In this document: positions 1 through 64,000 of the stretch, piece after piece | How positions within the stretch are numbered: the stretch's first letter is position 1 | Layout: the number at the start of each line of letters is the position of its first letter | IMG/VR virus record: IMGVR_UViG_3300025138_000014 | Coordinates: 64,001 to 128,000 of that record | DNA from: a virus | Reading direction: 5' to 3' (one strand) | Length of the DNA: 64,000 nucleotides | Program-made: the position numbers and the translations under genes | Notes under the pieces: generated by a model | Told to the model about the DNA's origin: nothing | Database searches by the model: none | What the model saw: only the letters and a program-made list of their open reading frames with translations

Positions 1-2
1 AA

Positions 3-503
3 CTTGGTAATTTACCTATCTATAAACTACGTTGCGAAATGTTTGAATATTCTGATCAAGACTTTGATACAGGTCTTGACGTTATTCAAGATATTGAAAC
101 ACAAAGATCATACACATTTAATCTTAAACTAGACAGCTCGGGTGGTGGTTGGAGTGTAGGTGAACAAGTAACACAAACCTTAGCAACTGGAGTTATTATG
201 TCGGGGGAAGTTTCCGCTTATAACGATTCAGATAAAATTGTTAGTATTATCCATGCTGGCGCTAACGACGGTAAATATCACCAGTTTGTCACAGGGCTTA
301 ATCTAATCGGAGGCACTGATCTAAGACCAGATCAGCCAGGCACTGATGTACGCAATACAATTAATGTTAATCAAGTAACTGAAAGCCATGGTGATTCTGA
401 TATGAATACATCTGGTGTTTTTCAGAATACTATATTTAAAAATGAAACAACAGGGTTCCTAGACTTTTCGGAGTCTAATCCATTCGGCGAGGTTGATCAA
501 TAA
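3..503 (+). CDS. gp14: Neck protein gp14, 5'-truncated by the window edge
   Basis: Frame is open from base 3 (LGNLPIYKLRCEMFEYS) and ends in DFSESNPFG, both typical of T4-like gp14; lies directly upstream of gp15. Confidence 0.85.
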   Translation, partial: LGNLPIYKLRCEMFEYSDQDFDTGLDVIQDIETQRSYTFNLKLDSSGGGWSVGEQVTQTLATGVIMSGEVSAYNDSDKIVSIIHAGANDGKYHQFVTGLNLIGGTDLRPDQPGTDVRNTINVNQVTESHGDSDMNTSGVFQNTIFKNETTGFLDFSESNPFGEVDQ

Positions 504-1285
504 TGTTTGGAACTTATTTCTACCACCAAAAAATGAGAAAGTGTGTTTCAACATTCGGTTCTCTTTTTAACAATTTATATGTTATTCGTCAAGATGCTAG
601 TGGACAAGTTATTAATACACAAAAAGTACCTCTTGCTTATGCTTCAAGAGAAAAGTTTTTGGAGAGGATTAGAACACATGCAAATTTAGATGATGAGAAT
701 ATAGCAATTAAACTTCCACGTATGTCTTTTGAGATGACGTCAATTATGTATGACTCAACTAGACAACTTAATAAGATGCATAGACAATTAAAAACAGGTG
801 ATGGTCCGACAAAACGTGGTAAAATAAACTCACCAGTTCCATATATTATGATGTTTACATTGAATATATACACCAATACACAAGATGATGCTTTACAGAT
901 TGTAGAACAAATTGTACCATTTTTTAGTCCGCAATATACAGTTACCATGAAACCTTTTGCAGAATATAGTGATGTAAAGGAAGATATTCCTGTAACTCTT
1001 ATGGGAGTCAATTTTACAGACGATGTAGAAGGTTCTATGGAATCAAGAAGAACCATTATGTATACACTAGACTTTGAACTCAAGATGCAGTTTAACGGAC
1101 CGATAAGTACCGATAATAGTATTATTACAAAAACCATTACTGAATTTGAAATTGAGAAAATAGGAACAACTACATTTAGACAAATAATAACTCCAAATCC
1201 AGCTGCTATTCTATATGATTCAGATTATGGATTTGTACGAAATGATTATGACTTTACAGTAAAGATTACAGATGACATCAGTTAA
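503..1285 (+). CDS. gp15: Tail sheath stabiliser/tail terminator gp15
   Basis: MFGTYFYH...FGSLFNN, KVPLAYA, LPRMSFE, QIVEQIVPFF motifs; T4 synteny. Confidence 0.9.
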   Translation: MFGTYFYHQKMRKCVSTFGSLFNNLYVIRQDASGQVINTQKVPLAYASREKFLERIRTHANLDDENIAIKLPRMSFEMTSIMYDSTRQLNKMHRQLKTGDGPTKRGKINSPVPYIMMFTLNIYTNTQDDALQIVEQIVPFFSPQYTVTMKPFAEYSDVKEDIPVTLMGVNFTDDVEGSMESRRTIMYTLDFELKMQFNGPISTDNSIITKTITEFEIEKIGTTTFRQIITPNPAAILYDSDYGFVRNDYDFTVKITDDIS

Positions 1286-1640
1286 TAAAAATATACAAAG
1301 CGATTATGATGAGTCCAAAGAAACTTATAAAGAGTTGATTGAAAAGGGACGAGACGGTATTGAGATGATGATGGAAGTTGCTCGGGAGTCAGAACACCCT
1401 AGAGCATTTGAAGTATTATCAGGCATGATAAAAAATGTTTCAGATGTTAATGATAGATTAATGGATCTGAATAAAAAGATGAAAGACATTACTGGAGAAG
1501 AAAAAGCCGCTCGGATTGAAACAACTAATAATAATGTTTTTATTGGTACATCTACCGATCTACAAAGATTGTTGAAAGATGTTAAAGATAAAGAAACCAT
1601 TGATATAACTCCAGAGGAAAATAATGGAAGCAGTAAATGA
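1272..1640 (+). CDS. gp16: Terminase small subunit gp16
   Basis: ESEHPRAFEV and NNNVFIGTSTDLQRLL motifs; directly upstream of gp17. Confidence 0.9.
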   Translation: MTSVNKNIQSDYDESKETYKELIEKGRDGIEMMMEVARESEHPRAFEVLSGMIKNVSDVNDRLMDLNKKMKDITGEEKAARIETTNNNVFIGTSTDLQRLLKDVKDKETIDITPEENNGSSK

Positions 1641-3225
1641 TGGTTATCTAGGTAATAGCCAAGTAAAAAAAGATGGTGTAATTACTGATTGGACACCTGA
1701 CGCAATTATAGAATATAAAAAATGTATGGGAGATCCCATTTATTTTGCCAAGACTTATTGTAAAGTTATATCTCTTGATAAAGGTCTTGTTAATTTTGAT
1801 CTATATCCATATCAAGAAGATATGTTCAATCACTTCCATAATAACAGATTCTCAATAGTTCTTGCTTGTAGACAGTCTGGTAAATCTATCTCATCTGTTG
1901 CTTATTTACTTTGGTATGCTATATTTAATTCAGAAAAAGTTGTCGCTGTTTTAGCCAACAAAGGCGCTACTGCAAGAGAGATGTTAGCTAGGGTTACACT
2001 TATGCTAGAAAATCTACCTTACTTTCTGCAGCCTGGTACAAAAGTATTAAACAAAGGTTCAATCGAGTTTAGTAATAATTCAAAGATTGTTGCTTCGGCA
2101 ACTTCTGGTTCTTCTATTCGTGGTCTATCTATCTCATTATTGTTTTTGGATGAGTTTGCTTTTATTGAGAATGATGCCACTTTTTACACATCTACATATC
2201 CAGTTATTTCATCAGGTAAAGATACCAGAATTATTATAACATCTACAGCTAACGGTATCGGTAATGTCTTTGAGAAAATTTGGTCTGGTGCGGTTCAAGG
2301 TGTTAATGATTATAAACCCTACAGAGTAGATTGGTGGGACGTTCCTGGTCGAGATGATAAGTGGAAACAGGAGACTATTAACAACACGTCTCAACTTCAG
2401 TTTGATCAAGAGTTTGGAAATACATTCTTTGGTACCGGAGATACACTTATTAATGCTGAGACATTAATGAATTTAAGAGCAGCTGCACCAATACACGTAA
2501 TTGGCGATGTTAAAGTATATCACGATGTTAAACCAGGCCATGATTATGTCATGGTAGTTGATGTTGCGAAGGGAAGAGGCCAGGACTATTCTACGTTTAA
2601 CGTGATCGATATTACCACCAGGCCATTTAGGCAAGTGGCCGTTTATCGCAATAATCTTATCTCTCCAATCCTCTTCCCTGATATTATATATAAGTATGCA
2701 AATGTGTACAACGAAGCATATGTTATAGTTGAATCGAATGACCAAGGATCAGTTGTTTGTAATGGACTATATCACGAAATGGAATATGAAAACTTACACG
2801 TTGAGTCTGCTATTAAAGCAAATGCTCTTGGCGTTGAAATGTCCAGAAAGATAAAAAGGATTGGTTGTTCAGCATTTAAAGATGTTCTGGAAACAGGCAG
2901 ACTAGAGATTGTAGATGAGCAAACTATTTTGGAAATTTCTACATTTGAGGCTAGTGGTTCTTCATATTCAGCATCTAATGGTAACCATGACGACTTAGTT
3001 ATGAACTTTGTTTTATTTGGTCACTTTATCGGTTCAATGGTTTTCACCGATATGACTGATATTAATCTTAAAGATATGCTATTTAATCAACAAATGAAAG
3101 CCATATATGATGATATTTTACCATTAGGTATTATTGATAACGGTTTAGAACATGAAGTTGCAGCAATAGATCCGGGTAAGGGTAATTGGTCTATAGAAAA
3201 AGACTGGCGGAATGATGGGTTTTAA
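1624..3225 (+). CDS. gp17: Terminase large subunit gp17
   Basis: Walker A RQSGKS, Walker B FLDEFAF, ITSTANG, nuclease VDVAKGRGQDYS and HDDLVM. Confidence 0.97.
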   Translation: MEAVNDGYLGNSQVKKDGVITDWTPDAIIEYKKCMGDPIYFAKTYCKVISLDKGLVNFDLYPYQEDMFNHFHNNRFSIVLACRQSGKSISSVAYLLWYAIFNSEKVVAVLANKGATAREMLARVTLMLENLPYFLQPGTKVLNKGSIEFSNNSKIVASATSGSSIRGLSISLLFLDEFAFIENDATFYTSTYPVISSGKDTRIIITSTANGIGNVFEKIWSGAVQGVNDYKPYRVDWWDVPGRDDKWKQETINNTSQLQFDQEFGNTFFGTGDTLINAETLMNLRAAAPIHVIGDVKVYHDVKPGHDYVMVVDVAKGRGQDYSTFNVIDITTRPFRQVAVYRNNLISPILFPDIIYKYANVYNEAYVIVESNDQGSVVCNGLYHEMEYENLHVESAIKANALGVEMSRKIKRIGCSAFKDVLETGRLEIVDEQTILEISTFEASGSSYSASNGNHDDLVMNFVLFGHFIGSMVFTDMTDINLKDMLFNQQMKAIYDDILPLGIIDNGLEHEVAAIDPGKGNWSIEKDWRNDGF

Positions 3226-3230
3226 AATCT

Positions 3231-3238
3231 TATAAATA
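3231..3238 (+). promoter_or_regulatory. T4-type late promoter for gp18-gp19
   Basis: Exact TATAAATA in the intergenic gap; gp55 is encoded in the window. Confidence 0.8.
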
Positions 3239-3296
3239 AAGATAATAATTGAAAATTCGTATTATGAATCCGCATATTAACTAAAGGAACACAAAT

Positions 3297-5021
3297 ATGG
3301 CTATTGGAACACCCTCCCAATCACCAGCTATTATCGTCAAAGAGATTGACTTATCGGGTGTAGTACCCAATGTTCAATCTACTACAGGCGCAATAGTTGG
3401 TAATTTCCGTTGGGGTCCTATCGGAGAAAGAGTTAGAATTGGTTCAGAAACCTCTCTTGCTGCTGCATTCGGTAACCCTGATTTAGACAACACAATCGAC
3501 TTTCACTCTGCCGCTTATTATCTAAGATATTCAAGCGACTTGTTTGTTACACGTGAAGCAACCACCGCTGCGATTAATGCGCACTCATCTTTTGCTACCG
3601 GAACAAACCCACTAATTAAAAACAGAGCTGACTTTGATGCCAAGATGGCATCTCTGGAATCAGACGGTCACACATTTATTGCTAAATGGGCCGGAACAGC
3701 AGGTAACGGACTTAGAGTTTCCGTATGCCCATCAGATACAACACAGTTTAACAGCTGGGCTTATAACTCATCTTTTGATAGAGCACCAGGTTCATCGGCC
3801 TTTGCAACAGATCGTGGCGCTTCGGACGACGAAGTACACATTGCAGTCATTGATGAAAATGCACAATTTGGTCCAAAAGATGCTGTTCTTGAAATATTCC
3901 CTCACGTATCTATTACAAAAGATGCAAAGAATGCAGATGGTTCATCTAACTTCCTCAGAGACGTTGTAAACAACGGATCTAACTATGTTTGGTGTGCAGG
4001 CTTTGATGCAGCTTATACTACAGCTGGAGCAAACACTACTACTGATTCTGGAGACGATTTCAGTCTAGCATCCCCTGCAGTTATAAACTATGACATGGTT
4101 ACAGGCGAAAACTCTGCTACCTTAACACCTAGTGAATATGCAACTGGATTTGATATTTACGAAGATGCAGATACAGTACAAGTTGACTTCTTAATTGCAC
4201 CTGGTATGAATGCTTCCGGTGATCAGGCTACAGTTACAAATGATCTAGTTGCGATTGCATCAGCACGTAAAGATTGTTTAGTTGTTTCTTCTCCTAACAG
4301 AGCAGCTGTTGTTGGAGTTAATAATCCAGCTACTATTACAAATAATGTAACAACTACTGCGAACACATTTACATTCAAGAACAACCTGGTAGTTGATAAT
4401 AACTATCTAAAAGTTTACGATAAGTATAATGATCAATATATTAAAATTGCTGCTTCATCATCCACTGCCGGTATTATGGCGGCTGCAGATGCTAATGCTG
4501 CTCCATGGGTTTCACCAGCTGGTGCAAGGCGTGGTAATTATTTGGGTATTACTTCAATTGAATATAGCCCAAACAAAACTCAGCGTGATACATTGTATAA
4601 AGCAGGCATAAACCCAATTTCAAATATCCCAGGTCAAGGTGTTTTACTCTTCGGAGATAAGACTCACGAATCAAGACCATCAGCTTTCGATAGGATTAAC
4701 GTCCGAAGACTGTTCTTTGTACTAGAAAGAGCAATTGCAGAAGCCGCTAAAAATGTTATGTTTGAGTTGAACGATGAGTTTACCAGAGCAGAATTTACTA
4801 ATATCGTCGAACCATTCCTAAGGGAAGTTAAGGGCCGACGTGGTATTACAGATTTCAGAGTTGTTTGTGACGAAACAAATAACACTGCTAATATCATCGA
4901 CACTAACCAATTTGTTGCGACAATCTTCATTAAGCCCGCACGTTCTATTAACTTTATCACATTGAACTTTGTGGCAGTTAGAAGTGGCGTTGAGTTTGAA
5001 GAAGTTGTTGGAACTGTATAA
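3297..5021 (+). CDS. gp18: Tail sheath protein gp18
   Basis: SPAIIVKEIDLS, FRWGP, PWVSPAGARRG, FDRINVRRLF, VVCDETNNT, IKPARSINFITLNF. Confidence 0.97.
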   Translation: MAIGTPSQSPAIIVKEIDLSGVVPNVQSTTGAIVGNFRWGPIGERVRIGSETSLAAAFGNPDLDNTIDFHSAAYYLRYSSDLFVTREATTAAINAHSSFATGTNPLIKNRADFDAKMASLESDGHTFIAKWAGTAGNGLRVSVCPSDTTQFNSWAYNSSFDRAPGSSAFATDRGASDDEVHIAVIDENAQFGPKDAVLEIFPHVSITKDAKNADGSSNFLRDVVNNGSNYVWCAGFDAAYTTAGANTTTDSGDDFSLASPAVINYDMVTGENSATLTPSEYATGFDIYEDADTVQVDFLIAPGMNASGDQATVTNDLVAIASARKDCLVVSSPNRAAVVGVNNPATITNNVTTTANTFTFKNNLVVDNNYLKVYDKYNDQYIKIAASSSTAGIMAAADANAAPWVSPAGARRGNYLGITSIEYSPNKTQRDTLYKAGINPISNIPGQGVLLFGDKTHESRPSAFDRINVRRLFFVLERAIAEAAKNVMFELNDEFTRAEFTNIVEPFLREVKGRRGITDFRVVCDETNNTANIIDTNQFVATIFIKPARSINFITLNFVAVRSGVEFEEVVGTV

Positions 5022-5042
5022 TAGCGCGGAAAGGGAAATAAA

Positions 5043-5570
5043 ATGGCTATTTTAGGCGTAGACGATTTCAAAGCCAAGCTAGCTGGCGGAGGCGCAAGAC
5101 CGAATCTTTTTAAAGTAACGGTCAACTTTCCAGCTTATGCAGGCGGAGATGTCGAGAACACATCTTTTATGTGTAAAGGAGCCCAGTTACCGGGCTCAAC
5201 GATTGCACCAATCGCGGTACCATTCCGCGGTCGGTTCTTAAATATTGCAGGTGATAGAACATTCGAACCATGGACTGTATCAATTATTAATGATACAGAT
5301 TTCAAAACTAGAGATGCTATGGAAAGATGGATGAACGGGATGAACGGACACAGTACAAATACTGGTCTAGTAAACCCCAGCGATTACCAAGCCGATATGA
5401 TTGTAGATCAATTGGATCGTGATGAGAGTGTTCTCAAGCGATATAACTTTAGAGGCGCTTTCCCTACGAATGTTGCTCCTATTGATCTTAACTATGAGAC
5501 TACAGGTGCTATTGAGGAATTCACTGTTGAATTCCAAATCCAGTACTGGGAATCAAATACCACTTCCTAA
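5043..5570 (+). CDS. gp19: Tail tube protein gp19
   Basis: GGARPNLF, FRGR..IAGDRTFEPW, IEEFTVEFQ; synteny. Confidence 0.95.
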   Translation: MAILGVDDFKAKLAGGGARPNLFKVTVNFPAYAGGDVENTSFMCKGAQLPGSTIAPIAVPFRGRFLNIAGDRTFEPWTVSIINDTDFKTRDAMERWMNGMNGHSTNTGLVNPSDYQADMIVDQLDRDESVLKRYNFRGAFPTNVAPIDLNYETTGAIEEFTVEFQIQYWESNTTS

Positions 5571-5576
5571 AGTGAG

Positions 5577-5614
5577 TATAAATAAAATGGTAGAGGGATT
5601 AATTTTCCTCTACC
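5577..5614 (+). promoter_or_regulatory. Late promoter TATAAATA (5577-5584) followed by a stem-loop (5589-5614) upstream of portal
   Basis: TATAAATA, then GGTAGAGGGA-ttaatt-TTCCTCTACC inverted repeat. Confidence 0.7.
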
Positions 5615-5639
5615 TAACTTTAAAATTTGGATGTTTAAA

Positions 5640-7199
5640 ATGGCAGAAGAAAAAGGCGTGAAACTATTTGGATTTGAAATCCGAAAAGCCAATAAAGAAA
5701 AAAAAGTAAAGCTCGACTCGATAGTTCCGCCCACAGATGATGATGGAGCGGGTTATGTAACTGCATCAGGTTCACACTTTGGTCAATATATAAACCTAGA
5801 CGGTGACAATGCTAAAGATAATGCTCAGCTAATTAGACAATATCGTGGTGTATCAATGCACCCTGAAGTAGATGCTGCAGTAGAAGATATTACAAATGAA
5901 GCAATTGTGACACAAGATGACCGTGCTTCATTAGAATTAAACTTAGATAATGTAGATGTTTCTGATAAAATTAAAAAGACTATGAACGATGAATTTAAAA
6001 ATATTCTTGGTATGCTTAGATTCAACGATAATGGCCATGATATATTTAGGCGTTGGTATGTTGACGGAAGAATTTTTCACCACTTGGTTGTAGATGAAAG
6101 TAATCCTAAGCTAGGTATCAGAGAGATTAGACACATTGATGCTGCTAAAATCAGAAAAGTAAAAGAGATTAAATCCAAAAAAGATGCAGACACTGGTACT
6201 ACAATTATTGAGAATGTAAAAGAACATTACATCTATCAAGAGAAACCTGGGTCTCACACAGGTGGTGTGAAGATGACCGAGGATTCCATCAGTTATGTAA
6301 CATCTGGTCTATTGGATGAAACACGTAAGAAAGTTGTTTCATATTTACATAAAGCATTAAAGCCGATTAACCAATTGCGAATGATGGAAGACTCATTAGT
6401 CATCTATAGACTTGCAAGGGCTCCAGAGCGTAGAATTTTTTATATTGATGTTGGTAACTTACCACGTGGTAAAGCCGAAGAATACATGAAAAACATTATG
6501 ACTAAGTATCGTAACAAATTAGTTTATGATGCATCTACTGGACAGCTTAAAGATGATCGTAAGCATATGTCGATGCTGGAAGATTTCTGGTTACCAAGAC
6601 GTGAAGGCGGTAGAGGAACAGAAATTTCTACTCTCCCTGGTGGTGAAAATCTTGGACAGATAGATGATATTGTTTACTTCCAGAAACGTCTATATAGGTC
6701 ATTAAATGTTCCTGTTCAAAGATTAGAGCAAGAACAACCAATGATGGGTATTGGTAGATCACAGGAAGTAAATAGAGACGAGTTAAAATTTCAGAAATTT
6801 ATTGACCGTTTACGGCGTAGATTTGCTCAGCTATTTTTAGAAGTTCTGAGAAAGCAGTTAATACTTAAAGGTATTATTACAGACGAAGATTGGAAAAGTT
6901 GGACGACAGATATTATTGTTGATTTCATCAGCGATAATAACTTTTCTGAATTAAGAGATGCTGAAATGTTGAGGGAAAGATTACAAACCCTTGATATGAC
7001 ACAGCAGTATATAGGCGAATTTTATTCTAAGGAATGGGTTTGGAAGCATGTTCTTAACTTAACAGATGAAGATATTAAGAATATGAAGAAAGAGATTGCT
7101 CAAGAAAGCGCCAATGGAGAAATTGATAATGAAGATGATGATAATGATAAACAACCGGTTGCTAAAAAACCAAAAGGAGTAAATGATGGAAATGAATAG
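5640..7199 (+). CDS. gp20: Portal vertex protein gp20
   Basis: LFGFEI, WYVDGR, LVIYRLARAPERRIFYIDVGNLP, EDFWLPRREGGRGTEISTLPGG. Confidence 0.97.
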   Translation: MAEEKGVKLFGFEIRKANKEKKVKLDSIVPPTDDDGAGYVTASGSHFGQYINLDGDNAKDNAQLIRQYRGVSMHPEVDAAVEDITNEAIVTQDDRASLELNLDNVDVSDKIKKTMNDEFKNILGMLRFNDNGHDIFRRWYVDGRIFHHLVVDESNPKLGIREIRHIDAAKIRKVKEIKSKKDADTGTTIIENVKEHYIYQEKPGSHTGGVKMTEDSISYVTSGLLDETRKKVVSYLHKALKPINQLRMMEDSLVIYRLARAPERRIFYIDVGNLPRGKAEEYMKNIMTKYRNKLVYDASTGQLKDDRKHMSMLEDFWLPRREGGRGTEISTLPGGENLGQIDDIVYFQKRLYRSLNVPVQRLEQEQPMMGIGRSQEVNRDELKFQKFIDRLRRRFAQLFLEVLRKQLILKGIITDEDWKSWTTDIIVDFISDNNFSELRDAEMLRERLQTLDMTQQYIGEFYSKEWVWKHVLNLTDEDIKNMKKEIAQESANGEIDNEDDDNDKQPVAKKPKGVNDGNE

Positions 7200-7404
7200 A
7201 ACTATTGAAGACTTTATTAATGCCATTGGCCAAGATGACTATGCTAAAGCAGAACCTGTTTTTAATGATTTAATGTCAGGGAAGATTGAGACAGCTTTAG
7301 ATGCACAGAAAATTGACGTAGCAGACAAGATATATAATGGTGTTGAAGACGAAGAGCCAGAAGCCATTGAAGCTGAAGAAGCTGAAGATGAAGAAACCTC
7401 TTAA
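7183..7404 (+). CDS. Prohead core protein (gp67-like)
   Basis: Small protein with acidic C-terminus between gp20 and gp21. Confidence 0.6.
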   Translation: MMEMNRTIEDFINAIGQDDYAKAEPVFNDLMSGKIETALDAQKIDVADKIYNGVEDEEPEAIEAEEAEDEETS

Positions 7405-7416
7405 AATATTAACACT

Positions 7417-7424
7417 TATAAATA
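7417..7424 (+). promoter_or_regulatory. Late promoter
   Basis: Exact TATAAATA, intergenic. Confidence 0.8.
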
Positions 7425-7446
7425 TATCTAAAGTCAAAGGATCAAC

Positions 7447-7671
7447 ATGAAAACTTTTAAACATATACGAGAAGCAAGAATATCTGGCATGCCGCCAGGT
7501 GATCACGTTTTCGATACAAAGGTTAAAGGTGTTGAGATAATGGTACACAAGGGTAATGATAAAAAGAATCCTTATATCACTTATGTCGATAAAGAAATGT
7601 TAGATAAATTTGCAGATTTAAAAAGTGCGAAGGCAGCTGGTTTAGAGTTTGTCAAGCAGTCGAAAGGATAA
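7447..7671 (+). CDS. Prohead core/internal protein (gp68 position) with capsid-targeting-like N-terminus
   Basis: N-terminus MKTFKHIRE resembles T4 internal-protein leaders; located between gp67-like and gp21. Confidence 0.55.
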   Translation: MKTFKHIREARISGMPPGDHVFDTKVKGVEIMVHKGNDKKNPYITYVDKEMLDKFADLKSAKAAGLEFVKQSKG

Positions 7672-7677
7672 TATACA

Positions 7678-8340
7678 ATGAAGTTTATGGTGGAATCAAT
7701 TGATAACGAACTAGAAGTTATCACTGAAGCTAAAGAGAATGGAGAAAAGTCCTATTCTATTAGCGGTATCTTCGCCATGGCCGAAGGTGTAAATAAGAAT
7801 AAGCGTTCATATCCGAAGCCTATTATGGAAAAGGCAGTTCAGAGATATGTAGACGAACAGATAAAAACCAAAAGAAGTGTTGGAGAGTTAAATCACCCTG
7901 CGGGGCCAACAGTTAATTTGGATAAAGTATCCCATCTAATTACCGAACTCAAATGGTCTGGTAATAATGTGATGGGTAAGGCACAAATATTGGATACTCC
8001 GATGGGTAAAATCGTAAAAGGTTTGCTTGACGGTGGTGTACAACTTGGAGTGTCAACTCGTGGTATGGGTAGCCTCGAGCAGAGAAACGGCGTAAGTTAT
8101 GTAAAAGATGACTTTCTTCTTAACACGGTTGATATCGTGCAAGATCCATCAGCACCAAATGCTTTTGTAAATGGAATTATGGAAGGTGTGGATTGGGTTT
8201 GGAATAACGGCGTTATCGAAGCAAGAGAAATTGAAAGAATGGAGACTGAAATAAAGAAGGCTCCGCGTGCTGACCTCTATGAGGCTCAAACACGTGAGTT
8301 TAAGAATTTCCTCTCGTTGCTCAAAAACAAGAAAATGTAA
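7678..8340 (+). CDS. gp21: Prohead protease gp21
   Basis: NKNKRSYP, GELNHP, VSHLI, GVSTRGMGS, DIVQDPSAPNAFV. Confidence 0.95.
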   Translation: MKFMVESIDNELEVITEAKENGEKSYSISGIFAMAEGVNKNKRSYPKPIMEKAVQRYVDEQIKTKRSVGELNHPAGPTVNLDKVSHLITELKWSGNNVMGKAQILDTPMGKIVKGLLDGGVQLGVSTRGMGSLEQRNGVSYVKDDFLLNTVDIVQDPSAPNAFVNGIMEGVDWVWNNGVIEAREIERMETEIKKAPRADLYEAQTREFKNFLSLLKNKKM

Positions 8341-8350
8341 AGGAGTCACA

Positions 8351-9370
8351 ATGACTGACGAAAATCAGATCGCTGATACAGAACTCCATGACGAGGACGT
8401 TATGGAAGGTTCAGTAGATCCAAAAAATGCAGAACAAGCTTCGGTTGCTTCGGTGGATAAAGCCGCAGACGCAACTAAAAAAGCTACGCCTCCAAAGACT
8501 AAAGCAGCTATGATTAATGCTATGTACGGTAAATTGCACAGCATGAATAAAACTCAGTTGTCTGCCGCTTACAATGGTATGCATTCTGAAGATGTAGATG
8601 TTGATGAAGATATGGCAGAAATTGCAGAAGCACCTGAAGTAGATTATAACTACAACGGTGAATTGCAATCTGTTATGGAATCAGAAGCAACTCTATCAGA
8701 AGAGTTTAAAGAAAAAACTGCAGTAATCTTTGAAATGGCGCTAAAAAGCACACTTGCAGAGAAAATCACTTCACTGGAAGAAAATTATGCAACCGAACTA
8801 GCAGAAGAGATTGAACAACATCAATCTGCCATGGTAGAGAAAGTTGACGGCTACCTCAATTATGTCGTAGAAAATTGGATGGAAGAAAATAAAGTTGCCA
8901 TCCAGCAAGGACTACGCACAGAAATCGCAGAAGGTTTTATGGACAAACTTAAAGATGTATTCACAGAATCATACATCGCAGTTCCAGAAGGCAAAGTTGA
9001 TCTACTTGACGAACTCTCCGAGCAAGTCACAGACCTAGAAACAGCTTTGAATGAAAGAACAACTGAAGTCTTGCAAAGCCATGAGTTGCTAGAAAACTAT
9101 GCACGAAACGAAGTAATTCGTGAAGCATCAGTTGATCTAGTTGAAACCCAAGTTGAAAAACTGGCAGCTCTTGTAGAGAATATTGACTTTGATGATATCG
9201 AATCTTTCACCAAGAAAGTCGCTATTGTTAAGGAAACTCACTTCTCCCCAGAAGCAGTCGAATCACCAATTACTGAAGATGTAGATGTTGATCAGCCTGA
9301 AGAAATCGCAGAAAAAGTTAGCGATCAAATGGCCCAGTATCTTACAGCTATCAGAAGTCAAACAAAATAA
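8351..9370 (+). CDS. gp22: Prohead scaffold gp22
   Basis: Acidic coiled coil, LSEEFKEK..IFE, YLNYVVENW, MAQYLTAI; AGGAG SD before ATG 8351. Confidence 0.9.
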   Translation: MTDENQIADTELHDEDVMEGSVDPKNAEQASVASVDKAADATKKATPPKTKAAMINAMYGKLHSMNKTQLSAAYNGMHSEDVDVDEDMAEIAEAPEVDYNYNGELQSVMESEATLSEEFKEKTAVIFEMALKSTLAEKITSLEENYATELAEEIEQHQSAMVEKVDGYLNYVVENWMEENKVAIQQGLRTEIAEGFMDKLKDVFTESYIAVPEGKVDLLDELSEQVTDLETALNERTTEVLQSHELLENYARNEVIREASVDLVETQVEKLAALVENIDFDDIESFTKKVAIVKETHFSPEAVESPITEDVDVDQPEEIAEKVSDQMAQYLTAIRSQTK

Positions 9371-9386
9371 AGAAGGATCCTATTAA

Positions 9387-10703
9387 ATGGAAATGCAATC
9401 TTACGATACACTCGTAGAAAAGTGGGCACCGGTTCTGAATGAAGAATCAGCCGGAAATATCGGTGACCGTCATAAAGTAGCTGTAACAGCTGCTCTCTTG
9501 GAGAATACTGAAAAAGCACTGCGCGAAGAGCGTTCTTTGACAGAAGCTGCTCCAACTAACTCTAACGCAGGCGTAAACAACTGGGATCCAATCTTGATCT
9601 CCCTAGTCCGTCGTGCAGCACCAAACTTGGTAGCATATGAACTAGCAGGCGTTCAGCCTATGTCTGGTCCAACTGGTCTTATCTTTGCGATGAAATCACG
9701 TTACACTAGCATGAGTGGAACAGAAGCATTGTTCAACGAAGCAGACACTAAGTTCTCTGGAACTCAGAACGATGCAGGAAACGGCGCAGCAGGTCCATCG
9801 GGCTTGAGTGTTACTAATGCTAACTCTGCTCACACAATCGACTCTGACCGTGCAGTAGACATCTTCGGTAATGCAATGGCTACCGACTCGGCAGAAGCAC
9901 TTGGATCATCTGGTTCAACTGACTTTGCAGAGATGGGTTTCAGCATTGAAAAGCAGACTGTTACTGCTAAGTCACGTGCTCTGAAAGCAGAATATTCGCT
10001 TGAACTCGCACAAGACTTGAAAGCAATCCACGGTTTGGATGCAGAAACAGAACTTGCGAATATCCTTTCAACTGAAATTCTTGCAGAGATTAACCGCGAA
10101 GTAATTCGTACAATTAACTCACAAGCTAAAACAGGTTGTTTACAAGCTAACGTAACTACTGATGGTATCTTCGATCTTTCAACAGACGCAGACGGCCGTT
10201 GGAGCGTAGAGAAATTCAAAGGTCTCGTTGTACAACTTGAGCGTGAAGCTAACGTAATTGCTAAAGAAACACGTCGCGGCAAAGGTAACATCATGGTATG
10301 TTCATCTGACGTTGCGTCTGCTCTTTCTGCAGCTTCTATGTTGGATTACTCTCCAAGCCTGAGCACAGGTCTGAACGTAGACGATACAGGCAACTTGTTT
10401 GCAGGTACTTTGAACGGTCGCATGAAAGTCTATATTGACCCATATGCAACTGTAGACTATGTAACAGTCGGCTACAAGGGTTCTAACCCATATGATGCTG
10501 GTGTGTTCTATTGCCCATACGTGCCGCTTACAATGATGCGTGCCGTAAGTGAAAATACTTTCCAGCCTAAGATTGGCTTTAAGACCCGTTACGGAATGGT
10601 AGCCAACCCATTCGTGCCAGGTGCTATCGCAGCTAACGGTCTTGGTACTGCTAAGTCTAACCAGTATTACAGAATCTTCCGTGTTGATAACATTCTCGAC
10701 TAA
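9387..10703 (+). CDS. gp23: Major capsid protein gp23
   Basis: KWAPVL, GVQPMSGPTGLIFAM, KSRALKAEYSLELAQDLKAIHGLDAE, FYCPYVPL, FQPKIGFKTRYG. Confidence 0.98.
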   Translation: MEMQSYDTLVEKWAPVLNEESAGNIGDRHKVAVTAALLENTEKALREERSLTEAAPTNSNAGVNNWDPILISLVRRAAPNLVAYELAGVQPMSGPTGLIFAMKSRYTSMSGTEALFNEADTKFSGTQNDAGNGAAGPSGLSVTNANSAHTIDSDRAVDIFGNAMATDSAEALGSSGSTDFAEMGFSIEKQTVTAKSRALKAEYSLELAQDLKAIHGLDAETELANILSTEILAEINREVIRTINSQAKTGCLQANVTTDGIFDLSTDADGRWSVEKFKGLVVQLEREANVIAKETRRGKGNIMVCSSDVASALSAASMLDYSPSLSTGLNVDDTGNLFAGTLNGRMKVYIDPYATVDYVTVGYKGSNPYDAGVFYCPYVPLTMMRAVSENTFQPKIGFKTRYGMVANPFVPGAIAANGLGTAKSNQYYRIFRVDNILD

Positions 10704-10729
10704 ACGGAAATAAACATAACTACTACCTT

Positions 10730-10757
10730 GGGGGGGCTTCGGCCCTCCCTTTTTTTT
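10730..10757 (+). terminator. Rho-independent terminator after gp23
   Basis: GGGGGGGC-TTCG-GCCCTCCC followed by T8. Confidence 0.9.
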
Positions 10758-10778
10758 GTCTTTTTTTTAAATTAGGGG

Positions 10779-10807
10779 TTTACATACTATATTGGATAAG
10801 TTATAAC
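10779..10807 (+). promoter_or_regulatory. Early (sigma70-type) promoter
   Basis: TTTACA-N17-TATAAC; the same geometry recurs throughout the window. Confidence 0.8.
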
Positions 10808-10847
10808 TATCATATCAGAAACATAACTTAGATAAGGAAGAGTACAA

Positions 10848-11030
10848 ATGCAACAGTTATTTAATGTAGAAGTAGACGGCGTTGACCTTCAGGACTATCC
10901 GAAATTTTGTGATGCATATATTAGTTTTGCGGAAGACAACTGGGGAGTACCACTTACAGAACTAGAACTAGATGCTGTAAATGAAGACCCGCAGCTTGTC
11001 TGGGAATATGTGTTTGCAGATTTATATTAA
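10848..11030 (+). CDS. Small acidic early protein
   Basis: Own promoter and AAGGA SD; about 14 D/E versus 1 K in 60 aa. Confidence 0.7.
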   Translation: MQQLFNVEVDGVDLQDYPKFCDAYISFAEDNWGVPLTELELDAVNEDPQLVWEYVFADLY

Positions 11031-11058
11031 AAAAAATGGCTGTAAGCAATTTTAGTTG

Positions 11059-11087
11059 TTTACAGCCTAACAAAAGTCTGCTATAAC
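11059..11087 (+). promoter_or_regulatory. Early promoter
   Basis: TTTACA-N17-TATAAC. Confidence 0.8.
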
Positions 11088-11119
11088 CATTATATCGAAA
11101 CCAAACTGGAGATAATATT

Positions 11120-11404
11120 ATGATTAATCACGTCACTCGCCACGAATACCAAGGACAAAATGCAGCTAATCTGATGGCTCTTGGATTTGATGAGACAGAT
11201 GAATTTGTAACATTTAAGCAGGCTATCAAGCTGCCAGGACTCAATGGTAAACTTCTAAAAGGTATCAAGTCTAAAGCAACTCTCGTGCGTTATAGCCGAG
11301 TTGAGAAAGTGCAAGACGAAACGGGGAAGCAAACTCCTAAGCCTATCTACTTTGCAGTGTTTCACATCCTCGATGTTCTAGCACGTCGGCCAAAAGAAAT
11401 ATAA
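11120..11404 (+). CDS. ArdC-like ssDNA-binding (antirestriction N-terminal) domain protein
   Basis: N..T...YQGQN...L, FVTFKQA, KG.K, F.VF pattern matches the ArdC/DUF1738 N-domain; GGAG SD. Confidence 0.65.
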   Translation: MINHVTRHEYQGQNAANLMALGFDETDEFVTFKQAIKLPGLNGKLLKGIKSKATLVRYSRVEKVQDETGKQTPKPIYFAVFHILDVLARRPKEI

Positions 11405-11423
11405 AAAAAGATTGCTGGAGGGG

Positions 11424-11452
11424 TTTACATCTCTTCCAGTATCTGTTATAAC
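11424..11452 (+). promoter_or_regulatory. Early promoter
   Basis: TTTACA-N17-TATAAC. Confidence 0.8.
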
Positions 11453-11476
11453 TAATTAACAGAAGCAAACTAGAAA

Positions 11477-11713
11477 GTGAATACAATGATTATAGTTCAA
11501 GATATCCAAGATGCAATGATGATGCAAAAGAAACTAGGAAGCATTATCCGCCGCTCAGTAAATAGCAATAAAACATTGAAAGATGTACAAGTTGAGTTAC
11601 TGATGCTTGTTGAAGACCTCGGTAAGAATATCGAACGGTTAGATGCAGAGATAGATAAAGAGATTGAAGCACAATGGACACTCATTGAAAAGCACAACAA
11701 AGTAGAAGCATAA
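11477..11713 (+). CDS. Hypothetical coiled-coil protein
   Basis: ORF directly downstream of an early promoter. Confidence 0.6.
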   Translation: MNTMIIVQDIQDAMMMQKKLGSIIRRSVNSNKTLKDVQVELLMLVEDLGKNIERLDAEIDKEIEAQWTLIEKHNKVEA

Positions 11714-11796
11714 TGAAAAACTGGCTCTTTGCAACACTAAGCACTACAATGTCTTTTATAGTTGTAGTTGCTTTAATAACATACTACATGAATTAA
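11713..11796 (+). CDS. 27-aa single-TM peptide (not in ORF track)
   Basis: TAATG overlap with upstream ORF; MKNWLFATLSTTMSFIVVVALITYYMN; ends just before a terminator. Confidence 0.45.
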   Translation: MKNWLFATLSTTMSFIVVVALITYYMN

Positions 11797-11799
11797 TCT

Positions 11800-11826
11800 A
11801 AGGACTCTTCGGAGTCCTTTTTATTT
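11800..11826 (+). terminator. Rho-independent terminator
   Basis: AAGGACTC-TTCG-GAGTCCTT plus T-rich tail. Confidence 0.9.
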
Positions 11827-11830
11827 GCGT

Positions 11831-11858
11831 TATAAATACTTCTGTAATAAGGAAGTAT
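11831..11858 (+). promoter_or_regulatory. Late promoter overlapped by an SD-sequestering hairpin for gp3
   Basis: TATAAATA 11831-11838; ATACTTCT (11836-43) pairs with GGAAGTAT (11851-58), which overlaps the AAGGAAG SD. Confidence 0.7.
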
Positions 11859-11863
11859 GAATA

Positions 11864-12376
11864 ATGGCTGATCTAACAAAAAACATGAATTTCTTACAAC
11901 CCACTGGATTCAAGGTTGTAATTGATCGAAAAAATTACCCTAACTTAGAATACTTTGTACAGAGTACAAACCTTCCTGGCGTGTCTAGTCCAGCAGTTGA
12001 AATCGGTTACCCGAGAGCAAATATTCATATGACTGGTGGTCAATTAGATTATGATGAAATTACCATGGACATTATTTTAGATGAAAATATGGATGCATAT
12101 ACCGAAATGTATTCATGGATGGAAAGAAATGCTGAAACAAAGCAAACAACTTTAATATCTGATATTGGAAAATACAACACTCAAGCAGATGCTCCAACAA
12201 CATCAGATATAACACTTTTGGTTCTATCAAGTCATAATAATAAAACCAAAAAAATTACATATAGAGATTGTATTCCTGTGCAGCTTGGCGCAGTACAACT
12301 TATGTCTAATGTTGCCGATGTTCAGTATATTATATTGCCAGTAACATTCTCTTTTACTTACTTTGAAATTTTATAA
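11864..12376 (+). CDS. gp3: Tail tube terminator/completion protein gp3
   Basis: NFLQPTGF, YFVQSTNLPG, LDENMDAY.E...WM; usual position before uvsY in marine T4-likes. Confidence 0.8.
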   Translation: MADLTKNMNFLQPTGFKVVIDRKNYPNLEYFVQSTNLPGVSSPAVEIGYPRANIHMTGGQLDYDEITMDIILDENMDAYTEMYSWMERNAETKQTTLISDIGKYNTQADAPTTSDITLLVLSSHNNKTKKITYRDCIPVQLGAVQLMSNVADVQYIILPVTFSFTYFEIL

Positions 12377-12392
12377 ATCATGAGGACTTTTT

Positions 12393-12836
12393 ATGACACT
12401 AGAACAGTTATTGGAAATGTGGAAAACTGACTCCGAGATTGATCGGTATAAGTTAGATGAAACTTCACTAAACACTCCCAAGTTACATTCTAAATATTTA
12501 GAAATTCTGAGTATCGCTAAACTTCAGAAGAAGAAAGCTGAGCACTCACAGAAAAAATTGCTAAAGAAAAAATGGCTTTACTATAACGGGAAGCTAACTA
12601 AAGATGATATAGAAGAATTGGGTTGGGAATATGATCCATTTCAAGGACTTAAAGTTCTAAAAGGTGAAATGGAATACTACTATAATTCAGATATAGATAT
12701 TCAGAAGTCAGAAGAAAAATGCGAGTATCATAAAGTTTTTGTTGAAACAGCAACTGAAATAGTAACAAATTTAAATTGGAGACACCAGACAGTTGGTAAT
12801 ATTATTAAATGGAGGCAGTTCGAAGCGGGCGGCTAA
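12393..12836 (+). CDS. uvsY: Recombination mediator UvsY
   Basis: W..DSEID, PKLHSKYL, WLYYNGK, I.W..FEAG. Confidence 0.9.
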   Translation: MTLEQLLEMWKTDSEIDRYKLDETSLNTPKLHSKYLEILSIAKLQKKKAEHSQKKLLKKKWLYYNGKLTKDDIEELGWEYDPFQGLKVLKGEMEYYYNSDIDIQKSEEKCEYHKVFVETATEIVTNLNWRHQTVGNIIKWRQFEAGG

Positions 12837-12841
12837 ACCAA

Positions 12842-14353
12842 GTGGATAAAATTGTAATACAAAAACGTAATCAGTCAGTAATGAATGTTATATCAGATTA
12901 TGGAGTTATGAATGAGTTATCCGATCATTTCTCATTTTTCGTGCCAGGTTATAAATTCATGCCAGCTTTCCGAAATAAAGTTTGGGATGGTAAGATTAGA
13001 TTGTTTAATGCTCAGTCAGGCGAGTTGCCTGTAGGGCTATACCCATACGTTCAAGAGTTTGCTAAGCCTCGGGGCTATCATGTTGAAGTTGAGCATGATG
13101 CTATGTATGGTCGACCAGATTCAACCAATGATGTAGATCCTAAAGAATTGAATGCATTCATTGAGTCACTTAATCTCAGATCAAGAGGGACTAGAATTGG
13201 ACCAAGAGATTATCAGGTTGAAGCAATCGCAGAGGGCATTCACAGAAAAAGAGCAATTCTATTAAGCCCGACTGGTTCTGGTAAATCACTTATCATCTAT
13301 GTACTTCTCAGATGGTTGCTAGAAAAGACAAATAAAAAATTATTAATTATTGTACCAACTACAAGTTTGGTTCAGCAGATGTATACAGATTTTGAAGATT
13401 ACTCAAGCGCTGACGAAGACTGGTTTGTAGAAGATGAGTGCCACAGGATTTACTCTGGTAGACCTAAAAAGATGGATGAGCGGGTAGTTATCTCAACTTG
13501 GCAATCTGTCTATAAGTTACCAGGGGTTTGGTTTGAACAATTCTGTGGTGTATTTGGTGACGAGTGCCATGGATTTAAATCTAAGTCACTTACATCAATT
13601 ATGAATAAATCTAGGGAAGCTGAATATAGATTTGGTACGACTGGTACATTAGACGGGACTCAAACTCATAAGCTAGTATTAGAAGGTCACTTTGGTAAAA
13701 TTTATAATGTAACAACTACTCGGAAACTCCAAGACAAAGGAACACTAGCAGCACTCGATATTAAAATTCTTTTGCTAAAATATCCAGAAGAAATTTGTCG
13801 TGCTTTAAAGGGAGCAGAATATCAAGCTGAGATTGATTTCATTGTAAAGAATGAAGCACGAAACAAACTCATTACTAATTTAACAGTTGACCAAGATGGT
13901 AACACATTGGTGCTATATCAATTTGTAGAAAAGCACGGCAAACCACTCTATGATATGATCAAAGCAAAAGCGCACGAGAAAAGAAAAGTGTTCTTTGTAT
14001 CTGGTTCAGTAGAAGCATCAGATAGGGAGCAAATCAGAAAGATTGTAGAGAAACAAAAAAATGCTATTATCGTTGCCAGCCTAGGTACATTTTCTACTGG
14101 TATAAATATAAGAAATCTACACAATATAGTTTTTGCTTCCCCATCTAAATCTCAAATAAAAATACTTCAGTCAATAGGTAGAGGTTTAAGAAAGTCAGAC
14201 AATGATGTAACGACTAAACTATTTGATGTGGCAGACGATCTACATTGGAAAAGCAAGAAGAATTATACGCTAGTACATTCCGCCGAACGAATTAAGATAT
14301 ATGCTAAAGAAAACTTTAAATATAAAATTTATGAGATAGAGTTAAAAATATGA
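12842..14353 (+). CDS. uvsW: SF2 RNA-DNA/DNA helicase UvsW
   Basis: WDGKIRLF, SPTGSGKS, DECH, GTTGT, QSIGRGLR. Confidence 0.95.
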   Translation: MDKIVIQKRNQSVMNVISDYGVMNELSDHFSFFVPGYKFMPAFRNKVWDGKIRLFNAQSGELPVGLYPYVQEFAKPRGYHVEVEHDAMYGRPDSTNDVDPKELNAFIESLNLRSRGTRIGPRDYQVEAIAEGIHRKRAILLSPTGSGKSLIIYVLLRWLLEKTNKKLLIIVPTTSLVQQMYTDFEDYSSADEDWFVEDECHRIYSGRPKKMDERVVISTWQSVYKLPGVWFEQFCGVFGDECHGFKSKSLTSIMNKSREAEYRFGTTGTLDGTQTHKLVLEGHFGKIYNVTTTRKLQDKGTLAALDIKILLLKYPEEICRALKGAEYQAEIDFIVKNEARNKLITNLTVDQDGNTLVLYQFVEKHGKPLYDMIKAKAHEKRKVFFVSGSVEASDREQIRKIVEKQKNAIIVASLGTFSTGINIRNLHNIVFASPSKSQIKILQSIGRGLRKSDNDVTTKLFDVADDLHWKSKKNYTLVHSAERIKIYAKENFKYKIYEIELKI

Positions 14354-14733
14354 GTGAAATTAAACAGTTTAGATTAACAGACGGATCCGAGATCATATGC
14401 GAAGTTCTCGAATGGAATGATGACGCCACTGACCAAATAGTAATTAGAAATGCTTTAGAGATTATTTGGATGCAAAGAGGAGATAACAGGATGTGTACTT
14501 ATCGTCCATGGTTATTTCAACAGATTAGAGAAAATAGCATTTCTTGTATTACCTCTGGTCACATTATGGCCGAGAGTACACCAACAGATGAAGCTGTAGA
14601 TCAGTGGAAAGAAACCATTGACTACTTTCAAGAAAAGCCAGAGGATGAATCTACAAGTAGTTTAATGGATTCCGATACAATACCAGATGAAAACAATCTA
14701 ATATATTTGAAGCCTAAACCGGGGATTCACTGA
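14350..14733 (+). CDS. Conserved T4-like hypothetical between uvsW and gp55 (possible Sm-like fold)
   Basis: IKQFRLTDGSEIICEV pattern; synteny. Confidence 0.6.
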   Translation: MSEIKQFRLTDGSEIICEVLEWNDDATDQIVIRNALEIIWMQRGDNRMCTYRPWLFQQIRENSISCITSGHIMAESTPTDEAVDQWKETIDYFQEKPEDESTSSLMDSDTIPDENNLIYLKPKPGIH

Positions 14734-14773
14734 TTTGGACATACTATCTCTCCATCCCCAAAATGCTTAATTT

Positions 14774-14802
14774 ATTATACTAACATTTCTCTGTCCTGTA
14801 AA
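14774..14802 (-). promoter_or_regulatory. Antisense early-type promoter
   Basis: Minus strand reads GTG-TTTACA-N17-TATAAT, a perfect match to the phage early consensus; points back into 14350-14733 and uvsW. Confidence 0.7.
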
Positions 14803-14835
14803 CACCTAATATCGCCAAAACAGAAAATAATTTAC

Positions 14836-14864
14836 TTTACTTTCCCAGCCAAATGATTTATAAT
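14836..14864 (+). promoter_or_regulatory. Early promoter for gp55-gp47-gp46
   Basis: TTTACT-N17-TATAAT with TG upstream of -10. Confidence 0.7.
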
Positions 14865-14884
14865 TAACCAATAAGGAGTGAATA

Positions 14885-15478
14885 ATGGCTAAAACTAAAA
14901 AGCGTAGTATTCACTATGTAAACAACAAAGACTTCTCATATGCTGTAGTTGACTATTGTACAGAACTAAAACAAGCAAAAGAAAATGAGTCTGCACTACC
15001 CATTGTTCCAGATTACATAGCTGAATGTTTCTTAAAAATTTCTGAAGGTCTTTCTCATAAGTCCAATTTTATCAGATACACATATCGTGAAGAAATGGTT
15101 ATGGATGCAGTTGAAAACTGTCTCAAAGCCATTGAGAATTATAATATCGAAGCTGCTACACGTACGGGTAAACCAAATGCTTTTGCATACTTTACTCAAA
15201 TTAGTTGGTATGCATTCCTCAGGAGAATTGCTAAAGAAAAACGGCAACAAGAAATTAAATTTAAATATATGGTTTCCTCTGGTATTGATGCTTTCTTGGA
15301 TACAAAAAATGGAGATGTTATATCAAATAGTGTCGCAACAAACTTTATTGATGGTCTTAAAGACAGAATTGAAAAGATTAAAGAAAAAGATGTTGTTGTA
15401 AAAGAACTTGTAAAAGCAGAGAAAAAGAAAAGAAGAACCAAGTCAGCAGACTCGGATTTGACAGATTTTATAAAATGA
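14885..15478 (+). CDS. gp55: Late sigma factor gp55
   Basis: HYVNNKDF, YIAECFLKI, NFIRYTYREEMVMDAVENC, NAFAYFTQI..AFLRRI.KEK. Confidence 0.95.
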   Translation: MAKTKKRSIHYVNNKDFSYAVVDYCTELKQAKENESALPIVPDYIAECFLKISEGLSHKSNFIRYTYREEMVMDAVENCLKAIENYNIEAATRTGKPNAFAYFTQISWYAFLRRIAKEKRQQEIKFKYMVSSGIDAFLDTKNGDVISNSVATNFIDGLKDRIEKIKEKDVVVKELVKAEKKKRRTKSADSDLTDFIK

Positions 15479-15487
15479 GAAATATAT

Positions 15488-16549
15488 ATGAAAATAGCTA
15501 TATTAAATGATACGCATGCAGGTATAAGAAATGCGAGTGAAATATTTTTAAACAATGCAGACAAATTCTACTCTGAACTATTCTTTCCATATTTATTAAA
15601 AAATGATATCAAACATATTGTCCATCTAGGAGATATATTTGATCAGAGAAAATTTGTTAACTTTAAAGTGATTAATAAATTCCGTAAATGCTTTCTCAGT
15701 AAGTTAAGAGAATACAAAATCACTATGGATGTTATCCCTGGTAATCACGATGTGTTTTTTAAGAACACAAATGATCTAAACAGCTTGAAAGAGTTACTAG
15801 GTCATTACATGAATGAAGTCAACATTGTTATGGAGCCTAAAGTATTAGAATATGGCTCATTAAAAATGGGCTTAATTCCGTGGATGAATCAAGAGAATAC
15901 TGATACAACTATGGAGTTTATCAGGACTTGTAAAGCAGATATTCTGGGCGGCCATTTTGAGTTTAATGGCTTTGATATGATGCGAGGGATTAAAAATAAT
16001 CACGGAATGGATCATAAACTCTTCAAGAGATTTGAAGCAGTTTATTCTGGACACTTCCATACAAAATCACAAATAGATAATGTAATGTATCTTGGTACTC
16101 AGATGGAATTTTTCTGGTCTGATGCTCATGATAGAAAACACTTTCATGTTCTTGATTCTGAGAGCAGAGAACTAACAGCTATTGAAAACCCGCATACTTT
16201 ATATGAAAAAATTATTTATGATGACAAAGATAGGTCTTACTCTGATTATCCAGTAGATCATTTAGATGAAAAGTTTGTAAAAATAGTTGTAATTAATAAG
16301 CAAGACCTCTTTACATTTGATCGTTTTGTTGATAGAATACAGAATAGGAATATACATGAACTAAAGATTGCAGAAAACTTTGAAGAGTTTGTTGGTAATA
16401 AAGTTGAAGATTCATCAATCTCGGTCGAAGATACTAGTGAATTATTAGATAGTTATATTGAAAGTGTAGATACCACATTGGATAAAGAATTATTGAAAGG
16501 TGAAATGAGAGCACTTCTTACTGAAGCGCAGTCTCTTGAAATTGCATGA
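15488..16549 (+). CDS. gp47: Recombination nuclease gp47 (Mre11/SbcD-like)
   Basis: DTH, HLGD.FD, GNHD, GHFE, SGHFH metallophosphoesterase motifs. Confidence 0.95.
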   Translation: MKIAILNDTHAGIRNASEIFLNNADKFYSELFFPYLLKNDIKHIVHLGDIFDQRKFVNFKVINKFRKCFLSKLREYKITMDVIPGNHDVFFKNTNDLNSLKELLGHYMNEVNIVMEPKVLEYGSLKMGLIPWMNQENTDTTMEFIRTCKADILGGHFEFNGFDMMRGIKNNHGMDHKLFKRFEAVYSGHFHTKSQIDNVMYLGTQMEFFWSDAHDRKHFHVLDSESRELTAIENPHTLYEKIIYDDKDRSYSDYPVDHLDEKFVKIVVINKQDLFTFDRFVDRIQNRNIHELKIAENFEEFVGNKVEDSSISVEDTSELLDSYIESVDTTLDKELLKGEMRALLTEAQSLEIA

Positions 16550-18258
16550 TTGTATTTAAATTATTACGATATAAAAACTTTCTCTCGACGGGTAACAGTT
16601 GGACGGAAGTTGATCTGAACCAGCATAGAACCACCTTAGTTATTGGTGATAATGGTTCTGGTAAATCAACTATGTTAGATGCTTTATCATTTACATTGTT
16701 TGGAAAACCACATAGAAATATTAACAAACATCAACTGGTCAATTCTATTAACAATAAAGATTGTGAAGTGGAAGTTACGTTTTCTGTTGGAATGAATGAG
16801 TTTAAAGTTTCTCGTGGAATTAAACCTGCCAAGTTTGAGATATTGAAAAACGGTGTTCTGATTAATCAAAACTCCCATGCTAAAGAGTACCAGAAAATTC
16901 TTGAGCAGAATATAATCAAATTAAATCATAAATCATTCCACCAGATTGTGGTACTTGGTTCATCTTCCTTTATTCCTTTCATGCAACTACCTGGCGGTCA
17001 CAGACGTGATGTGATTGAAGACCTATTAGACATTAACGTGTTCTCCAAGATGAATCATTTACTCAAAGAGAAAACAGCTATTGTAAAAAATAAACTACAA
17101 GACATTAAATACAATATTGAAATCTTGGATAACAAGATTAAAACTCAATCTAAATATATTAAAGATGTTAAAATATTAACGGAGTCAAACGTTGCCTCAA
17201 AACAATCGACGATTACGACCAATCAATCTGAGATCATTGCCTTACAGGAAGTCAACACATCCCTATCGGGCGAGGTTGATGGTAAAAATGATGAGGTGCA
17301 AAAAAGTCTTAAAAAGTACCACGACAAAAAACAAGCGCTCTTACAATACGGTGGGCAGTTCAAAACTCAAACCAACCAAATTACAAAAGAGGCTAAATTT
17401 TACGAAAACAATGAAGATTGCCCAACGTGTTCCCAAAATATTAGTTCAGAACTTAGAGAAACAAAGTTGGCAGCCTCTCGGTCTAAAGCCAAAGAATTGC
17501 AAACTGCAATGGGTAAGCTCGCTATCCAGCAAGCTGATATTGAAAAGAATATCGAACATGCAGGGATTGCACTTGAGGAACTTAGAGAAAAACAATCAAC
17601 TCTACATAGTAACAATACAGAAATTGATAGGCTACAAAAGCAGATACGAAGTATTGAAAAAGAGTTATCATCAACTGTTGTAGCAGATCTTGATGAAGCA
17701 AGACTTGAACTAGATGCTATGGAGGCAGATAAAAATACTTATCGTGAGGAAAGATTAAAGCAAAATGAGAAGTATAGCATCAATTCAGCAATGTCTGAAA
17801 TGCTTAAAGATACTGGTATTAAAACAAAAATTATTAAAGAGTATCTGCCAGTAATTAATAATCTGGTCAATCAATACTTACAAGTGCTTGACTTCTTTGT
17901 TCACTTTAATCTTGATGAAAGTTTCCAAGAAACTATTAGATCAAGACATAGAGATGCTTTCTCATATGATTCTTTCTCAGAAGGCGAGAAGCAAAGAATT
18001 GATCTATCCTTATTGTTTACCTGGAGAATGATTGCAAAGATGAAAAACTCAGTAGCAACTAATCTGCTACTATTAGATGAAACCTTTGACTCATCATTGG
18101 ATCACGAAGGTGTAGAAAATTTAATGAAAATTCTAAATACACTTGAAGAGGATACTAATGTGTTTGTTATCTCGCATAAAGGAGAGATACTAGACGGCAA
18201 GTTTGAGAACAAGATTGAATTTGTCAAAGAAAAGAATTTTAGCAAACTTGCTAAATAA
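16546..18258 (+). CDS. gp46: Recombination ATPase gp46 (Rad50/SbcC-like)
   Basis: GDNGSGKS, CPTC zinc hook, FSEGEK signature, LLLDE, ISH. Confidence 0.96.
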   Translation: MIVFKLLRYKNFLSTGNSWTEVDLNQHRTTLVIGDNGSGKSTMLDALSFTLFGKPHRNINKHQLVNSINNKDCEVEVTFSVGMNEFKVSRGIKPAKFEILKNGVLINQNSHAKEYQKILEQNIIKLNHKSFHQIVVLGSSSFIPFMQLPGGHRRDVIEDLLDINVFSKMNHLLKEKTAIVKNKLQDIKYNIEILDNKIKTQSKYIKDVKILTESNVASKQSTITTNQSEIIALQEVNTSLSGEVDGKNDEVQKSLKKYHDKKQALLQYGGQFKTQTNQITKEAKFYENNEDCPTCSQNISSELRETKLAASRSKAKELQTAMGKLAIQQADIEKNIEHAGIALEELREKQSTLHSNNTEIDRLQKQIRSIEKELSSTVVADLDEARLELDAMEADKNTYREERLKQNEKYSINSAMSEMLKDTGIKTKIIKEYLPVINNLVNQYLQVLDFFVHFNLDESFQETIRSRHRDAFSYDSFSEGEKQRIDLSLLFTWRMIAKMKNSVATNLLLLDETFDSSLDHEGVENLMKILNTLEEDTNVFVISHKGEILDGKFENKIEFVKEKNFSKLAK

Positions 18259-18261
18259 TGG

Positions 18262-18290
18262 TTTACAATCTCTTCGGATTGTACTATAAT
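18262..18290 (+). promoter_or_regulatory. Early promoter for the clamp/clamp-loader operon
   Basis: TTTACA-N17-TATAAT; spacer forms TACAATC-tcttcg-GATTGTA inverted repeat. Confidence 0.8.
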
Positions 18291-18319
18291 TATTATATTA
18301 TCAAAAATTGGAGTATATT

Positions 18320-18994
18320 ATGCAACTAACAGAAACCACTTTATCTGTTCTAAAAAATTATGCCACAATCAATTCAAATATTGTTATTGATCAAGGCTCT
18401 AAACTTAATACAATCTCAGAAGCTAAAAATGTTATGGCTTCTGTTAATGTCAAAGAAGAATTTCCTAAGAAATTCGGTATCTATGATCTAAATGAATTTC
18501 TCGGTGTTCTTGGCTTGGTAGATGAACCAAACCTAGATTTTACTGATGAATATGTAACAGTCAGCGACTCATCTGGTAGATCAAAAGTTAAGTATTTTTT
18601 CTCAAGTCCTGAAATCTTAACTCAACCTACAAAGACTGTTACTATGCCAGCAGCTGATGTTACCTTTGATCTGGACACAGATACTTTAATGCGTGTTAAA
18701 CGTGCTGCTACAGCACTCGGACATAATGAAGTATCTATTTCTGGAAAAGAAGGTGTAATCACTATTAATGTTGTAGATAATAAAAACTCAACATCAAATG
18801 TTTATTCCATTGATATTGCCGGTGAGTTTGAAATGGAAGAATTTAAGTTTGTCCTTAACATTTCTAATCTAAAAATTATGCCTGGAGACTATGAAGTCAA
18901 GATTTCATCCAAGCTGATTTCAGAATTTACAAATAAAGAAACAGATGCGCAATACTGGATTGCTCTCGAAAAGACATCATCAACAGGAGTATAA
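18320..18994 (+). CDS. gp45: Sliding clamp gp45
   Basis: TLSVLKNYATINSNI, FGIYDLNEFL, PGDYEV, YWIALE. Confidence 0.95.
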   Translation: MQLTETTLSVLKNYATINSNIVIDQGSKLNTISEAKNVMASVNVKEEFPKKFGIYDLNEFLGVLGLVDEPNLDFTDEYVTVSDSSGRSKVKYFFSSPEILTQPTKTVTMPAADVTFDLDTDTLMRVKRAATALGHNEVSISGKEGVITINVVDNKNSTSNVYSIDIAGEFEMEEFKFVLNISNLKIMPGDYEVKISSKLISEFTNKETDAQYWIALEKTSSTGV

Positions 18995-19246
18995 ATGATG
19001 AATAAGAAGAATACAAATACACCACCTATGAGTCAGCCACAACTAAATGAAATGGCTCAAGCTAACAGTGATATGGATGCAGCTTATGCTTTGATGGCTC
19101 AGATGGGCCGAAGCACAATTGCAGTCATTGATGCTATTGTACAACGAGGTGGTTTCAGAGGAGAAGAACTTTCAACAATCGGAGGGCTACGTGATCAATG
19201 TATTCAGGCTATTTCAATGTCTGAAGCATACGAACAAAAAGACTAA
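18995..19246 (+). CDS. Hypothetical protein between gp45 and gp44
   Basis: GGAG SD; IDAIVQRGGFRGEEL helical motif. Confidence 0.65.
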   Translation: MMNKKNTNTPPMSQPQLNEMAQANSDMDAAYALMAQMGRSTIAVIDAIVQRGGFRGEELSTIGGLRDQCIQAISMSEAYEQKD

Positions 19247-19270
19247 ACTGAAACTAAGGAATATTATATA

Positions 19271-20224
19271 ATGGATTTGAGTACACGTGAGAATGAATTC
19301 CTATGGTGTGAAAAGTATCGGCCCCAAAAGGTATCAGATTGTATCTTGCCTGAGGGGCTGAAAAATACCTTTGAAACACTTGTTAAAAAAGGTGAAATTC
19401 CAAACATGCTATTCACCGGCACAGCAGGTCTTGGTAAAACTACAGTAGCAAAAGCTATTTGTAATGAACTGGACCTAGACTATATACTGATTAACGGATC
19501 CGAAGAGGGTAACATTGATACGCTCCGTGGAAAGATTAAGCAGTTTGCATCTTCAATCAGCCTTCAAGGTGGTTATAAAGTTGTTATCCTAGATGAAGCG
19601 GACTATCTAAATCCGCAGAGTACACAACCAGCACTACGTGGTTTCATTGAAGAATTTTCTAATAATTGTAGATTTATTTTAACCTGCAATTTTAAAAATC
19701 GTATTATTGAACCTTTACATTCCAGATGTGGTGTGTATGAGTTTAATACTACCAAGAAAGAAATGGCCAAGTTATGCGAGAATTTCTTTTTCCGTTTCCG
19801 GCAGATATTGGAAAACGAGTATGTCGGATTTGAACAAAAAGATGCCGCCGATCTTATTGTCAAATATGCACCGGATTGGCGACGGGTACTTAACGAAGCC
19901 CAGCGTTCTGGAGTTAATGGCCAATTGGTCCTTAGCAGTCGGGTGGTGGGCAATAGTGATCAGTATAATCTTCTGTTTCAATTGTTAAAAGCAAAAGATT
20001 TTAAAAAGATGCGCACATGGGTAGTTAATAATATGGATGTAGATGCAGCCGCTATCTTCCGTGGTATATATGATAATATGCAGACAAGTGTTTCACAGGG
20101 TTCTATACCTCAGCTTGTTCTTATTCTAGCAGACTACCAATATAAGAATGCCTTTGTAGCAGATCACGAATTAAATATTGTGGCATGTTGTACAGAAATC
20201 ATGGCTAACGTGGAGTTCACATGA
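19271..20224 (+). CDS. gp44: Clamp loader large subunit gp44
   Basis: LWCEKYRP, GTAGLGKTT, ILDEAD, PLHSRC. Confidence 0.96.
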   Translation: MDLSTRENEFLWCEKYRPQKVSDCILPEGLKNTFETLVKKGEIPNMLFTGTAGLGKTTVAKAICNELDLDYILINGSEEGNIDTLRGKIKQFASSISLQGGYKVVILDEADYLNPQSTQPALRGFIEEFSNNCRFILTCNFKNRIIEPLHSRCGVYEFNTTKKEMAKLCENFFFRFRQILENEYVGFEQKDAADLIVKYAPDWRRVLNEAQRSGVNGQLVLSSRVVGNSDQYNLLFQLLKAKDFKKMRTWVVNNMDVDAAAIFRGIYDNMQTSVSQGSIPQLVLILADYQYKNAFVADHELNIVACCTEIMANVEFT

Positions 20225-21324
20225 GAATTGATCCAGATACAAAACTAGACTATAAAGATGTGTTATTAAGTCCTAAGAGGTCTACACTAACAAGTCGCAA
20301 TGAAGTAGACCTACGGCGTGAATTTTCATTTAGGTCAACTTCAGCCCAATATTTTGGCGTACCAATTATAGCAGCTAATATGGACGGCGTTGGTACTTTT
20401 GAAATGTCTGATAAACTTGGATCAAGAGGTTTATTCACTTGTCTTAATAAAAATTATAATGTAATGGAATACGTTGCTTATTTTGATGATCCAGATATGC
20501 CATTAGATCGTAAAGAATTTTCAGCATATACAATGGGTATTAGCGATAAAGATATGGCTGACTTCCTTAGTGTATATGAAATGTGCGATGGCAATATTAA
20601 ATATGTTTGCGTGGATGTAGCTAACGGCTACACACAAAGATTTATTACATTTGTTAAAGAATTAAAGAGATATTTTCCAACCCTAATTATTATTGCTGGT
20701 AATGTTGTTACAGCAAATCAAACAGAGGAGTTAATTTTAAATGGAGCCGATATCGTTAAAATTGGGATTGGTCCTGGTTCTGTTTGTACTACTCGCTTAC
20801 AGACTGGCGTTGGTTACCCTCAGCTTTCTGCAGTTATCGAGTGCGCTGATGCTGCTCATGGTTTGGGTGGGCATATCATTGCTGATGGTGGTTGCAACAC
20901 TCCAGCTGATGTAGTAAAAGCATTTGCAGGTGGAGCTGATTTTGTTATGCTTGGAGGTATGCTATCTGGTCACGATGAAGGCGGCGGAGAAGTTATTACC
21001 AAAGTCTATGAAACAAATGAAGTTACTCTCATGGCTGACGGTTTTTATGATTCAGTATATGAAGAAAAGAACTTTGTAAAATTTTATGGAATGAGTTCAG
21101 ATACTGCTAATGTTAAACACAACGGTGGGCTTAAAGATTATCGTAGTTCAGAAGGCCGTGAAGTTTTAGTTCCTTATCGAGGTCTTGTAGATGATACACT
21201 TCAAGATATTCTTGGTGGACTTAGAAGTGCGTGTACTTATGTTGGAGCAGAACAAATAAAAAATCTAAGTAAATGTACTACATTTATTCGTTGTAATGAT
21301 ACTCATAATAGGGTTTACGAATGA
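20221..21324 (+). CDS. guaC: GMP reductase
   Basis: LDYKDVLL.PKRSTL.SR, ANMDGVG, CVDVANGY, GIGPGSVCTTR, GYPQLSAVIECADAAHG, FYGMSS, YRSSEG. Confidence 0.93.
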   Translation: MRIDPDTKLDYKDVLLSPKRSTLTSRNEVDLRREFSFRSTSAQYFGVPIIAANMDGVGTFEMSDKLGSRGLFTCLNKNYNVMEYVAYFDDPDMPLDRKEFSAYTMGISDKDMADFLSVYEMCDGNIKYVCVDVANGYTQRFITFVKELKRYFPTLIIIAGNVVTANQTEELILNGADIVKIGIGPGSVCTTRLQTGVGYPQLSAVIECADAAHGLGGHIIADGGCNTPADVVKAFAGGADFVMLGGMLSGHDEGGGEVITKVYETNEVTLMADGFYDSVYEEKNFVKFYGMSSDTANVKHNGGLKDYRSSEGREVLVPYRGLVDDTLQDILGGLRSACTYVGAEQIKNLSKCTTFIRCNDTHNRVYE

Positions 21325-21587
21325 TAAAAAATCTGTTATTATATACAAAAGACAACTGCATCTATTGCCACTTTCTAAAAGAAAAGTTAGATGACTGGGA
21401 ATTTAAATATGATGTAGTACATAATGTTGGCTTACCTGCCGATCATAAAACTTATCCACAATTGTATTATGAAGGTATAGATGTTCAAAGAGGTTCTTCT
21501 ACTGATCTAACAAGAGATGATCTAATGAATAGAATTGAAAGAATAGAATGGCCAAATATGGATAGCGGAGTAGAAGGTAAATTATGA
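21321..21587 (+). CDS. Glutaredoxin-like protein
   Basis: YTKDNCIYC CxxC motif and TYPQL cis-Pro motif. Confidence 0.75.
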   Translation: MIKNLLLYTKDNCIYCHFLKEKLDDWEFKYDVVHNVGLPADHKTYPQLYYEGIDVQRGSSTDLTRDDLMNRIERIEWPNMDSGVEGKL

Positions 21588-21973
21588 GTATAAGTCCTTT
21601 TGATTTTTTAAATACAATCAATTCTAGTAAAAAAGATATTATGGTAGATGACTTAGCAGAAAAAGCATATGCTCCTTTTGTTATCAATCGCACTCTATCA
21701 TACTTTCCAGATACTGTTGGAATTGCAAATGAGATGAACCGATATCATCATATAGATAAAAAGCTACAATATCACTTTCTTATAAATATAGTTAGAAAAA
21801 GAAAGCGTTTTTCTAAATGGGCCAAGGCTCAAAAAGATAGTGATATTGATGCAGTTAAGACATATTATGGGTATAGTAATGAAAAAGCCCGTCAAGCCTT
21901 AACTCTATTATCACCTGAACAAATACAGATAATAATAGAGAAGGTGAGTAAAGGTGGAAAAAGAAGAAAATAA
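21584..21973 (+). CDS. gp62: Clamp loader small subunit gp62
   Basis: PFDFLNTIN, FVINR.LS, RKRFSKW, YYGYSNEKA. Confidence 0.92.
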   Translation: MSISPFDFLNTINSSKKDIMVDDLAEKAYAPFVINRTLSYFPDTVGIANEMNRYHHIDKKLQYHFLINIVRKRKRFSKWAKAQKDSDIDAVKTYYGYSNEKARQALTLLSPEQIQIIIEKVSKGGKRRK

Positions 21974-22370
21974 AATTATACAGTGGTCTCCGCAAACTAT
22001 GCTTGAGATTACATTAAATGAACCCGATGACTTTCTCAAAGTAAGAGAAACTTTAACACGTATCGGTGTTGCATCCCGAAAAGATAATAAATTATACCAA
22101 TCGTGCCATATCTTGCATAAACAAGGAAGATATTTTATAGTGCACTTTAAAGAATTGTTCCTTTTAGATGGAAAGAAGTCCAACCTAGATGAGAATGATA
22201 TATCAAGACGAAACACAATTGCAACTCTTATGTCTGATTGGGGTTTGGTTACAATGGAAACTAGAGGACAAACTCTCAGTTTAGCACCATTGAGACAAAT
22301 TAAAATTATACCATTTAAAGAGAAATCAAATTGGCAACTGTGTCCAAAATATAATATAGGAAATAAATAA
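21954..22370 (+). CDS. regA: Translational repressor RegA
   Basis: DDFLKVRETLTRIGVAS, LYQSCHILHKQGRYFIVHFKELF. Confidence 0.96.
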   Translation: MEKEENKIIQWSPQTMLEITLNEPDDFLKVRETLTRIGVASRKDNKLYQSCHILHKQGRYFIVHFKELFLLDGKKSNLDENDISRRNTIATLMSDWGLVTMETRGQTLSLAPLRQIKIIPFKEKSNWQLCPKYNIGNK

Positions 22371-22410
22371 CAGCTATTCCATAACCGACTAGCTAAAAAT
22401 TAATAACTTG

Positions 22411-22418
22411 TATAAATA
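22411..22418 (+). promoter_or_regulatory. Late promoter of the hsp20 operon
   Basis: Exact TATAAATA, intergenic, 60 nt before the hsp20 ATG. Confidence 0.75.
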
Positions 22419-22420
22419 GA

Positions 22421-22481
22421 CTTGTAGAGCGGATAATCCGGCTACAATTTAATCTTGCTTGCTCAAAAGGAGATAACAATG
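22421..22481 (+). promoter_or_regulatory. ROSE-like RNA thermometer in the hsp20 5' UTR
   Basis: 5' hairpin TTGTAG..CGGA-taa-TCCG..CTACAA, then UCUU(G)CUU pairing with AAGGAGA (SD) with a bulged G; this is the U(U/C)GCU ROSE signature upstream of a small heat-shock gene. Confidence 0.7.
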
Positions 22482-22937
22482 ACAGGCTTACACACACTCT
22501 TCCCTCGCTCATCTTTTGTAGGATTTGATCATCTATTCAACGAACTAGAATGGACGGCAAAACATGCTCAGGATCATTACCCACCCCACAATATTATTAA
22601 GACAGATGAATCAGAATATTTGATTGAACTTGCTATTGCTGGGTTTTCCAAAGATGAAATTAACGTTGAAGTTAAAGATAGAACTTTGACTGTTAAAGGG
22701 GAACATATTTCTAAAGGTCGTGACTTTATTCATCGTGGTATTTCTACGAAGAAATTTAAGCGCACTTTTCGGCTGTCTGAACATGTAAATGTAAACGGAG
22801 CAGATATTCAAGACGGTATTCTGGCAATTCAGTTGCAGTATATTATCCCAGAAGAAATGCGTCCTCGTAAAATCAATATTGGTCAAACGAGGAATTCAAA
22901 TGACACAGACAAAGAACTACTTAACGAAGGCCGTTAA
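22479..22937 (+). CDS. hsp20: Small heat-shock protein (Hsp20/IbpA family)
   Basis: FVGFDHLF, YPPHNI, IELAIAGF, HRGIS...F.R.F.L, GIL.I.L, PEEMRPRKI. Confidence 0.95.
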   Translation: MTGLHTLFPRSSFVGFDHLFNELEWTAKHAQDHYPPHNIIKTDESEYLIELAIAGFSKDEINVEVKDRTLTVKGEHISKGRDFIHRGISTKKFKRTFRLSEHVNVNGADIQDGILAIQLQYIIPEEMRPRKINIGQTRNSNDTDKELLNEGR

Positions 22938-23184
22938 GTTACCACTCAACATACTAAAATCAATTTGGAACGGCATTAAATTAAGTGCTGATATCCGTCA
23001 AACACGAGGTGAACTTTCAAAACTAAATGATGCTGAGTTAAGAGACATCGGTATAACTAGAGGTGATATTGAAGCGATAGCAAGAGGCGATGCTGATTTA
23101 CTACGTTCCGCAGTAAGGAATAAATTTTATTTACCAGATGGTCCTATAAGTTATGTTAATCCTAATTTAAAAGGATGGAGCTAA
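22900..23184 (+). CDS. DUF1127 (YjiS-like) small protein
   Basis: RQTRGELSKLNDAELRDIGITRGDI is the DUF1127 core; GAGG SD before ATG 22900. Confidence 0.85.
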   Translation: MTQTKNYLTKAVKLPLNILKSIWNGIKLSADIRQTRGELSKLNDAELRDIGITRGDIEAIARGDADLLRSAVRNKFYLPDGPISYVNPNLKGWS

Positions 23185-23366
23185 TGACAGCTATCAATAC
23201 AAACATATCTTTCTCTTCGCCATTATCGGACTTGTGGTTAGCATTCGAACGTTGGTTCCAGATAGTGGGATACAGCCGAGCGGCAGCGGAGTTGGCAAGA
23301 CATGGTCAATTAGAAGCAGCCAAAATGTGCATGATGGAAGTGAAAAGAGTACGTAATGGAAGGTGA
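23184..23366 (+). CDS. Small helical hypothetical protein
   Basis: GGAG SD, TAATG coupling; [13 protein letters not shown] motif. Confidence 0.65.
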
Positions 23367-23577
23367 TATCGCAACAATGGGCGCTCTAATTGGCGCTGGA
23401 CTAGCAACGTTCGGAATGGGTGGCGCCGCCATCGCAGTAGGAATGATTGTTGGTAGTGTACTTAAAGTTATGCCCAAGAAGCCTGACTCTGGTACTATGT
23501 TTGTTGGTATTGCTTTTGCAGAAGCATTAGGCATCTTTGCCTTTCTAACAGCATTGTTACTTATGTTCGCAGTCTAA
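23356..23577 (+). CDS. atpE: F0 ATP synthase subunit c homologue with rewired polar loop
   Basis: MEGDI..MGA.IGAGLA..GMGGAA and [26 protein letters not shown] closely match Rhodobacteraceae subunit c as I recall it; the loop lacks RNP. Confidence 0.9.
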
Positions 23578-23789
23578 TGGCTGAGAATCATTTTAGTGCA
23601 GAAGTGGTACAACGCATAGGCTTTTACTCTTTTGCAACAATGTCTTCATTAATAGTAATATGTATTGCCTTTGGGTTTTATGCAGTATTACAAAAATTTA
23701 ATGAACCAAGTTGGAAAGAGGCATGTATTACCAATGGCGGAGTTCCCGTCCAGATTGCAAAGTCAACATTCGACTGTAAAGTCATATAA
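23577..23789 (+). CDS. Small membrane protein with C-terminal Cys pair
   Basis: One TM helix, then C..NGG.P......FDC; TAATG coupling to atpE. Confidence 0.6.
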   Translation: MAENHFSAEVVQRIGFYSFATMSSLIVICIAFGFYAVLQKFNEPSWKEACITNGGVPVQIAKSTFDCKVI

Positions 23790-23793
23790 AATA

Positions 23794-23817
23794 AAAAGAG
23801 GGCTTCGGCCCTCTTTT
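23794..23817 (+). terminator. Terminator closing the hsp20-atpE operon
   Basis: AAAAGAGGGC-TTCG-GCCCTCTTTT. Confidence 0.88.
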
Positions 23818-23821
23818 GCTA

Positions 23822-23850
23822 TTTACAACACCGTCATAATAGTTTATAAT
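23822..23850 (+). promoter_or_regulatory. Early promoter for gp43
   Basis: TTTACA-N17-TATAAT. Confidence 0.8.
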
Positions 23851-23876
23851 GATTATATCATAACGGAGTAATAATA

Positions 23877-26372
23877 TTGTCTTTTTACACATCAGTTAAT
23901 CGTTACGGCAACTCTATCTTATATCGTGGATATAATGACTCTGGAGTTGCTACAGAAACAAAATATAAATTTACCCCTAAACTTTATATTCGATCTCAAG
24001 ATACAAATACAGAATACAAAGCCCTAGATGGTACACCTGTAAAAGAAGTCAACTTTCCTAAAATGGCAGAAGCAAAAGAGTTTTGTGAACAGTACAAAGA
24101 TATTAAAGATTTCAGCGTGTATGGTCAGACCAATTATATTCAACAGTTTATTACAGATAAGTTTCCCGGCAATATTATATTTAATCCTAAACAAGTTAAT
24201 GTTGTAAACTTTGACATAGAAGTCGCTTCCGATGAGGGTTTTCCTAGACCAGAAGAAGCATTGTTTCCAGTTATATCTATTGCTCTCAAGTCTAGCAAAT
24301 CTTCCATATATGAAGTGTGGGGCCTTGGTGATTACGATCACGAGAAAACAGAATTGAATATGAATGGCGATCTTATTCGTTATAGAAAGTTTGATAGTGA
24401 GCAAGCACTTCTTGCCAGCTTCCATAAATATTGGTGTGAGAATAGACCAGATATTGTAACTGGCTGGAACTGTAGATTTTTTGATATACCATATATTATT
24501 AATAGATTGTATCGTATTGGTTCTCCAGAAGCAGTCAAAAGATTGTCTCCCTGGAACTTAGTAAATGAACGCAATACCAAAATCATGGGTAAAGAACAGC
24601 AAGGATATGAAATTGTTGGTATTCAACAAGCAGACTATCTTGAGCTGTTTAAAAAGTTTGGTTACTCTTATGGAACCCAAGAGTCATATGCATTAAATCA
24701 TGTTGCATTTACTGTTCTTGGCGAGAAGAAATTATCATATGAAGAACATGGTAGTTTGCATACACTCTATGAAAAAGATCACCAAAAGTTTATTGATTAT
24801 AACATTAAAGATGTTCAACTTGTTCAACGCATTGACGATAAGATGGGTCTTATTGAACTGGTACAAACTATGGCTTATCGTGCTGGTGTTAATATATCAG
24901 ATACATTTGGTACTACGGCGATATGGGATTCAATCATATATCGTTCACTAAATAGTCAAAAGATTGTTATCATGCCTATCACAGAAAAACAGAAACTACC
25001 TTACCCTGGTGGTTATGTAAAAGATCCAAAAGTTGGCATGCACGAGTGGGTTGTATCCTTTGACCTTAACTCACTATATCCAAATCTTATTGTACAATAT
25101 AATATGTCTCCAGAAACAATCGTTGGTGGTTATCCCCTTGAGAATGGCGTAGAACATTATATGAACTGTGACAAAGTTGTTAGCGAATATGCTGTAGCAG
25201 CTAACGGTTCTCAATATAGAAAAGATAAGCAAGGCATTATCCCTAAAATTATTATTCAGTATTATTCAGAACGTAAAGAAGTCAAGAAGCGCATGTTAAA
25301 AGCGCAGAGTGATTATGAGAAGAATAAAACCACAGAACTTGAAAGAGAAATCAATACACTTCATAACCAACAGATGGCTATTAAGATTTTGTTAAACAGT
25401 CTTTATGGCGCACTCGGTAATCGGTTCTTTAGATATTTTGATATGAGAATGGCCGAAGGTATTACTCTATCTGGTCAACTTTCTATCCTGTGGGCTGAAC
25501 GTGCTATCAATGCAGAAATGAATAAAATTCTAAATACAACGGAGAAAGATTATGTTATTGCTATTGACACTGACTCAGTCTATATTAATTTTGGTCCTCT
25601 TATTGCTAAACTGGCGCCAGCGGACCCTGTTAAAGCACTGGACAAAATATGTAAGGAGCACTTCACTAAAATACTAGCTGACTCTTATGCTAAACTGTTT
25701 GATAATATGAATGGTTATGATAATAGAATGGTTATGGAGCGTGAAGCAATTGCTGATAAAGCTATCTGGACTGCAAAGAAAAGATATATTTTAAACGTGC
25801 ATAATAACGAAGGAGTCCAGTACAAAGAACCTAAACTCAAGATCATGGGTATTGAAGCTGTTAAATCTTCGACACCTCAGGTTGTTAGAGACAAGTTCAA
25901 AGAAATTTTTGATGTTCTAATTAACGGTACTGAAGTTACCACTCAGAAATACATAGCAGACTTCAGACGTGAATTCAATTCTCTACCTCCCGAAGCCGTA
26001 TCATTTCCAAGAGGTGTGACTAATGTTACAGATTGGATAGATAGAAAGACCATTTTCAAGAAAGGCTGTCCAATTCATGTTCGTGGTTCTATTCTATACA
26101 ATAATACGGTCAAAAGTAAAGCAGTGGACAAAAGATATGGTTTAATTCAGAATGGTGAGAAGATTAAGTTTGTTTATCTCAAGATGCCAAATCCAATAAA
26201 GCAAAATGTTATAGCATTTCCGCAATATCTGCCTACTGAATTAGCCCTGCATAAATACATTGACTACGATAAAATGTTTGAGAAAACTTTTATTGAACCT
26301 ATTAAACCTATTCTGGACGCAATCGGATGGACTGTTGAAGATCAGATGACGCTGGAAGACTTTTTTGGATAA
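23877..26372 (+). CDS. gp43: Family B DNA polymerase gp43 (TTG start)
   Basis: ExoI FDIEV, SFDLNSLYP, K..LNSLYGALG, DTDS, KKRY; GGAG SD before TTG. Confidence 0.97.
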   Translation: MSFYTSVNRYGNSILYRGYNDSGVATETKYKFTPKLYIRSQDTNTEYKALDGTPVKEVNFPKMAEAKEFCEQYKDIKDFSVYGQTNYIQQFITDKFPGNIIFNPKQVNVVNFDIEVASDEGFPRPEEALFPVISIALKSSKSSIYEVWGLGDYDHEKTELNMNGDLIRYRKFDSEQALLASFHKYWCENRPDIVTGWNCRFFDIPYIINRLYRIGSPEAVKRLSPWNLVNERNTKIMGKEQQGYEIVGIQQADYLELFKKFGYSYGTQESYALNHVAFTVLGEKKLSYEEHGSLHTLYEKDHQKFIDYNIKDVQLVQRIDDKMGLIELVQTMAYRAGVNISDTFGTTAIWDSIIYRSLNSQKIVIMPITEKQKLPYPGGYVKDPKVGMHEWVVSFDLNSLYPNLIVQYNMSPETIVGGYPLENGVEHYMNCDKVVSEYAVAANGSQYRKDKQGIIPKIIIQYYSERKEVKKRMLKAQSDYEKNKTTELEREINTLHNQQMAIKILLNSLYGALGNRFFRYFDMRMAEGITLSGQLSILWAERAINAEMNKILNTTEKDYVIAIDTDSVYINFGPLIAKLAPADPVKALDKICKEHFTKILADSYAKLFDNMNGYDNRMVMEREAIADKAIWTAKKRYILNVHNNEGVQYKEPKLKIMGIEAVKSSTPQVVRDKFKEIFDVLINGTEVTTQKYIADFRREFNSLPPEAVSFPRGVTNVTDWIDRKTIFKKGCPIHVRGSILYNNTVKSKAVDKRYGLIQNGEKIKFVYLKMPNPIKQNVIAFPQYLPTELALHKYIDYDKMFEKTFIEPIKPILDAIGWTVEDQMTLEDFFG

Positions 26373-26380
26373 GGAAATAA

Positions 26381-27088
26381 ATGAAACATTATATTTTTGA
26401 TATTGACGGAACTTTAACTCCAAGCCGTGGCAGAATTGATCCAGAGTTTGAAACATTTTTTAAAAGTTTTATCAATAAGAATAAAGTGTCTTTAGTTACT
26501 GGGTCAGATAGACCAAAAACTTTAGAACAAATTGGTATTGAAATCTCTGATAGTGTTGATACAATGTATCAATGCTCTGGTAATCACATTTGGAAAAAAG
26601 GTAAAGAGGTATCAAGAATAGATTGGCGCTTACCACATAAAGTGGTTCAATGGCTTTTAATAACTCTTGAGAATAGCAGCTATTCAAAAAGAACCGGTGA
26701 TCATCTTGAAGAAAGAGTTGGTCTTGCCAATTTCTCCATAGTGGGAAGAAAAGCAGATGCACGTCAAAGAAAAGCATATGTAAAATATGATACTAACGTG
26801 GGGGAACGTAAGCTAATTGCTTACAGATTTAATGAAAAATTTGGTAAAAAACTTAAAGCACAGGTTGCTGGAGAAACTGGTATAGATATTATCCCACTTG
26901 GTTGTGATAAGTCTCAAATATTAAAACAGATACCACTTGATGATACAATAATCTTTTTTGGGGATAAGACTGAACTAGGTGGCAATGACTATGAAATTGC
27001 ACAAGCTGTGGATAAAAGATTAAACGGACACTTCCATACAGTCACTGAATGGAAACATACATATAGTATATTGAAAGAGGAAATATAA
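26381..27088 (+). CDS. HAD-IIB phosphomannomutase-like enzyme
   Basis: FDIDGTLT, VTGSD, NFSIVGR, DKSQ, FFGDKT..GGNDYEI as in eukaryote-type PMM. Confidence 0.8.
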   Translation: MKHYIFDIDGTLTPSRGRIDPEFETFFKSFINKNKVSLVTGSDRPKTLEQIGIEISDSVDTMYQCSGNHIWKKGKEVSRIDWRLPHKVVQWLLITLENSSYSKRTGDHLEERVGLANFSIVGRKADARQRKAYVKYDTNVGERKLIAYRFNEKFGKKLKAQVAGETGIDIIPLGCDKSQILKQIPLDDTIIFFGDKTELGGNDYEIAQAVDKRLNGHFHTVTEWKHTYSILKEEI

Positions 27089-27396
27089 TGAACGAAGTAG
27101 CACATTACGAAGAACTTATTGCACAGTGGCACCATGACCGCAATCTAATTAACGGAAGTACCGATAAAGATCAATATATGAAGTTGATTCAAGAAGCAGG
27201 TGAGTTGTCTGATAACATCTGCAAGGGCAGAGATATTCGTGACGACATTGGTGATATGATGGTAGTATTAATTAATATTGCAGAGCGTAATAAATTAACT
27301 CTTGCAGAATGTCTTAAAGTAGCATATGATGATATTAAAGACCGAAAGGGTAAAATGATTGACGGAGTATTTGTCAAAGAAAGTGATTTACAATAG
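27088..27396 (+). CDS. MazG-like nucleotide pyrophosphohydrolase
   Basis: KL.QEAGEL...DDIGDMMVVL, AYDDIKDRKG. Confidence 0.85.
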   Translation: MNEVAHYEELIAQWHHDRNLINGSTDKDQYMKLIQEAGELSDNICKGRDIRDDIGDMMVVLINIAERNKLTLAECLKVAYDDIKDRKGKMIDGVFVKESDLQ

Positions 27397-27415
27397 TGTT
27401 GGATTATGTTATAAT
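27387..27415 (+). promoter_or_regulatory. Early promoter
   Basis: TTTACA-N17-TATAAT. Confidence 0.8.
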
Positions 27416-27434
27416 AAGACAATAAGGAGAATAC

Positions 27435-28376
27435 ATGACTGATTACACTCAACCAAAATATCCAATTTATATTATTTCTAAAGGACGTGCAGACTCTAGG
27501 TTCACATCTAAAACTTTAGATGAACTTAATGTACCATATCGTATTGTTATTGAGCAATCTGAATACAAAGATTATAATAAGAATATTCCAGCAGAGAAAA
27601 TTTTGGTATTACCTGAAGGGTTTCGTGAAAATCCAAATTATGCTTTTCCAGATGCAGCTGGTCGGATGGGTGGTTCTATTCCAGCCAGAAACTTTGTATG
27701 GGAACACTCCATATCTGAAGGTCACAAGCGGCATTGGATTATGGATGATAACATTAGGCACTTTTATAGAGTGCATCAAAATCTAAAAACAATTGTTACA
27801 TCTGGTAATACTATTAGAGCATGTGAAGATTTCACAGATCGTTTTAAAGATGTAGCAATGTCTGGTATGAACTATCAGTATTTTGTTCCAGCTTCCCAAG
27901 CTAAAAAAGCATACACATTAAACACTAGAGTGTATTCTTGTATTCTACTCCGCAATGATATTAAACATCGTTGGCGTGGTAGATATAATGAAGATACTGA
28001 TTTGAGCATAAATATTTTAAAAGACAATCATAATACAATTTTATTTAATGCATTTGTTTGTGGAAAAATGACTACTCTTACAATGGGTGGCGGTAATACC
28101 GATAATGTTTATATTGATCAAGACAATAGACGGACCTTTGCTGAAGCACTAAAAGAACAGCATCCCGATATTGTAGAAATAGTTTATAGGTACCGACGTT
28201 GGCACCATCACGTTGATTACTCTGGTTTTAAAAAGAATAAACTTGAGTTACGTGATGACTATGTTAAGAAAACTGGTATAAATGAATATGGAATGAAGAT
28301 GGTTAAATTAACCGAAGCACAGCACGAGTTGCATAAAGCGACCTTCGGCAATACGGAGAATAGATATTATGACTAA
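27435..28376 (+). CDS. GT-A fold glycosyltransferase, TET/JBP-associated (GREB1-like) DNA-modifying family
   Basis: YPIYIISKGR, ARN..W, WIMDDNI, VYSCILL, RYNEDTDLS, GGNTD, RWHHHVDY. Confidence 0.7.
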   Translation: MTDYTQPKYPIYIISKGRADSRFTSKTLDELNVPYRIVIEQSEYKDYNKNIPAEKILVLPEGFRENPNYAFPDAAGRMGGSIPARNFVWEHSISEGHKRHWIMDDNIRHFYRVHQNLKTIVTSGNTIRACEDFTDRFKDVAMSGMNYQYFVPASQAKKAYTLNTRVYSCILLRNDIKHRWRGRYNEDTDLSINILKDNHNTILFNAFVCGKMTTLTMGGGNTDNVYIDQDNRRTFAEALKEQHPDIVEIVYRYRRWHHHVDYSGFKKNKLELRDDYVKKTGINEYGMKMVKLTEAQHELHKATFGNTENRYYD

Positions 28377-28644
28377 AAAGAGTAAAGCATCAAGCTTGTT
28401 TGTACTTGATGGAACCGAGGAAGATTACGCACAAAACTACTGGGAAGATATGCCAGAGTTTGAGCAGAATGATTTAGATATTTATGGATCAATGAATATT
28501 GCTTTTCGTACAGAAGAGGACTTCAGAGCATTTGTTCAACTTATTGAACAGCCGAGTGTATCTATTAAATCACGTGGAGTTTACTACCCAGTTAGAGCAA
28601 AGAGTGAGAACACATTGCTCCGTTGGATGCCTGATGAAGAATAA
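28369..28644 (+). CDS. Small acidic protein coupled to the glycosyltransferase
   Basis: Overlaps the GT stop; W.DMPEF.Q..F....D...F...I.Q motif. Confidence 0.65.
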   Translation: MTKKSKASSLFVLDGTEEDYAQNYWEDMPEFEQNDLDIYGSMNIAFRTEEDFRAFVQLIEQPSVSIKSRGVYYPVRAKSENTLLRWMPDEE

Positions 28645-28646
28645 AC

Positions 28647-28675
28647 TTTACAGAAACCTTTAAATGTGATATAAT
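28647..28675 (+). promoter_or_regulatory. Early promoter
   Basis: TTTACA-N17-TATAAT. Confidence 0.8.
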
Positions 28676-28681
28676 TATATT

Positions 28682-29602
28682 ATGATAGACATTACAATAT
28701 TTAAAAATCAATTCGACAATAAGACTCATCGTAAGATGAGCTTTGCCGATAAAGATCAGTTTCTTGGATTTCTATCACAGTTATCAAAGAAACCCTTGGA
28801 GGGTAAAAGAAATGCGCAACTTATTAGTCCGGCTGTATATGTCGATGGTTCTACTAGAGCCAACAAAAATGTTTCTCATTGGGCAGGTTGGTGTGCTGTT
28901 GATGTTGACGATTATGTCTTTGAAGGAAAACTGAAGGAAGTTTTAGATGAAAAACTCTCATGGGGGTATATTTGCTACAGTACTGCTAGCAGCACGATTG
29001 AACAACCAAAATTTAGATTGGTTTTCCAAATCAAAGGAAACGTCCCCGCTGAAAGAATTAGACACTTCTGGTTTGCGCTCAACCAAGAACTTGAAGGAAT
29101 GGGAGATAAACAGACTAAGGATCTCAGCCGAATGTACTTCATACCGGCCGAGTACAAAGATGCGAATAATTTCTTTTTCAGTAATCCTGGCGTGTCTATT
29201 GATCCCTATGAGTTAATGTCTCGGCATGAGTATAATGAAAAGAAAAACTCAAATAACTTTTTGGATAGACTACCAGAAAGTTTACAAGAACAAGTAATTG
29301 CTTATAGACAAACTCAATTAACTAATACCGATATCACTTGGACTTCTTATCTTGATTGCCCATTCTGGCCAAAACACTTAGCAACAGAATATATGATGAT
29401 TGCTGGAGAAGGTTGGTATCGTAAGATGTATGCAATTATGGTTAGAGTAGCAGCTACTGCTATCTATAGAGAGTATCCAATTACTGCTGATGAAATTGCT
29501 ACACTATGTAAACAATTTGATATGGCTAACGGTAACTGGTATGAAAACCGACCAATGAGAACTGAAGCAGATCGTGCTTTAGAATATGTACACAGAAATT
29601 AA
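28682..29602 (+). CDS. Putative AEP-superfamily primase (prim-pol like)
   Basis: ISPAVY, R...NV, hhDhD (AVDVDD), YSTAS...PKFRLVF, D...KDLSRMYFIP, helical C-terminal domain. Confidence 0.6.
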   Translation: MIDITIFKNQFDNKTHRKMSFADKDQFLGFLSQLSKKPLEGKRNAQLISPAVYVDGSTRANKNVSHWAGWCAVDVDDYVFEGKLKEVLDEKLSWGYICYSTASSTIEQPKFRLVFQIKGNVPAERIRHFWFALNQELEGMGDKQTKDLSRMYFIPAEYKDANNFFFSNPGVSIDPYELMSRHEYNEKKNSNNFLDRLPESLQEQVIAYRQTQLTNTDITWTSYLDCPFWPKHLATEYMMIAGEGWYRKMYAIMVRVAATAIYREYPITADEIATLCKQFDMANGNWYENRPMRTEADRALEYVHRN

Positions 29603-29605
29603 TGA

Positions 29606-29634
29606 TTTACAATAACCGAAAAATGTGATATACT
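29606..29634 (+). promoter_or_regulatory. Early promoter
   Basis: TTTACA-N17-TATACT. Confidence 0.75.
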
Positions 29635-29679
29635 TACAGAATATTATTCACTAAATTTATATTATGGAGATTACAGAAT

Positions 29680-30186
29680 ATGGAGACTATTGCTCAACGT
29701 ATGCGCAAAGTTGGTACTTACCTCGGATACTTTGATATCCAACCCTATGAGAATGTGAATGAAGATAGTCCTAATTTTGGTGTATCTTACGACAGACTTA
29801 TTTTCCACGCAGTACTTAAACGGCGAGAGTTTATCGCCTTTGGTGATCTAGTGTATTTTATGTACATTAACAATGATCTAGTCAAAGTCGGTAAAGCCGA
29901 AGGTGCTATTGGCTGGGCTGGTAGAATGAACACTTACAGAAAAGATCCTGCTGACGATGCTACCAATAAAAAAATTATGGATATTATGAAAGAGGACTAT
30001 AGTGTTGTAGAACCCATTTATGTGTATGCTATTTCAGTTCCAAGAGTTTCTTCAGATTACTATTGCAACTTAACAGATTCTGCAGTATGTGTATCAATAC
30101 CACGTGCAGGTAAAGTTGAGACATATCTCACTGAATGTGTAGAGGCTCAAGGTGAACAATTAATCTTTTGCAATCAAAAAACCTAA
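29680..30186 (+). CDS. GIY-YIG nuclease resembling T4 endonuclease II (DenA)
   Basis: VYFMYINNDLVKVGK...RMNTYR...DATN, later E and terminal NQ, paralleling DenA IYAIAINDELVYIGK...RINYYR...DSTK. Confidence 0.55.
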   Translation: METIAQRMRKVGTYLGYFDIQPYENVNEDSPNFGVSYDRLIFHAVLKRREFIAFGDLVYFMYINNDLVKVGKAEGAIGWAGRMNTYRKDPADDATNKKIMDIMKEDYSVVEPIYVYAISVPRVSSDYYCNLTDSAVCVSIPRAGKVETYLTECVEAQGEQLIFCNQKT

Positions 30187-30226
30187 TCATATATATAATG
30201 TATAAACAAAATTTGAAGGATATAAC

Positions 30227-31063
30227 ATGAAGAACAAAGTTGCCATTCTCGGTCACGGGTATGTAGGTAAAGCAGTAGAGTACGGCTTTTCAAATAAAAA
30301 GAATAAAATCCAATTAATTGATCCACATCTTTATGATAACTGTGTTGAAGATATTGAAGATCCAACTGTATCATTTGTATGTGTACCTACACCGATGAGT
30401 AGTGATGGCAATATTGATTCTAGTATCGTCGAAGAAGTAACCGAACAATTGATGATTCGTACTTCTGGTTTAATTGTTATCAAGTCTACAGTAATACCAT
30501 CAGTAGTGAAAAGATTAAGCGATAAAAATCATAGAGTAATTTATAACCCAGAATTTTTAACTGAAAGAAATGCTCTTATTGATTTTGTTAATCCTCCAAT
30601 GCACGTATTTGGCGGACACGAAAATGAGACAGAGCAGCTACATAAATTCTATACAACTAATAGCCGTTGTAAACCTGCTCCAATTTTTAAGATGAGTGCT
30701 GCAGAAGCAGCTTTTGTAAAATACGGAATTAATAGTTTCCTTGCAACAAAGGTACTATGGTTCAATCAATATAAGGATATGATAGATGACTTTGGAGCTG
30801 ATTTTGATAACATTTCTAGCGCTATCGGTTCTGATCCCAGAATTGGCCAATCTCACACTCAAGTTCCTGGCCCTGACGGTCGTGCTGGGTTTGGCGGCGC
30901 TTGTTTCCCCAAGGATACATCAGCTCTTATCGGATTTGATCACGGTAATATCCTCAGCGTTCTAAAATTAGTCGTGCAGGAAAACAGTGTTTATCGTAAC
31001 CAGTATGAGTTAGATAGCCGAGAAAAAGAACAGAATGTTGTTTACATTGAGTCAAATGTATAG
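30227..31063 (+). CDS. ugd: UDP-glucose/GDP-mannose 6-dehydrogenase family protein (short form)
   Basis: GHGYVG, CVPTP, IKSTV.P, NPEFL.E, KY..N.FLA.K, D.RIG, GFGGACFPKD. Confidence 0.88.
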   Translation: MKNKVAILGHGYVGKAVEYGFSNKKNKIQLIDPHLYDNCVEDIEDPTVSFVCVPTPMSSDGNIDSSIVEEVTEQLMIRTSGLIVIKSTVIPSVVKRLSDKNHRVIYNPEFLTERNALIDFVNPPMHVFGGHENETEQLHKFYTTNSRCKPAPIFKMSAAEAAFVKYGINSFLATKVLWFNQYKDMIDDFGADFDNISSAIGSDPRIGQSHTQVPGPDGRAGFGGACFPKDTSALIGFDHGNILSVLKLVVQENSVYRNQYELDSREKEQNVVYIESNV

Positions 31064-31069
31064 TATAAT
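31041..31069 (+). promoter_or_regulatory. Early promoter
   Basis: TTTACA-N17-TATAAT inside the 3' end of ugd. Confidence 0.75.
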
Positions 31070-31092
31070 AGACAGATTATAAGGAAGTTAAA

Positions 31093-32061
31093 ATGAAAAA
31101 ACATATAATGGTAACAGGTGGTGCAGGCTTTATTGCTTACCATCTAATACAAAAACTTATTAAAGATGGCTATGAAGTATCTGCATTCGACAACTACAAT
31201 GATTATTATGATCCAAAGTTGAAACATAAACGTGCAGAGGAATTAATGTCTCTTGTTAATGTAGATGTACTTAATTGTGATCTAAAACAAGAAGAGGATC
31301 TGACTGATCTAGTTAGTGCTTACAAACCAGATGCTATTATCCATTTAGCTGCTTATGCTGGCGTAAGACATTCTTTGAGTGAACCACAAACATACATTGA
31401 TAATAATATTACTGGAACACAAAATCTTATTAATGCTTGTGAAAAAGCAGATGTTCAGCATGTAGTGTATGCTTCAACTTCTTGTACTATGGCGGGTAAT
31501 GAATTACCGTGGAATGAAGATGAGAAAACTGGTTATCAATTGAACCCATATGGCTATTCTAAATCAGCTAATGAAAACCAGATGATGTCCAGTAAAATTA
31601 AATTTACAACTGGTCTTCGGTTCTTTACTGTTTACGGACCATGGGGTCGCCCAGATATGGCTCTATTTGACTTTACTAAAGATATTATTGCAGGTACACC
31701 AATCAAGCTATTTAACTATGGCGACATGGTTCGTGATTTTACTTATGTAGATGATATTGTACAAGGCGTTGGCTTAGTTCTAAAAGATAGTTTTGATCGT
31801 GATAGTGAAGATACATTCGGCGAGATATATAATATTGGTTACGGAGACCAAGTTAAGTTATTTGATTTTGTAACTGAGATTGAAGCTAATCTTGGTCGTG
31901 TAGCACAACGCGAGTTAGTTAAAATGCATCCAGCCGATACACGTGAAACTTGGTCCGATACAACTAAAATTCGGAAGCTAGGTTACAATCCTACTACATC
32001 TATTGAAGATGGAGTGGCTAATTTTATAACATGGTATAAAGGATATTATAATGTCAACTGA
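31093..32061 (+). CDS. NAD-dependent epimerase, UDP-glucuronate 4-epimerase-like
   Basis: TGGAGFI, NDYYDPKLK, HLAAYAGVRHSL, Y...K, LRFFTVYGPWGRPDMA, RDFTYVDD. Confidence 0.88.
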   Translation: MKKHIMVTGGAGFIAYHLIQKLIKDGYEVSAFDNYNDYYDPKLKHKRAEELMSLVNVDVLNCDLKQEEDLTDLVSAYKPDAIIHLAAYAGVRHSLSEPQTYIDNNITGTQNLINACEKADVQHVVYASTSCTMAGNELPWNEDEKTGYQLNPYGYSKSANENQMMSSKIKFTTGLRFFTVYGPWGRPDMALFDFTKDIIAGTPIKLFNYGDMVRDFTYVDDIVQGVGLVLKDSFDRDSEDTFGEIYNIGYGDQVKLFDFVTEIEANLGRVAQRELVKMHPADTRETWSDTTKIRKLGYNPTTSIEDGVANFITWYKGYYNVN

Positions 32062-32221
32062 TGCAGCAACACAACTTATGACTGAAGCCGCTAAATTTCA
32101 TGGAATTACATATGCACAACTTCGGCATAGAATTACATCTGGTGGCGAAAGCCTTATGCAACCATATTATGAAAGCAAAAGCTGGAAAGATTTATATAAA
32201 GTAGCAGAACAATGCGAGTAG
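32051..32221 (+). CDS. 56-aa hypothetical (not in ORF track)
   Basis: AAGGA SD; fills the gap and overlaps both neighbours. Confidence 0.55.
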   Translation: MSTDAATQLMTEAAKFHGITYAQLRHRITSGGESLMQPYYESKSWKDLYKVAEQCE

Positions 32222-32634
32222 GTATTACAGCCTCAACCTTTGATTTGCTTCATGCTGGTCACGTTGCTATGCTTCGAGAAGCTAAAGAGCAATGTGATCA
32301 CCTAATCTGTGCACTACAGATTGATCCTACAATTGATAGAATAGAAAAGAACAAACCTATTCAAACTGTAGTTGAAAGATATACTCAGCTGGCAGCAGTA
32401 AGATATGTAGATGAAGTTATTGTATATTCTACAGAACAAGACTTACTAGATATTTTACAAATGTATCCAATTAATGTACGGATCTTAGGAGACGAATACA
32501 AGCTAAAAGAATTTACAGGAAAAAATGAATGCCGTAAACTCGGCATTGAATTACATTTTAATAGCAGAAATCACAGGTTCTCAACATCAGATTTAAGAGA
32601 ACGTGTCTGCAATGAGAGGAAAAAAACCAAATGA
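32212..32634 (+). CDS. Glycerol-3-phosphate cytidylyltransferase-like (TagD family)
   Basis: FDLLHAGH, ER...L....YVDEV, R.H.FSTS.LR. Confidence 0.85.
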   Translation: MRVGITASTFDLLHAGHVAMLREAKEQCDHLICALQIDPTIDRIEKNKPIQTVVERYTQLAAVRYVDEVIVYSTEQDLLDILQMYPINVRILGDEYKLKEFTGKNECRKLGIELHFNSRNHRFSTSDLRERVCNERKKTK

Positions 32635-33671
32635 GTTCCATTATGGATAAACTCCAGAAGAATACTAAGTTGAAAAATACTGAAATTTTATCTGAGTCAA
32701 AATTTTTTAATGAAAAAGATATGACTACAACTTCTGTTCCGATGGTCAATGTGGCACTATCAGGATCAATGGACGGTGGATTATCCCCAGGACTAACAGT
32801 ACTTGCTGGTCCATCTAAACACTTTAAAACTTCCTTTGCTTTACTTATGGCAGGTGCTTATCTGGATAAACATCCGAATGCAGTAATGTTGTTTTACGAC
32901 TCAGAGTTTGGTTCACCACAATCTTACTTTAAACAATTTGGTATTGATACAAAACGGGTACTTCATACACCAATTACTAATGTAGAAGAACTAAAATTTG
33001 ACGTAGTAAATCAACTTGAAGGTCTTGACCGAAAAGATGAAGTAATTATTGTTATTGACTCAATCGGTAATCTTGCTTCAAAGAAAGAACTTGAAGATGC
33101 TCAGAATGAAAAGTCTGTAGCAGATATGTCTCGTGCTAAACAGCTGAAGTCTTTGTTTAGAATGTGTACTCCATATCTTGCTATGAAAAATATTTCTATG
33201 CTAGCAGTCAATCACACTTATCAAGAAATCGGTTTATTCCCTAAAGCAATTGTTTCTGGTGGAACTGGTATATATTATTCAGCTGATAATATTTGGATTA
33301 TCGGTCGCCGCCAGAATAAAAAGGGTATGGAAGTTACTGGTTATGATTTTGTTATTAATGTTGAGAAGTCTCGGTTTGTTAAAGAGAAATCAAAGATTCC
33401 GATTACAGTATCATGGGAAGGCGGAGTACAAACTTATTCAGGTTTGTTAGAAGTTGCAATGCAAGGTGAGTATGTAAGGAAACCAGCAAACGGTTGGTAT
33501 GAACCAATTAACCCAGAAACAGGTGAAGTGTTGGCTGGCAAGGCTCGTGAAGCACAGACCCTAGAAAAAGAGTTTTGGGATCCAGTATTTGAGCAAACCA
33601 ACTTTAAAGAATTTATCAAAAAACAGTTTACAATTGGCCATAAAGCTGATATAGTATTAGAGGTAGAATAA
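32631..33671 (+). CDS. uvsX: RecA-like recombinase UvsX
   Basis: AGPSKHFKT, YDSEFG, IDSIGNLAS, VNHTY, SGGTG. Confidence 0.96.
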   Translation: MSSIMDKLQKNTKLKNTEILSESKFFNEKDMTTTSVPMVNVALSGSMDGGLSPGLTVLAGPSKHFKTSFALLMAGAYLDKHPNAVMLFYDSEFGSPQSYFKQFGIDTKRVLHTPITNVEELKFDVVNQLEGLDRKDEVIIVIDSIGNLASKKELEDAQNEKSVADMSRAKQLKSLFRMCTPYLAMKNISMLAVNHTYQEIGLFPKAIVSGGTGIYYSADNIWIIGRRQNKKGMEVTGYDFVINVEKSRFVKEKSKIPITVSWEGGVQTYSGLLEVAMQGEYVRKPANGWYEPINPETGEVLAGKAREAQTLEKEFWDPVFEQTNFKEFIKKQFTIGHKADIVLEVE

Positions 33672-34024
33672 TGACAGTAGAACATATATTTTATACGGAA
33701 GGAGAGGACTATGAATTAGTCCCTCCCGCCGATCTCAAAGATGATGAAGCGGGTTGGCACCTAAGAATTTTAACGGGAGAATATGTAGAAACAGTATTAA
33801 CTTTTGGAAATGTATCACTAGATGGTACAGATCCAGATGAAGATGATCCAAAAATGTCTTTTAACTTTGAAATTGTTACAACACCAGATCCCGACCTAAG
33901 TACCGAAGATGAAGATTTTCAACACTATGCAGGTGATCTGCTGTTGTCTCTTATAGAACGATCAATAAAAGAGCAAACTATGCAAGTTGAAGAGAAAGCA
34001 AAACCAGTCTCAAGGCGCTCATGA
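33671..34024 (+). CDS. Acidic hypothetical protein (gp40 position)
   Basis: Between uvsX and gp41; function by synteny only. Confidence 0.55.
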   Translation: MTVEHIFYTEGEDYELVPPADLKDDEAGWHLRILTGEYVETVLTFGNVSLDGTDPDEDDPKMSFNFEIVTTPDPDLSTEDEDFQHYAGDLLLSLIERSIKEQTMQVEEKAKPVSRRS

Positions 34025-35388
34025 ATATAGAACAAGTAATTTTAAGAAACATCTTGGTAAATGAACCTTTCATGCGTAAGGTCTTACCATTTATTAAATC
34101 TGAATATTTTGAAGGAGTTTATAATGGCTTATTTAAACAAGTTGTAAATTATGTAAATACATATAATAGATTACCTAGCCTTGAATCGTTTAAAGTAGAA
34201 ATTGATGATGGTAAGTTTTCTGATGAACAATACAGACACGCAGTAGAAATTCTACCAGAAATTTTCAAAGATGATAAGATTGATTATGAATGGTTAGTTG
34301 ATAAGACCGAAAAGTGGTGTCAAGATCGTGCTGTGTATAATGCTATTATGGAAAGTATATCCATAATTGATGGCAAGCATAAAGAATTGACAAAGCAGGC
34401 ATTACCAGAATTGCTTAGTGAAGCCTTATCAGTTACATTTGATGCAAATATCGGTCACGATTACTTTGATGATATGGTTAATCGTTACGAATCATATCAT
34501 ACCACTGAGTCACGTATGCCGTTTGACCTAGAGATGTTTAATAAGATTACCGATGGTGGTTTACCAAACAAGACTTTAAATATCTGTCTTGCTGGTACTG
34601 GAGTTGGTAAATCTTTGTTTATGTGTCACATGGGTGCGGCTGCTCTAACTCAAGGTAAAAATGTTCTTTATATTACTATGGAGATGTCCGAGGAGAAAAT
34701 CTCGGAAAGAATAGATGCCAACTTGCTAAATATCCCTATAGATCAACTTGATACATTAAGTAAAGATCAGTTTACAGAAAGGGTTAGAAAAGTACAAACA
34801 TCTACAAATGGTAATCTTATTGTTAAAGAGTATCCAACAGGACAAGCCCATTCTTCACACTTCCGTGGCCTTTTAAATGAATTAAAACTAAAAAAGAAAT
34901 TTAAACCAGATATCATTTTCATTGATTATCTAAATATCTGTGCTTCATCAAGAATGAAAGGCATGGGAGGATCAATTAATTCGTACACATACATTAAAGC
35001 AATTGCTGAAGAATTACGTGGACTTGCAGTCGAGTTCAACGTACCGATCATCTCTGCAACGCAAACGACTCGTACTGGTTTTGGTAACTCGGATGTTGGG
35101 CTTGAAGATACGGCCGAGTCTTTTGGACTACCCGCTACGGCAGATTTAATGTTTGCTTTAATTTCAACAGAAGAATTGGAAGCAGCAGGCCAGTTAATGG
35201 TTAAACAATTAAAGAATAGATATAATGATCCTACTCAGAATAAAAGATTTATCATTGGAGTTGATAGATCAAAGATGAGATTGATGGATATAGATAATCC
35301 AACCGAGGGCGTTATGAATGATACGCCAGCATTTGATAATAGTAAACAGGGTCAGGATCAGAAGAAGTTTAAAGATTTTAAATTTTAG
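34021..35388 (+). CDS. gp41: Replicative helicase gp41
   Basis: AGTGVGKS, ITMEM, KEYPT, IDYLNI, AEELRGLA, SATQT, QLKNRY. Confidence 0.96.
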   Translation: MNIEQVILRNILVNEPFMRKVLPFIKSEYFEGVYNGLFKQVVNYVNTYNRLPSLESFKVEIDDGKFSDEQYRHAVEILPEIFKDDKIDYEWLVDKTEKWCQDRAVYNAIMESISIIDGKHKELTKQALPELLSEALSVTFDANIGHDYFDDMVNRYESYHTTESRMPFDLEMFNKITDGGLPNKTLNICLAGTGVGKSLFMCHMGAAALTQGKNVLYITMEMSEEKISERIDANLLNIPIDQLDTLSKDQFTERVRKVQTSTNGNLIVKEYPTGQAHSSHFRGLLNELKLKKKFKPDIIFIDYLNICASSRMKGMGGSINSYTYIKAIAEELRGLAVEFNVPIISATQTTRTGFGNSDVGLEDTAESFGLPATADLMFALISTEELEAAGQLMVKQLKNRYNDPTQNKRFIIGVDRSKMRLMDIDNPTEGVMNDTPAFDNSKQGQDQKKFKDFKF

Positions 35389-35396
35389 GAGATTAA

Positions 35397-35579
35397 ATGT
35401 TACCTGATGAAATGGAAGCAGAAAAAAATAGAAAGATTATATTAGCTCAAGCACAACGAATAGAGATACTAGAAAAAAATGTAGCTGATTTGCAACAACA
35501 ACTATATGAAGAATATATCCATAATATAAAAAGGTATAAAAGGGTGAAAGATTATGAGAGCAGGGAAGGTCTGGGGTAG
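35397..35579 (+). CDS. Hypothetical coiled-coil protein
   Basis: AGGAG SD. Confidence 0.55.
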   Translation: MLPDEMEAEKNRKIILAQAQRIEILEKNVADLQQQLYEEYIHNIKRYKRVKDYESREGLG

Positions 35580-35892
35580 TACAGAACTTATAGAAGCAAA
35601 TAATGCTTTGGAGTTTCATAGAATTGAATTTGAAACTGGTACGTGTTCTAAACATAAACACGAATTTAAATGGAATGGCTTTTATGTTGAATCTGGTATT
35701 ATGATGATCAGAGTTTGGCAGAATGATTATGATTTAGTTGATGAAACTGTTTTACAAGCAGGGGAATATACTAAAGTCAAACCAGGTGTTTATCACCAAT
35801 TTGTAGGAATTGAGCCAGGTGTAGCCTTTGAGTTATATTGGGCAGAATTTAACCATAACGATATTATTAGAGAGACAGTAGGTCACGAATGA
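35554..35892 (+). CDS. Cupin-fold protein (sugar isomerase-like)
   Basis: K.WG.....CSKHKH..K...FYV.SG ... PGVYHQF cupin motifs. Confidence 0.7.
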   Translation: MRAGKVWGSTELIEANNALEFHRIEFETGTCSKHKHEFKWNGFYVESGIMMIRVWQNDYDLVDETVLQAGEYTKVKPGVYHQFVGIEPGVAFELYWAEFNHNDIIRETVGHE

Positions 35893-36557
35893 TTAAAGCA
35901 AAGCTAATGGGTTACACTCAAGTACATGAGTCACCCGCATTAGGTAATATTCAAGAACTTGTAGCATTTTGTGCAAGAGTATCTAATCCCTCAAATCAAA
36001 TTAATAGTGAGACAAGTGAAAAACTCATTAAGTATTTGATAAAACATAAACATTGGTCTCCACTTGAAATGGTTTCGGCAACCATGGAAGTTAAGTGTAC
36101 ACGAGATATTGCACGACAGCTTTTACGGCATCGGTCATTCTCTTTTCAGGAATTCAGTCAACGCTATGCTGATCCAGCAGATCAAGAGTCGCTATATGTA
36201 TTGTCAGAAGCTAGGCTTCAAGATACAAAAAATAGACAAAACAGCATTGATTCAGATGATGAAGACTTGCAAGCCGCATGGAATTTACAACAACAAAATG
36301 TAATTGATCAAGCTAAAAAAGCATATGACTTTGCAATCTTTAATGGAATTGCCAAGGAGCAAGCACGTAAAGTGTTACCCGAAGGACTTACTATGTCTAC
36401 ATTATATGTAAACGGAACACTTCGTTCTTGGATACACTATATAGAACTAAGGAGTGCAAACGGTACTCAGAAAGAACATATGGAATTAGCTAGGGCTTGC
36501 GGAGAAGCAATAGCAATTATATTTCCACTAGCAAAAAATTTAACATCAGGAGACTAA
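35889..36557 (+). CDS. thyX: Flavin-dependent thymidylate synthase
   Basis: ARVSNP, HWSPLE, RQLLRHRSFSFQEFSQRY, EQAR.VLP, QKEH. Confidence 0.96.
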   Translation: MIKAKLMGYTQVHESPALGNIQELVAFCARVSNPSNQINSETSEKLIKYLIKHKHWSPLEMVSATMEVKCTRDIARQLLRHRSFSFQEFSQRYADPADQESLYVLSEARLQDTKNRQNSIDSDDEDLQAAWNLQQQNVIDQAKKAYDFAIFNGIAKEQARKVLPEGLTMSTLYVNGTLRSWIHYIELRSANGTQKEHMELARACGEAIAIIFPLAKNLTSGD

Positions 36558-36559
36558 AA

Positions 36560-36808
36560 ATGGGAAAAAAACTCTCAACTTATTATTCAGATTCCAGTGA
36601 AGATTATTGTGAAGTACATTTTAATTATAAAGAAGAATTTGCTTATATAAAATATTTCACGGCTGACGGTACAAGATATTTTGAAGAGTTTTTTCCTAAT
36701 AAGGCTTTGTGTTATGTTGAAGATGCTGCAGAGAACTGGGCTTTAGGCTATAAAGATTTATCACCTGAGCATCATACACAATATACATTAAAGTTTCCAA
36801 ATATGTAA
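36560..36808 (+). CDS. Hypothetical protein
   Basis: AGGAG SD; YVEDAAENWALG motif. Confidence 0.6.
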   Translation: MGKKLSTYYSDSSEDYCEVHFNYKEEFAYIKYFTADGTRYFEEFFPNKALCYVEDAAENWALGYKDLSPEHHTQYTLKFPNM

Positions 36809-36816
36809 AATAATGC

Positions 36817-36845
36817 TTTACATATCTTTCCTAATGTTTTATAAT
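36817..36845 (+). promoter_or_regulatory. Early promoter
   Basis: TTTACA-N17-TATAAT; -35 sits in a 9-bp inverted repeat ATATGTAAA/TTTACATAT. Confidence 0.8.
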
Positions 36846-36885
36846 GAGTATACAACAGCAAAAAAGAAAAGATAGAGGCACTATT

Positions 36886-37485
36886 ATGAAACTGAAGTAT
36901 GTAGCAATAGTATTTACAAACATATGCGTAGCATCAGGTTTTGGTTACGTTGCGTATGAAGTACATAAGAGAATGAATATTGAAGCAGTTATGGCTACAG
37001 AAGCCGTACAAATGAGGGCAGAAGAAATAGCTGCAGAGATACAATTTGAGCAAGAGCAATTAGCTGATAAAGCAATCCAACTAGAGTGTCTTGCTACAAA
37101 TATATATTATGAAACAATGGCCAAATCATTAGCAGGTGCTATGGCTGTTACAGACGTTGTATTAAATAGAGTAGAACACGAAAAATATCCAAGTACACCT
37201 TGCGATGTTGTTCACCAATCATATCTAAATGATAAAGGAGAACCTCTATTAAATAAGTGCCAATTCAGTTGGTACTGTGATGGAAAAGCTGATGAACCAC
37301 AGAATGCAGATTCTTGGTTACTATCTCAAAACTATGCAAAAATTATAATGGATGGTAAGTGGAGAGGAATTACAGAAGGCGCAACTCACTACCACGCACC
37401 TTACGTTAGTCCAAAGTGGGCCAAGTCCTTTACTGCAATCGGACATATTGGCGAACACTTATTTTTTAGAATGGAAAGTAAATAA
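36886..37485 (+). CDS. SleB-like cell wall hydrolase (Hydrolase_2) with N-terminal membrane anchor
   Basis: CLATNIYYE, AV..VVLNRV, C.VV.Q, CQFSWYCDGK, GATHYHA.YV.P.W, IG.H.F. Confidence 0.9.
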   Translation: MKLKYVAIVFTNICVASGFGYVAYEVHKRMNIEAVMATEAVQMRAEEIAAEIQFEQEQLADKAIQLECLATNIYYETMAKSLAGAMAVTDVVLNRVEHEKYPSTPCDVVHQSYLNDKGEPLLNKCQFSWYCDGKADEPQNADSWLLSQNYAKIIMDGKWRGITEGATHYHAPYVSPKWAKSFTAIGHIGEHLFFRMESK

Positions 37486-37928
37486 TGGCAAACTTAAACA
37501 ACAATCGCAGCATGAATAAACAATACTGGGATCCTCAAACTCCACCAACTGAGCGTCTTATTACGCAAGAAGAGATTGATAATAATCTCGGAAGTTTGTT
37601 TAATGAACTACATGCAGCAGTGATGCCCAACAGCGGTCTCACCGATGCAGGTGATGAAATAGAATATAAATTCAATGAAAGAAATTATATTGATGAATTC
37701 CAGCAGTATATAGATAAGACATATGAAGGACATTACTCTACAAATAAATTTCAGTCTACTGAAGTCATTATTGACCGAGGTAACGGTACTGGGTTTTGTA
37801 TGGGTAATGTAGATAAGTATTCTAATCGCTATGGAAACAAAGGTACTCGTGAAGATGCACGCAAAGACCTGATGAAAATACTACACTATGCATTAATTCA
37901 GTTGCACGTTCATGATAATGATCTGTAA
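37485..37928 (+). CDS. DUF3310-like conserved phage protein
   Basis: HY......EVI...GFCMGNV.KY..RYG.K....DL.K..HY. Confidence 0.65.
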   Translation: MANLNNNRSMNKQYWDPQTPPTERLITQEEIDNNLGSLFNELHAAVMPNSGLTDAGDEIEYKFNERNYIDEFQQYIDKTYEGHYSTNKFQSTEVIIDRGNGTGFCMGNVDKYSNRYGNKGTREDARKDLMKILHYALIQLHVHDNDL

Positions 37929-37931
37929 CTA

Positions 37932-37939
37932 TATAAATA
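37932..37939 (+). promoter_or_regulatory. Late promoter
   Basis: Exact TATAAATA, intergenic. Confidence 0.75.
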
Positions 37940-37969
37940 TTAAGTTATAACCAAACAAAGGAAAAACAA

Positions 37970-38317
37970 ATGAAAACTCTTACTCTCGCCACCGTTGCCA
38001 TGCTATCGGCAACATCACTTTCAGCAGCCGATCTTGGAGGTGGATTTAGTTTAGGCGGAGAATTGGACGTCAATGCAAATTTGACAGATAATGTTGAGTC
38101 ATATACACTAAAGCCAATTGCTGGATATACAATCGGCGGTATTAATTTTGAAGCCAACACTATTGTTAATCTTGACAAAATTAGTGACTATAAAATCAAC
38201 CTTGCATATGAAGCTACATATGACGTACATTCTTCTTTAGAACTTTATGGCAGGATGAAAACAAATGATAGTTGGAATACAGATGATGTTACTTTCGGGG
38301 CTACATTCTCTTTCTAA
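37970..38317 (+). CDS. Small outer-membrane beta-strand protein
   Basis: Sec signal peptide (MKTLTLATVAMLSATSLSA), alternating beta-strands, C-terminal beta-signal VTFGATFSF. Confidence 0.75.
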   Translation: MKTLTLATVAMLSATSLSAADLGGGFSLGGELDVNANLTDNVESYTLKPIAGYTIGGINFEANTIVNLDKISDYKINLAYEATYDVHSSLELYGRMKTNDSWNTDDVTFGATFSF

Positions 38318-38335
38318 TAACAAAAATAATTACAG

Positions 38336-38360
38336 AAAAGGCACTTTATGTGCCTTTTTT
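38336..38360 (+). terminator. Rho-independent terminator
   Basis: AAAAGGCAC-tttat-GTGCCTTTTTT. Confidence 0.8.
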
Positions 38361-38362
38361 AC

Positions 38363-38391
38363 TTTACATATACCAGTGTTTGTACTATAAT
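38363..38391 (+). promoter_or_regulatory. Early promoter
   Basis: TTTACA-N17-TATAAT. Confidence 0.8.
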
Positions 38392-38435
38392 TATTATACA
38401 AGCTAAAATAGAGAAATCAAACTGGAGAGTATATA

Positions 38436-39410
38436 ATGGCACATCAAGTTGAAATGATTAATGGCGTAGCTCAAATGGCCTACGCAGGTGCACTTCCATG
38501 GCACGGTCTTGGAGAAGCAGTTAGCAATGATTTAACTCCTCATCAAATGATGGAAAAAGCAGGATTGAATTGGGAAGTAAATAAAATCCCAATGAACTTT
38601 ACCAACTCAGGTGGTAAACTCCAAACGATCCCAGAAAAAGCAGCACTGGTTCGTTCTAGTGACTCAAAAGTCCTAGACATTGTAGGAGAAGGCTGGAACC
38701 CTATTCAAAACACTACGGCGTTTAACTTCTTTTATGAGTATGTACTAGCTGGCGATATGGAAATGCATACCGCAGGTAGTCTTAAAGGCGGTAAGCACAT
38801 CTGGGCTTTAGCTAAAGTTAAAGAAAGTTTTGATGTATTCGGTGAAGATACAATTGAATCTTTTGTACTTTTCTCAAATCCTCACCAATACGGTAAATCA
38901 GCAGACGTTAGGTTTACACCAATCCGAGTTGTTTGCAATAACACTCTAAGCATGAGCCTTGGACAATCGGCTGATAGATCAGTACGGATCGGTCATGCAA
39001 CACCGTTTAATCCAGATAGTGTAAAAGAGACACTAGGTATTGCTTCTGAGAAATTTGCTAAGTACAAAGAAATGGCTGAATTTCTCGGTTCTAAAAGAGT
39101 ATCAGCTGAGTCACTTCTCAACTTTTACAATACTGTGTATCCACATAGTGCTAAGCCAGTTGTTAATCCAACTGAAGAAAAGCAGCTATCTCGTCCAGCA
39201 AAACTTTGCTATGATGCTCTTAATACACAACCAGGTGCACACTTTGCCGAAGGTTCATGGTGGCAGGCTTTTAACTCTGTAACATATGTTACAGATCACG
39301 TTCAAGGTAATAGTGCAGAGAATAGATTACATTCTCAGTGGTTTGGTGGAAATCAAGCACGTAAATTAAAAGCTGCAGAGGTTGCTGTAAAGATGGCAAC
39401 TGCCGCTTAA
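38436..39410 (+). CDS. DUF932 family protein
   Basis: PWHGLG, AGL.W.V, TAGSLKGG..IW.LA, TPIRVVCNNTL, W.AFNSVT. Confidence 0.85.
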   Translation: MAHQVEMINGVAQMAYAGALPWHGLGEAVSNDLTPHQMMEKAGLNWEVNKIPMNFTNSGGKLQTIPEKAALVRSSDSKVLDIVGEGWNPIQNTTAFNFFYEYVLAGDMEMHTAGSLKGGKHIWALAKVKESFDVFGEDTIESFVLFSNPHQYGKSADVRFTPIRVVCNNTLSMSLGQSADRSVRIGHATPFNPDSVKETLGIASEKFAKYKEMAEFLGSKRVSAESLLNFYNTVYPHSAKPVVNPTEEKQLSRPAKLCYDALNTQPGAHFAEGSWWQAFNSVTYVTDHVQGNSAENRLHSQWFGGNQARKLKAAEVAVKMATAA

Positions 39411-39417
39411 TAAAACA

Positions 39418-39435
39418 GGGGAGCCTCGGCTCCCC
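39418..39435 (+). other. GC-rich stem-loop after DUF932 (weak terminator or RNA stabiliser)
   Basis: GGGGAGC-CTCG-GCTCCCC with no T-tract. Confidence 0.55.
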
Positions 39436-39456
39436 CATCCTTAAAGGGAATATGTA

Positions 39457-39783
39457 ATGAGTGATTATAACTGTGACAACTGGGTCATTATCAAGATGAA
39501 AGGTGATGACCCACATTACCGACTTCTTGTCGGAACCTCAGGGGGTTACTTAGATGGCGACAGTTGGCGTATGAACAGTGGCATTACAAAGGTAGAAGAG
39601 GACGAAGCATTCTACTACTTTTATGGGTCTAGTGGGTCTCGATATCGTAGTTGTAAAGAGTCGTACACGCTGAGGATGAATAATGCTCATATCTGGGATC
39701 AGCTTCAGAAACTTCATGGCGACAAAGTTGAGATGATGCCAGAAGATACAGACTGGATAAATATGGATTGGATTATCAAATGA
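39457..39783 (+). CDS. Conserved phage hypothetical
   Basis: GGYLDGDSWRMNSGI, F.GSSGS.Y motifs. Confidence 0.7.
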   Translation: MSDYNCDNWVIIKMKGDDPHYRLLVGTSGGYLDGDSWRMNSGITKVEEDEAFYYFYGSSGSRYRSCKESYTLRMNNAHIWDQLQKLHGDKVEMMPEDTDWINMDWIIK

Positions 39784-40574
39784 AATTTATTGCTGCAATG
39801 GACCATAGTGGTGGATCAACAGGCGGAGTACTTGATCGGTATGAACAAACATATACCGAAGAAACTAAAATGGATTTGATCCATGATATGCGAACACGAA
39901 TGATTAATGCTCCAAGTTTTAACGGAGATAATATTTGGGGAACAATTCTTTATAAAGACACAGTCCTACGTGGAGTGTCTGCTACTCTTTTGGAAAAAGA
40001 GATTGTATCATTCCTAAAAGTTGATAGTGGAGTTATCTTTAGTGGTATGCTCAAACCATTTAATCTTGGCGAAATGATTAATATTGCAAAAGAACATCGT
40101 TGTGTCGGTACAAAGATGCGAAGCATTGTTTATTCCAAAGACGTACTAGAACCAATTGTAAAAGAACAATTTGAACTAGGTCAACAGATTTTTGAAAACG
40201 GACTTATTCCTATTATTGAACCAGAAGTTCCTATAGATCATATGAATAAATCAGAACTTGAGACCATGCTAGACGCTTCATTGAAAGCACATCTTGCTAG
40301 ATTTAAAGGTCAATGTATTCTAAAATTAACTTTACCTGAAATCAATGGTCTTTATAGTGATTACTCTAATCACCCTAAAGTTGTAAAAGTTGTTGCACTT
40401 AGCGGTGGTTATAGTACAGAAGTTGCTTGTAAAAGACTATCAGAACAAAGTGCTATGGGAGCAAGTTTTAGTCGAGCACTTTCCGAAAATCTATATGCTA
40501 GTCAACGTGATGTAGATTTTAATTCATCTCTTGCTTGGAATATTAAAAGAATCAGTGAGGCTTGTTCAGTTTAA
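39780..40574 (+). CDS. Class I fructose-bisphosphate aldolase
   Basis: FIAAMDHSGGST, FLKVD.G, GTKMRS, PIIEPEV, LKLTLP, ALSGGY, ASFSRAL. Confidence 0.9.
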   Translation: MKFIAAMDHSGGSTGGVLDRYEQTYTEETKMDLIHDMRTRMINAPSFNGDNIWGTILYKDTVLRGVSATLLEKEIVSFLKVDSGVIFSGMLKPFNLGEMINIAKEHRCVGTKMRSIVYSKDVLEPIVKEQFELGQQIFENGLIPIIEPEVPIDHMNKSELETMLDASLKAHLARFKGQCILKLTLPEINGLYSDYSNHPKVVKVVALSGGYSTEVACKRLSEQSAMGASFSRALSENLYASQRDVDFNSSLAWNIKRISEACSV

Positions 40575-40906
40575 TGAAATATGTAATTGATATTGACGGT
40601 ACTATTTGTAATGAAGTATTTAATAATAACGGCACAAAGAATTATGCTCTACATGAGCCTGCAATGGATCGCATTGCAAAGGTAAACAAACTATATGATG
40701 CAGGGCATACTATTAAATATATGACAGCCCGAGGCGCAGTTAGTAAAGTTGATTATTATGATCTAACCAAGAAACAACTGGATAGTTGGGGTGCTAAATA
40801 CCATGAGTTGAGTGTCGGAGAAAAAGAACATTACGATGTTTGGATTGATGACAAAGCATATTGGAGTGAAAACTTTTTTAGAAAATCTGGAGAAAGCTAT
40901 GAGTAA
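40574..40906 (+). CDS. Minimal HAD phosphatase
   Basis: IDIDGTI, TARG, WIDDKA. Confidence 0.8.
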   Translation: MKYVIDIDGTICNEVFNNNGTKNYALHEPAMDRIAKVNKLYDAGHTIKYMTARGAVSKVDYYDLTKKQLDSWGAKYHELSVGEKEHYDVWIDDKAYWSENFFRKSGESYE

Positions 40907-41213
40907 ATGGATATATGAATGTTGGAATGCAGTAATGGATTATGAAAAGAATCCCTTGAGTAATATTCCAGATGTTCAGACACGACATATGATTATGCAA
41001 GTTTTAGCTTGGATGTGGTGCATTGCATTTGGATTTATTGTAAGTAATCTATGGGCTGGTGTAATTAGTATGATGGCTCACATTGTATTAATAGGAGCAA
41101 TAGCAATTACTGTAGCAACATTTGAAACAGCAAAATCTAATCCACAATTATTTACAAGAAGAAAACGTGTAGATGGTTATAACGGTAGACAAAATAACGG
41201 AGAGCACAACTAG
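40899..41213 (+). CDS. Two-TM membrane protein
   Basis: GGAG SD; NPL..IPD...RH..MQ.LAWMWC followed by hydrophobic helices. Confidence 0.65.
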   Translation: MSKWIYECWNAVMDYEKNPLSNIPDVQTRHMIMQVLAWMWCIAFGFIVSNLWAGVISMMAHIVLIGAIAITVATFETAKSNPQLFTRRKRVDGYNGRQNNGEHN

Positions 41214-41447
41214 ATGGATAGAGTACGGGTTAATTCTAATACTCAGGCATCAAGTTTAATAGAGCCAAAAAGAACTATGGTTGACCCGCCTAACGGATGG
41301 AGATACGGGTTCCCTAAAATGCTTCCTCTAATTCCAAAAGAAGGTAAAGATTTTAAGTTAACAAGGTGGTTAGTATCAGAAGGATATCCACAACATGAGA
41401 TAACAGACTTAGGTGCTGCATTTCATGTAAGGGTATGGGAAGTATAA
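41214..41447 (+). CDS. Hypothetical protein
   Basis: DPP.GWRYGFPK...WL...GYP motif. Confidence 0.6.
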   Translation: MDRVRVNSNTQASSLIEPKRTMVDPPNGWRYGFPKMLPLIPKEGKDFKLTRWLVSEGYPQHEITDLGAAFHVRVWEV

Positions 41448-41488
41448 GGATGAATAGAGAAAAGCAATTATGGAAAAAGGTAAAGAAA

Positions 41489-41926
41489 ATGGATCTAGGA
41501 AACCCGATAATCACGACACTAGTTGGACTGGTTATTTTTTATATTGGACTTAAAACATTCTCGGGTGGTATGAAGTCCATGGGTAATATGGAACATCTAA
41601 ATTGGTTCTTAGGTAGTCCAATATATATGTTCTTCGGTGGTATTATTATGACTTTGTTATGGCAATCCTCTTCTTTGTCTACAACGGCTATTATTGCTTT
41701 AGTTGCTTCAGGAGCACTCCCGCTTCCAGCTGCAATTGCATGTGTGCTAGGTGCAAATCTCGGAACTACTGGAACCATATGGTTAGCTGGTTTCTTTGTA
41801 TCTGATGGAATGCCAAAGGGAGATACATTAAGAATTGCTATGGCTCATACTGGAATGAACTTACTTATGGCTCTTGCTTTACTACCATTTGTTGGAAGAA
41901 TAGGTCAATTTTTAATGAAGTTTTAG
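41489..41926 (+). CDS. Na+/Pi cotransporter (SLC34/NptA) single-repeat protein
   Basis: G...T.LWQSSS.ST...IALV..G.LPL.AAIA.VLGANLGTT.T is the family repeat; only one copy in 145 aa. Confidence 0.8.
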   Translation: MDLGNPIITTLVGLVIFYIGLKTFSGGMKSMGNMEHLNWFLGSPIYMFFGGIIMTLLWQSSSLSTTAIIALVASGALPLPAAIACVLGANLGTTGTIWLAGFFVSDGMPKGDTLRIAMAHTGMNLLMALALLPFVGRIGQFLMKF

Positions 41927-41948
41927 CAATAATAATTCATTTTAGGGG

Positions 41949-41977
41949 TTTACAAGCTTTGAGGGTTGAGTTATAAA
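41949..41977 (+). promoter_or_regulatory. Early promoter
   Basis: GGGG-TTTACA-N17-TATAAA. Confidence 0.75.
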
Positions 41978-42012
41978 AGTATAACGAAACAAACTAGAAA
42001 GAGAGCCTCCAA

Positions 42013-42384
42013 ATGACTAAGTTTAACAAATCAGATTTTGAATATTACGGTGGATACTTACATTACACAGGCACTTATGATAATGCAGAAGTTTGGCCTG
42101 CAATCACTAAAGGCGGTACCAAAGTTCACCCATCAAGAGTCGGTAAGCAGAAGCCACTTTTCATTGCTCGGTTTAAGCACAGCGGACCATTTACTAAAGC
42201 CAAGTTCCTTGCACAGCTTATCAAAAACTTCACAGTTGAAGAGTATGTAGAAGCAAGAAACCAAGATGGACTAGATAGTTCTCCACTTCAAATTCTTCGG
42301 AATAAAAATGAAGATTGGTACTACAAAGTATTGTTTGCCTGGAAGAAGAAAACTGCACCAGGAAGATACTTGCATCTGGACTAA
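42013..42384 (+). CDS. Early hypothetical protein
   Basis: Own promoter and terminator; F.Y.GGYL.Y...FIARFK..F...LIKNFTVEEY. Confidence 0.7.
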   Translation: MTKFNKSDFEYYGGYLHYTGTYDNAEVWPAITKGGTKVHPSRVGKQKPLFIARFKHSGPFTKAKFLAQLIKNFTVEEYVEARNQDGLDSSPLQILRNKNEDWYYKVLFAWKKKTAPGRYLHLD

Positions 42385-42400
42385 ATAAATCCTCCCTATA

Positions 42401-42427
42401 AAGGAGTCCTTCGGGGCTCCTTTTTTT
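42401..42427 (+). terminator. Rho-independent terminator
   Basis: GGAGTCC-TTCG-GGGCTCC followed by T7. Confidence 0.9.
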
Positions 42428-42428
42428 G

Positions 42429-42436
42429 TATAAATA
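42429..42436 (+). promoter_or_regulatory. Late promoter for the nuclease gene
   Basis: Exact TATAAATA immediately after the terminator. Confidence 0.8.
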
Positions 42437-42456
42437 TTATAGATAGGGAGAATTAA

Positions 42457-43338
42457 ATGGCCGAACTAACAGAGACCCAAGAAGGTACACGACAAGCACA
42501 AAAAGGTTTTATCTATGAAAGAAATGTCTTTGATGCTTTGAAGAAACCAGTCTTTAATATTATCCCTGATGGGTTTAGTCCAGCTGGTGCATCATCTAAT
42601 CAACCAGACTTGAAAATACAAAAGATGATGAAAACTAACCCACCAAGAGTAGCAAAAAGTGGAGTTGAATTAAAGATTTCTGCTGCGGCTGCTGGGTCTC
42701 TTAAAATAGAATATAATCCAGATGCAAGACAGGGTAGCAGATGGGCTGTAGGTAAAGAAGGTGAATTGAGTAAAGAAAAGAAATTCATTCAATCAGTGGC
42801 TGCAAGAGAGAAAATTGCACAAAAATTAAATGCAAAACCAGAGGACGGCGGTTGGAGAACCAATAAGACACCATTTGCTTATATGGCACGTAAGGACAAA
42901 AGATCCGTTCCTCCGATGGAAAGATACGAGCAAGATATGAAAATGTATAAAAGCATTACAGGTTCTATGGATGCACGATACATTGAAAGATATTACAATT
43001 TAAAAGACACTTACTATATAAATATTGGTACAAGGGGTTTCTATTTACTTGGAACAAAAAACCCTCTAAACATAAATCGAGCAAGGAGCGCCAAAGGATC
43101 TTATGAACCTATTATACCATTTTCTAGTGTTGCTCAAACATCTTGGAGGGCAAGAGTACAGAAGAAAACAGAGGCAGGTGGATATCAGTTCACGTTAGAA
43201 TTTGTGTTTACTATACCTGCATATAATCGGTCTCCTTTAAATATCGGACCGATTAGATCAGATGGCAAGACAGTTGATATTTACAACATAAGGGCGCAAG
43301 CGGATAATCTACAGAGTATATTCGGAATGGGTCGTTAG
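42457..43338 (+). CDS. PD-(D/E)XK restriction-endonuclease-like protein
   Basis: G..YE..V, GAS...PDL, VELK pattern; YY..K.TYYINIG. Confidence 0.55.
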   Translation: MAELTETQEGTRQAQKGFIYERNVFDALKKPVFNIIPDGFSPAGASSNQPDLKIQKMMKTNPPRVAKSGVELKISAAAAGSLKIEYNPDARQGSRWAVGKEGELSKEKKFIQSVAAREKIAQKLNAKPEDGGWRTNKTPFAYMARKDKRSVPPMERYEQDMKMYKSITGSMDARYIERYYNLKDTYYINIGTRGFYLLGTKNPLNINRARSAKGSYEPIIPFSSVAQTSWRARVQKKTEAGGYQFTLEFVFTIPAYNRSPLNIGPIRSDGKTVDIYNIRAQADNLQSIFGMGR

Positions 43339-43376
43339 CGATATTTGTTATTAATGTAAAATAATGGAGAATAACA

Positions 43377-43865
43377 ATGATCGACCCACTCACAGCAATA
43401 GCTGCTGCATCGGCCGCATATAAAGGACTTACTAAAATAGTCCAAGCAGGGCAAGAACTTGAAAATTGTACAGACCAATTAGGAAAATGGTTTGGTGCAC
43501 TTAATGATATTAATAGAGCAGAAGAACAAAGAAAAAGACCACCATTACACGCTAAGTTAATGGGTTCTGGTTCCATTGAGGAAGAAGCCTTTGCTATAAT
43601 ATCACATAAGAAAAAGATGAAAGAACAAGAAAAAGAAATTATGTTTATGTTGAATATGAGATTTGGTCCTAATACATGGGACGAAATGATGGAGTTAAGA
43701 CGAGCAATTAAGAAAGAACGTGAAGATACCATATACGCCGCCGAAGAGTTTAAGCATGCAGTTTTAAATGGTGCAATTATGCTTGCATTATCATTTGGTA
43801 TAATATTTGCGGTATTTGGTGGAGTTTATTTAATCGGAACGGTACAAAACCCACCTTGGTGGTAA
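43377..43865 (+). CDS. Phage membrane protein (coiled coil with C-terminal TM)
   Basis: MIDPLTAIAAA N-terminus, GGAG SD, C-terminal hydrophobic helix. Confidence 0.65.
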   Translation: MIDPLTAIAAASAAYKGLTKIVQAGQELENCTDQLGKWFGALNDINRAEEQRKRPPLHAKLMGSGSIEEEAFAIISHKKKMKEQEKEIMFMLNMRFGPNTWDEMMELRRAIKKEREDTIYAAEEFKHAVLNGAIMLALSFGIIFAVFGGVYLIGTVQNPPWW

Positions 43866-43873
43866 ATTAACTG

Positions 43874-43902
43874 TTTACAAGCTATTCATTATATGATATT
43901 AT
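43874..43902 (+). promoter_or_regulatory. Early-type promoter
   Basis: GTTTACA-N17-TATTAT; a near-late GATAAATA follows at 43913-43920. Confidence 0.6.
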
Positions 43903-43933
43903 AAAGTTATATGATAAATAGGAGAAATAATTA

Positions 43934-45157
43934 ATGTTAACCTTTAGTCAACTCAAAGAACAAAAAAACATGCACATGACTCATATAGAGGATAAAGTCC
44001 TTTATGGTGGTGTGAAAGGAACAAGACAGGCTATACTTGCACTTCGAGAGTTGCGAGATATGCTAAAAGGAGAACATGATGGAACAGTTAGTGTTAAATG
44101 GGATGGTGCTCCTGCTATTTTTGCTGGCATTGATCCGTCTGACGGTAAGTTTTTTGTTGCTAAAAAATCAATATTCAATAAAAATCCTAAAGTCTACAAG
44201 TCGGCATCTGATGTCAATTCTGATACTACAGGTGATCTTGCTCAAAAGCTGGTGCTTGCTCTAAAGTATCTACCAGAGTTAGGTATCACAGGTGTTATTC
44301 AAGGCGACTATTTATTTGAACAATCAGACTTAAAGAAAGAAAAAATCAAAGGAGATGACTATGTCACTTTCCACCCTAATACAATTCTATACGCAATCCC
44401 AGCCAACTCTCAAGAAGCAAAAGAAGTACAATCTGCTAAACTGGGTATTGTCTGGCATACAACATATAATGGCGCAAGTTTTCAAGAGATGAGAGCATCG
44501 TACGGCGTGAATGTATCTAAATTTAAAAAGTCCAAAAACGTGTGGTCACAAGATGCTATGTTAACTGATATGACCAACTATACTATGTCAAAATCAGAAA
44601 CGGAGACTGTAAATGATCATCTACAAAAAGCTGGTAAACTTTTTAACCAGATTAATTCAACTACCCTTAAAACTCTTGAAGCTAATCAAGAGTTGGCTAA
44701 ACTCATTGAAATGTTCAATAATACTTATGTTCGGAAGGGTGAAATCGTTAGTAGTCCGGCTGCTCATGCTACCAAGCTTGTTACTTGGATATCTGAAAGG
44801 TATGCTAAGGAAATAACTAAGTTAAAGACCGAGAAGGGAAAAGCAGGTAAACAAGCCAAACTAGATAGTATTCTGAGTTTCTTTTCTGGGTCTAATAAAG
44901 TATCATTAATTAAGATGTTTGAATTACAGCAAACCATTGTTTTGGCTAAACTAAACCTTATAAATATACTTAATAAGCTATCAAAGACAAAAACTTTTGT
45001 TAAGACCAAAAACGGATATAAGACGACTGGTCCAGAAGGTTACGTTGCTATAGATAGACTTGGTGGTGGTGCTGTTAAAATAGTTGATAGGATGGAATTT
45101 TCCTACAATAACTTCTCAGCTGATATATTAAAGGGATGGGATAAACCAGGAAGGTAA
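43934..45157 (+). CDS. RNA-ligase-like covalent nucleotidyltransferase (DUF6267-like)
   Basis: HMTHIED, motif I KWDG, IQGD, PEGYV, VKIVDR..FS..NF; N-terminus MLTFSQLKE. Confidence 0.6.
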   Translation: MLTFSQLKEQKNMHMTHIEDKVLYGGVKGTRQAILALRELRDMLKGEHDGTVSVKWDGAPAIFAGIDPSDGKFFVAKKSIFNKNPKVYKSASDVNSDTTGDLAQKLVLALKYLPELGITGVIQGDYLFEQSDLKKEKIKGDDYVTFHPNTILYAIPANSQEAKEVQSAKLGIVWHTTYNGASFQEMRASYGVNVSKFKKSKNVWSQDAMLTDMTNYTMSKSETETVNDHLQKAGKLFNQINSTTLKTLEANQELAKLIEMFNNTYVRKGEIVSSPAAHATKLVTWISERYAKEITKLKTEKGKAGKQAKLDSILSFFSGSNKVSLIKMFELQQTIVLAKLNLINILNKLSKTKTFVKTKNGYKTTGPEGYVAIDRLGGGAVKIVDRMEFSYNNFSADILKGWDKPGR

Positions 45158-45160
45158 AAG

Positions 45161-45598
45161 ATGACTAAGTCATTAGAAGAAATACGTGAGAACCGTATTG
45201 TAGAAGAAAAGTGTGAAGATTGCGGTTGCGACATGGACAATCCAAAAGACGATTGTGATTGTAGTAACCATACGAATGTGGATGAAGCACTAACTATTTC
45301 ACAGCGCCGTAATAAGTCAATCAGCATGAAAAGAAATAAAGCAAAAGTTGCTATTGGTAGAAAACGTGCCGCGAAAAAGATGGCTAGTAGTGCAGTTATT
45401 GGCAAGCGTGCTCAAAGACAAGCACGTAATCAGATGGCTAAAAAGTTCACTAAAGATGTACCAAAAAGTGATTTAAGTCCAGCGAGAAAAGCTGCAATTG
45501 AGAAACGCTTAGATAAGATGAAAGGGCGTATTAATAGAATAGCCAAGAAATTGGTTAAAGACGTCCGTAGAAAAGAAATTGAAAGAAAGCGCGGCTAG
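45161..45598 (+). CDS. Highly basic protein, probable internal head protein
   Basis: MTKSLEEIRE leader, Cys-rich stretch, K/R-rich body; TATAAATA at 44959-44966 upstream. Confidence 0.65.
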   Translation: MTKSLEEIRENRIVEEKCEDCGCDMDNPKDDCDCSNHTNVDEALTISQRRNKSISMKRNKAKVAIGRKRAAKKMASSAVIGKRAQRQARNQMAKKFTKDVPKSDLSPARKAAIEKRLDKMKGRINRIAKKLVKDVRRKEIERKRG

Positions 45599-45601
45599 AT
45601 T

Positions 45602-46546
45602 ATGAAGTATAGTTTTTCCGACTATTTAATTGAAGCGGAAGGTGCGGTATATTTTACTTTTGGTAGAATGAACCCACCAACCGAAGGTCATGGTAAGTTA
45701 CTTGATAAATTATCAAGTTCTGCCAGAAATGCTCCTTATATGGTATTCCTATCTCAAACAAATGATAAGAATAAAAACCCACTACAGTATAAAGATAAAA
45801 TAAAATTTGTTAGAAAAATGTTTCCAAAACATGCACGACAAATTATACTTGATACCAAAATTAAAACTCCAATGCATGCCTTAGACCACTTATATAACAA
45901 AGGTTATAAAAAAGTTGTTATGATTGCAGGTAGTGATAGAGTAGTAGAATGGGATCTTCGACTTAATAAATACAACGGAAAAAAGAGACACGAAGGTTTC
46001 TATAATTTTGAAGGTGGTATTAAAGTTGTATCAGCTGGAATTAGAGACCCAGACTCAAAAGATGTAGAAGGTTATTCTGGTACTAAGCAAAGAGAATCAG
46101 CTAAGGCCAATGACTTTCAAACATTCTCACTAGCACTTCCAAGAACAATGTCTGATAAAGATGCTAAAACTCTTTTCAATACTGTTCGGACTGGCATGGG
46201 TCTCAAAGAAGAAAAAGCATTTAAAAACCACGTTGAATTTAACCCTGTTTCAGAAACTCGTGAGGCATATGTCTCTGGAGATTATCTGAAAGAAGGCGAT
46301 AAAGTGATCGTTAAAGATAGTGAAGAAATTTGCAAAGTTACTATGTTAGGTGCAAATTATGTTATAGTAGAATCCAGTTCAGGTAAAAGATCACGTAAGT
46401 GGCTTGATGCAGTTGAATTGTTAAAAGAAAAGAAAAAAGATCAACCTGAAGAAGGAACACCTGCAGCTACAGAAAAAATGAAAAAAGCTGTAGCTGGTCA
46501 GAAATCGTTTAAAGCATATATCGGAGCAACAAATGAAAAAGTTTAA
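45602..46546 (+). CDS. HxGH-type nucleotidyltransferase (cytidylyltransferase/NMNAT-like)
   Basis: FGRMNPPTEGH, KNPL...K, AGSDR, SAG.RDPD, SGT..R. Confidence 0.8.
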   Translation: MKYSFSDYLIEAEGAVYFTFGRMNPPTEGHGKLLDKLSSSARNAPYMVFLSQTNDKNKNPLQYKDKIKFVRKMFPKHARQIILDTKIKTPMHALDHLYNKGYKKVVMIAGSDRVVEWDLRLNKYNGKKRHEGFYNFEGGIKVVSAGIRDPDSKDVEGYSGTKQRESAKANDFQTFSLALPRTMSDKDAKTLFNTVRTGMGLKEEKAFKNHVEFNPVSETREAYVSGDYLKEGDKVIVKDSEEICKVTMLGANYVIVESSSGKRSRKWLDAVELLKEKKKDQPEEGTPAATEKMKKAVAGQKSFKAYIGATNEKV

Positions 46547-46697
46547 AAAATTTATGGATGAGGGTGAAAAAGGTGGACTATGGGATAACATTCATAAGAA
46601 ACGTGCACGTATTAAAAAAGGTTCAGGCGAAAAGATGCGTAAACCTGGATCAAAAGGCGCCCCAACTAATGCAGATTTAAAAGCTGCACAGAACTAG
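46533..46697 (+). CDS. 54-aa basic internal-protein-like peptide (not in ORF track)
   Basis: GGAG SD; MKKFKKFMDEGEKGGLWDNIHKKRARIKKGSGEKMRKPGSKGAPT. Confidence 0.7.
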   Translation: MKKFKKFMDEGEKGGLWDNIHKKRARIKKGSGEKMRKPGSKGAPTNADLKAAQN

Positions 46698-46699
46698 AT

Positions 46700-46972
46700 A
46701 TGAAAACCTTTAAATCTATTAGAGAAAAAGATAAGCATTATCGTTCCACTAAGTCTGGAGCAGGTATGACACAAAAAGGTGTTGATGCTGTAAATAGAAA
46801 GACTGGTGGAAACTTACAAACTGCAGTTACTGGTAATCCTAAACCAGGATCTAAAGATGCGGGTAGAAGAAAATCATTCTGTGCTAGAATGGGTGGAATG
46901 AAAGGTCCTATGAAGGATGATAAAGGCCGCCCTACAAGAAAAGCTATGTCACTAAAAAGATGGAAATGTTAA
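46700..46972 (+). CDS. Basic internal-protein-like protein (DUF6321-like)
   Basis: MKTFKSIRE leader; RRKSFCARM...SL.RWKC. Confidence 0.7.
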   Translation: MKTFKSIREKDKHYRSTKSGAGMTQKGVDAVNRKTGGNLQTAVTGNPKPGSKDAGRRKSFCARMGGMKGPMKDDKGRPTRKAMSLKRWKC

Positions 46973-46976
46973 GACA

Positions 46977-47519
46977 ATGATGAAATTCCAAACATTTAAC
47001 GAGTCGGCCCTGTCCGCGCTTAGAACAGCCACTAAAGCACATGCAGGACAAACTAGAAAAAGCGGCGGTGCGTATATTAACCACCCTAAAGAAGTTGCCC
47101 GCTTTGTAAAACAATTTAAAAAGTCGAATAACTTATCAGCTATGATTCAAGCTGCTTATCTTCACGACACTCTTGAAGATACTGATACGACATATCAAGA
47201 CTTAGTTAAACAGTTCGGCGCTCTTGTAGCTGATATGGTCCAAGAATTAACTACCGATAAAGCAGCATCTGATGCAATTGGTAAAGGTGAATACATTGCA
47301 AATAAAATGGCTAAAATGTCCAGTTGGGCACTAGTTGTTAAGTTAGCAGACAGACTTGCCAATGTGCAAGATATAGATACGAGACCAGCAGACTTTCAAA
47401 AGAAGTATGCAGCTCAAACTACATTAGCAATTAAAAAATTAAGAAGTGATCGGTACTTGAGTAAAACTCATAACAAGATTATAACTGCAATTGAGAAGAA
47501 AATTAAAGAATATGTGTAA
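46977..47519 (+). CDS. Stand-alone RelA/SpoT HD-domain hydrolase (small alarmone hydrolase/Mesh1-like)
   Basis: AH.GQ.RKSG..YI.HP..VA, AA.LHDTLEDT, FG..VA..V..LT, VKLADRL.N. Confidence 0.9.
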   Translation: MMKFQTFNESALSALRTATKAHAGQTRKSGGAYINHPKEVARFVKQFKKSNNLSAMIQAAYLHDTLEDTDTTYQDLVKQFGALVADMVQELTTDKAASDAIGKGEYIANKMAKMSSWALVVKLADRLANVQDIDTRPADFQKKYAAQTTLAIKKLRSDRYLSKTHNKIITAIEKKIKEYV

Positions 47520-47520
47520 G

Positions 47521-47528
47521 TATAAATA
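47521..47528 (+). promoter_or_regulatory. Late promoter
   Basis: Exact TATAAATA, intergenic. Confidence 0.75.
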
Positions 47529-47547
47529 AATTTAATGGGGCACCACT

Positions 47548-47829
47548 ATGGCTGAGGAAAATGACCAGGTTAGATTAGACCGAATAGAACAGAAGTTGGA
47601 TAAGTTGGCTGAAGCACTAATCACAATTGCACGTTTTGAAGAAAAAATGGATGCTTATAATGAGTATCGTCTAAACTCGTGGGAACGAATGAATAAGTTT
47701 TCAGAAAAATTAGATAACATAGAGAAAAAAGTTGACGAAAATGCTCACACAGTTACTGTTATTAACAAACTGTTTTGGGTTGCAATAGTTGCGGCGTCTG
47801 GCGCCATAGCAGCACAAGTATGGATGTAA
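47548..47829 (+). CDS. Coiled-coil protein with C-terminal TM
   Basis: RLDRIE.KLD heptads followed by a hydrophobic tail. Confidence 0.65.
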   Translation: MAEENDQVRLDRIEQKLDKLAEALITIARFEEKMDAYNEYRLNSWERMNKFSEKLDNIEKKVDENAHTVTVINKLFWVAIVAASGAIAAQVWM

Positions 47830-47841
47830 AAGGAAAAAACC

Positions 47842-49254
47842 ATGAAACATAATAACAGTCTGAGTGCCATACTATTGTCACTCAAAGAGAAAAAACTTCA
47901 CCCTAACCAAAAAGAGTTAGACAAAGATGGTGATGGTGATATCGACCCTAAAGATTTTGCTATGCTTAGAAAGCAAGCAGGCAAGATCAATAAGAAAAAA
48001 GATAAAGAAGAAGTTGAAGAAGCGCAGATGGATAAAATGAAAAAGGTTAGCAAAGGGTTTGATGATCGCCGCAGCGCCACGCTCCATAATGATCACCTAG
48101 TGGGAAGTAAAAAGGCTTCAGGCAAAAGCTATGTTGACAAACACTCAGATGGAAAATTTTACGTTGTTGATGTGAAAGAAGAATCAGTCAATGAATTGAG
48201 CAAGAAAACTCTTGGTAGTTATGCCAAGAAAGCTATGACTGATAAAGATACACAAAGTCGCTTTGCCACCGAATATGAAAAGCGTGGAATGGCAGCTAAA
48301 AGCACTGCAGTGCAGCACAAGAATTTCAAAAAAGCAAACCGTGCAGATGATAAGTTTCGTAATCGTACAACTGGTATCAACAAAGCTATTGATAAACTGA
48401 CTAAAGAAAGCAGCCTAGACGAAATCAGCAAAACAAAGATGGGTCAATATATCAATCGCGCTCATTCTGATAAAGACACTCAGACTAAACGTGCAGGTAT
48501 GTTTGATAAAAAAGGCATGGATGCTGATAAAGACAAAGATATGTACAAGCAATTTGATAACGCTGATAAGGCTCGTAAGAAAGCTGCAAACAGAACGGCT
48601 GGTATTGGTAAAGCGGTTAATAAACTGACTAAAGAATCCAATATCTCAAATAAGTCGGCTGATAAAAAACCAGAAGAATATACTGATGAAAAAGGTATGA
48701 AGCGGACTAGAATGGTTCCTGTAGACAGACAAGTTTTAAAAGATGCAATGCCTTCACAAGCTGATGCAATTAAAGCGTTGAATAAAAAGACTGCTGCTCA
48801 GAAAGCTAAAAATACAGATAAACTTAAAGCTGCGGGTAAGATGATGCCTACTAAGGAATCAATAGGTAAAACAGCTGGAGATAGTAGTTATCATAATCTG
48901 CAAAAAGCAAAAAGAATGGCTTCTAAAGATGGCCACGACTATGATAAGTTACCAGCATATGACCGTACACATGATAAACACAGAGAGTATTACGATAACA
49001 AAGCTAAAACAACAAAAGAATCAACTGACTGGCCTATCTATAGAAGAATTATGGAAAAAGCTAATCATACATCTGATTCAAAAACATCCGAGCCAATGGA
49101 TAGTAAACTACAACCATTTGAGAAAAAAATGGTAGATGCTCATAAAGTTACTCCTCCAAATGAACTTGTAGATGTAAATAAAGCAATTGAAAAAAATCTA
49201 AAGACTTTGTCAACAGCACCTATTAAACAAGCTGCTAAACCAAACGGTCAATAA
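47842..49254 (+). CDS. Lys-rich modular protein, probable protease-processed internal head protein
   Basis: LDKDGDGDID..DF loop, two ~75-aa repeats, recurring TKES/KEES junctions. Confidence 0.65.
   Translation: MKHNNSLSAILLSLKEKKLHPNQKELDKDGDGDIDPKDFAMLRKQAGKINKKKDKEEVEEAQMDKMKKVSKGFDDRRSATLHNDHLVGSKKASGKSYVDKHSDGKFYVVDVKEESVNELSKKTLGSYAKKAMTDKDTQSRFATEYEKRGMAAKSTAVQHKNFKKANRADDKFRNRTTGINKAIDKLTKESSLDEISKTKMGQYINRAHSDKDTQTKRAGMFDKKGMDADKDKDMYKQFDNADKARKKAANRTAGIGKAVNKLTKESNISNKSADKKPEEYTDEKGMKRTRMVPVDRQVLKDAMPSQADAIKALNKKTAAQKAKNTDKLKAAGKMMPTKESIGKTAGDSSYHNLQKAKRMASKDGHDYDKLPAYDRTHDKHREYYDNKAKTTKESTDWPIYRRIMEKANHTSDSKTSEPMDSKLQPFEKKMVDAHKVTPPNELVDVNKAIEKNLKTLSTAPIKQAAKPNGQ
48181..48633 (+). 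repeat. Two tandem diverged coding repeats (225 and 228 nt)
   Basis: ESVNELSKKTLGSYAKKA..DKDTQ..NRTTGINKAIDKLTK versus ESSLDEISKTKMGQYINRA..DKDTQ..NRTAGIGKAVNKLTK; shared DNA ATAAACTGACTAAAGAA. Confidence 0.85.
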
Positions 49255-49264
49255 AGGATGGAAA

Positions 49265-49378
49265 ATGATTAACGACACTAGTACTGCTAAAATAGCAGAA
49301 GCGTATAGAAAGATGGTAGCAGATCAAAACAAGCCTGCTCCAGAGCCAACGCCTGCTCCAATTACAGAGGAAAAATAA
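49265..49378 (+). CDS. 37-aa peptide (not in ORF track)
   Basis: AAGGATGG SD; IAEAYRKM motif; TAATG coupling to next ORF. Confidence 0.5.
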   Translation: MINDTSTAKIAEAYRKMVADQNKPAPEPTPAPITEEK

Positions 49379-49683
49379 TGTTAAAAGCCCCACCATGGTG
49401 TGAAAATGCCATTCCAACTCCAGAAGGGTGGACTGATCCAGATACGGGTGAAGTTTATGTTTCTACAAATTTTACTGCTGAACAAATGAACACATGGGGT
49501 AAATCTGCTCCTGCTCCTGCTCCAGAACCTGTAGTTGAAATGTTAACTGAAGCACCTGCTTCTCAGAGCCTTTCTTCTATGAGTAAACTTGAACTTGAAG
49601 CACTGGGACGTCAGCATGGTATTGAATTGGATCGGAGAAGTTCCAAGCCAGCACTTATAAGTAGATTAAATGAGGTAATTTAA
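49378..49683 (+). CDS. Protein with C-terminal Rho-N/HeH-like nucleic-acid-binding motif
   Basis: LSSMSKLELEALGRQHGIELDRRSSKPALI after an AP-rich linker. Confidence 0.6.
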   Translation: MLKAPPWCENAIPTPEGWTDPDTGEVYVSTNFTAEQMNTWGKSAPAPAPEPVVEMLTEAPASQSLSSMSKLELEALGRQHGIELDRRSSKPALISRLNEVI

Positions 49684-49705
49684 ACTTATAAGTGAAGTAG
49701 ACATA

Positions 49706-50062
49706 ATGGAATTAAATCAAAGTAATTTTTATCTGTATGCAGCTAAAAACTATTATAACCCTTTAGGCGTTGATCATGATGAATTTAGTGAAGACTTGAA
49801 AAGATTTAAATATGTGAAGCGATTAGTTAACAGATATCTGGAAACAGGTGAGTTATCTGATCGCCTCATTTTAAATCATTTAATTGTTATTCATAATGTA
49901 TTTGGTATAGAAGCCTCAGTTGAAATGATGGCATTAAAGTTACAAGGGGATCAATGGCCAGTAATTAAGCCTTTTTTGATTTTTCTTAGGTATATCACCA
50001 ATGAAGAATTAACAGGTATTGATTTGGATAAAAAAGTTGTAGAAAGATTAAGGAAAATTTAG
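49706..50062 (+). CDS. Conserved T4-like hypothetical
   Basis: YAAKNY.NP, EF.EDLKRFKYVKRL, RLILNHLI...NVFG. Confidence 0.75.
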   Translation: MELNQSNFYLYAAKNYYNPLGVDHDEFSEDLKRFKYVKRLVNRYLETGELSDRLILNHLIVIHNVFGIEASVEMMALKLQGDQWPVIKPFLIFLRYITNEELTGIDLDKKVVERLRKI

Positions 50063-50623
50063 ATGGGAATATTAACAAGAGCAGCAGACATTACATATAC
50101 GCTAAGGTTTTTGCGTCTGTTGACAACACCATTTGATAAGACTACAGCATTTGAGTTAGGTATCATTGACGAGAAGGGCAAAAAGATCCGTAAGCCAAAA
50201 ACAATAGCTGATCTTGCTGCCTATAATGCATTTCATAGACTTGTATTTAATATCAAAAAGTTAATTCCTGGTAAGAGATTGGGAAGCTATGTAGCTGCAC
50301 TCTTTTTACTTAAAGAGAAATATGGTGTTACAATTAATAAAAAAATATTAGCTGCATCTGGAATAGATCCACTTGATCTACTATCAGAACAGACAGAATG
50401 GTTTTTATTAGAGAATAAGCAACTATCGCCTGGTGTGTATAGAATACATAATGAAAAAGTTTTAAATAATGATTGCGAAGATTTGGTAATGATGAGGGAT
50501 AAAGTTAGGATTCCAGAAGATTGTTTTCCAGTTGGAGATATTTACGGTCTTGATGTATATGAAGCAATTCACTTTAGAAGCAATAAAAAAATATTCATTA
50601 CAGCTGGAGAATTATTAAGATGA
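50063..50623 (+). CDS. Conserved T4-like hypothetical
   Basis: RFLRLLTTPF....AF.LGIID..G, FHRLVFNIKKL, SY.AALFLLKE. Confidence 0.75.
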   Translation: MGILTRAADITYTLRFLRLLTTPFDKTTAFELGIIDEKGKKIRKPKTIADLAAYNAFHRLVFNIKKLIPGKRLGSYVAALFLLKEKYGVTINKKILAASGIDPLDLLSEQTEWFLLENKQLSPGVYRIHNEKVLNNDCEDLVMMRDKVRIPEDCFPVGDIYGLDVYEAIHFRSNKKIFITAGELLR

Positions 50624-50793
50624 AGAAAAAGAAAGTTGAAGAAGATGCCCCAACTAATGCAGTTGCTCATGGCAAGGTTCCTATGGGTCCGTTTGGTAAG
50701 AGACCTGACGTTGTCGACGTCACAGACAAAAGAAGAAAAAAAGATAAACCGCCAGTAGTCCTAAAACGGTTCAGAGCATATATTAATACATGA
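50620..50793 (+). CDS. 57-aa basic peptide (not in ORF track)
   Basis: GGAG SD, ATGA overlaps at both ends; VEEDAPTN motif. Confidence 0.6.
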   Translation: MKKKKVEEDAPTNAVAHGKVPMGPFGKRPDVVDVTDKRRKKDKPPVVLKRFRAYINT

Positions 50794-51167
50794 TTAGAAT
50801 TTATATAGCCATAGCAATATTTACTCTTGTTGGAGGCGCCTCTTATGGTGCTTATGTAACATGGAATAAAATGCAAGCTAAAATAGAATACCAAGCAGAA
50901 ATGATAGCAACACAAAAAGTTGCTCTTGCTTCATCAGCAAAAACTATTACTGATCTAAAAAATAACGCACAAGAACAAGAACAAGCAAATCGTGACTTAG
51001 CTATTAATTTACAAAAAGCTGAAGCAAGCACTGATGATTTAAGACAGAAATTGTCTGATCATGATTTGACTAGATTAACATTAAAGAAACCGGGTTTAAT
51101 TGAAAGGCGAGTCAATGGTGCTACGCAATCTGTGTTTAGCGAGCTTGAGTCTATTACTGCTAAGTAA
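50790..51167 (+). CDS. Inner-membrane spanin (Rz-like)
   Basis: N-terminal TM then long coiled coil; overlaps a downstream lipoprotein gene. Confidence 0.7.
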   Translation: MIRIYIAIAIFTLVGGASYGAYVTWNKMQAKIEYQAEMIATQKVALASSAKTITDLKNNAQEQEQANRDLAINLQKAEASTDDLRQKLSDHDLTRLTLKKPGLIERRVNGATQSVFSELESITAK

Positions 51168-51489
51168 TTGTACGGTCCCTGAGCCTGAAATAATAACGAA
51201 TATAGAATACATTGAAAAGAGTATTCCCATTCAAGCTAGGCCAAAAGCTGTTAACATGGCTGGAGTTGAATGGTATGTTATTACTGCAGACAACTTAGAT
51301 GAAGTTATTGAGAAAATTGAATCTGATAACGGCCAACTTGCTGTAATGGCTACCTCTGTTAGAGGTTATGAAAATCTTGCCCTTAATGTATCGGAACTCA
51401 AAAGATATATACTCCAACAACAGGAGATTATAGTATATTACGAAAAACAGGCTGCGTCAAAAGATACCGAAGAAAAACTTTTAAAATAG
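51115..51489 (+). CDS. Outer-membrane spanin lipoprotein (Rz1-like)
   Basis: Signal peptide with lipobox LSNC; Pro-rich segment; overlapped spanin architecture. Confidence 0.7.
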   Translation: MVLRNLCLASLSLLLLSNCTVPEPEIITNIEYIEKSIPIQARPKAVNMAGVEWYVITADNLDEVIEKIESDNGQLAVMATSVRGYENLALNVSELKRYILQQQEIIVYYEKQAASKDTEEKLLK

Positions 51490-51501
51490 CGTTTTAAGCT
51501 A

Positions 51502-51530
51502 TTTACAAGATCACTGTTTTAATATATAAT
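51502..51530 (+). promoter_or_regulatory. Early promoter for nrdB-nrdA
   Basis: TTTACA-N17-TATAAT. Confidence 0.8.
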
Positions 51531-51596
51531 ACTACCAATCAAGATAATTTAAATACAAATTGCAAAGTCCGTTTGCGATATAAGGATGTTTTACAT

Positions 51597-52568
51597 ATGC
51601 TATTCGAAGAACAAATTTCAAGAAAACCAGATTTATACCCATGGACTAAACAGTTCATTGAAGCTATATGGAAAGGGTTTTGGACACCAGAAGAATTTAA
51701 TTTCCGTTCGGACTATTCCCAATTTAAAACAGATTTAAGTTCAGAAGAACGAGAGATTGTAGTTAAGACAATGTCTGCTATCGGACAAATAGAAATTGCT
51801 GTTAAATCTTTTTGGGCCGATGTCGGTAATCATTTACCTCATCCATCTATTAAAGATTTAGGGTATGCTATGGCCAACTCAGAAGTTATCCATAATATGG
51901 CATATGAGAAAATTCTCGACGTGTTGCATTTGACTCACGTCTTTGAAGAAAACTTAAATGTTGATGTGATTAAAGGACGTGTAGATTATCTGCGCAAGTA
52001 TAACAAGAAAGTGTATGCTGACGACAAGAAGCAATACATCTATTCTATTATGTTGTTTACTTTGTTTGTAGAAAATGTTAGTCTGTTTTCACAGTTCTAT
52101 ATTATTATGCATATGAATAGAAATAAGGCAGTGATGAAAGATTGTGCTCAGCAAGTACAATATACACGTAATGAAGAAATGCTACACGCTCAAGTCGGCA
52201 TTAAGTTAATTAATACTTTACGTGAAGAATATCCAGATTTATTCGATGATGAGTTAGAAGCACGTGTACGTGAAGAATGCATTGATGCTCTTAAAGCAGA
52301 GAGTAAAGTGATTGATTGGATTATGAGTGGATACCAAACAGACGGTCTATCTGCTCCTATTCTTAAATCATTCATTGCAAAAAGAATGGCAGAATCTTTA
52401 GATCAGATTGGATTTGATAGTAGTGAAATTAAGTATGACCCAGATCTGTTACATGAGACACTCTGGTTTGATGAAGAATTGCTAGGCGCTAATATGACCG
52501 ACTTCTTTCAAAAGCGCCCGGTAGAATATGCTAAAGGTAAAGGCATTAGCGCTGATGATTTATTTTAA
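51597..52568 (+). CDS. nrdB: Class I ribonucleotide reductase beta subunit
   Basis: FW.P.E, QIE, EVIH..AY, ENVSLFSQF, EE.LH, DFF.KRPVEY. Confidence 0.93.
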   Translation: MLFEEQISRKPDLYPWTKQFIEAIWKGFWTPEEFNFRSDYSQFKTDLSSEEREIVVKTMSAIGQIEIAVKSFWADVGNHLPHPSIKDLGYAMANSEVIHNMAYEKILDVLHLTHVFEENLNVDVIKGRVDYLRKYNKKVYADDKKQYIYSIMLFTLFVENVSLFSQFYIIMHMNRNKAVMKDCAQQVQYTRNEEMLHAQVGIKLINTLREEYPDLFDDELEARVREECIDALKAESKVIDWIMSGYQTDGLSAPILKSFIAKRMAESLDQIGFDSSEIKYDPDLLHETLWFDEELLGANMTDFFQKRPVEYAKGKGISADDLF

Positions 52569-52579
52569 AGGATTATATA

Positions 52580-54220
52580 ATGACATTTAAATGGGCTAAC
52601 GATGACTCAAGAACATTTCTGAGTAGAGGTTATATTGATGGAAATATGACCGTTGAGGAGAGGGTAAGAACAATTGCCCAAACCGCTGAATCAATCCTTG
52701 AAATAGAAGGCTTTGGTGACAAATTCTATGACTATATGAGCAAAGGTTATTATTCTCTTTCCTCTCCAGTATGGTCAAACTTCGGTACAAAGAAGGGTTT
52801 ACCTATCTCTTGTAACGGAGTCAAGATTGAAGATAATATGGAATCAATTCTGCTTAAAGTAGCAGAAGTTGGAATGCAAACTAAAATGGGTGCTGGAACA
52901 TCTGGTTACTTTGGTGCTTTGCGTTCCCGTGGAGAAGCTATTAAATCGGGTGGCACAGCGGATGGACCAGTTCACTTTATGAACTTAACTGAAACTACAG
53001 TAGATGTAGTTGCTCAGGGTAATGTACGAAGAGGTTCCTTTGCTGGTTATCTTGATATTGAATCTCCCGACATTTATGAGTTTCTTGACTGTCGTGAAGA
53101 AGGTTCTTCTATTATCAATATGAGTTTAGGTGTTTGTATCGGCGATGATTGGATGAACTCCATGATACACGGCGATCAAGAAAAGAGAACACTATGGGCA
53201 AGAGTATTGCGCAAGAGACGTGAGAGTGGTTACCCATATCTATTCTTTAAAGATACTGTAAACAATAATAAACCACAAGTCCTTAAAGATCAAGAGATTC
53301 CTATTTGGGCATCTAATCTATGTTCTGAGATTTGTTTACCGTCAAGTCAAGAATGGTCTTTTGTTTGTAATCTGGCATCTATGAATTGTGCTACATTTGA
53401 TGAATGGTCTGAAACTGATGCAGTGGAAGTAATGACTTACTTCCTTGATGCCGTAATGGAAGAGTATATCGAAAAGACAGCCAATATTCCGTTTATGAAA
53501 TCAGCTCACGACTTTGCTGAAAATTGGCGTGCACTTGGTCTAGGACAACTCGGATGGCATTCTTATCTACAAGCAAATAACATTGCATTTGAATCATTTG
53601 ATGCTCATATGAAAGCTGTTGAGATTAGTAGATTTATTGATGAAAGATCACTTATTGCTTCTCAAGAACTAGCTATTGAATATGGTGAGCCAGCTGGTAT
53701 GTTAGGATATGGAGAACGTAATTTAACAAGAACAGCTGTTGCTCCAACTACAAGTTCATCATTTATTCTTGGACAAGTTTCTCCATCCATTGAACCACTA
53801 GCATCTAATTACTTTACAAAAGATTTGGCTAAAGGAAAGTTTACTTATCGTAACCCATATTTGGCCAAAGTATTCGAGAAATATGGTAAGGGAGAAGAAA
53901 CTTGGATGGACGTGTTAAAGCACGGCGGATCAGTACAACACTTAGACTTCTTGAGTGATCACGAAAGGAATATGTTTAAAACTTTCTCAGAAATATCACC
54001 GTTAATTATTGTACAACAAGCTGCTGCAAGACAGAAATATATTGATCAAGCACAATCTCTTAATATTATGATTGGACCAGATGTACCAGCTAAAGATGTT
54101 AATGCTCTATTAATAGAAGGTTGGAAACTAGGAGTCAAGACATTCTATTATCAACGCAGTTCTAATCCTGCTCAAGAATTAGTTAGGGATATTATGAACT
54201 GTGCGAGTTGTGAAGCATAA
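52580..54220 (+). CDS. nrdA: Class I ribonucleotide reductase alpha subunit (no ATP cone)
   Basis: SSP, PISC, QGNVRRG, SNLCSEI, APTTSSS, DQAQSLN, KTFYY, C-terminal CASCEA. Confidence 0.95.
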   Translation: MTFKWANDDSRTFLSRGYIDGNMTVEERVRTIAQTAESILEIEGFGDKFYDYMSKGYYSLSSPVWSNFGTKKGLPISCNGVKIEDNMESILLKVAEVGMQTKMGAGTSGYFGALRSRGEAIKSGGTADGPVHFMNLTETTVDVVAQGNVRRGSFAGYLDIESPDIYEFLDCREEGSSIINMSLGVCIGDDWMNSMIHGDQEKRTLWARVLRKRRESGYPYLFFKDTVNNNKPQVLKDQEIPIWASNLCSEICLPSSQEWSFVCNLASMNCATFDEWSETDAVEVMTYFLDAVMEEYIEKTANIPFMKSAHDFAENWRALGLGQLGWHSYLQANNIAFESFDAHMKAVEISRFIDERSLIASQELAIEYGEPAGMLGYGERNLTRTAVAPTTSSSFILGQVSPSIEPLASNYFTKDLAKGKFTYRNPYLAKVFEKYGKGEETWMDVLKHGGSVQHLDFLSDHERNMFKTFSEISPLIIVQQAAARQKYIDQAQSLNIMIGPDVPAKDVNALLIEGWKLGVKTFYYQRSSNPAQELVRDIMNCASCEA

Positions 54221-54429
54221 TGGCTCGGCATAGTCAAGCGTATGTCCGTGAGAAAATGGCAGAACTCATGAAACCCATTGATCGTCAGATTATGATGACT
54301 GATGATCAAGAAGAAATACTTATGTTTGCTTGCACTATGTTACAACGTGTGAGAACGATACTAGATAGTCAGATAGGACCAACTGGTAGAAAACAAATCT
54401 TTCAAGATGCTATCGACCGTGATGATTAA
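54220..54429 (+). CDS. Hypothetical protein
   Basis: TAATG coupling to nrdA. Confidence 0.6.
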   Translation: MARHSQAYVREKMAELMKPIDRQIMMTDDQEEILMFACTMLQRVRTILDSQIGPTGRKQIFQDAIDRDD

Positions 54430-54709
54430 TACACACGGTTTTGAAGTAGTATGTGACGAAACAAACAATACACCAGCAAGTATTGATGCTAATGAATTTT
54501 ATATTGATGTTGTGGACAAGGTTTATTTAGATATTAAGCCTCGTCCACAGCAATCTGAGGTTGTTAGGTCACTCAAAAATCAAGCGGGTGAAGAATGGAA
54601 GTCCAGATGCACTGAGCATTATGCTTGGAAAGCTGCCGAATATATTGAATTTCTTGAAAGTACAATAAGAAAGTATCAGATCAGTAATGACCCGTTTACA
54701 AAACTTTAA
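54422..54709 (+). CDS. Small protein carrying a tail-sheath C-terminal segment
   Basis: FEVVCDETNNTPASIDANEF...IKP matches gp18 FRVVCDETNNTANIIDTNQF...IKP. Confidence 0.65.
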   Translation: MINTHGFEVVCDETNNTPASIDANEFYIDVVDKVYLDIKPRPQQSEVVRSLKNQAGEEWKSRCTEHYAWKAAEYIEFLESTIRKYQISNDPFTKL

Positions 54710-54890
54710 GGCTTGGTTCAAACATTTAAAACAAGAAGGTATCAAAATGTACGGTGAAGATCAAAGCGATCTTGGTTGGTATGGAAAATATAACAATATG
54801 AATTGTTGTATATGGGCTTTCCATAATTCTGGCACTCACTTTACTAACGGTACATATTTTAAAAAAGGAAAAAGAATTGAGCAAAAATAA
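54687..54890 (+). CDS. Hypothetical protein
   Basis: ORF in operon context. Confidence 0.5.
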   Translation: MTRLQNFKAWFKHLKQEGIKMYGEDQSDLGWYGKYNNMNCCIWAFHNSGTHFTNGTYFKKGKRIEQK

Positions 54891-55029
54891 AATACATCAC
54901 TTGGTCTGTCCGGTATGTGAATATGAATGTTATATAGAACCTATTAATGATAAAGATCCGCCTGAACATTGTCCTATGTGTTCTGCTGTAGTTTCAATGG
55001 AATCAGATGACGAAGATGATTGGGAATAA
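54877..55029 (+). CDS. 50-aa zinc-ribbon protein (TTG start; not in ORF track)
   Basis: AAGGA SD; CPVC...HCPMC and acidic tail. Confidence 0.65.
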   Translation: MSKNKIHHLVCPVCEYECYIEPINDKDPPEHCPMCSAVVSMESDDEDDWE

Positions 55030-55046
55030 CCAATATAGATAATTAC

Positions 55047-55475
55047 ATGTGGATTTATAATGAAAAAGAATTTAAGCCTACACAAGACGATTTACAGTCT
55101 TGGGTAGGTTTTGTGTATCTGATTACTGATACCGCTAACAGTAAAAAGTATATTGGTAAAAAACTATTTTGGTCTACAAGGAGACTAAAACCATTAAAGG
55201 GAAAGACACGAAAACGGGTTCAAGTTAAAGAATCAGATTGGACGACATATCATGGCTCAAGCGAAGAAGTGAAAGCATTAGTTGAAAACTCTGATCCTTC
55301 AAGATGGAAACGTGAAATAATTAGACTTTGTAAAGCAAAAGGGGAGATGAGTTACTATGAAACAAAAGAACAATTTGATAGACACGTGCTATTTTCTGAT
55401 GAATATTACAATGAATTTATCGGTTGTAAAATTCACTCGCGCCATGTAAAGGGTAAGTGTGATGATCCAATATGA
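55047..55475 (+). CDS. Short GIY-YIG nuclease
   Basis: GFVYLIT...KKYIGKK, ESDW..Y.GSS, E...QF, YYN. Confidence 0.8.
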   Translation: MWIYNEKEFKPTQDDLQSWVGFVYLITDTANSKKYIGKKLFWSTRRLKPLKGKTRKRVQVKESDWTTYHGSSEEVKALVENSDPSRWKREIIRLCKAKGEMSYYETKEQFDRHVLFSDEYYNEFIGCKIHSRHVKGKCDDPI

Positions 55476-55743
55476 CTGTGAAATACAAGATATGGGCCCA
55501 GAAGAAATAAAAGAAGCCAATCGTTTAATGTGGCTTGTCAAAGGACAACTTTGTCCGATAGAGTACAGTAAAAAAGATATTCACGGTGTATTTCGAGGGT
55601 ATTTTAAAAGGCTTTGGTGTAACAATGAAAGAAGTGAATATGCCGAAGATGGATTTGAAGAGGCTTGGAACCAAAGGCAATGGTACCTGGCAGAAAAAGA
55701 ACAAGAAGAAATAGATACAATATGTATTAGATCAATGGATTAA
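55459..55743 (+). CDS. Hypothetical protein
   Basis: ORF in operon context. Confidence 0.55.
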   Translation: MMIQYDCEIQDMGPEEIKEANRLMWLVKGQLCPIEYSKKDIHGVFRGYFKRLWCNNERSEYAEDGFEEAWNQRQWYLAEKEQEEIDTICIRSMD

Positions 55744-55766
55744 ATAAAAAAAAGCGATATTAGGTG

Positions 55767-55795
55767 TTTACATATACTTTTTTATGTAGTATAAA
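55767..55795 (+). promoter_or_regulatory. Early promoter
   Basis: GTG-TTTACA-N17-TATAAA. Confidence 0.75.
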
Positions 55796-55830
55796 AGTTA
55801 TAGCAAAACAACTTAAAGAGAGACAAGAAA

Positions 55831-56262
55831 ATGTTTGACCTAATCTCAGATCTCCACAAAGAAGTTTACGGATTCCGCCCTACTCAAGATTGGTGGGTGG
55901 ATTGGAATAACTCTTCAGATTCCCAGAAAGAAAAAATCTGGGATGAGTATAATCGTGTTAATGAGTTACAGATAGTAGAAGCGACTCAACGTGAAGAAAA
56001 AAACTTGCAAGATTTTAAATCTAATATTGCAAAGATGATGTTTGATCATAACTTGACTAAATTAGATGCCGTCCGCTGGTGGATTGAAGCCGAAGGTTTA
56101 AATGAGACTGATCTTATGTATGGATCAAGCTACATTAACTACAGCCACAATCTGCCATATCAGAATGATATGAATGAGATTATAGACGAAGCTTGTTCAG
56201 ATCGAGTGCGTGAAATTTATGCCGCTGAAGAAGCAGAATATTCAGCTTTACAATACTCTTAA
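55831..56262 (+). CDS. Acidic early hypothetical protein
   Basis: ISDLHKEVYGFRP motif; own promoter. Confidence 0.7.
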   Translation: MFDLISDLHKEVYGFRPTQDWWVDWNNSSDSQKEKIWDEYNRVNELQIVEATQREEKNLQDFKSNIAKMMFDHNLTKLDAVRWWIEAEGLNETDLMYGSSYINYSHNLPYQNDMNEIIDEACSDRVREIYAAEEAEYSALQYS

Positions 56263-56275
56263 ATTGTGTTATAAT
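56247..56275 (+). promoter_or_regulatory. Early promoter
   Basis: TTTACA-N17-TATAAT. Confidence 0.75.
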
Positions 56276-56295
56276 AAGATTATAGGAGATACACA

Positions 56296-56451
56296 ATGGA
56301 ATGGACTATAAAAGCATACCACTGGAAAGATGGATCCAATCACATGGTTCAGTGGGCTAGTGGATTAAGTCACTCTCATGCAGCAAAGATGTTTAAACAA
56401 CTGCATGATCGGAAAGAATTTGCAATGATAACTATGAAAGAAAATAAATGA
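56296..56451 (+). CDS. 51-aa hypothetical (not in ORF track)
   Basis: AGGAG SD; ATGA overlap with rnh. Confidence 0.6.
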   Translation: MEWTIKAYHWKDGSNHMVQWASGLSHSHAAKMFKQLHDRKEFAMITMKENK

Positions 56452-57299
56452 TTTTACTTGATTTTTCAGGCGTGTCTATTGCGCCTATTGCTATGGGAGC
56501 TGCTCAGGTTGACGAGCATCTAATTCGTCATATGGTTCTAAATAGTATTCGTATGTATAAGCAAAAGTTTAAAGAATACGGAGATATGGTTATTGTATGC
56601 GATGCTGGTGGTAACTGGCGCAAAGATGAATACCCAGAATATAAAGGCAATCGTAAAAACTCCAGACAGGAGTCAAATATTGACTGGGATGAGGCTTTCC
56701 GTATTCTTAATATGGTAAGAGATGAGATTACCGAGAACCTTCCATATAAAGTAATCCATCAATGGGGCTGTGAAGCAGATGACTCAATTGCCGAGATTGT
56801 TAAATGGACTCAAGAGTTTGGTAACTATGAAGAAGTTATGATTGTATCAGCTGACCGTGACTTTAAACAGTTACAGAAGTTTGATAATGTGAAGCAGTAT
56901 TCTAATATTACTAAAAAGTTTGTTAAAGAACCAAATCCACGTCTGTTCTTACAAGAACATATCTTGACTGGCTGCAGTGGTGATGGTGTACCAAATGTTT
57001 TATCTGATGATGATACACTAATTAATCCAGATAAGCGTCAACCACCATTAACTAAAAAGAAGAAAGAAGCATTACTTGAAGATCCTCGGGCTCTTGGCGA
57101 TACTGTATATAGAAATTGGTGCCGAAACAAGAAGATGATTGACTTGACAGAAGAGTCACAGTGCCCAGAAGTAGTAAAAACAGAAATTATAAATACTTTT
57201 GAATCACAAGACAACATGTCTAAAAAGAGTAAGGTTTTACCATACTTGATTCAAAAAAGATGTAGATTATTAATTGAATGTGTAGAGGAATTTTTTTAA
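56448..57299 (+). CDS. rnh: T4-type RNase H (5'-3' flap exonuclease)
   Basis: ILLD, WRK..YP.YK.NR, EADD, SADRDF.QL, DGVPN.LSDD. Confidence 0.92.
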   Translation: MILLDFSGVSIAPIAMGAAQVDEHLIRHMVLNSIRMYKQKFKEYGDMVIVCDAGGNWRKDEYPEYKGNRKNSRQESNIDWDEAFRILNMVRDEITENLPYKVIHQWGCEADDSIAEIVKWTQEFGNYEEVMIVSADRDFKQLQKFDNVKQYSNITKKFVKEPNPRLFLQEHILTGCSGDGVPNVLSDDDTLINPDKRQPPLTKKKKEALLEDPRALGDTVYRNWCRNKKMIDLTEESQCPEVVKTEIINTFESQDNMSKKSKVLPYLIQKRCRLLIECVEEFF

Positions 57300-57751
57300 T
57301 GAAATTGGTTCATGAAGTGTTAGAGCTGTTACAAAAACAGCAAACAAAAGTAGAAAAAGTTAATGTGCTAAAGTCCAATGAGACTTGGGCACTAAAAGAT
57401 ATATTAAGAGGATCTATTGACAGTACAGTAGAGTGGGCGTTGCCAGCAGGCTCTCCACCCTATGTCGCAAATAGACCAGAGTCCACCCCATCAAACTTAC
57501 TCAAGCAGAATGTAAAATTTAAATATTTTGTAAAGGGTGGACAATACGTGAATATGAAACAGGTAAAGCGTGAGAAACTCTTTATTGAAGTGCTTGAGTC
57601 AATTCACCCTAAAGATGCAGAATTAGTTGTAAACATGGTTTCTAAGCCTGAAGCTAAAGGCGGATGGTATGATCTAGGTTCATGCAAGATTACAAGACCT
57701 ATGATTAATGAAGCCTTTCCTGACTTGCTGCAAGATAATAATAAGGAATGA
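57299..57751 (+). CDS. Conserved T4-like hypothetical (DUF6433-like)
   Basis: W.LP.G.PPY, KRE.LFI..LE.IHP.DAEL, AFP.L. Confidence 0.7.
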   Translation: MKLVHEVLELLQKQQTKVEKVNVLKSNETWALKDILRGSIDSTVEWALPAGSPPYVANRPESTPSNLLKQNVKFKYFVKGGQYVNMKQVKREKLFIEVLESIHPKDAELVVNMVSKPEAKGGWYDLGSCKITRPMINEAFPDLLQDNNKE

Positions 57752-57758
57752 CAAATAC

Positions 57759-57932
57759 ATGGTATCAGCTCAAATTGAACGATTGAAAAAAGATTCAAGG
57801 GAACTAAGTCAGTATTCAAGAAAATTAGAAAAAAAAGGAAGACATGATTTGAAACACAAAATAGACGTTAAACAAGACTACCTAGATCAAGTCATTGCTG
57901 ATATCGAGGAACAAAAAAATACTTTTAATTAG
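57759..57932 (+). CDS. Hypothetical coiled-coil protein
   Basis: ORF in operon context. Confidence 0.5.
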   Translation: MVSAQIERLKKDSRELSQYSRKLEKKGRHDLKHKIDVKQDYLDQVIADIEEQKNTFN

Positions 57933-57935
57933 GGG

Positions 57936-57964
57936 TTTACAATTAACATTATAGCTGATATAGT
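57936..57964 (+). promoter_or_regulatory. Early promoter
   Basis: GGGG-TTTACA-N17-TATAGT. Confidence 0.75.
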
Positions 57965-57994
57965 TAGTATAACAAAACAGCAACAGGTGAAAAC

Positions 57995-58558
57995 ATGAAT
58001 ATATTTGTATTAGATAATAACCCTATAAAAGCAGCACAACTGCAGTGCGATAAGCACGTAGTAAAAATGATCGTGGAGAGTGCACAGATGCTCTCCACGG
58101 CTCATCGTATGCTAGATGGTATAGAAACCAAAAAGCTGTCTAAATCAGGCAAACGTATGGTAAAATATTGGACTATGGAAGACGAGCTGAAAGAAAATAC
58201 TTTGTATAAAGCAGTTCACTTTGCTCATCCTTGTACTGTATGGTCTATGGAATCAGTCCAAAATTATATCTGGCACTACGATCACTTCGATGCTCTTTGT
58301 ATCGAGTACACATATCGCTACAGAAAAGTTCACGCAACTCAAACCAAGCTTGCAGATATGTTATCTATTCCCCCACGTAATTTGCCATCGGTAGGTCTTA
58401 CTCCATTCCGTTTAGCTATGCAACACCAACCACAGTGTATCAACGAGGCTGATCCAGTACAGTCTTACAAAGATTATTATCAGACTAAGCAAGAGAATTT
58501 CAAAATGGCTTGGACTGGTCGTAATATCCCGGAGTGGTTTAATGTGGCTGCAGCCTAA
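57995..58558 (+). CDS. Pyrimidine-dimer DNA glycosylase-like protein (DenV superfamily)
   Basis: MNIFVLD, CDKHVVKMIVESAQMLSTAH, H..HPCT.W, EYTYRY.K.H. Confidence 0.7.
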   Translation: MNIFVLDNNPIKAAQLQCDKHVVKMIVESAQMLSTAHRMLDGIETKKLSKSGKRMVKYWTMEDELKENTLYKAVHFAHPCTVWSMESVQNYIWHYDHFDALCIEYTYRYRKVHATQTKLADMLSIPPRNLPSVGLTPFRLAMQHQPQCINEADPVQSYKDYYQTKQENFKMAWTGRNIPEWFNVAAA

Positions 58559-58784
58559 TTATACAACTATAGATGAAATCAAAATCGGTAAGATAGTGGG
58601 TACAAATGGTCCACTGCCTTATCCAAAGAAACTTGGTACTCATTTAAGGCTCGTGGAAACGGAGACAGGGATGAGATATATACAACTATATTCAACCCTT
58701 TCAAAGCAGTGGAATATAATGTACAGATATGAAATAGAAGCATCTTGGAAACAATGGAAAAAACATGCCAACATACACGATTAG
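58542..58784 (+). CDS. Hypothetical protein
   Basis: GGAG SD; overlapping operon context. Confidence 0.55.
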   Translation: MWLQPNYTTIDEIKIGKIVGTNGPLPYPKKLGTHLRLVETETGMRYIQLYSTLSKQWNIMYRYEIEASWKQWKKHANIHD

Positions 58785-58995
58785 AAATGAGAAAACAGGT
58801 ATTGAAGAAACAGTAATTTGTTCTTGGAAAGATTTACAAGCAATAACTAATTCAGAACATATAACTCATGTCTTGAAACCACTACAAATAATTTCTAGCA
58901 CAGGAAGCCTTGGATCAAAACGACCTGATGGATTTACTGATGTTCTTAAAGAAATGAAGAAAAAAGCCGGCCGGGGAAACACTATAAAGATTTGA
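58765..58995 (+). CDS. FmdB-like small protein (Cys ligands largely lost)
   Basis: MPTYT...TG, GF.DVL..MKK; precedes phoH as in T4-likes. Confidence 0.55.
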   Translation: MPTYTIRNEKTGIEETVICSWKDLQAITNSEHITHVLKPLQIISSTGSLGSKRPDGFTDVLKEMKKKAGRGNTIKI

Positions 58996-59003
58996 GAAGT
59001 ATT

Positions 59004-59696
59004 ATGAGCAGAAAAACTACTAAGTCAATGACTATTCGTCTTGATGATCTACCTTCTTTCGAACCAAAAACAGAGAATCAAAGCATTGCATGTGATTCTT
59101 GGGATGAAAATGATAATCTAATACTAGCTGGATCAGCTGGTACTGGTAAAACATATCTCGCTATGTCTTTAGGACTTGAAGAGGTATTAGATAAAGAAAC
59201 TCCATATAAAAATTTAACAATCGTGAGATCAATTGTTCCGACACGAGACATTGGTTTTTTACCTGGTAACGAAGAAGAAAAGAAAGATGCTTACACAGCA
59301 CCATATCGTGGAATCCTAACAGAAATTTTAGGTGATAAGGACGCTTGGAGTAAACTTAATCAAACTGGTTCTATATCATTTGAATCAACATCGTTTATTC
59401 GTGGTATTACATTTACCGACTCAATTATCATTGTAGATGAAATGCAGAATTTAACATTTCATGAACTTGACTCAGTGATAACACGTCTAGGTGATAATTG
59501 CAGAATTATTTTCTGCGGTGATTATCAGCAATCAGATTTTCGCTTTAAAGACGAGAAGGAGGGTTTAGTACCGTTTATAAACATTTTAGAGCAACTGAAA
59601 CACTTCACACTAATTAGTTTTGGTTGGGAAGATATTGTGCGGTCGGGAATCGTGCGAGATTATATCATGACAAAGGAGATGATGGGAATAGTCTGA
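59004..59696 (+). CDS. phoH: PhoH-like ATPase
   Basis: GSAGTGKT, IGFLPG, FIRGITF, VDEMQN, GD..QSD, DIVRSG. Confidence 0.93.
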   Translation: MSRKTTKSMTIRLDDLPSFEPKTENQSIACDSWDENDNLILAGSAGTGKTYLAMSLGLEEVLDKETPYKNLTIVRSIVPTRDIGFLPGNEEEKKDAYTAPYRGILTEILGDKDAWSKLNQTGSISFESTSFIRGITFTDSIIIVDEMQNLTFHELDSVITRLGDNCRIIFCGDYQQSDFRFKDEKEGLVPFINILEQLKHFTLISFGWEDIVRSGIVRDYIMTKEMMGIV

Positions 59697-59887
59697 TGTC
59701 CAAATTTACTAGATTCGATCCAAGAAACAAAAAGAAAAACAGAAACAAGTACAATTCAATAGAAAAACATTTTCCTAAAATAAAAGACAAACAAGTTGTA
59801 CTTAGAAAGTTAAATTATGAAATTCTTACACCAGAAAATACCGTTGGGGTATCTGGACCTGACGGCGGAGACCCTTCCAAAGGGTAG
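59696..59887 (+). CDS. Small basic hypothetical
   Basis: TGATG coupling with phoH; MSKFTRFDPRNKKK; 3' part overlaps the next gene. Confidence 0.4.
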   Translation: MSKFTRFDPRNKKKNRNKYNSIEKHFPKIKDKQVVLRKLNYEILTPENTVGVSGPDGGDPSKG

Positions 59888-60488
59888 AACATATACCGAT
59901 CCAGATGGTAACAAATATCCGAGTATTACTACAGTCCTTGGTATTCTTTCACGTGACTCCATCGCAGCATGGAAAAAACGTGTTGGAGAAGAGGAAGCAA
60001 ATAAGATTTCTTATAAAGCATCTAGTCGTGGTACCGCTGTTCACGACATTGTAGAGAAATATTTGAACAACGAGGATACAGGTAAAACCATGCCGCATAT
60101 CCAAGCCAGCTTATCTAATTTAAAACCCATTTTAAATAGAATTGATGTTATATATGGTCAAGAAGTACCGCTATATTCTAAGCATCTTGGAGTTGCTGGT
60201 AGAGTTGACTGTGTCGGTAAATTTGATGGTGTTCCATCCATAATTGATTTTAAAACATCCAAAAGAGTAAAGAAGCGAGAATGGTGTAAAGGTTACTTTA
60301 TGCAAGAAGCAGCTTATGCTATCATGTGGGAAGAAAGAACTGGAATGCCTATTCCAAATCTGGTTACCATAATGGATGTAGATAATGAGGATCCATTAGT
60401 CTTTATAGAGCATAGAGATCAGTGGGTACCAAAGTTATTTGAAACAATTGAATTATATCGTGAAGATATGAGAAAAAGACCACTTTAG
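59817..60488 (+). CDS. PD-(D/E)XK exonuclease
   Basis: YPSITTVL, RGTAVH, E..L, AGRVDC, IIDFKTS, Q..AYA. Confidence 0.88.
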   Translation: MKFLHQKIPLGYLDLTAETLPKGRTYTDPDGNKYPSITTVLGILSRDSIAAWKKRVGEEEANKISYKASSRGTAVHDIVEKYLNNEDTGKTMPHIQASLSNLKPILNRIDVIYGQEVPLYSKHLGVAGRVDCVGKFDGVPSIIDFKTSKRVKKREWCKGYFMQEAAYAIMWEERTGMPIPNLVTIMDVDNEDPLVFIEHRDQWVPKLFETIELYREDMRKRPL

Positions 60489-60491
60489 TTG

Positions 60492-60520
60492 TTTACAAGC
60501 CTTTCATAGTATAGTATAGT
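60492..60520 (+). promoter_or_regulatory. Early promoter
   Basis: GTTTACA-N17-TATAGT. Confidence 0.75.
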
Positions 60521-60544
60521 TAATTATCAACAGAGAGAGAAAGT

Positions 60545-60730
60545 ATGACTATGAATGAAATACAAGATGAAGTCAACCGTATCTATGCTTTACCTACGCC
60601 CGGTTCACTGCAAGGTATTATTGAGAAAGAGTTTTATGACTGGGCTGTAGATGCAGGTGTGTGGGTTCCAAGCGGACCATCACATAATGAAATTATGAAA
60701 CAATTTGTACAACATAAAGGATGGAACTAA
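60545..60730 (+). CDS. Hypothetical protein
   Basis: Follows an early promoter. Confidence 0.55.
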   Translation: MTMNEIQDEVNRIYALPTPGSLQGIIEKEFYDWAVDAGVWVPSGPSHNEIMKQFVQHKGWN

Positions 60731-60918
60731 TGACACCTAAAATTAACCCATTATGGATTGTGTTCACAGTATTTTTTGGTGGACTTGGTATTTGGCTTAT
60801 TGCGCTAGACTCGCTCGCAGGTTACTTAATGTGCTTTGGTGTATTAGGTTGGTTGTTCATAGCAAATAATACAGATCAATTGTTTATTGAAGACGATGAT
60901 GAAGAGGAAGATTATTAA
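60721..60918 (+). CDS. Small two-TM membrane protein with acidic tail
   Basis: Two hydrophobic helices, then EDDDEEEDY. Confidence 0.55.
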   Translation: MELMTPKINPLWIVFTVFFGGLGIWLIALDSLAGYLMCFGVLGWLFIANNTDQLFIEDDDEEEDY

Positions 60919-60920
60919 TT

Positions 60921-61517
60921 ATGTATGACTTGGAAAAAGTAATCTTAACAGATTGCGATGGCGTATTCCTTAATTGGGAGTACGCTTTTATCACCTGGAT
61001 GAATCAACACGGTTATGAGGAAGTTCAAACTATTGGTACAGCACAATATGATGTATCAAAGAGGTTCGGTATATCTCGTGAAAAAGGTAAAGAGTTGGTA
61101 AAATTCTTTAATGAATCGGCTGCAATTGGTTTTCTCCCTCCGTTACGTGATGCAATGTATTATGTAGATTTGCTTCATAGAAAGCATGGCTACCAATTTC
61201 ATATGATCACATCACTGTCTCTTGATAAGAATGCGCACCAACTCCGTATAAATAACATTAAGAAGTTATTTGGAGAAACTGCATTTTCTGAATATATCTT
61301 CTTGGATACAGGCGAAGATAAGGATCGTATTCTAAGTCAGTATGAAGGCACTAATTATCTTTGGATTGAAGATAAGGTTGAGAATGCAGTCTGTGGTGCA
61401 AAGTTCGGACTTGAGTCAGTCCTTATGGAACACGGACACAATATGAACAATACCGAATTCCCATTAATGGTTAACTGGAAAGAATTATATGAATATATCA
61501 CTGGCATCTCTGCTTAA
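60921..61517 (+). CDS. HAD 5'-nucleotidase-like protein (T4 30.2-like)
   Basis: ILTDCDGV, ITS, K, WIEDK..NA, H.HN. Confidence 0.8.
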   Translation: MYDLEKVILTDCDGVFLNWEYAFITWMNQHGYEEVQTIGTAQYDVSKRFGISREKGKELVKFFNESAAIGFLPPLRDAMYYVDLLHRKHGYQFHMITSLSLDKNAHQLRINNIKKLFGETAFSEYIFLDTGEDKDRILSQYEGTNYLWIEDKVENAVCGAKFGLESVLMEHGHNMNNTEFPLMVNWKELYEYITGISA

Positions 61518-61743
61518 TCTACGAACTCAATGGGAGCATGAAGTAGAAAATTTTAAATTTCCCGATGAAGAAAATTATAATGGTACTCTAAATAATTTGG
61601 CTTGGTTTCTAAAATATGGATATAAATCTAATAGTTTAAGACCCGGCTTTGATAATGCGATATACTTATCGGAACAAATCATAAAGGAGTGCCGACATGG
61701 CAACAAAAAGCCTAGAAAAAGGGTCACAGTGGGAACATCTTGA
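61489..61743 (+). CDS. Hypothetical protein
   Basis: ORF in operon context. Confidence 0.5.
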   Translation: MNISLASLLNLRTQWEHEVENFKFPDEENYNGTLNNLAWFLKYGYKSNSLRPGFDNAIYLSEQIIKECRHGNKKPRKRVTVGTS

Positions 61744-62074
61744 CGTAGATGGTGACGGAATAGTTAGTGATGAGGAGATAGCAATGGAACGACAGATGAT
61801 CGAACTAGCTGATCTAAAGTCAGACATGGAGAATGAAGATAAGAAACAAGACGCACAACGGAATATGGCATGGTTTGCTTTATTCGGTATGCTATTATAT
61901 CCATTCTCAGTTGTCTTGGCAGTACTGTTAAATCTAACACAAGCAGCAGAAATTCTTGGAGATATGGCTGCAGTTTACTTTGTATCAGTGGCTGCTATTG
62001 TAGCTGCATTCTATGCAAAAGAAGGTTTAACTCAAAAGAAAAAAGCAAAGCCACCAGCCAACGATAGTAGATAA
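61697..62074 (+). CDS. Two-TM membrane protein with N-terminal EF-hand-like loop (holin-like)
   Basis: AAGGAG SD; DVDGDGIVSDEE; two TM helices; basic C-tail. Confidence 0.65.
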   Translation: MATKSLEKGSQWEHLDVDGDGIVSDEEIAMERQMIELADLKSDMENEDKKQDAQRNMAWFALFGMLLYPFSVVLAVLLNLTQAAEILGDMAAVYFVSVAAIVAAFYAKEGLTQKKKAKPPANDSR

Positions 62075-62088
62075 AATGGAATTTTATA

Positions 62089-62877
62089 ATGAAGAGATTA
62101 ATATATCAGGTTTATGTAGGTAAACGATCTAAACTATATGATCACTGTGTAAAGTCAGTACAAGATTATTGTGACAAATATGGAATTGATTATCATATAC
62201 AAACTCAACCAAAGCTGAGAATCACGCCTGATGTTTTCTCTACAAATCGTAGCCCGGAGTCCTATGGACGTCTGGGCTACTTGCCTATTTATGAGAAAGA
62301 AAATGCTTTTGAATACTTAGATAAGTATGATCAAGTTGCTATTATTGATTCAGATGTTTATATTAGACCAGACGCACCTAATGTATTTGATACAATAAAT
62401 AAAGATGTTGATTTTGCAGGTGTTCTTGAAAAAGAAATGCCTTGTACTGACGAATACTTTCGTAAAATTATGAATTATTCAAGAATGCAATACTCACAAC
62501 CAAAGGCTCTGCATAACTTATTTGACTGGGGTAAAAATGGGTGTGCTGATTTCTACAATATGGGTATTATGATATTGAACAAATCTATCACTAGGTTTAT
62601 TTTTCCAGATAGCCCATTATCATTTATTAGACGACCACAGTTTAAACCTTTTGTAGATGGTCTTGGAGCATGGAAGTGGTCTACAGATCAGACATTACTA
62701 AATTTCTGGGTAAAGAAAACCGATATGAAAGTTCAAAACTTATCTTATGAATGGAATGGTTTATATTCTGCAATACCAAAAGATAAGATTAAACAAGCAC
62801 ATTTTGTACACTTTTTCTTAAAAGATAAATTACCAGAACGTGGCGAGAATGTTCCGGAGTTAATGAAGAATGTCTAA
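62089..62877 (+). CDS. GT-A glycosyltransferase (GT8-like)
   Basis: IIDSD, YNMG, TDQTLLN, WN, HFVHF. Confidence 0.75.
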   Translation: MKRLIYQVYVGKRSKLYDHCVKSVQDYCDKYGIDYHIQTQPKLRITPDVFSTNRSPESYGRLGYLPIYEKENAFEYLDKYDQVAIIDSDVYIRPDAPNVFDTINKDVDFAGVLEKEMPCTDEYFRKIMNYSRMQYSQPKALHNLFDWGKNGCADFYNMGIMILNKSITRFIFPDSPLSFIRRPQFKPFVDGLGAWKWSTDQTLLNFWVKKTDMKVQNLSYEWNGLYSAIPKDKIKQAHFVHFFLKDKLPERGENVPELMKNV

Positions 62878-63547
62878 AAATATTATCCTACAACACTTTG
62901 ATGGTGAGTTAAGAGAACTCGACAAACTATCAATGGAAAATATTAAAGCATATGCAGATAGTGTTGGTGCAGATTACCAGTTGGTTACAGGAAAGCCGTT
63001 TAGAGAACATCTAACGTCTCCGTGCCAAAAAGTATTTATGATAGATGAGAAATGGGACGAATACGACCAGGTTTTAATGTTAGACATTGATATGTTTGCA
63101 ACTAAAAAGTGTCCAGATATATTTACAACTGAAAAGGGTATTGGTCTTTATAATCCTATACAACAAGGTTTGCATAGAAAGATTGTAAATCAATACGGAA
63201 TGCAATCATCTAGAATGTCTCCATATTGGGGCGGCGCAATCTATAAAATACATAAACATATGAGACAAAGTTTGCGTAAATGTTTAGGTGGAAACGAACA
63301 ATGGATGAATGTATATAATCAGCCCTATCATTTTGAAGATGAAGGAATATTTCATACTCTTGCTATGAGAGCAGGCATTGGTTATATTTCTTCATTGAAT
63401 ATGGATCCACGTTGGTGTTATGATAACTATCTGCCCGAACCAGAGAATGCATATATGATACACATTAGAACTAAAATTACACCAAATGGACCGAAACAAG
63501 AAAAGATTAAAAATTACCAAGAAATGGTTAAAAGAGGTATATTATGA
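62870..63547 (+). CDS. GT-A glycosyltransferase-like protein
   Basis: YA..VGADY, MLDIDMF, EDEG, IH. Confidence 0.65.
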   Translation: MSKNIILQHFDGELRELDKLSMENIKAYADSVGADYQLVTGKPFREHLTSPCQKVFMIDEKWDEYDQVLMLDIDMFATKKCPDIFTTEKGIGLYNPIQQGLHRKIVNQYGMQSSRMSPYWGGAIYKIHKHMRQSLRKCLGGNEQWMNVYNQPYHFEDEGIFHTLAMRAGIGYISSLNMDPRWCYDNYLPEPENAYMIHIRTKITPNGPKQEKIKNYQEMVKRGIL

Positions 63548-64000
63548 AAAATCTAATCTATCAAGTTTGGGCTGGTGAATTAAGACCAGGCTGTAAGCAC
63601 TCATCTAAACTTATGAAAGCCTATGCTGATAGAATTGGTGCAGACTACAGACTAGACATTGATCCAAACATTGCTTCGGCAGTATGTGATGTGCCAATGT
63701 ATTTTGAATGGTTGAATCCTATGCTTGATGATTCTTTTTTAGAGTATGATAATGTTCTAGTTGTGGACTTAGATATATTTCCAACTACTAACTGTAGAAA
63801 TATATTTGAAGAGGCTTACTTAGACGTTGGTATTTGCACTGAACCATTTCAAGGTAAATATAGAGCATCTACAATTATTGGTGGCCATATAGGAATAGTT
63901 AACGAAGAAAAGTGGTTTACATCTGTCCAAAAACAGTATAAAATAAATCTACCGAGAGATGCCGATGGTTATCTTAAAGTGTATAATGCTGGAATGGTTT
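63544..64000 (+). CDS. GT-A glycosyltransferase-like protein, 3'-truncated
   Basis: MKNLIYQVW, YADRIGADY, VVDLDIF, YNAG; open to the window end. Confidence 0.65.
   Translation, partial: MKNLIYQVWAGELRPGCKHSSKLMKAYADRIGADYRLDIDPNIASAVCDVPMYFEWLNPMLDDSFLEYDNVLVVDLDIFPTTNCRNIFEEAYLDVGICTEPFQGKYRASTIIGGHIGIVNEEKWFTSVQKQYKINLPRDADGYLKVYNAGMV

Follow-up and report, generated by a model that had tools for sequence, protein, structure and literature searches.

Phages carry host-derived energy genes that support functions of the host. Among marine T4-like phages, these genes include psbA, the plastocyanin gene petE, and PTOX, in which the functional sites are retained and whose role is taken to be support of host function. 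The locus described here resembles these cases in that a host-derived membrane bioenergetic gene, encoding a homologue of the ATP synthase c subunit (hereafter phage c), is carried by a marine myovirus; it differs from them in that phage c specifically lacks the coupling site. A second point of comparison is provided by E. coli, in which mutations of the c-subunit loop at R41, Q42, and P43 (uncE) uncouple F1 from Fo. An intact proton path combined with a defective F1 contact is the likeness that phage c would have to these polar-loop mutants, and this analogy is behind the uncoupling model put forward below; however, the uncE mutants are laboratory point mutants of the sole c gene of the cell, whereas phage c is encoded by a second, naturally selected gene that would act beside the wild-type c of the host. 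In cellular c subunits, the central stalk and the c-ring are connected through the polar loop (ARNPS/ARQPN) (PMC3542316). Phage c shares with AtpE of Rhodobacterales the PF00137 family, the two-helix hairpin, the GxGxGxG motif in helix 1, and the A-F-A-E-A-L-G-I-F ion site, and among solved structures the one nearest to it is that of the c subunit from Paracoccus denitrificans (PDB 5DN6); in contrast to cellular AtpE, it lacks R-N-P, has a loop that is 5 aa shorter, and is encoded outside an atp operon, beside phage-only genes.

Described counterparts also exist for two other genes of the locus, DUF1127 and hsp20. DUF1127 proteins have been reported to be under the control of heat and stress sigma factors and to bind RNA in Rhodobacter (PMC8034643), to be found in association with the Salmonella inner membrane (PMC11707872), and, in Agrobacterium and E. 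coli, to bind PhoR, a membrane kinase (PMC12501420). CcaF1 (Rhodobacter), YjiS (Salmonella and E. coli), and SDP1-3 (Agrobacterium) have the PF06568 domain and the D-I-G-I-x-R-G-D-I core in common with the phage protein, while the latter is longer, carries a conserved N-x-N-L-K-G-W tail, and is coupled to a phage-only gene, o63. In the paper on YjiS, ATP synthase comes up solely through a citation of AtpTheta. Finally, hsp20 genes of alpha-proteobacteria carry ROSE thermometers, in which, as predicted for the phage leader considered here, a U(U/C)GCU-type stretch lies opposite the hsp20 Shine-Dalgarno (SD) sequence and a 5' hairpin is located upstream.

The DNA analysed, referred to as the window, is a stretch of 64,000 nucleotides from a 151-kb IMG/VR virus record (IMGVR_UViG_3300025138_000014; 35.9% G+C) of an uncultured marine T4-like phage, and the T4-like replication genes of the window are all located on the + strand. 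The hosts of these marine T4-like phages are probably Rhodobacterales. In the interval between regA and gp43, which is a variable genome slot in relatives, the window carries five co-oriented, overlapping + strand open reading frames (ORFs), i.e., hsp20, DUF1127, o63, the c-subunit gene, and o70. A preliminary description had placed five overlapping ORFs, a promoter motif, and a terminator between these two flanking genes, and all of these features are present there:

21954 to 22370, + strand: regA translational repressor, upstream flank (PF01818, 3.5e-44; phrog_242)
22411 to 22418, + strand: TATAAATA, a T4-type late-promoter-like motif upstream of the gene row (motif match)
22422 to 22447, + strand: 5' stem-loop of the hsp20 leader (minimum free energy fold; 6 compensatory pairs in 18 relatives)
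22453 to 22472, + strand: UCUUGCUUG and the SD sequence AAGGAG, a predicted ROSE-like anti-SD/SD hairpin (invariant in 23 distinct relatives)
22479 to 22937, + strand: hsp20, small heat-shock protein (PF00011, 2.5e-17; phrog_432, 4.5e-37)
22900 to 23184, + strand: DUF1127 / YjiS-like small protein of 94 aa (PF06568, 2.4e-10)
23175 to 23366, + strand: o63, a phage-only helical-hairpin protein of 63 aa (no Pfam or PHROG family)
23356 to 23577, + strand: ATP synthase c-subunit homologue of 73 aa (PF00137, 3.8e-11)
23577 to 23789, + strand: o70, a single-pass membrane protein of 70 aa (no family above cut-off)
23794 to 23817, no strand assigned: GC-rich hairpin, probable bidirectional intrinsic terminator at the end of the row (10 pairs, loop of 4)
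23822 to 23850, + strand: TTTACA-N17-TATAAT, a near-consensus sigma-70-type promoter-like site before gp43 (11/12 matches)
23877 to 26372, + strand: gp43 DNA polymerase, downstream flank (homologous position kept in relatives)

The reading frames overlap by 38, 10, 11, and 1 nt in row order, and a purine-rich SD-like stretch precedes each gene of the row except o70; for o63, an in-frame ATG at 23184 is a possible alternative start. At the end of the row, the stem of the terminator hairpin on the + strand ends in TTTT, followed by GCTATTT; the hairpin was scored on the - strand only, because the T-run is located there. Weak Rfam rows for sraA and GcvB between 22300 and 23900 correspond just to this terminator. 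Since the five ORFs are conserved as proteins across many diverged contigs, they are not chance ORFs. The row is probably a single transcription unit.

Whether such a row behaves as a unit in evolution can be read from the gene neighbourhoods of its relatives. Scans of IMG/VR yielded 78 loci with the c subunit (60-99% identity) and 80 loci with DUF1127, as well as 545 matches with hsp20, the best 80 of which were kept and were chosen regardless of the other genes that they carry; all window proteins were then mapped onto the about 240 related viral loci that these scans provided. Roughly 80 c-carrying contigs show DUF1127-o63-c-o70 in fixed order and with tight overlaps, in three genomic contexts. 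Across the surveyed loci, the c gene is always directly followed by o70 and is always preceded by DUF1127 where the contig extends that far, and o63 is located between DUF1127 and c except in one lineage (L068 and L074), in which two other small ORFs take its place. In the first context, represented by T4-like contigs including the window, the order is regA-hsp20-[DUF1127-o63-c-o70]-gp43, and this five-gene order is identical in more than 30 contigs. In the other two contexts, the four genes occur without hsp20; they are found either behind virion-type genes, with a 44-aa ORF and then a pseudoazurin-like cupredoxin downstream, or, in other myovirus contigs, as a + strand island among - strand genes that extend from an Iron_traffic gene to SpoVR/DUF444/PrkA. 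The 44-aa ORF was considered as a paralogue of o63, an idea that was dropped given an hhalign E value of 0.054 over 16 columns. The survey of IMG/VR that the preliminary description had proposed thus found that the genes do co-occur in relatives, in fixed order and with conserved overlaps.

The hsp20 scan, by comparison, separates the row into parts. Among the best 80 of the 545 hsp20 relatives, DUF1127 is the next gene after hsp20 in 69 of the 74 loci with enough downstream sequence, and most of these hsp20-DUF1127 loci continue with o63 and then gp43; only about a fifth carry c-o70. This census indicates that the row of the window consists of an hsp20-DUF1127-o63 stress trio into which an optional c-o70 pair has been inserted. 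The trio is common in the T4-like clade, and c-o70 is an optional add-on that is always located behind DUF1127. We softened an initial view of hsp20 as having no relation to the other genes of the row, as DUF1127-o63 nearly always follows it within the T4-like clade. Two cultured relatives did not bear out the earlier statement that hsp20 alone is common at this position. The preliminary description had furthermore proposed that all five genes form one self-contained, temperature-gated late system that sets membrane energetics as well as RNA and protein stability, e.g., for lysis timing or superinfection exclusion. While the single promoter-like motif, the single terminator, the overlapping ORFs, the conserved ROSE-like leader, and the repetition of the five-gene order in the T4-like contigs are in favor of this proposal, hsp20-DUF1127-o63 loci mostly lack c-o70 and the four-gene cassette occurs in other phages without either hsp20 or TATAAATA; the five genes are therefore not self-contained, and we consider an integrated five-gene system quite improbable, also because the leader would hide the SD sequence of hsp20 only, with the remaining genes having start regions of their own.

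With regard to transcription, all 14 copies of TATAAATA in the window are located on the + (coding) strand, with 9 copies expected over both strands, and the copy at 22411-22418 has the placement of a T4-type late promoter (i.e., close to position -10 relative to an intergenic start). About half of the distinct relatives carry the motif 68 or 69 nt upstream of the hsp20 start codon; in the remaining relatives, it is replaced by TATATATA, and several of these also carry TTGAC(A/T) 17 nt upstream, so that the resulting TTGAC(A/T)-N17-TATATA site resembles a host-type promoter. The DUF1127-o63-c-o70 contexts that are devoid of hsp20 also lack TATAAATA. As the promoter type varies among relatives, "late" is not a fixed property of these genes, and the late timing that had been assigned to the row does not hold for the family as a whole.

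The thermometer that had been postulated for the same leader fared better in comparisons among relatives than in searches with the window sequence. A search of positions 22300-23900 against Rfam found no family at gathering score and no ROSE match at E<=10, and the single-sequence fold of the hsp20 leader has an unexceptional z of -1.45. Among 23 distinct relatives, however, the 5' stem-loop is kept, and UCUUGCUUG followed by AAAGGAGAU is invariant before hsp20. In a consensus fold of 18 sequences, the first hairpin is supported by 6 compensatory pairs, and the UCUU of UCUUGCUUG pairs with the AGGA of the hsp20 SD sequence; the columns of this second pairing are invariant and hence show no covariation. 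A ROSE-like translational thermometer is thus a plausible prediction for the hsp20 leader, although one that differs from described ROSE elements in having only two hairpins, in lacking an Rfam ROSE match, and in being located behind a phage promoter. The predicted thermometer is able to hide the ribosome site of hsp20 only, the other genes of the row having their own start regions.

Phage c matches PF00137 with 43.5 bits (cut-off, 24; 42.8 bits in the genome search), and the nearest cellular proteins are all 78-aa c subunits from Rhodobacterales (Roseovarius, Neptunicoccus, Amylibacter, Rhodovulum, and Paracoccaceae) with no more than 67% identity; identity to the c subunits of Roseovarius and Paracoccaceae is 60-67%. 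At the cellular c loci of the nearest Rhodobacterales, neither DUF1127 nor o63 nor o70 was found beside c. Differences are distributed unevenly along the protein. When aligned with the Roseovarius c subunit, phage c differs at 3 of 27 residues in the second transmembrane helix and at 7 of 33 in the first, and among 34 phage sequences Glu56 and its flanking residues are invariant, as are, entirely or nearly so, G13, G15, G20, and G22. In the loop between the helices, by contrast, R-N-P has been replaced in the window by K-V-M-P-K-K-P-D, for a net shortening of 5 aa. None of 85 viral copies contains R-N-P, whereas all 80 cellular Rhodobacterales copies contain A-L-R-N-P; the viral loops are of the type K-[VYH]-M-P-K-K with the 5-residue deletion, which characterizes the main viral clade, A-[LM]-P-H-R-S, or L-V-K-G-A-N. 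The altered atpE noted in the preliminary description is thus confirmed, with the alteration falling exactly in the F1-coupling loop. Public records label members of this family "F0F1 ATP synthase subunit C"; one member is found in a metagenome-assembled genome assigned to Saprospirales, which is probably a mis-binned phage contig, and a Tara sample with the label <-0.22 yielded another.

A maximum-likelihood tree separates the phage copies from the cellular ones by a single branch (support, 100/92) and places the short-loop clade (100/99) within phage copies whose loops are long; finer forks are unreliable because the alignment has only 78 columns. These relationships agree with a single capture after which the loop was lost step by step; phage c is derived from Rhodobacterales. 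Comparison of 26 distinct 73-aa c genes gave a pN/pS of 0.13 at a pS of 0.49, with regional values of 0.12, 0.18, and 0.08 for helix 1, the loop, and helix 2, respectively; these values, that for the loop included, indicate that the loopless form is old and that it, as well as its new loop, is under purifying selection. The presence of a lone host-acquired gene in a hypervariable genome slot might suggest a decaying or hitch-hiking host fragment without function, but this reading is contradicted by the selection data, and with the reading frame intact in all viral copies and both the partner gene and the gene order conserved, it appears extremely improbable.

A further alternative is a working replacement part that sustains the host ATP synthase in the course of infection, as psbA does for photosystem II. 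It is favored by the likeness of the helices to those of the host, by the preservation of Glu56, and by the strong purifying selection; host-derived energy-chain genes are common in phages, and a pseudoazurin-like cupredoxin adjoins the cassette in many relatives. However, a replacement should have kept its contact with F1, and it is the Arg-Asn-Pro loop that is absent from every viral copy and, in the main clade, shortened by 5 residues. In addition, c-rings are stable and are not known for fast turnover, which also counts against this alternative. We thus regard this alternative as very improbable.

On the basis of these sequence features, the best reading of phage c is instead that of a subunit fit to work with Fo but not with F1. 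Since the host-like helices, the GxGxGxG motif, and the proton-binding Glu are kept, phage c should be able to join rings that fit host subunit a; since the shortened loop lacks the Arg-Asn-Pro that docks to gamma and epsilon, rings containing it should pass no torque to F1. The gene is not found alongside other Fo or F1 subunit genes, its neighbours being DUF1127, o63, and o70, and a search of five phage records, one of which is 100% complete at 221 kb, found one PF00137 match in each and no subunit a (PF00119).

The hsp20 product has an alpha-crystallin domain match over residues 40-134. The DUF1127 gene, whose 38-nt overlap with the 3' end of hsp20 is kept in relatives, encodes a protein that matches PF06568 over residues 32-58 with 40.4 bits (cut-off, 23.3) and in which the motif L-R-D-I-G-I-T-R-G-D-I is visible; its C-terminal tail is conserved in all contexts. 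By analogy with the described DUF1127 proteins, it is reasonable to regard it as a stress-linked, membrane-peripheral regulator, a role that would fit its pairing with hsp20. The o63 protein carries the motif G-Y-S-R-A-A-A-E-L-x-R-x-G, with an invariant G..RAA..L...G core in the alignment, and is modelled by AF2 as a two-helix hairpin (pLDDT 78). An o63 profile matched 421 representative clusters of 40-90-aa proteins at E<=1e-3; the family contexts sampled were phage contigs, often with the order regA-hsp20-DUF1127-o63, and the clusters of o63 look-alikes in Atlas were virus-only. The o70 protein combines a conserved cytoplasmic N-terminal end, a single membrane helix in which a Cys and a Gly are invariant, and a C-terminal domain that is small, contains a Cys pair, and has been exchanged in part of the T4-like lineage; the AF2 model of o70 shows a helix over residues 3-41 and a beta-hairpin (pLDDT 79.5). 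A word-based homologue search of a large protein collection identified only eight o70 clusters, and an o70 profile did not detect the protein in 401 sampled Rhodobacterales genomes, where the one match (E 1e-3) was at chance level. Foldseek searches of the PDB with the AF2 models of o70 and o63 gave no match at E<=0.001, generic helical hairpins being all that came up, and co-folding of four copies of phage c with o70 gave a score of 0.00, which was weighed neither for nor against an interaction.

Taken together, the explanation that we favor, and to which we assign about an even chance of being correct, is that the regA-gp43 slot holds a mosaic of three modules, and that the loopless c fits host Fo and uncouples or disables the ATP synthase. 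The first module is hsp20 with its ROSE-like leader; the second, the translationally coupled DUF1127 gene and the phage-only helical hairpin o63, the products of which may be membrane-peripheral small regulators of a stress-linked type; and the third, which occurs only behind the second, the host-derived c subunit and the phage-only one-helix protein o70, a putative membrane partner of phage c in insertion, ring assembly, or targeting. Phage c would enter or form c-rings that match host subunit a, these rings would be unable to pass torque to F1, and the outcome would be an uncoupled or disabled ATP synthase, possibly with a controlled proton leak through Fo. While gene content, gene order, modularity, ancestry, loop loss, and purifying selection are established directly, we infer every step of the uncoupling mechanism from them.

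A different role for the third module would be a membrane device that is independent of the host enzyme, in which phage c and o70 form a ring or pore of their own, holin-like, depolarising, or acting in superinfection exclusion, without engaging host Fo. The constant adjacency of c and o70, the finding of no other atp genes in the phage records searched, and the late-type promoter motif in the window would all fit such a device, and the two-helix hairpin topology may be likened to that of small phage membrane effectors. A device of this kind, however, would need neither near-identity to the host helices nor an invariant ion-binding Glu over long divergence; that near-identity argues for contact with host Fo and against a host-independent device. 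The periplasmic domain of o70 has, moreover, been replaced in part of the T4-like lineage, and the window provides no lysis-gene context, so that we consider an independent device unlikely.

The uncoupling model itself also has to contend with several arguments. For new c-rings that are produced late in infection, free subunit a may be lacking, and the loss of ATP synthesis would seem a high price for a phage whose packaging depends on ATP. DUF1127-o63 is, furthermore, frequently found without c-o70, and the link of these two genes to c is thus possibly historical rather than functional. A more elaborate version of the model, in which DUF1127-o63-c-o70 is a regulated uncoupling device, with an o70-assisted loopless c ring on host subunit a acting as a free rotor or proton short-circuit that is gated by DUF1127 and o63 from the cytoplasmic face, the usual place of the F1 stalk, is offered only tentatively, as rather doubtful; if true, it would give the phage timed control over the proton motive force and the respiration rate of its host.

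The preliminary description had regarded this combination of genes as undescribed, and the searches conducted here agree with that view. No description was found in the literature on phage c subunits, on DUF1127 together with ATP synthase, or on T4-like roseophages; in tblastn searches, neither c nor o63 had a match among 50,697 deposited phage genomes, and DUF1127 had a single weak one, in a Sinorhizobium jumbo phage, and no copy of the loopless c was found in a cultured phage. Two families of small proteins that are phage-only, o63 and o70, emerge from the census, together with a recurrent hsp20-DUF1127-o63 trio that has a conserved leader. In addition, many abundant uncultured marine phages have captured a core rotor subunit of ATP synthase, which has lost precisely the loop that couples it to F1 and is kept under strong selection. 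The gene row thus points to an undescribed phage route to interfere with host energy conversion. If phage c poisons or short-circuits host Fo, it would represent a new principle of host takeover, i.e., subunit mimicry directed against ATP synthase; if true, this would provide a natural tool to probe the coupling between rotor and stalk, and would bear on how Roseobacter-type bacteria spend their energy during infection at sea.

In loci related to the window's, the cassette DUF1127-o63-c-o70, in which c is an ATP-synthase c subunit lacking the R-N-P loop, is accompanied by other small genes, copies of which lie in the viral survey loci L004 and L159 as follows.

L004:4602-5030, cupredoxin, pseudoazurin/plastocyanin-like, with signal peptide
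L159:7171-7356, 61-65-aa small phage ORF, upstream of the cassette
L159:8212-8346 (also L004:4459-4593), 44-aa small phage ORF, downstream of the cassette

The cupredoxin is often found downstream of the cassette (in L004 and in about 20 other related loci) and, in some T4-like loci, directly follows o63, the 63-aa phage-only protein, without c; it is not present in the window's own genome. Both the 61-65-aa and the 44-aa ORFs flank the cassette in contexts other than that of the window and are also found with DUF1127 in c-less loci. A resemblance of the 44-aa ORF to o63 was considered but not supported (E 0.054). One lineage (L068:3564-4461 and L074) carries a 55-aa acidic ORF and a 40-aa hydrophobic ORF instead of o63, a 77-aa form of c with the loop L-V-K-G-A-N, and a glutaredoxin-like gene downstream of o70, the 70-aa membrane protein. 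A MAG also contains a phage-type loopless c (HAW04348.1, in the protein cluster of P0017), which its database entry names "F0F1 ATP synthase subunit C [Saprospirales bacterium]"; the source of this c is probably a phage contig mis-binned into that MAG.

Within the window, the following features lie in or around the five-gene row.

20221-21324, 367-aa ORF, IMP-dehydrogenase/GMP-reductase-like (by-eye reading only)
21321-21587, 88-aa glutaredoxin-like ORF (weak Pfam match)
22919-22939, 9-bp hairpin across the hsp20 stop codon, approximately 19 nt inside the DUF1127 frame
23822-23850, sigma-70-type promoter, near-consensus TTTACA-N17-TATAAT (11/12 matches)

The two ORFs (20221-21587) are located just 5' of the clamp-loader gene gp62. 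The hairpin may have a role in translational coupling of the overlapping hsp20 and DUF1127 genes. The promoter-like site, immediately 3' of the terminator and 5' of gp43, marks the next transcription unit. Upstream of hsp20, the window has the T4-type late-promoter-like motif TATAAATA, which in six loci (L024, L030, L053, L096, L105, and L106) is replaced by TATATATA with TTGAC(A/T) 17 nt upstream; judging from these motifs, a host-type promoter may thus drive the same operon in some phages.

What the first reader, a model, noticed from the sequence alone, without database searches (positions are those of the whole stretch)
23356..23577. ATP synthase c-subunit that keeps the proton-carrying Glu but has lost the F1-coupling loop
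Seen: both TM helices are intact ([18 protein letters not shown]; [26 protein letters not shown]), but the loop reads [14 protein letters not shown]. Known: Rhodobacteraceae subunit c has about NFISGALRNPSAAASQTAT here (recalled), and the R-(Q/N)-P motif is near-invariant and contacts gamma/epsilon; E. coli loop mutants uncouple F0 from F1. The phage loop is about 5 residues shorter, Lys-rich and has no Arg, while the helices are conserved, which suggests selection rather than decay. No other atp gene is in the window. Inference: it co-assembles into host c-rings as a dominant-negative inhibitor or proton leak, blocks reverse ATP hydrolysis, or docks a phage partner.
Basis: partly seen in the sequence, partly recalled or inferred. 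Interest (0 to 1): 0.9.

Follow-up and report, generated by a model that had tools for sequence, protein, structure and literature searches.

The report
Phage rotor subunit without F1 grip
An uncultured marine T4-like phage carries a strongly conserved copy of its host group's ATP-synthase rotor protein (subunit c) that keeps the proton-carrying membrane parts but has a shortened, rewritten loop where the ATP-making head normally docks, and it always travels with small phage-only partner proteins, so it most likely interferes with or rewires the host's energy machine rather than replacing a part.

Summary
ORF 23356-23577 (+, 73 aa) is a true ATP-synt_C hairpin (Pfam 43.5 bits, cut-off 24). Its closest solved relative is the Paracoccus denitrificans c subunit.

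- **Loop:** every parsed Rhodobacterales c subunit (66/66) has A-L-R-N-P. All 40 distinct viral versions lack it. The window's loop is 5 residues shorter, Lys-rich and has no Arg.
- **Selection:** the gene is under strong purifying selection (dN/dS 0.09; outer helix 0.04), and the Glu is invariant. It is fully adapted to phage base composition, so it is an old, functional phage gene.
- **Origin:** viral copies form one clade, so this was a single capture, not recurrent loss. Full-length non-RNP loops are basal; the -5 loop is derived.
- **Cassette:** the gene always sits in DUF1127 / 51-65-aa protein / c / one-helix membrane protein ("orf70"). This holds in 80 viral contigs with different flanks. 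orf70 and the small upstream protein have no relatives outside these phages.
- **Context:** no other atp gene was found in the 151-kb record.

Best reading (about 45%): an F1-incompetent rotor subunit that still uses the host proton channel and uncouples or brakes Fo. This is untested. I found no literature on it. This scan had already noted the same family on other phage genomes.

The parts
22411..22418 (+). T4-type late-promoter motif TATAAATA, in the gap between regA and hsp20
   Evidence: All 14 copies of the motif in the window lie on the + strand. The same motif sits 886-960 nt upstream of the c gene in related loci that share the regA-hsp20 context, but not in loci with other contexts. 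Late timing is inferred, not shown.
22479..22937 (+). hsp20 small heat-shock protein, first gene of the putative operon
   Evidence: Pfam PF00011, 63.1 bits. An ATG follows a GGAG site. hsp20 also lies near the cassette in other contexts, for example L042 and L162.
22900..23184 (+). DUF1127 (YjiS-like) small protein, first conserved gene of the cassette
   Evidence: Pfam PF06568, 40.2 bits. A homologue lies upstream of c in nearly all 80 viral loci. The C-terminal N-L-K-G-W-(V/S) motif is conserved among the phage copies.
23175..23366 (+). orf63, a small phage-only protein whose stop overlaps the c start codon
   Evidence: An upstream ORF of this kind was found in 74 of 75 parsed loci, most with a shared core around R-A-A-x-E-L-x-R-x-G-x-x-E-E-A-K. 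There are two subtypes: amphipathic, or with a hydrophobic segment. Two loci (L074, L080) have a 40-aa hydrophobic peptide in its place. No Pfam, PHROG or NCBIfam match. Only viral clusters in the ESM Atlas.
23356..23577 (+). Phage c subunit (AtpE-derived) with a shortened, Arg-less loop; Glu56 retained
   Evidence: In the AF2 model, helix 1 spans residues 2-38, the loop 39-44 and helix 2 residues 45-72.
23577..23789 (+). orf70, a phage-only single-pass membrane protein; its start shares a base with the c stop (TAATG)
   Evidence: Found directly after c in nearly all loci. The conserved positions G15, F19, M22, L25, C29, G33 and V37 lie on one helix face. The AF2 model shows a long helix 3-41 followed by a small helix and beta-hairpin domain holding the second conserved Cys. 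Only 51 clusters at 90% identity and 7 at 50% identity exist in the big protein libraries, none named. No fold match in the PDB.
23794..23817 (+). GC-rich hairpin with a T run, an intrinsic-terminator-like end to the operon
   Evidence: It is followed by a sigma70-like TTTACA-17-TATAAT at 23822-23850, ahead of the DNA polymerase gene gp43.

Best explanation
The gene encodes a phage-adapted derivative of the Rhodobacterales F-type ATP synthase c subunit. It was captured once, long ago, and has since been kept by many marine T4-like and larger phages.

It still folds as the two-helix hairpin. It keeps the ring-packing surfaces and the proton-binding Glu, so it can form or join a c-ring and exchange protons through the host's subunit a. 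The phage has no subunit a of its own.

The hairpin tip that protrudes into the cytoplasm, where the Arg-Asn-Pro loop grips gamma/epsilon, has been rewritten. In this phage it is also trimmed by about one helical turn. Rings that contain it should grip F1 poorly or not at all.

It is made together with its dedicated single-pass partner orf70 and the small upstream proteins, probably late in infection in this phage. The expected net effect is to disconnect proton flow through Fo from ATP synthesis or hydrolysis. That could work as a proton leak, as a brake, or as a competitor for stator subunits. Either way it would reset the membrane energetics of the infected cell.

Shown: identity, fold, loop change, selection, single origin and cassette linkage. 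Inferred: ring formation, use of host subunit a, failure to bind F1, expression timing and the physiological effect.
For: - **Family and fold:** Pfam 43.5 bits. 5dn6_J is the best sequence match and the best fold match. The AF2 model is a hairpin with pLDDT 80.7.
- **Loop:** 66/66 parsed cellular relatives have R-N-P. None of the 40 distinct viral proteins has it.
- **Selection:** dN/dS is 0.087 overall and 0.039 in helix 2 across 37 distinct genes. Comparing viral with cellular helix 2, synonymous sites are saturated (pS about 1.0) and GC3 is 0.25 against 0.83, yet pN is only 0.076.
- **Glu:** E56 and its flanks are invariant. From general knowledge, a buried carboxylate is needed for proton transport and not for ring assembly (E. 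coli D61 mutants still assemble). Its retention argues for a working proton site, and so for a partner with half-channels. None is encoded in the record.
- **Equivalog threshold:** the window protein falls below the alphaproteobacterial AtpE cut-off (59.3 against 85 bits). A cellular c scores 108.
- **Cassette:** DUF1127-orf63-c-orf70 is conserved in 80 viral loci with differing flanks.
- **Loop function (my own recall, not retrieved here):** E. coli c R41, Q42 and P43 contact gamma/epsilon, and R41K/H and Q42E mutants lose F1 binding or coupling (Fillingame laboratory, 1985-1995).
Against: - No experiment or expression data exist.
- In an infected cell host ATP synthases are already assembled, and c subunits are not known to exchange. 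The phage protein may therefore meet little free subunit a.
- Within the -5 class the new loop is itself conserved (pN/pS about 0.2). A pure loss-of-grip model does not require that; it hints at a new contact.
- The benefit to the phage of uncoupling is unclear, because a free F1 would waste ATP.
- The late-promoter motif is seen only in the regA-hsp20 context.
Confidence: 0.45

Rival explanations
1. Autonomous phage device. The phage c subunits form their own ring with orf70, and perhaps orf63 or DUF1127 as a cytoplasmic cap. This ring acts independently of host Fo, for example as a gated conductance or pore that sets membrane potential or lysis timing, or as a membrane scaffold.
For: - orf70 and orf63 are strictly co-inherited, translationally coupled and phage-only.
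- One face of the orf70 helix is conserved along the whole membrane span, as expected for helix-helix packing.
- The new loop motif is conserved within its class.
- The whole cytoplasmic collar is removed, which would leave the ring mouth uncapped.
Against: - The invariant Glu56 and the near-host-identical outer helix are not needed for a passive pore or a scaffold.
- orf70 has no mid-membrane Arg or other sign of a subunit-a-like half-channel.
- No holin or other pore family matched orf70 in Pfam or PHROGs.
Confidence: 0.2
2. Working spare part or gear shift. The phage subunit still couples to F1, alone or mixed with host c. It sustains ATP synthesis during infection, or changes it through a different ring size and H+/ATP ratio.
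For: - The helices and the Glu are conserved as in a working c subunit.
- Several viral lineages carry substitutions in the helix-1 Gly motif: G27A in this phage, G29A/S in a sister clade, and G23L/F in the full-length-loop classes. From my own recall, such changes are known to alter c-ring stoichiometry in Bacillus pseudofirmus and Ilyobacter tartaricus.
- Basal viral classes keep a full-length loop with the Pro and a nearby Arg.
Against: - R-N-P is invariant in every parsed cellular relative and absent from every viral copy.
- The window protein fails the AtpE equivalog threshold.
- The loop is 5 residues shorter, so it would sit below the host loops in a mixed ring.
- E. coli R41K is already uncoupled (my own recall).
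Confidence: 0.12
3. Decoy or shield. The phage subunit titrates a host factor, a defence factor or a toxin that acts on the c-ring or on Fo assembly (for example YidC or AtpI-type insertion and assembly factors). It would do this without itself working in proton transport.
For: There is only the general pattern of a host-like surface combined with a disabled functional loop. The cassette lies among other host-derived accessory genes.
Against: No c-ring-targeting defence system is known to me. The conserved Glu is not explained. No defence-related neighbours were seen, but PADLOC was not searched.
Confidence: 0.05
4. A neutral hitch-hiker or decaying remnant of a captured host gene, with no function.
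For: None beyond the altered loop.
Against: - dN/dS is 0.087 with saturated synonymous sites.
- The frame is intact in the 75 viral loci where the whole gene lies on the contig.
- Base composition is fully ameliorated to that of the phage.
- Gene order and overlapping start and stop codons are conserved.
Confidence: 0.02

Closest known systems
AtpE, the F-type ATP synthase c subunit of Rhodobacterales/Paracoccaceae (solved example: Paracoccus denitrificans F1Fo, PDB 5DN6, chain J)
   Same: - Two-helix hairpin.
- Helix 2, including the A-F-A-E-A-L-G-I-F proton site, is almost identical.
- Gly/Ala-rich helix 1.
- Up to 68% overall identity to cellular genomes.
   Different: - No R-N-P; the loop is rewritten and 5 residues shorter.
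- The polar residues at the cytoplasmic end of helix 1 (H/N31 and N35 in hosts) are replaced by M/I and S.
- G27A in the Gly motif.
- Not in an atp operon; it is encoded by a phage beside phage-only small proteins.
- Scores below the NF005733 equivalog cut-off.
E. coli uncoupled c-subunit loop mutants (R41K/H, Q42E, P43 changes). This rests on my own recall of the Fillingame-laboratory literature, which I did not retrieve here.
   Same: The change is confined to the polar loop that contacts gamma/epsilon, while the proton site stays intact.
   Different: Those are laboratory point mutants of the cell's own gene. Here a natural, selected and much more radical loop replacement sits in a second, virus-borne copy with partner genes.
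Small-protein regulators of ATP synthase and membrane complexes: AtpTheta in cyanobacteria and DUF1127 proteins that bind PhoR (PMC12648545); YjiS at the inner membrane (PMC11707872)
   Same: The cassette is made entirely of small membrane or membrane-associated proteins. One of them belongs to DUF1127, whose characterised members act by binding integral inner-membrane proteins.
   Different: None of the known regulators is a modified rotor subunit. The role of the phage DUF1127 copy is unknown, and it may concern phosphate signalling rather than Fo.
Phage auxiliary metabolic genes that copy host bioenergetic parts, for example cyanophage psbA or the pseudoazurin found beside this cassette in L009
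   Same: A host-derived membrane-energetics gene kept under purifying selection in marine phages.
   Different: Classical examples preserve the host function. Here the one surface needed for the host function, F1 docking, is systematically removed.

Membership tests
Pfam PF00137 ATP-synt_C (domain-level family) | Profile match above the gathering threshold over the full domain | tested here: met
   43.5 bits against 24, covering profile positions 1-60/60. It is also the only hit in the 151-kb record.
Pfam PF00137 ATP-synt_C (domain-level family) | Hairpin of two transmembrane helices | tested here: met
   The AF2 model has helices 2-38 and 45-72, pLDDT 80.7. All top Foldseek hits are c subunits, with 5dn6_J first at probability 0.99 but a weak E-value of 0.077, as expected for a short hairpin.
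Functional F-type c subunit (AtpE equivalog, NCBIfam NF005733) | Ion-binding carboxylate in the middle of helix 2 | tested here: met
   Glu56 is invariant in A1 (38 sequences) and A3 (24 viral sequences).
Functional F-type c subunit (AtpE equivalog, NCBIfam NF005733) | Conserved polar loop R-(Q/N)-P that contacts gamma/epsilon | tested here: not met
   The window has K-V-M-P-K-K-P-D and no Arg. All 40 distinct viral proteins lack R-N-P, whereas 66/66 parsed cellular relatives have it.
Functional F-type c subunit (AtpE equivalog, NCBIfam NF005733) | Score above the curated equivalog cut-off | tested here: not met
   59.3 bits against a cut-off of 85. The cellular control L084 scores 108.2, and a full-length-loop viral copy (L078) scores 88.1.
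Functional F-type c subunit (AtpE equivalog, NCBIfam NF005733) | Encoded with the other Fo/F1 genes (atpB, atpF, and so on) | tested here: not met
   No PF00119, PF00430 or PF02823 match in the record. In cellular loci the neighbours are AtpI, a, b' and b.
Functional F-type c subunit (AtpE equivalog, NCBIfam NF005733) | Assembles into a ring that binds F1 and couples proton flow to ATP synthesis | not testable with these tools
   This needs complementation, vesicle assays and purification.
V/A-type proteolipid (subunit K) or N-ATPase c subunit | Profile match above the family cut-off | tested here: not met
   NF004888 scores 20.3 against 101. TIGR03322 scores 28.4 against 130.85.
orf70 as a derivative of a host Fo protein (AtpI, a, b', b) | Detectable profile-profile similarity | tested here: not met
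   hhalign probability is at most 12.5% against alignments of the four host proteins.
orf70 as a holin or other known phage membrane-protein family | Match to a Pfam or PHROG family | tested here: not met
   No PHROG match. The only Pfam hit is sub-threshold and irrelevant, at 16.7 bits. There is no PDB fold match.

The most novel reading that the evidence does not exclude
Marine phages have turned the host's ATP-synthase rotor subunit into the core of a phage-specific membrane device. In this reading an F1-free c-ring is built with a dedicated single-pass partner, plus small cytoplasmic or membrane-associated proteins. It uses the host proton channel, or its own ring lumen, as a controllable conductance. 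That would give the phage direct control over the infected cell's proton-motive force, for example as an energy valve or a lysis and superinfection clock. It would be a previously undescribed class of phage effector acting on bioenergetics.
Probability: 0.25. Interest if true: 0.9.

Novelty: new variant of a known kind. Interest (0 to 1): 0.78.

Why it matters
ATP synthase is the central energy converter of the cell. I found no paper describing a virus that carries a modified rotor subunit. Five full-text searches returned nothing relevant, and there was no match in 50,697 deposited phage genomes.

If the protein works as inferred, it is a natural, selected "uncoupling" subunit. It would show that phages manipulate proton-motive force or ATP synthase coupling directly, in an abundant group of marine bacteria (roseobacters). 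It would also give biochemists a ready-made tool for separating ring assembly and proton binding from F1 docking.

The strictly linked phage-only partners (orf70, orf63) are candidates for new c-ring-binding proteins. The family is common in marine viromes: 80 IMG/VR contigs, many metagenome clusters, and contigs of up to 328 kb.

Tried and rejected
- **Complex prediction:** three copies of c plus orf70 gave no verdict (score 0.00, controls not run). It counts neither for nor against binding.
- **Fusion search:** the 'longer' protein search for a c-orf70 fusion found only singleton cellular a-c run-ons and no phage-type fusion.
- **orf70 ancestry:** comparison with host AtpI, a, b' and b gave no significant similarity. 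Foldseek against the PDB gave nothing. The ESM Atlas gave only viral hypothetical clusters for orf70 and orf63.
- **orf63 and the downstream ORF:** orf63 compared with the 44-51-aa ORF found after orf70 in other contexts shows only a motif-level resemblance (hhalign probability 20%).
- **Deposited phage genomes:** tblastn of the phage c against INPHARED gave no match. The window's own record may be excluded from that collection.
- **Other c-subunit types in viruses:** I scanned IMG/VR with an A-R-Q-P-E-type proteobacterial query and a gammaproteobacterial query. The first returned only this same family and the second returned nothing. These scans are pattern-limited, so this is weak evidence that no other phage c family exists.
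- **Recurrent loss:** rejected, because the tree shows a single viral clade.
- **Pseudogene:** rejected by the selection analysis.
- **Alignment of the deletion:** MAFFT places the gap before P-K-K-P and HMMER places it after. Counting from the fixed anchors (the Gly of G-V-G and Glu56), and comparing with the full-length viral loops that share the M-P step, favours a 3 + 2 trimming around a retained Pro. That is inference.

Full report
**What is there**

The window is part of a 151-kb IMG/VR virus record, estimated 71% complete. It has T4-type replication genes:
- clamp-loader gp62 at 21584-21973
- regA at 21954-22370
- DNA polymerase gp43 at 23877-26372

Between regA and gp43 lies a tight row of small genes, all on the + strand:
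- hsp20 (22479-22937)
- a DUF1127 protein (22900-23184)
- a 63-aa ORF (23175-23366)
- the reported ORF (23356-23577, 73 aa)
- a 70-aa ORF (23577-23789)

Neighbouring genes overlap or abut. A T4 late-promoter motif, TATAAATA, stands at 22411 in the gap after regA. All 14 copies of this motif in the window are on the + strand. A GC-rich hairpin with a T run at 23794-23817 closes the row. A sigma70-like promoter precedes gp43. Late expression is therefore plausible, but it is only inferred.

**Checking the observation**

The 73-aa protein matches Pfam ATP-synt_C over the entire profile, at 43.5 bits against a cut-off of 24. Its best solved relative is the c subunit of Paracoccus denitrificans ATP synthase, 5dn6_J, with E 1.2e-14. 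An AlphaFold model built on 24 viral sequences is a helical hairpin: helix 2-38, loop 39-44, helix 45-72, pLDDT 80.7. Its best structural matches are all c subunits, with 5dn6_J first.

I scanned 185,579 species genomes. The 80 best cellular relatives are all Rhodobacterales or unclassified Pseudomonadota/Alphaproteobacteria MAGs, with at most 68% identity. Every one of the 66 loops I could parse reads ..G-A-L-R-N-P-(S/A)-A-A... The window protein has [11 protein letters not shown] instead. That is five residues fewer, three Lys and no Arg.

Glu56 and the surrounding A-F-A-E-A-L-G-I-F are invariant. No homologue of subunit a, b or epsilon was found anywhere in the record.

I add one refinement. 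A proline (P40, in M-P-K-K) is retained in at least 90% of viral copies. Counting from the fixed Gly of helix 1 and from Glu56, the hairpin has lost about three residues on one arm and two on the other. The tip is trimmed by roughly one helical turn and rewritten.

**A family, not a one-off**

A search of 5.8 billion proteins gave a graded series:
- 73-75-aa proteins at 80-92% identity, with the same short loop
- 74-78-aa proteins with other non-RNP loops
- the 78-aa cellular proteins, at 60-68% identity

IMG/VR holds at least 80 viral contigs with the gene. Their 40 distinct proteins fall into loop classes:
- the -5 class, K-(V/Y/H)-M-P-K-K-x-D
- a -3 class with an added G-E-G-D
- full-length classes such as A-M-A-M-P-H-R-S, where the Pro is kept and the Arg is displaced
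- a class with no Pro at all

None has R-N-P.

In a maximum-likelihood tree of 40 viral and 55 cellular proteins, the viral ones lie on one side of a single branch (SH-aLRT 97). The -5 class is a derived, well-supported clade (support 98). The full-length-loop classes sit nearest the cellular sequences (this was the quick search, on 78 columns). The simplest history is one capture from a Rhodobacterales-like host, loss of the Arg-Asn step, then progressive shortening. It is not recurrent loss.

**Selection**

Among 37 distinct -5-class genes, dN/dS by the Nei-Gojobori method is:
- 0.087 overall
- 0.11 for the N-terminus and helix 1
- 0.039 for helix 2
- for the loop, pN 0.15 against a saturated pS of 0.76

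Between viral and cellular helix 2, synonymous sites are saturated (pS about 1.0). Third-position GC is 0.25 against 0.83, yet pN is 0.076. The gene has therefore lived in phage genomes for a long time. Selection holds its membrane core at a near-host sequence. The new loop is constrained as well.

The window protein scores 59.3 bits against the alphaproteobacterial AtpE equivalog model (cut-off 85). A cellular control scores 108.2. It belongs to the domain family but fails the test for the functional equivalog.

**The cassette**

In all 80 viral loci the c gene is followed by a homologue of the 70-aa ORF, at once or within about 30 nt. In nearly all it is preceded by a DUF1127 gene and a 51-65-aa ORF whose stop overlaps the c start.

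This four-gene block keeps its order while the flanks change:
- regA/hsp20 and gp43 here
- uvsX and a gp41-type helicase elsewhere
- also pstS, a cation-efflux gene, sulfotransferases, ribonucleotide reductase, and pseudoazurin directly beside it
- a 328-kb contig that encodes IF3, ribosomal protein S21 and ClpS

orf70 is a single-pass membrane protein. Its invariant residues (G15, F19, M22, L25, C29, G33, V37) line one face of the helix. The model shows a long helix followed by a small helix and beta-hairpin domain holding the second conserved Cys. One sub-clade has lost that C-terminal domain but keeps the helix.

The family has only 51 clusters at 90% identity, all unnamed. It has seven clusters at 50% identity among 1.84 billion representatives. 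It shows no similarity to host AtpI, a, b' or b and no PDB fold match. orf63 is likewise known only from viral clusters.

DUF1127 proteins are peripheral inner-membrane regulators in the cases studied. They bind the sensor kinase PhoR, and YjiS sits at the membrane (PMC12648545, PMC11707872).

**How it most likely works**

Three facts constrain the mechanism:
1. The proton-binding Glu and the whole outer helix are held fixed. To my knowledge the Glu is not needed for ring assembly, so proton binding itself appears to be selected. That requires half-channels, and only host subunit a can supply them.
2. The only part that is systematically replaced is the cytoplasmic tip. In known enzymes this tip contacts gamma/epsilon. 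E. coli R41, Q42 and P43 mutants are uncoupled or lose F1 (my recall of the Fillingame-laboratory work, not retrieved here).
3. The polar residues at the cytoplasmic end of helix 1 become hydrophobic and the hairpin is shorter. The ring should therefore lack the collar on which F1's foot sits.

My best reading, at about 45%, is an F1-incompetent rotor subunit. It would form or join rings that still engage host subunit a, and so disconnect proton flow from ATP synthesis or hydrolysis. This could act as a leak, a brake or a sink for stator subunits. orf70 would then be a ring-binding helper or regulator.

The main rival, at about 20%, is an autonomous ring-plus-partner device that does not use host Fo. 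The exclusive partners and the conserved new loop favour it. The conserved Glu argues against it.

A coupled "spare part or gear-shift" role, at about 12%, is suggested only by Gly-motif substitutions: G27A here, G29A/S and G23L/F in other classes. The loop data contradict it. Decoy (5%) and neutral remnant (2%) are unlikely.

**Novelty and earlier notes**

Five full-text literature searches found no description of a phage-encoded c subunit. The gene has no match in 50,697 deposited phage genomes. Scans of IMG/VR with two other proteobacterial c-subunit types found only this same family or nothing (these are pattern-limited).

This scan has already reported the same family on at least five other phage genomes, with the same general reading. 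I re-derived those points independently here.
- a single origin with an ordered loop-shortening series
- the 3 + 2 trimming around a retained Pro
- the failure at the equivalog threshold
- the saturation and amelioration figures
- the exhaustive-search rarity of orf70
- the helix-face conservation in orf70

No step had to be referred.

Noticed in passing
window 20221-21587: A GMP-reductase/IMPDH-family gene (Pfam PF00478, 232 bits) and an 88-aa ORF with a C-x-x-C motif, which I did not search, lie just upstream of the clamp-loader gp62 gene. guaC and hsp20 also recur near the c-subunit cassette in unrelated contexts (L042, L076, L162).
   Followed up: partly
L009:4602-5030 (also L049): A pseudoazurin/plastocyanin-family copper protein with a signal peptide (PF00127, 51.3 bits) lies directly after the cassette in some phages. 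It is a second host-type bioenergetic gene next to the altered c subunit.
   Followed up: partly
L009:4459-4593, L011:4445-4579 and similar: In contexts other than regA-gp43, a 44-51-aa ORF follows orf70. It has a conserved M-E-Y-R-S-Y-C-M ... I-S-E-F-K-H pattern. It resembles the core of orf63 only at motif level (hhalign probability 20%).
   Followed up: partly
L026:3396-3593, L042:3368-3547, L078:3239-3433: Another conserved 59-67-aa ORF (motif ..A-K-T-E-Y..D-W-x-F-A-Y-Q-Y-M-L..) often precedes the DUF1127 gene. It has no Pfam match. The cassette may be larger than four genes.
   Followed up: no
L162 (328-kb metagenome contig), 1-16219: A very large putative phage contig carries the cassette together with IF3, ribosomal protein S21, ClpS, HSP20, GuaC, a xanthine/uracil permease and PEPCK. 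The cassette therefore crosses phage lineages.
   Followed up: no
window 22900-23184 and homologues: The phage DUF1127 proteins share a conserved extreme C-terminus, N-L-(K/R)-G-(W/F/A)-(V/S), which overlaps the start of the next gene. I did not check whether it occurs outside the phage copies.
   Followed up: no
window 23356-23577, residues 20-33: Helix-1 Gly motif substitutions differ by viral lineage: G27A in this phage, G29A/S in the clade with truncated orf70, and G23L/F in the full-length-loop classes. A few viral copies keep the host motif. This could bear on ring size or on packing with orf70.
   Followed up: partly
window 23310-23534 (- strand): A 74-aa antisense ORF overlaps the c gene. 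It has no support and is probably a by-product of the Gly/Ala-rich codons opposite.
   Followed up: no

Follow-up and report, generated by a model that had tools for sequence, protein, structure and literature searches.

The phage considered here, an abundant, uncultured, marine, T4-like virus, carries a candidate DNA glycosyltransferase and a set of sugar-nucleotide genes between gp43 and uvsX, raising the question of whether this locus serves to glycosylate the phage's own DNA and, if so, with which sugar. We consider it probable that its DNA bears a coat of acidic sugar, since a sugar transferase of the DNA type and the phage's own enzymes for an activated sugar acid lie together at the slot used for DNA glucosylation in T4. 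The fuller proposal, in which the interval is an island for DNA glycosylation, expressed together with the genes for replication and operating through the entire pathway described below, is in our judgement evenly balanced between right and wrong.

Gene content and early setting of the gp43-uvsX island

Ten genes, all on the plus strand, were found where the first-pass annotation had placed them (Table 1; positions refer to the window, the whole 64-kb stretch of DNA that was analysed, unless marked as genome positions). Matches to Pfam, PHROG and PDB upheld their identities, with corrections for the dehydrogenase and for the small partner of the glycosyltransferase. The proposed synteny with the T4 gp42/beta-gt slot agrees with the T4 record, where the order is 43-imm-42-beta-gt-segA-uvsX, and the T6 TAGT occupies the same slot, at the beta-gt position (PMC13390438). 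Sites matching TTTACA-N17-TATAAT at 11 of 12 positions precede gp43, TAGT, the primase and the SDR gene, in each case within the intergenic gap, and no TATAAATA late promoter was found from 22419 to 37931; these four early-type matches bear out the early-gene setting already suggested for the island.

Table 1. Features of the island and its surroundings (window positions)
Feature	Position	Strand	Supporting match or remark
PMM-type HAD-IIB phosphohexomutase (hexose-6-P to hexose-1-P)	26381..27088	+	PF03332 1.4e-27
MazG-like all-alpha NTP pyrophosphohydrolase	27088..27396	+	phrog_715 2e-37, phrog_1992 8e-43
Early-type promoter-like site before TAGT, TTTACA-17-TATAAT	27387..27415	+	11/12, 38-bp gap; consensus match only
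TAGT#1, GT-A glycosyltransferase, TET-associated/JGT-like, catalytic domain only	27435..28376	+	PF20691 1.9e-42
s91, 91-aa TAGT partner	28369..28644	+	Overlaps TAGT#1 stop
DNA primase	28682..29602	+	phrog_9765 2.3e-38; PHROG only, no Pfam match
p168, GIY-YIG nuclease, T4 EndoII (DenA)/Hpy188I type	29680..30186	+	Profile and Foldseek
Mini-Ugd, short two-domain NDP-sugar 6-dehydrogenase	30227..31063	+	PF03721 1.5e-18, PF00984 8.8e-16
SDR, UDP-glucuronate 4-epimerase type	31093..32061	+	PDB 5u4q 1.6e-77
s56, small ORF overlapping SDR and NT genes	32051..32221	+	Conserved (51-56%) in some relatives; no Pfam or PHROG match
HxGH nucleotidyltransferase (NT), HldE domain II/TagD/ECT-like	32212..32634	+	PF01467 1.4e-14
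Small metal-binding cupin, beyond the interval first annotated	35554..35892	+	Cupin_2 9.6e-5

The first protein is a eukaryotic-type PMM that contains the DxDGT motif and has PMM1/2 as its best PDB relatives (1e-27; the alpha-PGM of L. lactis matches at 3e-9), and many related islands contain its gene, whether or not they have TAGT. The MazG-like protein, for which the Pfam MazG match (1e-3) is below the cut-off and a PDB profile search gave no match, is 75-96% conserved and encoded immediately 5' of TAGT in most relatives; it occurs in TAGT-less relatives as well. The primase, which keeps its position in all relatives, is a replisome gene inside the island and outside the sugar pathway.

The match of TAGT#1 to its Pfam family spans the entire model (positions 1-205 of 205), residues R18, D104-D105 and E186-D187 are invariant in an alignment of 15 homologues, and the protein is 40-44% identical to TAGTs of Aeromonas, Tenacibaculum and Vibrio phages. 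Profile searches assigned s91 to no family, and it yielded no usable structure model. Its motifs W-x-x-MPEF, F..L..Q and (W/Y)(F/Y)P are nevertheless common to the N-terminal ∼100 residues of long TAGTs (Kuja gp032/033, PTm1 gp209 and ParaGD1 gp80), and it adjoins TAGT in 45 of 50 loci, on the 5' side in two of them (L054 and L057). Judged by its sequence, s91 is a detached homologue of the long-TAGT N-terminal domain, translationally coupled to TAGT#1, and not the accessory protein that 'small partner' had implied. A second enzyme, TAGT#2, is encoded outside the window (genome positions 131729-132667) and ends, like gp43, in a C-terminal tail of the clamp-binding type. The tail is SLSEFF in TAGT#2 (DLSEFF, TLDDFFG, TLDEFLK or VNTLF in orthologues) and TLEDFFG in gp43 of this phage, for comparison with ASLDFLFG at the end of T4 gp43; similar tails are found on an AGT-like GT (GLEEFF), the Dam methylase of phage C48C1 (TLDAFFG) and the C5 methylase of locus L126 (HLDAFMV). 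A strict form of the motif is present in only 11 of 881 ORFs from four genomes.

The description of p168 as a DenA-like nuclease draws little from sequence (the top PDB profile match, T4 EndoII in 2wsh, has an E-value of 0.12) but more from its fold, since Hpy188I and T4 EndoII are the top Foldseek matches to a modest structure model (pLDDT 62), with probabilities of 0.93-0.99, and the sole matches above 0.9. The motifs VY.MY...K.GKA...GR...VET are conserved in this protein.

The dehydrogenase of 278 residues has the two expected dehydrogenase domains, with GxGxxG, NPEFL and the catalytic cysteine of GGACFPKD, which aligns with that of PDB UDP-glucose dehydrogenases (9e-26), but it is a short form that lacks the entire C-terminal UDP-binding domain; its activity on UDP-glucose is therefore not assured. 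It belongs to a large marine family of this form: of the homologue clusters listed, the best 120 (53-99% identity) consist throughout of proteins of 263-294 residues with just these two domains. The SDR also matches PDB 6zl6 (1.5e-43) and MoeE5 (1e-32), carries the shared GLRFFTVYGPWGRPDMA block and YxxxK, and reaches the cut-off of no NCBIfam equivalog model; the logic of the proposed route by Ugd and epimerase from UDP-GlcA to UDP-GalA is supported. The NT gene, which overlaps the start of uvsX and is found in 30 of 35 Ugd loci, encodes a protein that matches rfaE_dom_II (1.4e-21) and TagD (2e-17), both under the model cut-offs, and in the PDB ECT (1e-17) and TagD (9e-13). The further idea of a polyol-phosphate decoration finds no support in the form of a transferase. 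Copies of the cupin, a possible sugar isomerase or epimerase, are 71-82% identical in 40 fetched loci and in genome G001; its gene accompanies the sugar-nucleotide genes, and most copies are inside the gp43-uvsX island.

From the observed gene identities, conserved linkage and tail motif we infer a pathway in which every enzyme would act as its family predicts, a uronic acid would be the sugar transferred and DNA would be the target. The PMM-type mutase, perhaps with the cupin and the NT, would replenish pools of hexose-1-phosphate and NDP-hexose; mini-Ugd would convert the activated hexose to a uronic acid by oxidation at the C6 alcohol, and the SDR would epimerize the product, most likely UDP-GlcA to UDP-GalA. 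TAGT#1, with its split-off N-terminal domain s91, would place a sugar on phage DNA, while TAGT#2, held at the gp45 sliding clamp by its gp43-like tail, would add or extend the glycan on newly made DNA. The EndoII-like nuclease would attack unmodified host DNA, and the MazG-like protein may possibly deplete a canonical dNTP.

Sugar genes beside DNA-modification genes in relatives

Linkage of the sugar genes to DNA glycosyltransferases recurs in related phages. Of 22 related loci that extend 7 kb or more beyond TAGT on its downstream side, 18 have Ugd and SDR and 17 have NT, in shuffled order. Two loci (L041 and L045) have a compact TAGT-s91-Ugd-NT-SDR cassette of five abutting genes beside nrdBA, another (L039) a compact TAGT-s91-SDR-Ugd, and in the L044 group the function is kept beside TAGT by non-orthologous replacements, a full-length Ugd of three domains and an SDR of another kind. 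A row of abutting or overlapping genes in L126 consists of an AGT-family DNA glucosyltransferase (PF11440 5.7e-37), the same SDR and Ugd pair and a C5 DNA methylase; upstream of the row, this locus also encodes a ThyA-like hydroxymethylase, a dCMP deaminase and a DUF1599 protein, an arrangement that ties the sugar-acid pair to DNA. The island also attracts acidic-sugar genes: it additionally holds KdsA and KdsB in close relatives, and an amidoligase, a GATase and a GGACT adjoining TAGT and SDR in L054.

An alternative, unlikely in our view yet deserving real weight, is that the sugar genes (PMM, cupin, NT, Ugd and SDR, with KdsA/B in relatives) are auxiliary metabolic genes for glycans other than DNA, whether of the host envelope or LPS or, via a GT8/GT25 island from 62 kb, of virion or exported proteins, and merely share an early-gene hotspot with TAGT. 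PMM, HldE-like NT, GalA and Kdo genes are the LPS core sugar set too, and in cyanophage S-SSM7 a separate region at 194-206 kb, assigned to LPS, includes PMM-like and Ugd genes. No DNA glycosyltransferase or DNA-modifying gene is nearby in 12 of 35 Ugd loci with enough flank, and C48C1 (complete) and G006 (91% complete), which conserve Ugd, SDR and NT, have no TAGT; the set is therefore not dedicated to TAGT#1. The large GT8/GT25/methyltransferase island of G000 and G001 could use the same donors, and supply of the sugars to the glycosyltransferases at 62-64 kb, a caveat of the first-pass annotation, is a live rival. Against all this stand the L126 operon, the compact cassettes beside nrd genes, the exchange of Ugd and SDR for non-orthologues beside TAGT, the early promoters, and the translational coupling between NT and uvsX; in the island itself we saw neither a membrane GT nor a flippase or lipid-carrier gene.

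It is also conceivable, if rather doubtful, that both TAGTs glycosylate DNA with ordinary host donors such as UDP-glucose, that the DNA sugar is neutral and that the uronic-acid genes serve elsewhere. The T6 TAGT uses UDP-glucose, mini-Ugd has no UDP-binding domain, and relatives of the L168-L178 type encode both TAGTs (gp43-TAGT#2-TAGT#1-s91-primase) without Ugd, SDR or NT. The occurrence of Ugd with SDR in most TAGT loci with enough flank and the cassettes of five abutting genes argue instead for a uronic acid, as does the fact that hexuronic acid is the demonstrated product of a GT-A and epimerase pair (10.1101/2023.12.21.572611).

The search for an acceptor-making enzyme

The earlier caveat that the window contains no hydroxymethylase or TET gene extends to the whole contig and to more complete relatives. 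ThyA-family and TET/JBP searches, the TET search being run without a positive control, found no member in the studied contig (∼71% complete), in G001 (86% complete), in G002 (CheckV 100%) or in G012, a complete 34-kb TAGT+s91 phage with terminal repeats, and no 2OG oxygenase common to the examined TAGT-bearing genomes was found. The suggestion of acidic-sugar DNA keeps its DNA-type transferase, its sugar genes and its slot, but loses strength through the lack of an acceptor-making enzyme in the contig and its relatives and through a sugar set that is not dedicated.

This lack of a hydroxylated-base pathway, together with the placement of TAGT among head and packaging genes in small phages (in Vibrio phage 1.076.O it is flanked by portal and head-morphogenesis genes, in L054 it is near terminase) and the ∼65% of GT contigs without a base-modifying neighbour in a metavirome survey, would fit a protein or other non-DNA acceptor for TAGT#1 and s91 (a replisome, internal-head or virion protein), like that of the animal family member GREB1, which we nonetheless consider very improbable given the clamp-type tails that TAGT#2 has in common with DNA methylases and an AGT-family DNA GT, the DNA activity of every experimentally characterised phage member of its GT-A family, and the EndoII-like nuclease next door.

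Relation to known DNA hypermodifications

Uronic-acid DNA, the product that we favour, is already known from phage SP-15 and, as hexuronic-acid-5hmC, from metavirome clusters. One comparable system is the arabinosyl-5-hydroxycytosine of RB69 and DLP3, T4-like phages in which NDP-sugar genes (isomerase, HAD phosphatase and nucleotidyltransferase) likewise cluster with DNA glycosyltransferases; those transferases are GT-B, and the base is made by a ThyA-homologue 5hodCMP synthase, neither of which is present here (PMC13326640). Bacillus phage SP-15, whose DNA carries phosphoglucuronate and is chemically known to contain glucuronate, shares a UDP-glucose dehydrogenase, a phosphomannomutase, a sugar-1-phosphate nucleotidyltransferase (uridylyltransferase) and glycosyltransferases, but attaches the sugar to dihydroxypentyl-uracil derived from hmdUMP, which a ThyA homologue makes (PMC5977210). 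Its GTs and nucleotidyltransferase are of other families, and its lineage is unrelated.

The glucosyl-hmC system of the T-even phages (gene 42, alpha-gt and beta-gt of T4; T2 and T6) uses the same gene 43-uvsX slot, and the EndoII-like nuclease and MazG-type NTPase are counterparts of denA and gene 56. Unlike in those phages, a dCMP hydroxymethylase was not found here, and, in place of host UDP-glucose, the phage probably supplies a uronic acid of its own as donor. The T6 TAGT, a beta-glucosyl-HMC alpha-glucosyltransferase, adds a second sugar to the glucose placed by alpha-gt, whereas here an enzyme of a different family to place the first sugar is lacking.

The metavirome 'subclass II' clusters share the GT-A family (JGT/TAGT-like), the R...DDD...ED motifs and a nucleotide-sugar epimerase partner; one of them, a GT-A and epimerase pair on contig 57, yields hexuronic-acid-5hmC, and others attach heptose or Kdo to 5hmC (Pyle et al., 10.1101/2023.12.21.572611). 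Their HAD and cytidylyltransferase genes for heptose donors, and their Kdo attachment, parallel the PMM and NT described here and the KdsA/B of relatives. In those clusters 5hmC is produced by an adjoining C5-methyltransferase and TET-like 5mYOX, neither of which was found here; the present island differs further in its own uronic-acid supply through mini-Ugd, its two-gene TAGT, its clamp-tailed TAGT#2 and its place in a T4-like replisome region.

Gene content and setting of the island

The interval between gp43 and uvsX is occupied by ten plus-strand genes (26381-32634 of the window; table below). Its genes for a PMM-type HAD mutase, a TAGT-family glycosyltransferase (TAGT#1), a Ugd-family dehydrogenase, an SDR and a cytidylyltransferase-like protein (NT) pass curated Pfam cut-offs, and the MazG-like and primase assignments come from PHROG profile matches. 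Four promoter-like sites (TTTACA-N17-TATAAT, 11 of 12 matches) lie in short gaps 5' of gp43, TAGT, primase and SDR; the late promoter sequence TATAAATA does not occur between 22419 and 37931. The T4 record has the order 43-imm-42-beta-gt-segA-uvsX, and a TAGT occupies the beta-gt position in T6 (PMC13390438, 2026). These assignments, promoter-like sites and gene orders therefore bear out both the gene set described in the first-pass annotation and its claim of synteny with the T4 gp42/beta-gt region, with a glycosyltransferase in the gene 43-uvsX interval.

The island's 168-residue DenA-like protein (p168) conserves GIY-YIG-type motifs. A profile search of the PDB placed T4 EndoII (2wsh) first, at an E value of only 0.12, and in a fold search only Hpy188I (3oqg) and T4 EndoII exceeded 0.9 (probability 0.93-0.99; TM about 0.4, model pLDDT 62).

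The source is a 151,329-bp IMG/VR virus contig with an estimated completeness of about 71% (~29% of the genome missing). Its gp43 DNA polymerase shares 59% identity with the polymerase of the uncultured Kyanoviridae record 'Phage C48C1' and about 47% with those of cyanomyophages; megablast with the locus gave no DNA-level match to cultured phages. The locus was found in 20 metagenome runs (11 studies, dates 2017-2025; 19 seawater or marine and one sediment; three rows may be the source sample), each containing 86-99% of its sampled words, and no RNA dataset is among the sequencing runs listed for it. Since it is near-intact across these runs, the phage is both common and little diverged.

Features of the source phage and of related loci, with their coordinates
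Feature	Location	Setting or evidence
gp43, DNA polymerase	window 23877-26372	flanks island
PMM, mutase	window 26381-27088	+ strand
MazG-like NTPase	window 27088-27396	+ strand
TAGT#1	window 27435-28376	+ strand
s91, 91 aa	window 28369-28644	+ strand
Primase	window 28682-29602	+ strand
p168, EndoII/DenA-like nuclease	window 29680-30186	+ strand
mini-Ugd, short UDP-sugar dehydrogenase	window 30227-31063	+ strand
SDR	window 31093-32061	+ strand
NT, HxGH nucleotidyltransferase	window 32212-32634	+ strand
uvsX	window 32631-33671	flanks island
Small cupin	window 35554-35892
Fragment-sized Na/Pi cotransporter-like protein	window 41435-41926	with HD_4, probably a host-takeover or phosphate-stress auxiliary gene
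DUF6267 ligase-like protein and 314-aa cytidylyltransferase-like protein	window 43934-46546	DUF6267 1.4e-101; the pair two genes apart
HD_4 (RelA/SpoT-type hydrolase) protein	window 46977-47519	probably auxiliary, as for Na/Pi gene
SegE-type GIY-YIG homing endonuclease genes	window 55020-55475; L045:9171-9623	near nrd genes; in G002 directly upstream of compact TAGT cassette
GT island	window 62089-64000, on to G000 138813	three GT8-like paralogues, two GT25-like, two methyltransferase-like, Cys-rich exported protein
TAGT#2, second TAGT-family gene	L083:3729-4667 = G000 131729-132667	3.7 kb past window end; PF20691
121-aa protein	L083:10970-11335 = G000 138970-139335	ends SLENFFG, clamp-type; G001 homologue ends TLEDFF
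L126 island	L126:3629-12014	DUF1599, NT, ThyA-like, dCMP deaminase, UDG-like, alpha-GT-family, SDR, Ugd, C5 DNA methylase, then uvsX
KdsA-like (DAHP_synth_1) and KdsB-like (CTP_transf_3)	L010:7423-8851	between primase and EndoII-like gene; TAGT 80% identical
s91-TAGT-SDR-Amidoligase_2-GATase-GGACT	L054:9735-14444	beside terminase; complete 34-kb phage with terminal repeats, no ThyA/TET gene
318-aa protein, no Pfam family	L044:11275-12231	between s91 and primase, L044 group; ends SLDDFF

Donor-side enzymes

The UDP-sugar dehydrogenase (mini-Ugd), when aligned to solved UGDHs, retains the GHGYVG (GxGxxG), NPEFL and catalytic-Cys GGACFPKD motifs, in agreement with the family to which it had been assigned, but it is a 278-residue two-domain form without the C-terminal UDP-binding domain. 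Its N-terminal domain is shortened as well (the HMM match begins at model position 73), and the next gene starts 30 bp 3' of it. Its homologues form at least 120 clusters, almost all from marine metagenomes (263-294 aa, 53-99% identity), that contain PF03721 and PF00984 only; the C-terminal UDP-sugar-binding domain (PF03720) is absent from mini-Ugd and from 120 of 120 clusters among the matches listed, and this uniformly short form rules out a truncated gene. In relatives of the L044 group the function is retained by a full-length, three-domain Ugd with PF03720, together with an unrelated SDR.

The best matches of the SDR are 5u4q (1.6e-77), 6zl6 (1.5e-43), the UDP-glucuronate 4-epimerase of Bacillus cereus, and MoeE5 (1e-32), another UDP-GlcA 4-epimerase. 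It has GxxGxxG, YxxxK and the FFTVYGPWGRPDMA block, the block aligning with these three proteins, and it has the GLRFFTVYGPWGRPDMA block in common with them; the protein reaches no NCBIfam equivalog cut-off. The mutase scores 97 bits against a family cut-off of 22.4, carries the DxDGT nucleophile as FDIDGTL (residues 6-12), and has eukaryotic PMMs and lactococcal alpha-phosphoglucomutase as its nearest relatives. We also count in the sugar set a small cupin that recurs at 71-82% identity in G001 and 40 related loci, where it is usually located inside the island.

The nucleotidyltransferase (NT) has HxGH as HAGH and RxSTS as RFSTS. It scores 77 bits against rfaE domain II and 63 bits against TagD, both far below the cut-offs, and its best solved relative is ethanolamine-phosphate cytidylyltransferase; judged by these matches it would fit the HldE-domain-II, TagD or ECT type alike, rather than a single substrate class. 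The first-pass idea of a further polyol-phosphate decoration lost ground, as inspection of the island's genes turned up no CDP-alcohol transferase. Read most economically, these enzymes would convert hexose-6-P into hexose-1-P, then into NDP-hexose, NDP-hexuronate and finally its epimer, most likely UDP-GalA; a route through mannose or mannuronate is a possible alternative.

Transferases, clamp-type tails and the acceptor search

TAGT#1 matches PF20691 over model positions 1-205 of 205 with 146 bits (cut-off 27.5), and TAGT#2 scores 37-38 bits against the same model. The GT-A catalytic motifs of this family are R ... DDD ... ED(Y/F) (Pyle et al., 10.1101/2023.12.21.572611); across 15 homologues the corresponding residues of TAGT#1 (R18, D104-D105-(N106) and E186-D187) vary little or not at all, and the DDD motif is present in TAGT#2. 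TAGT#2 is preceded by a gene for a Bmp/PnrA-like nucleoside-binding lipoprotein, and in one group of relatives (L168-L178) the TAGT#2 orthologues sit directly between gp43 and TAGT#1.

The 91-residue protein s91, initially described as a small partner of the transferase, does adjoin TAGT (in 45 of 50 related loci, upstream of it in some), but from its motifs it is better described as a detached TAGT domain. Longer TAGTs from Vibrio phage Kuja, Tenacibaculum phage PTm1 and Paraglaciecola GD virus 1 have a homologous stretch in their first ~100 residues, with W-x-x-MPEF, F..L..Q and (W/Y)(F/Y)P as shared motifs. An s91 profile found nothing meaningful in the PDB, its AlphaFold model was unusable (pLDDT 56, pTM 0.25), and its matches in the Atlas were viral hypotheticals only.

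The T4 polymerase ends in ASLDFLFG, its gp45 clamp-binding tail. The gp43 of the source phage ends TLEDFFG and TAGT#2 ends SLSEFF; in relatives, TAGT#2-type proteins end DLSEFF, TLDDFFG, TLDEFLK, SLENHFK or VNTLF, and their polymerases TLEDFFG or SLQDFFC. The same tail type closes the Dam methylase encoded next after gp43 in C48C1 (TLDAFFG), and in the L126 relative both the AGT-like transferase (GLEEFF) and, in a weaker form, the C5 methylase (HLDAFMV). The strict motif occurs in 11 of 881 ORFs from four genomes, four of the 11 being gp43. Because the polymerase and genuine DNA-modifying enzymes carry the same type of tail as TAGT#2, we consider it the best indirect evidence, drawn from sequence comparison, that the TAGT pair would act on DNA at the replication fork; the replisome setting lends DNA as the acceptor some further indirect support.

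Two proteins bearing such tails have other features of note. In the 318-residue protein of the L044 group, an LDMDS stretch is a possible GT-A DxD motif, and the 121-residue protein of the source contig contains a YY..D.P..SD..FD stretch reminiscent of the Ia domain of NAD-dependent ligases.

A search of the 151-kb contig (about 71% complete) for a TET/JBP enzyme or hydroxymethylase, a check proposed in the first-pass annotation, found neither, with no match at all to the ThyA family, in which a gene 42-type dCMP hydroxymethylase would fall. ThyA (PF00303) and TET/JBP (PF12851) were likewise absent from the fragments and from the genomes G001 (86% complete), G002 (CheckV 100%), G006, G010 and G012 (34 kb with direct terminal repeats, carrying s91-TAGT), the TET model having had no positive-control match. 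The TAGT-bearing genomes have no 2OG oxygenase in common (2OG-FeII_Oxy_3 occurs only in G000, the source contig, and G002, in unrelated regions), and the genomes searched contain no AlkB-type oxygenase. Pfam scans of the window, including 20 further ORFs, detected no base-modifying enzyme, and the genes present in G000, G001 and G002 but not in C48C1 (only TAGT, NT, RNase H, PhoH and three small uncharacterised genes) include no acceptor candidate.

Two substitutes were rejected: ThyX as an unusual hydroxymethylase (its RHR...S...S.R motif is canonical, and G002 and C48C1 lack ThyX altogether) and the cupin in place of TET (the protein is too small, its motif is HxH..E..H, and it accompanies every type of module). 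ThyA-family genes occur in four of five cultured TAGT phages, where several may be plain thymidylate synthases. In a metavirome survey, about 65% of contigs with such a transferase had no base-modifying neighbour (10.1101/2023.12.21.572611).

A sugar core beside a variable slot, and its comparison with known systems

Among the 22 TAGT loci with at least 7 kb downstream of TAGT, Ugd and SDR are present in 18 and NT in 17, in several gene orders. One relative (L041/L045, complete by CheckV) has TAGT-s91-Ugd-NT-SDR as five abutting genes beside nrdB/nrdA, and another (L039) has TAGT-s91-SDR-Ugd; the homing endonucleases near nrd genes and TAGT cassettes may help to move modification modules. Seen from the Ugd side, TAGT occurs in only 13 of the 35 loci with enough flank. 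The remainder comprise five with an AGT-like transferase, C5 methylase and ThyA-like gene, two with ThyA-like alone, two with a Dam methylase, one with a GT4-like gene and 12 with none of these. TAGT is absent from the whole of C48C1 (complete) and G006 (91% complete). In TAGT-less relatives the island contains p319/p330, a multi-pass membrane protein (PiT-like by eye) and not a glycosyltransferase.

L126-type relatives (Ugd 59% and UvsX 77% identical) illustrate a different occupant. Their last four genes before uvsX (alpha-GT-family, SDR, Ugd and C5 methylase) abut or overlap, and the first of these encodes a T4 alpha-glucosyltransferase-family enzyme (PF11440, 5.7e-37). In a tentative, by-eye alignment of the ThyA-like protein, Asp replaces E. 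coli Asn177 and Asp169 is retained; by the criteria of PMC13326640 this pattern points to a dCMP hydroxymethylase and away from a 5-hydroxy-dCMP synthase. The L126 island is predicted to be a glycosyl-hmC system with uronic-acid donors. TAGT and the ThyA-like/AGT/C5-methylase set share no locus among those compared and look like alternative occupants of one slot, and the island can best be seen as a sugar-nucleotide core that is conserved, next to a slot in which DNA-modification modules replace one another. In close relatives of the L010 type, KdsA/KdsB inserts would add a CMP-Kdo supply inside the island. The amidoligase, glutamine amidotransferase and gamma-glutamyl cyclotransferase of L054 may amidate a sugar carboxylate; an amidoligase near TAGT and SDR makes sense if such a sugar is being tailored.

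The reading that we consider most likely, at roughly an even chance, is that the DNA is glycosylated in step with replication, using a uronic acid made by the phage. The original proposal of an acidic sugar on DNA is partly supported: it stands as far as gene identities, synteny and early setting are concerned; against it are the missing acceptor-making gene and the occurrence of sugar genes without TAGT. The latter observation favors the leading alternative, that the sugar genes serve non-DNA glycans, and the GT8/GT25-like island (common to G000 and G001, mostly absent from G002 and C48C1) could be another user of the donors. We nevertheless think this unlikely, and read the core as serving DNA, because of the L126 operon, the mutual exclusivity with TAGT at the slot, and the KdsA/KdsB and amidoligase additions. 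DNA glycosylation with neutral host sugars would suit the L168-L178 relatives, which have both TAGTs and no sugar genes; given the sugar genes beside most other TAGTs, it seems rather improbable. A non-DNA target for TAGT would fit the lack of an acceptor pathway, and is quite improbable in view of the clamp-type tails.

A more specific form of the DNA reading is unlikely: that the split TAGT and its clamp-tethered partner place phage-made uronic acid on replicating DNA at an acceptor other than 5hmC, 5hmU or 5hoC. If true, either the sugar would be joined to a canonical base by a new chemistry, or an enzyme yet to be recognised would make the hydroxyl; a group of T4-like phages that is abundant across the oceans would have acidic, glycosylated genomes, and mini-Ugd would be a new enzyme form whose substrate is a non-UDP donor or a sugar already on DNA. 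Sugar-coated DNA is among the chief means by which phages evade CRISPR and restriction enzymes, and it also yields enzymes for labelling DNA; here a T4-like lineage widespread in the sea maintains, beside its polymerase, an exchangeable slot for DNA modification, with its own acidic sugar donors. This raises the question of what a TAGT-type transferase uses as substrate where neither hydroxymethylase nor TET enzyme is present, and offers three targets for biochemistry: a DNA glycosyltransferase tethered to the clamp, a TAGT split in two, and a family of dehydrogenases without a nucleotide-binding domain. Should the sugar go elsewhere, the finding would still count, as a corrective to the tendency to take any TAGT for an enzyme acting on DNA.

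Uronic acid on DNA is already known. SP-15 DNA carries phosphoglucuronate, and the genome has Ugd, PMM, uridylyltransferase and GTs (PMC5977210); a metavirome GT-A and epimerase pair makes hexuronic-acid-5hmC in E. coli, and other metavirome clusters attach heptose or Kdo with HAD and cytidylyltransferase helpers (10.1101/2023.12.21.572611). Complete NDP-sugar pathways that serve DNA can occur in T4-like phages, as RB69 and DLP3 demonstrate (PMC13326640). The island resembles the T-even glucosyl-hmC system in having a glycosyltransferase in the gene 43-uvsX interval, but differs in that a gene 42 hydroxymethylase was not found. Its MazG-like NTPase, a candidate counterpart of the gene 56 dCTPase, is also kept in TAGT-less relatives. 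What sets the island apart from the known systems is a phage-made uronate supply built on a Ugd family without the UDP-binding domain. Any known hydroxylated-base pathway is consistently absent from the TAGT-bearing genomes examined; the TAGT is split, the second transferase bears a clamp-type tail, and the whole is built as a modular slot beside the polymerase.
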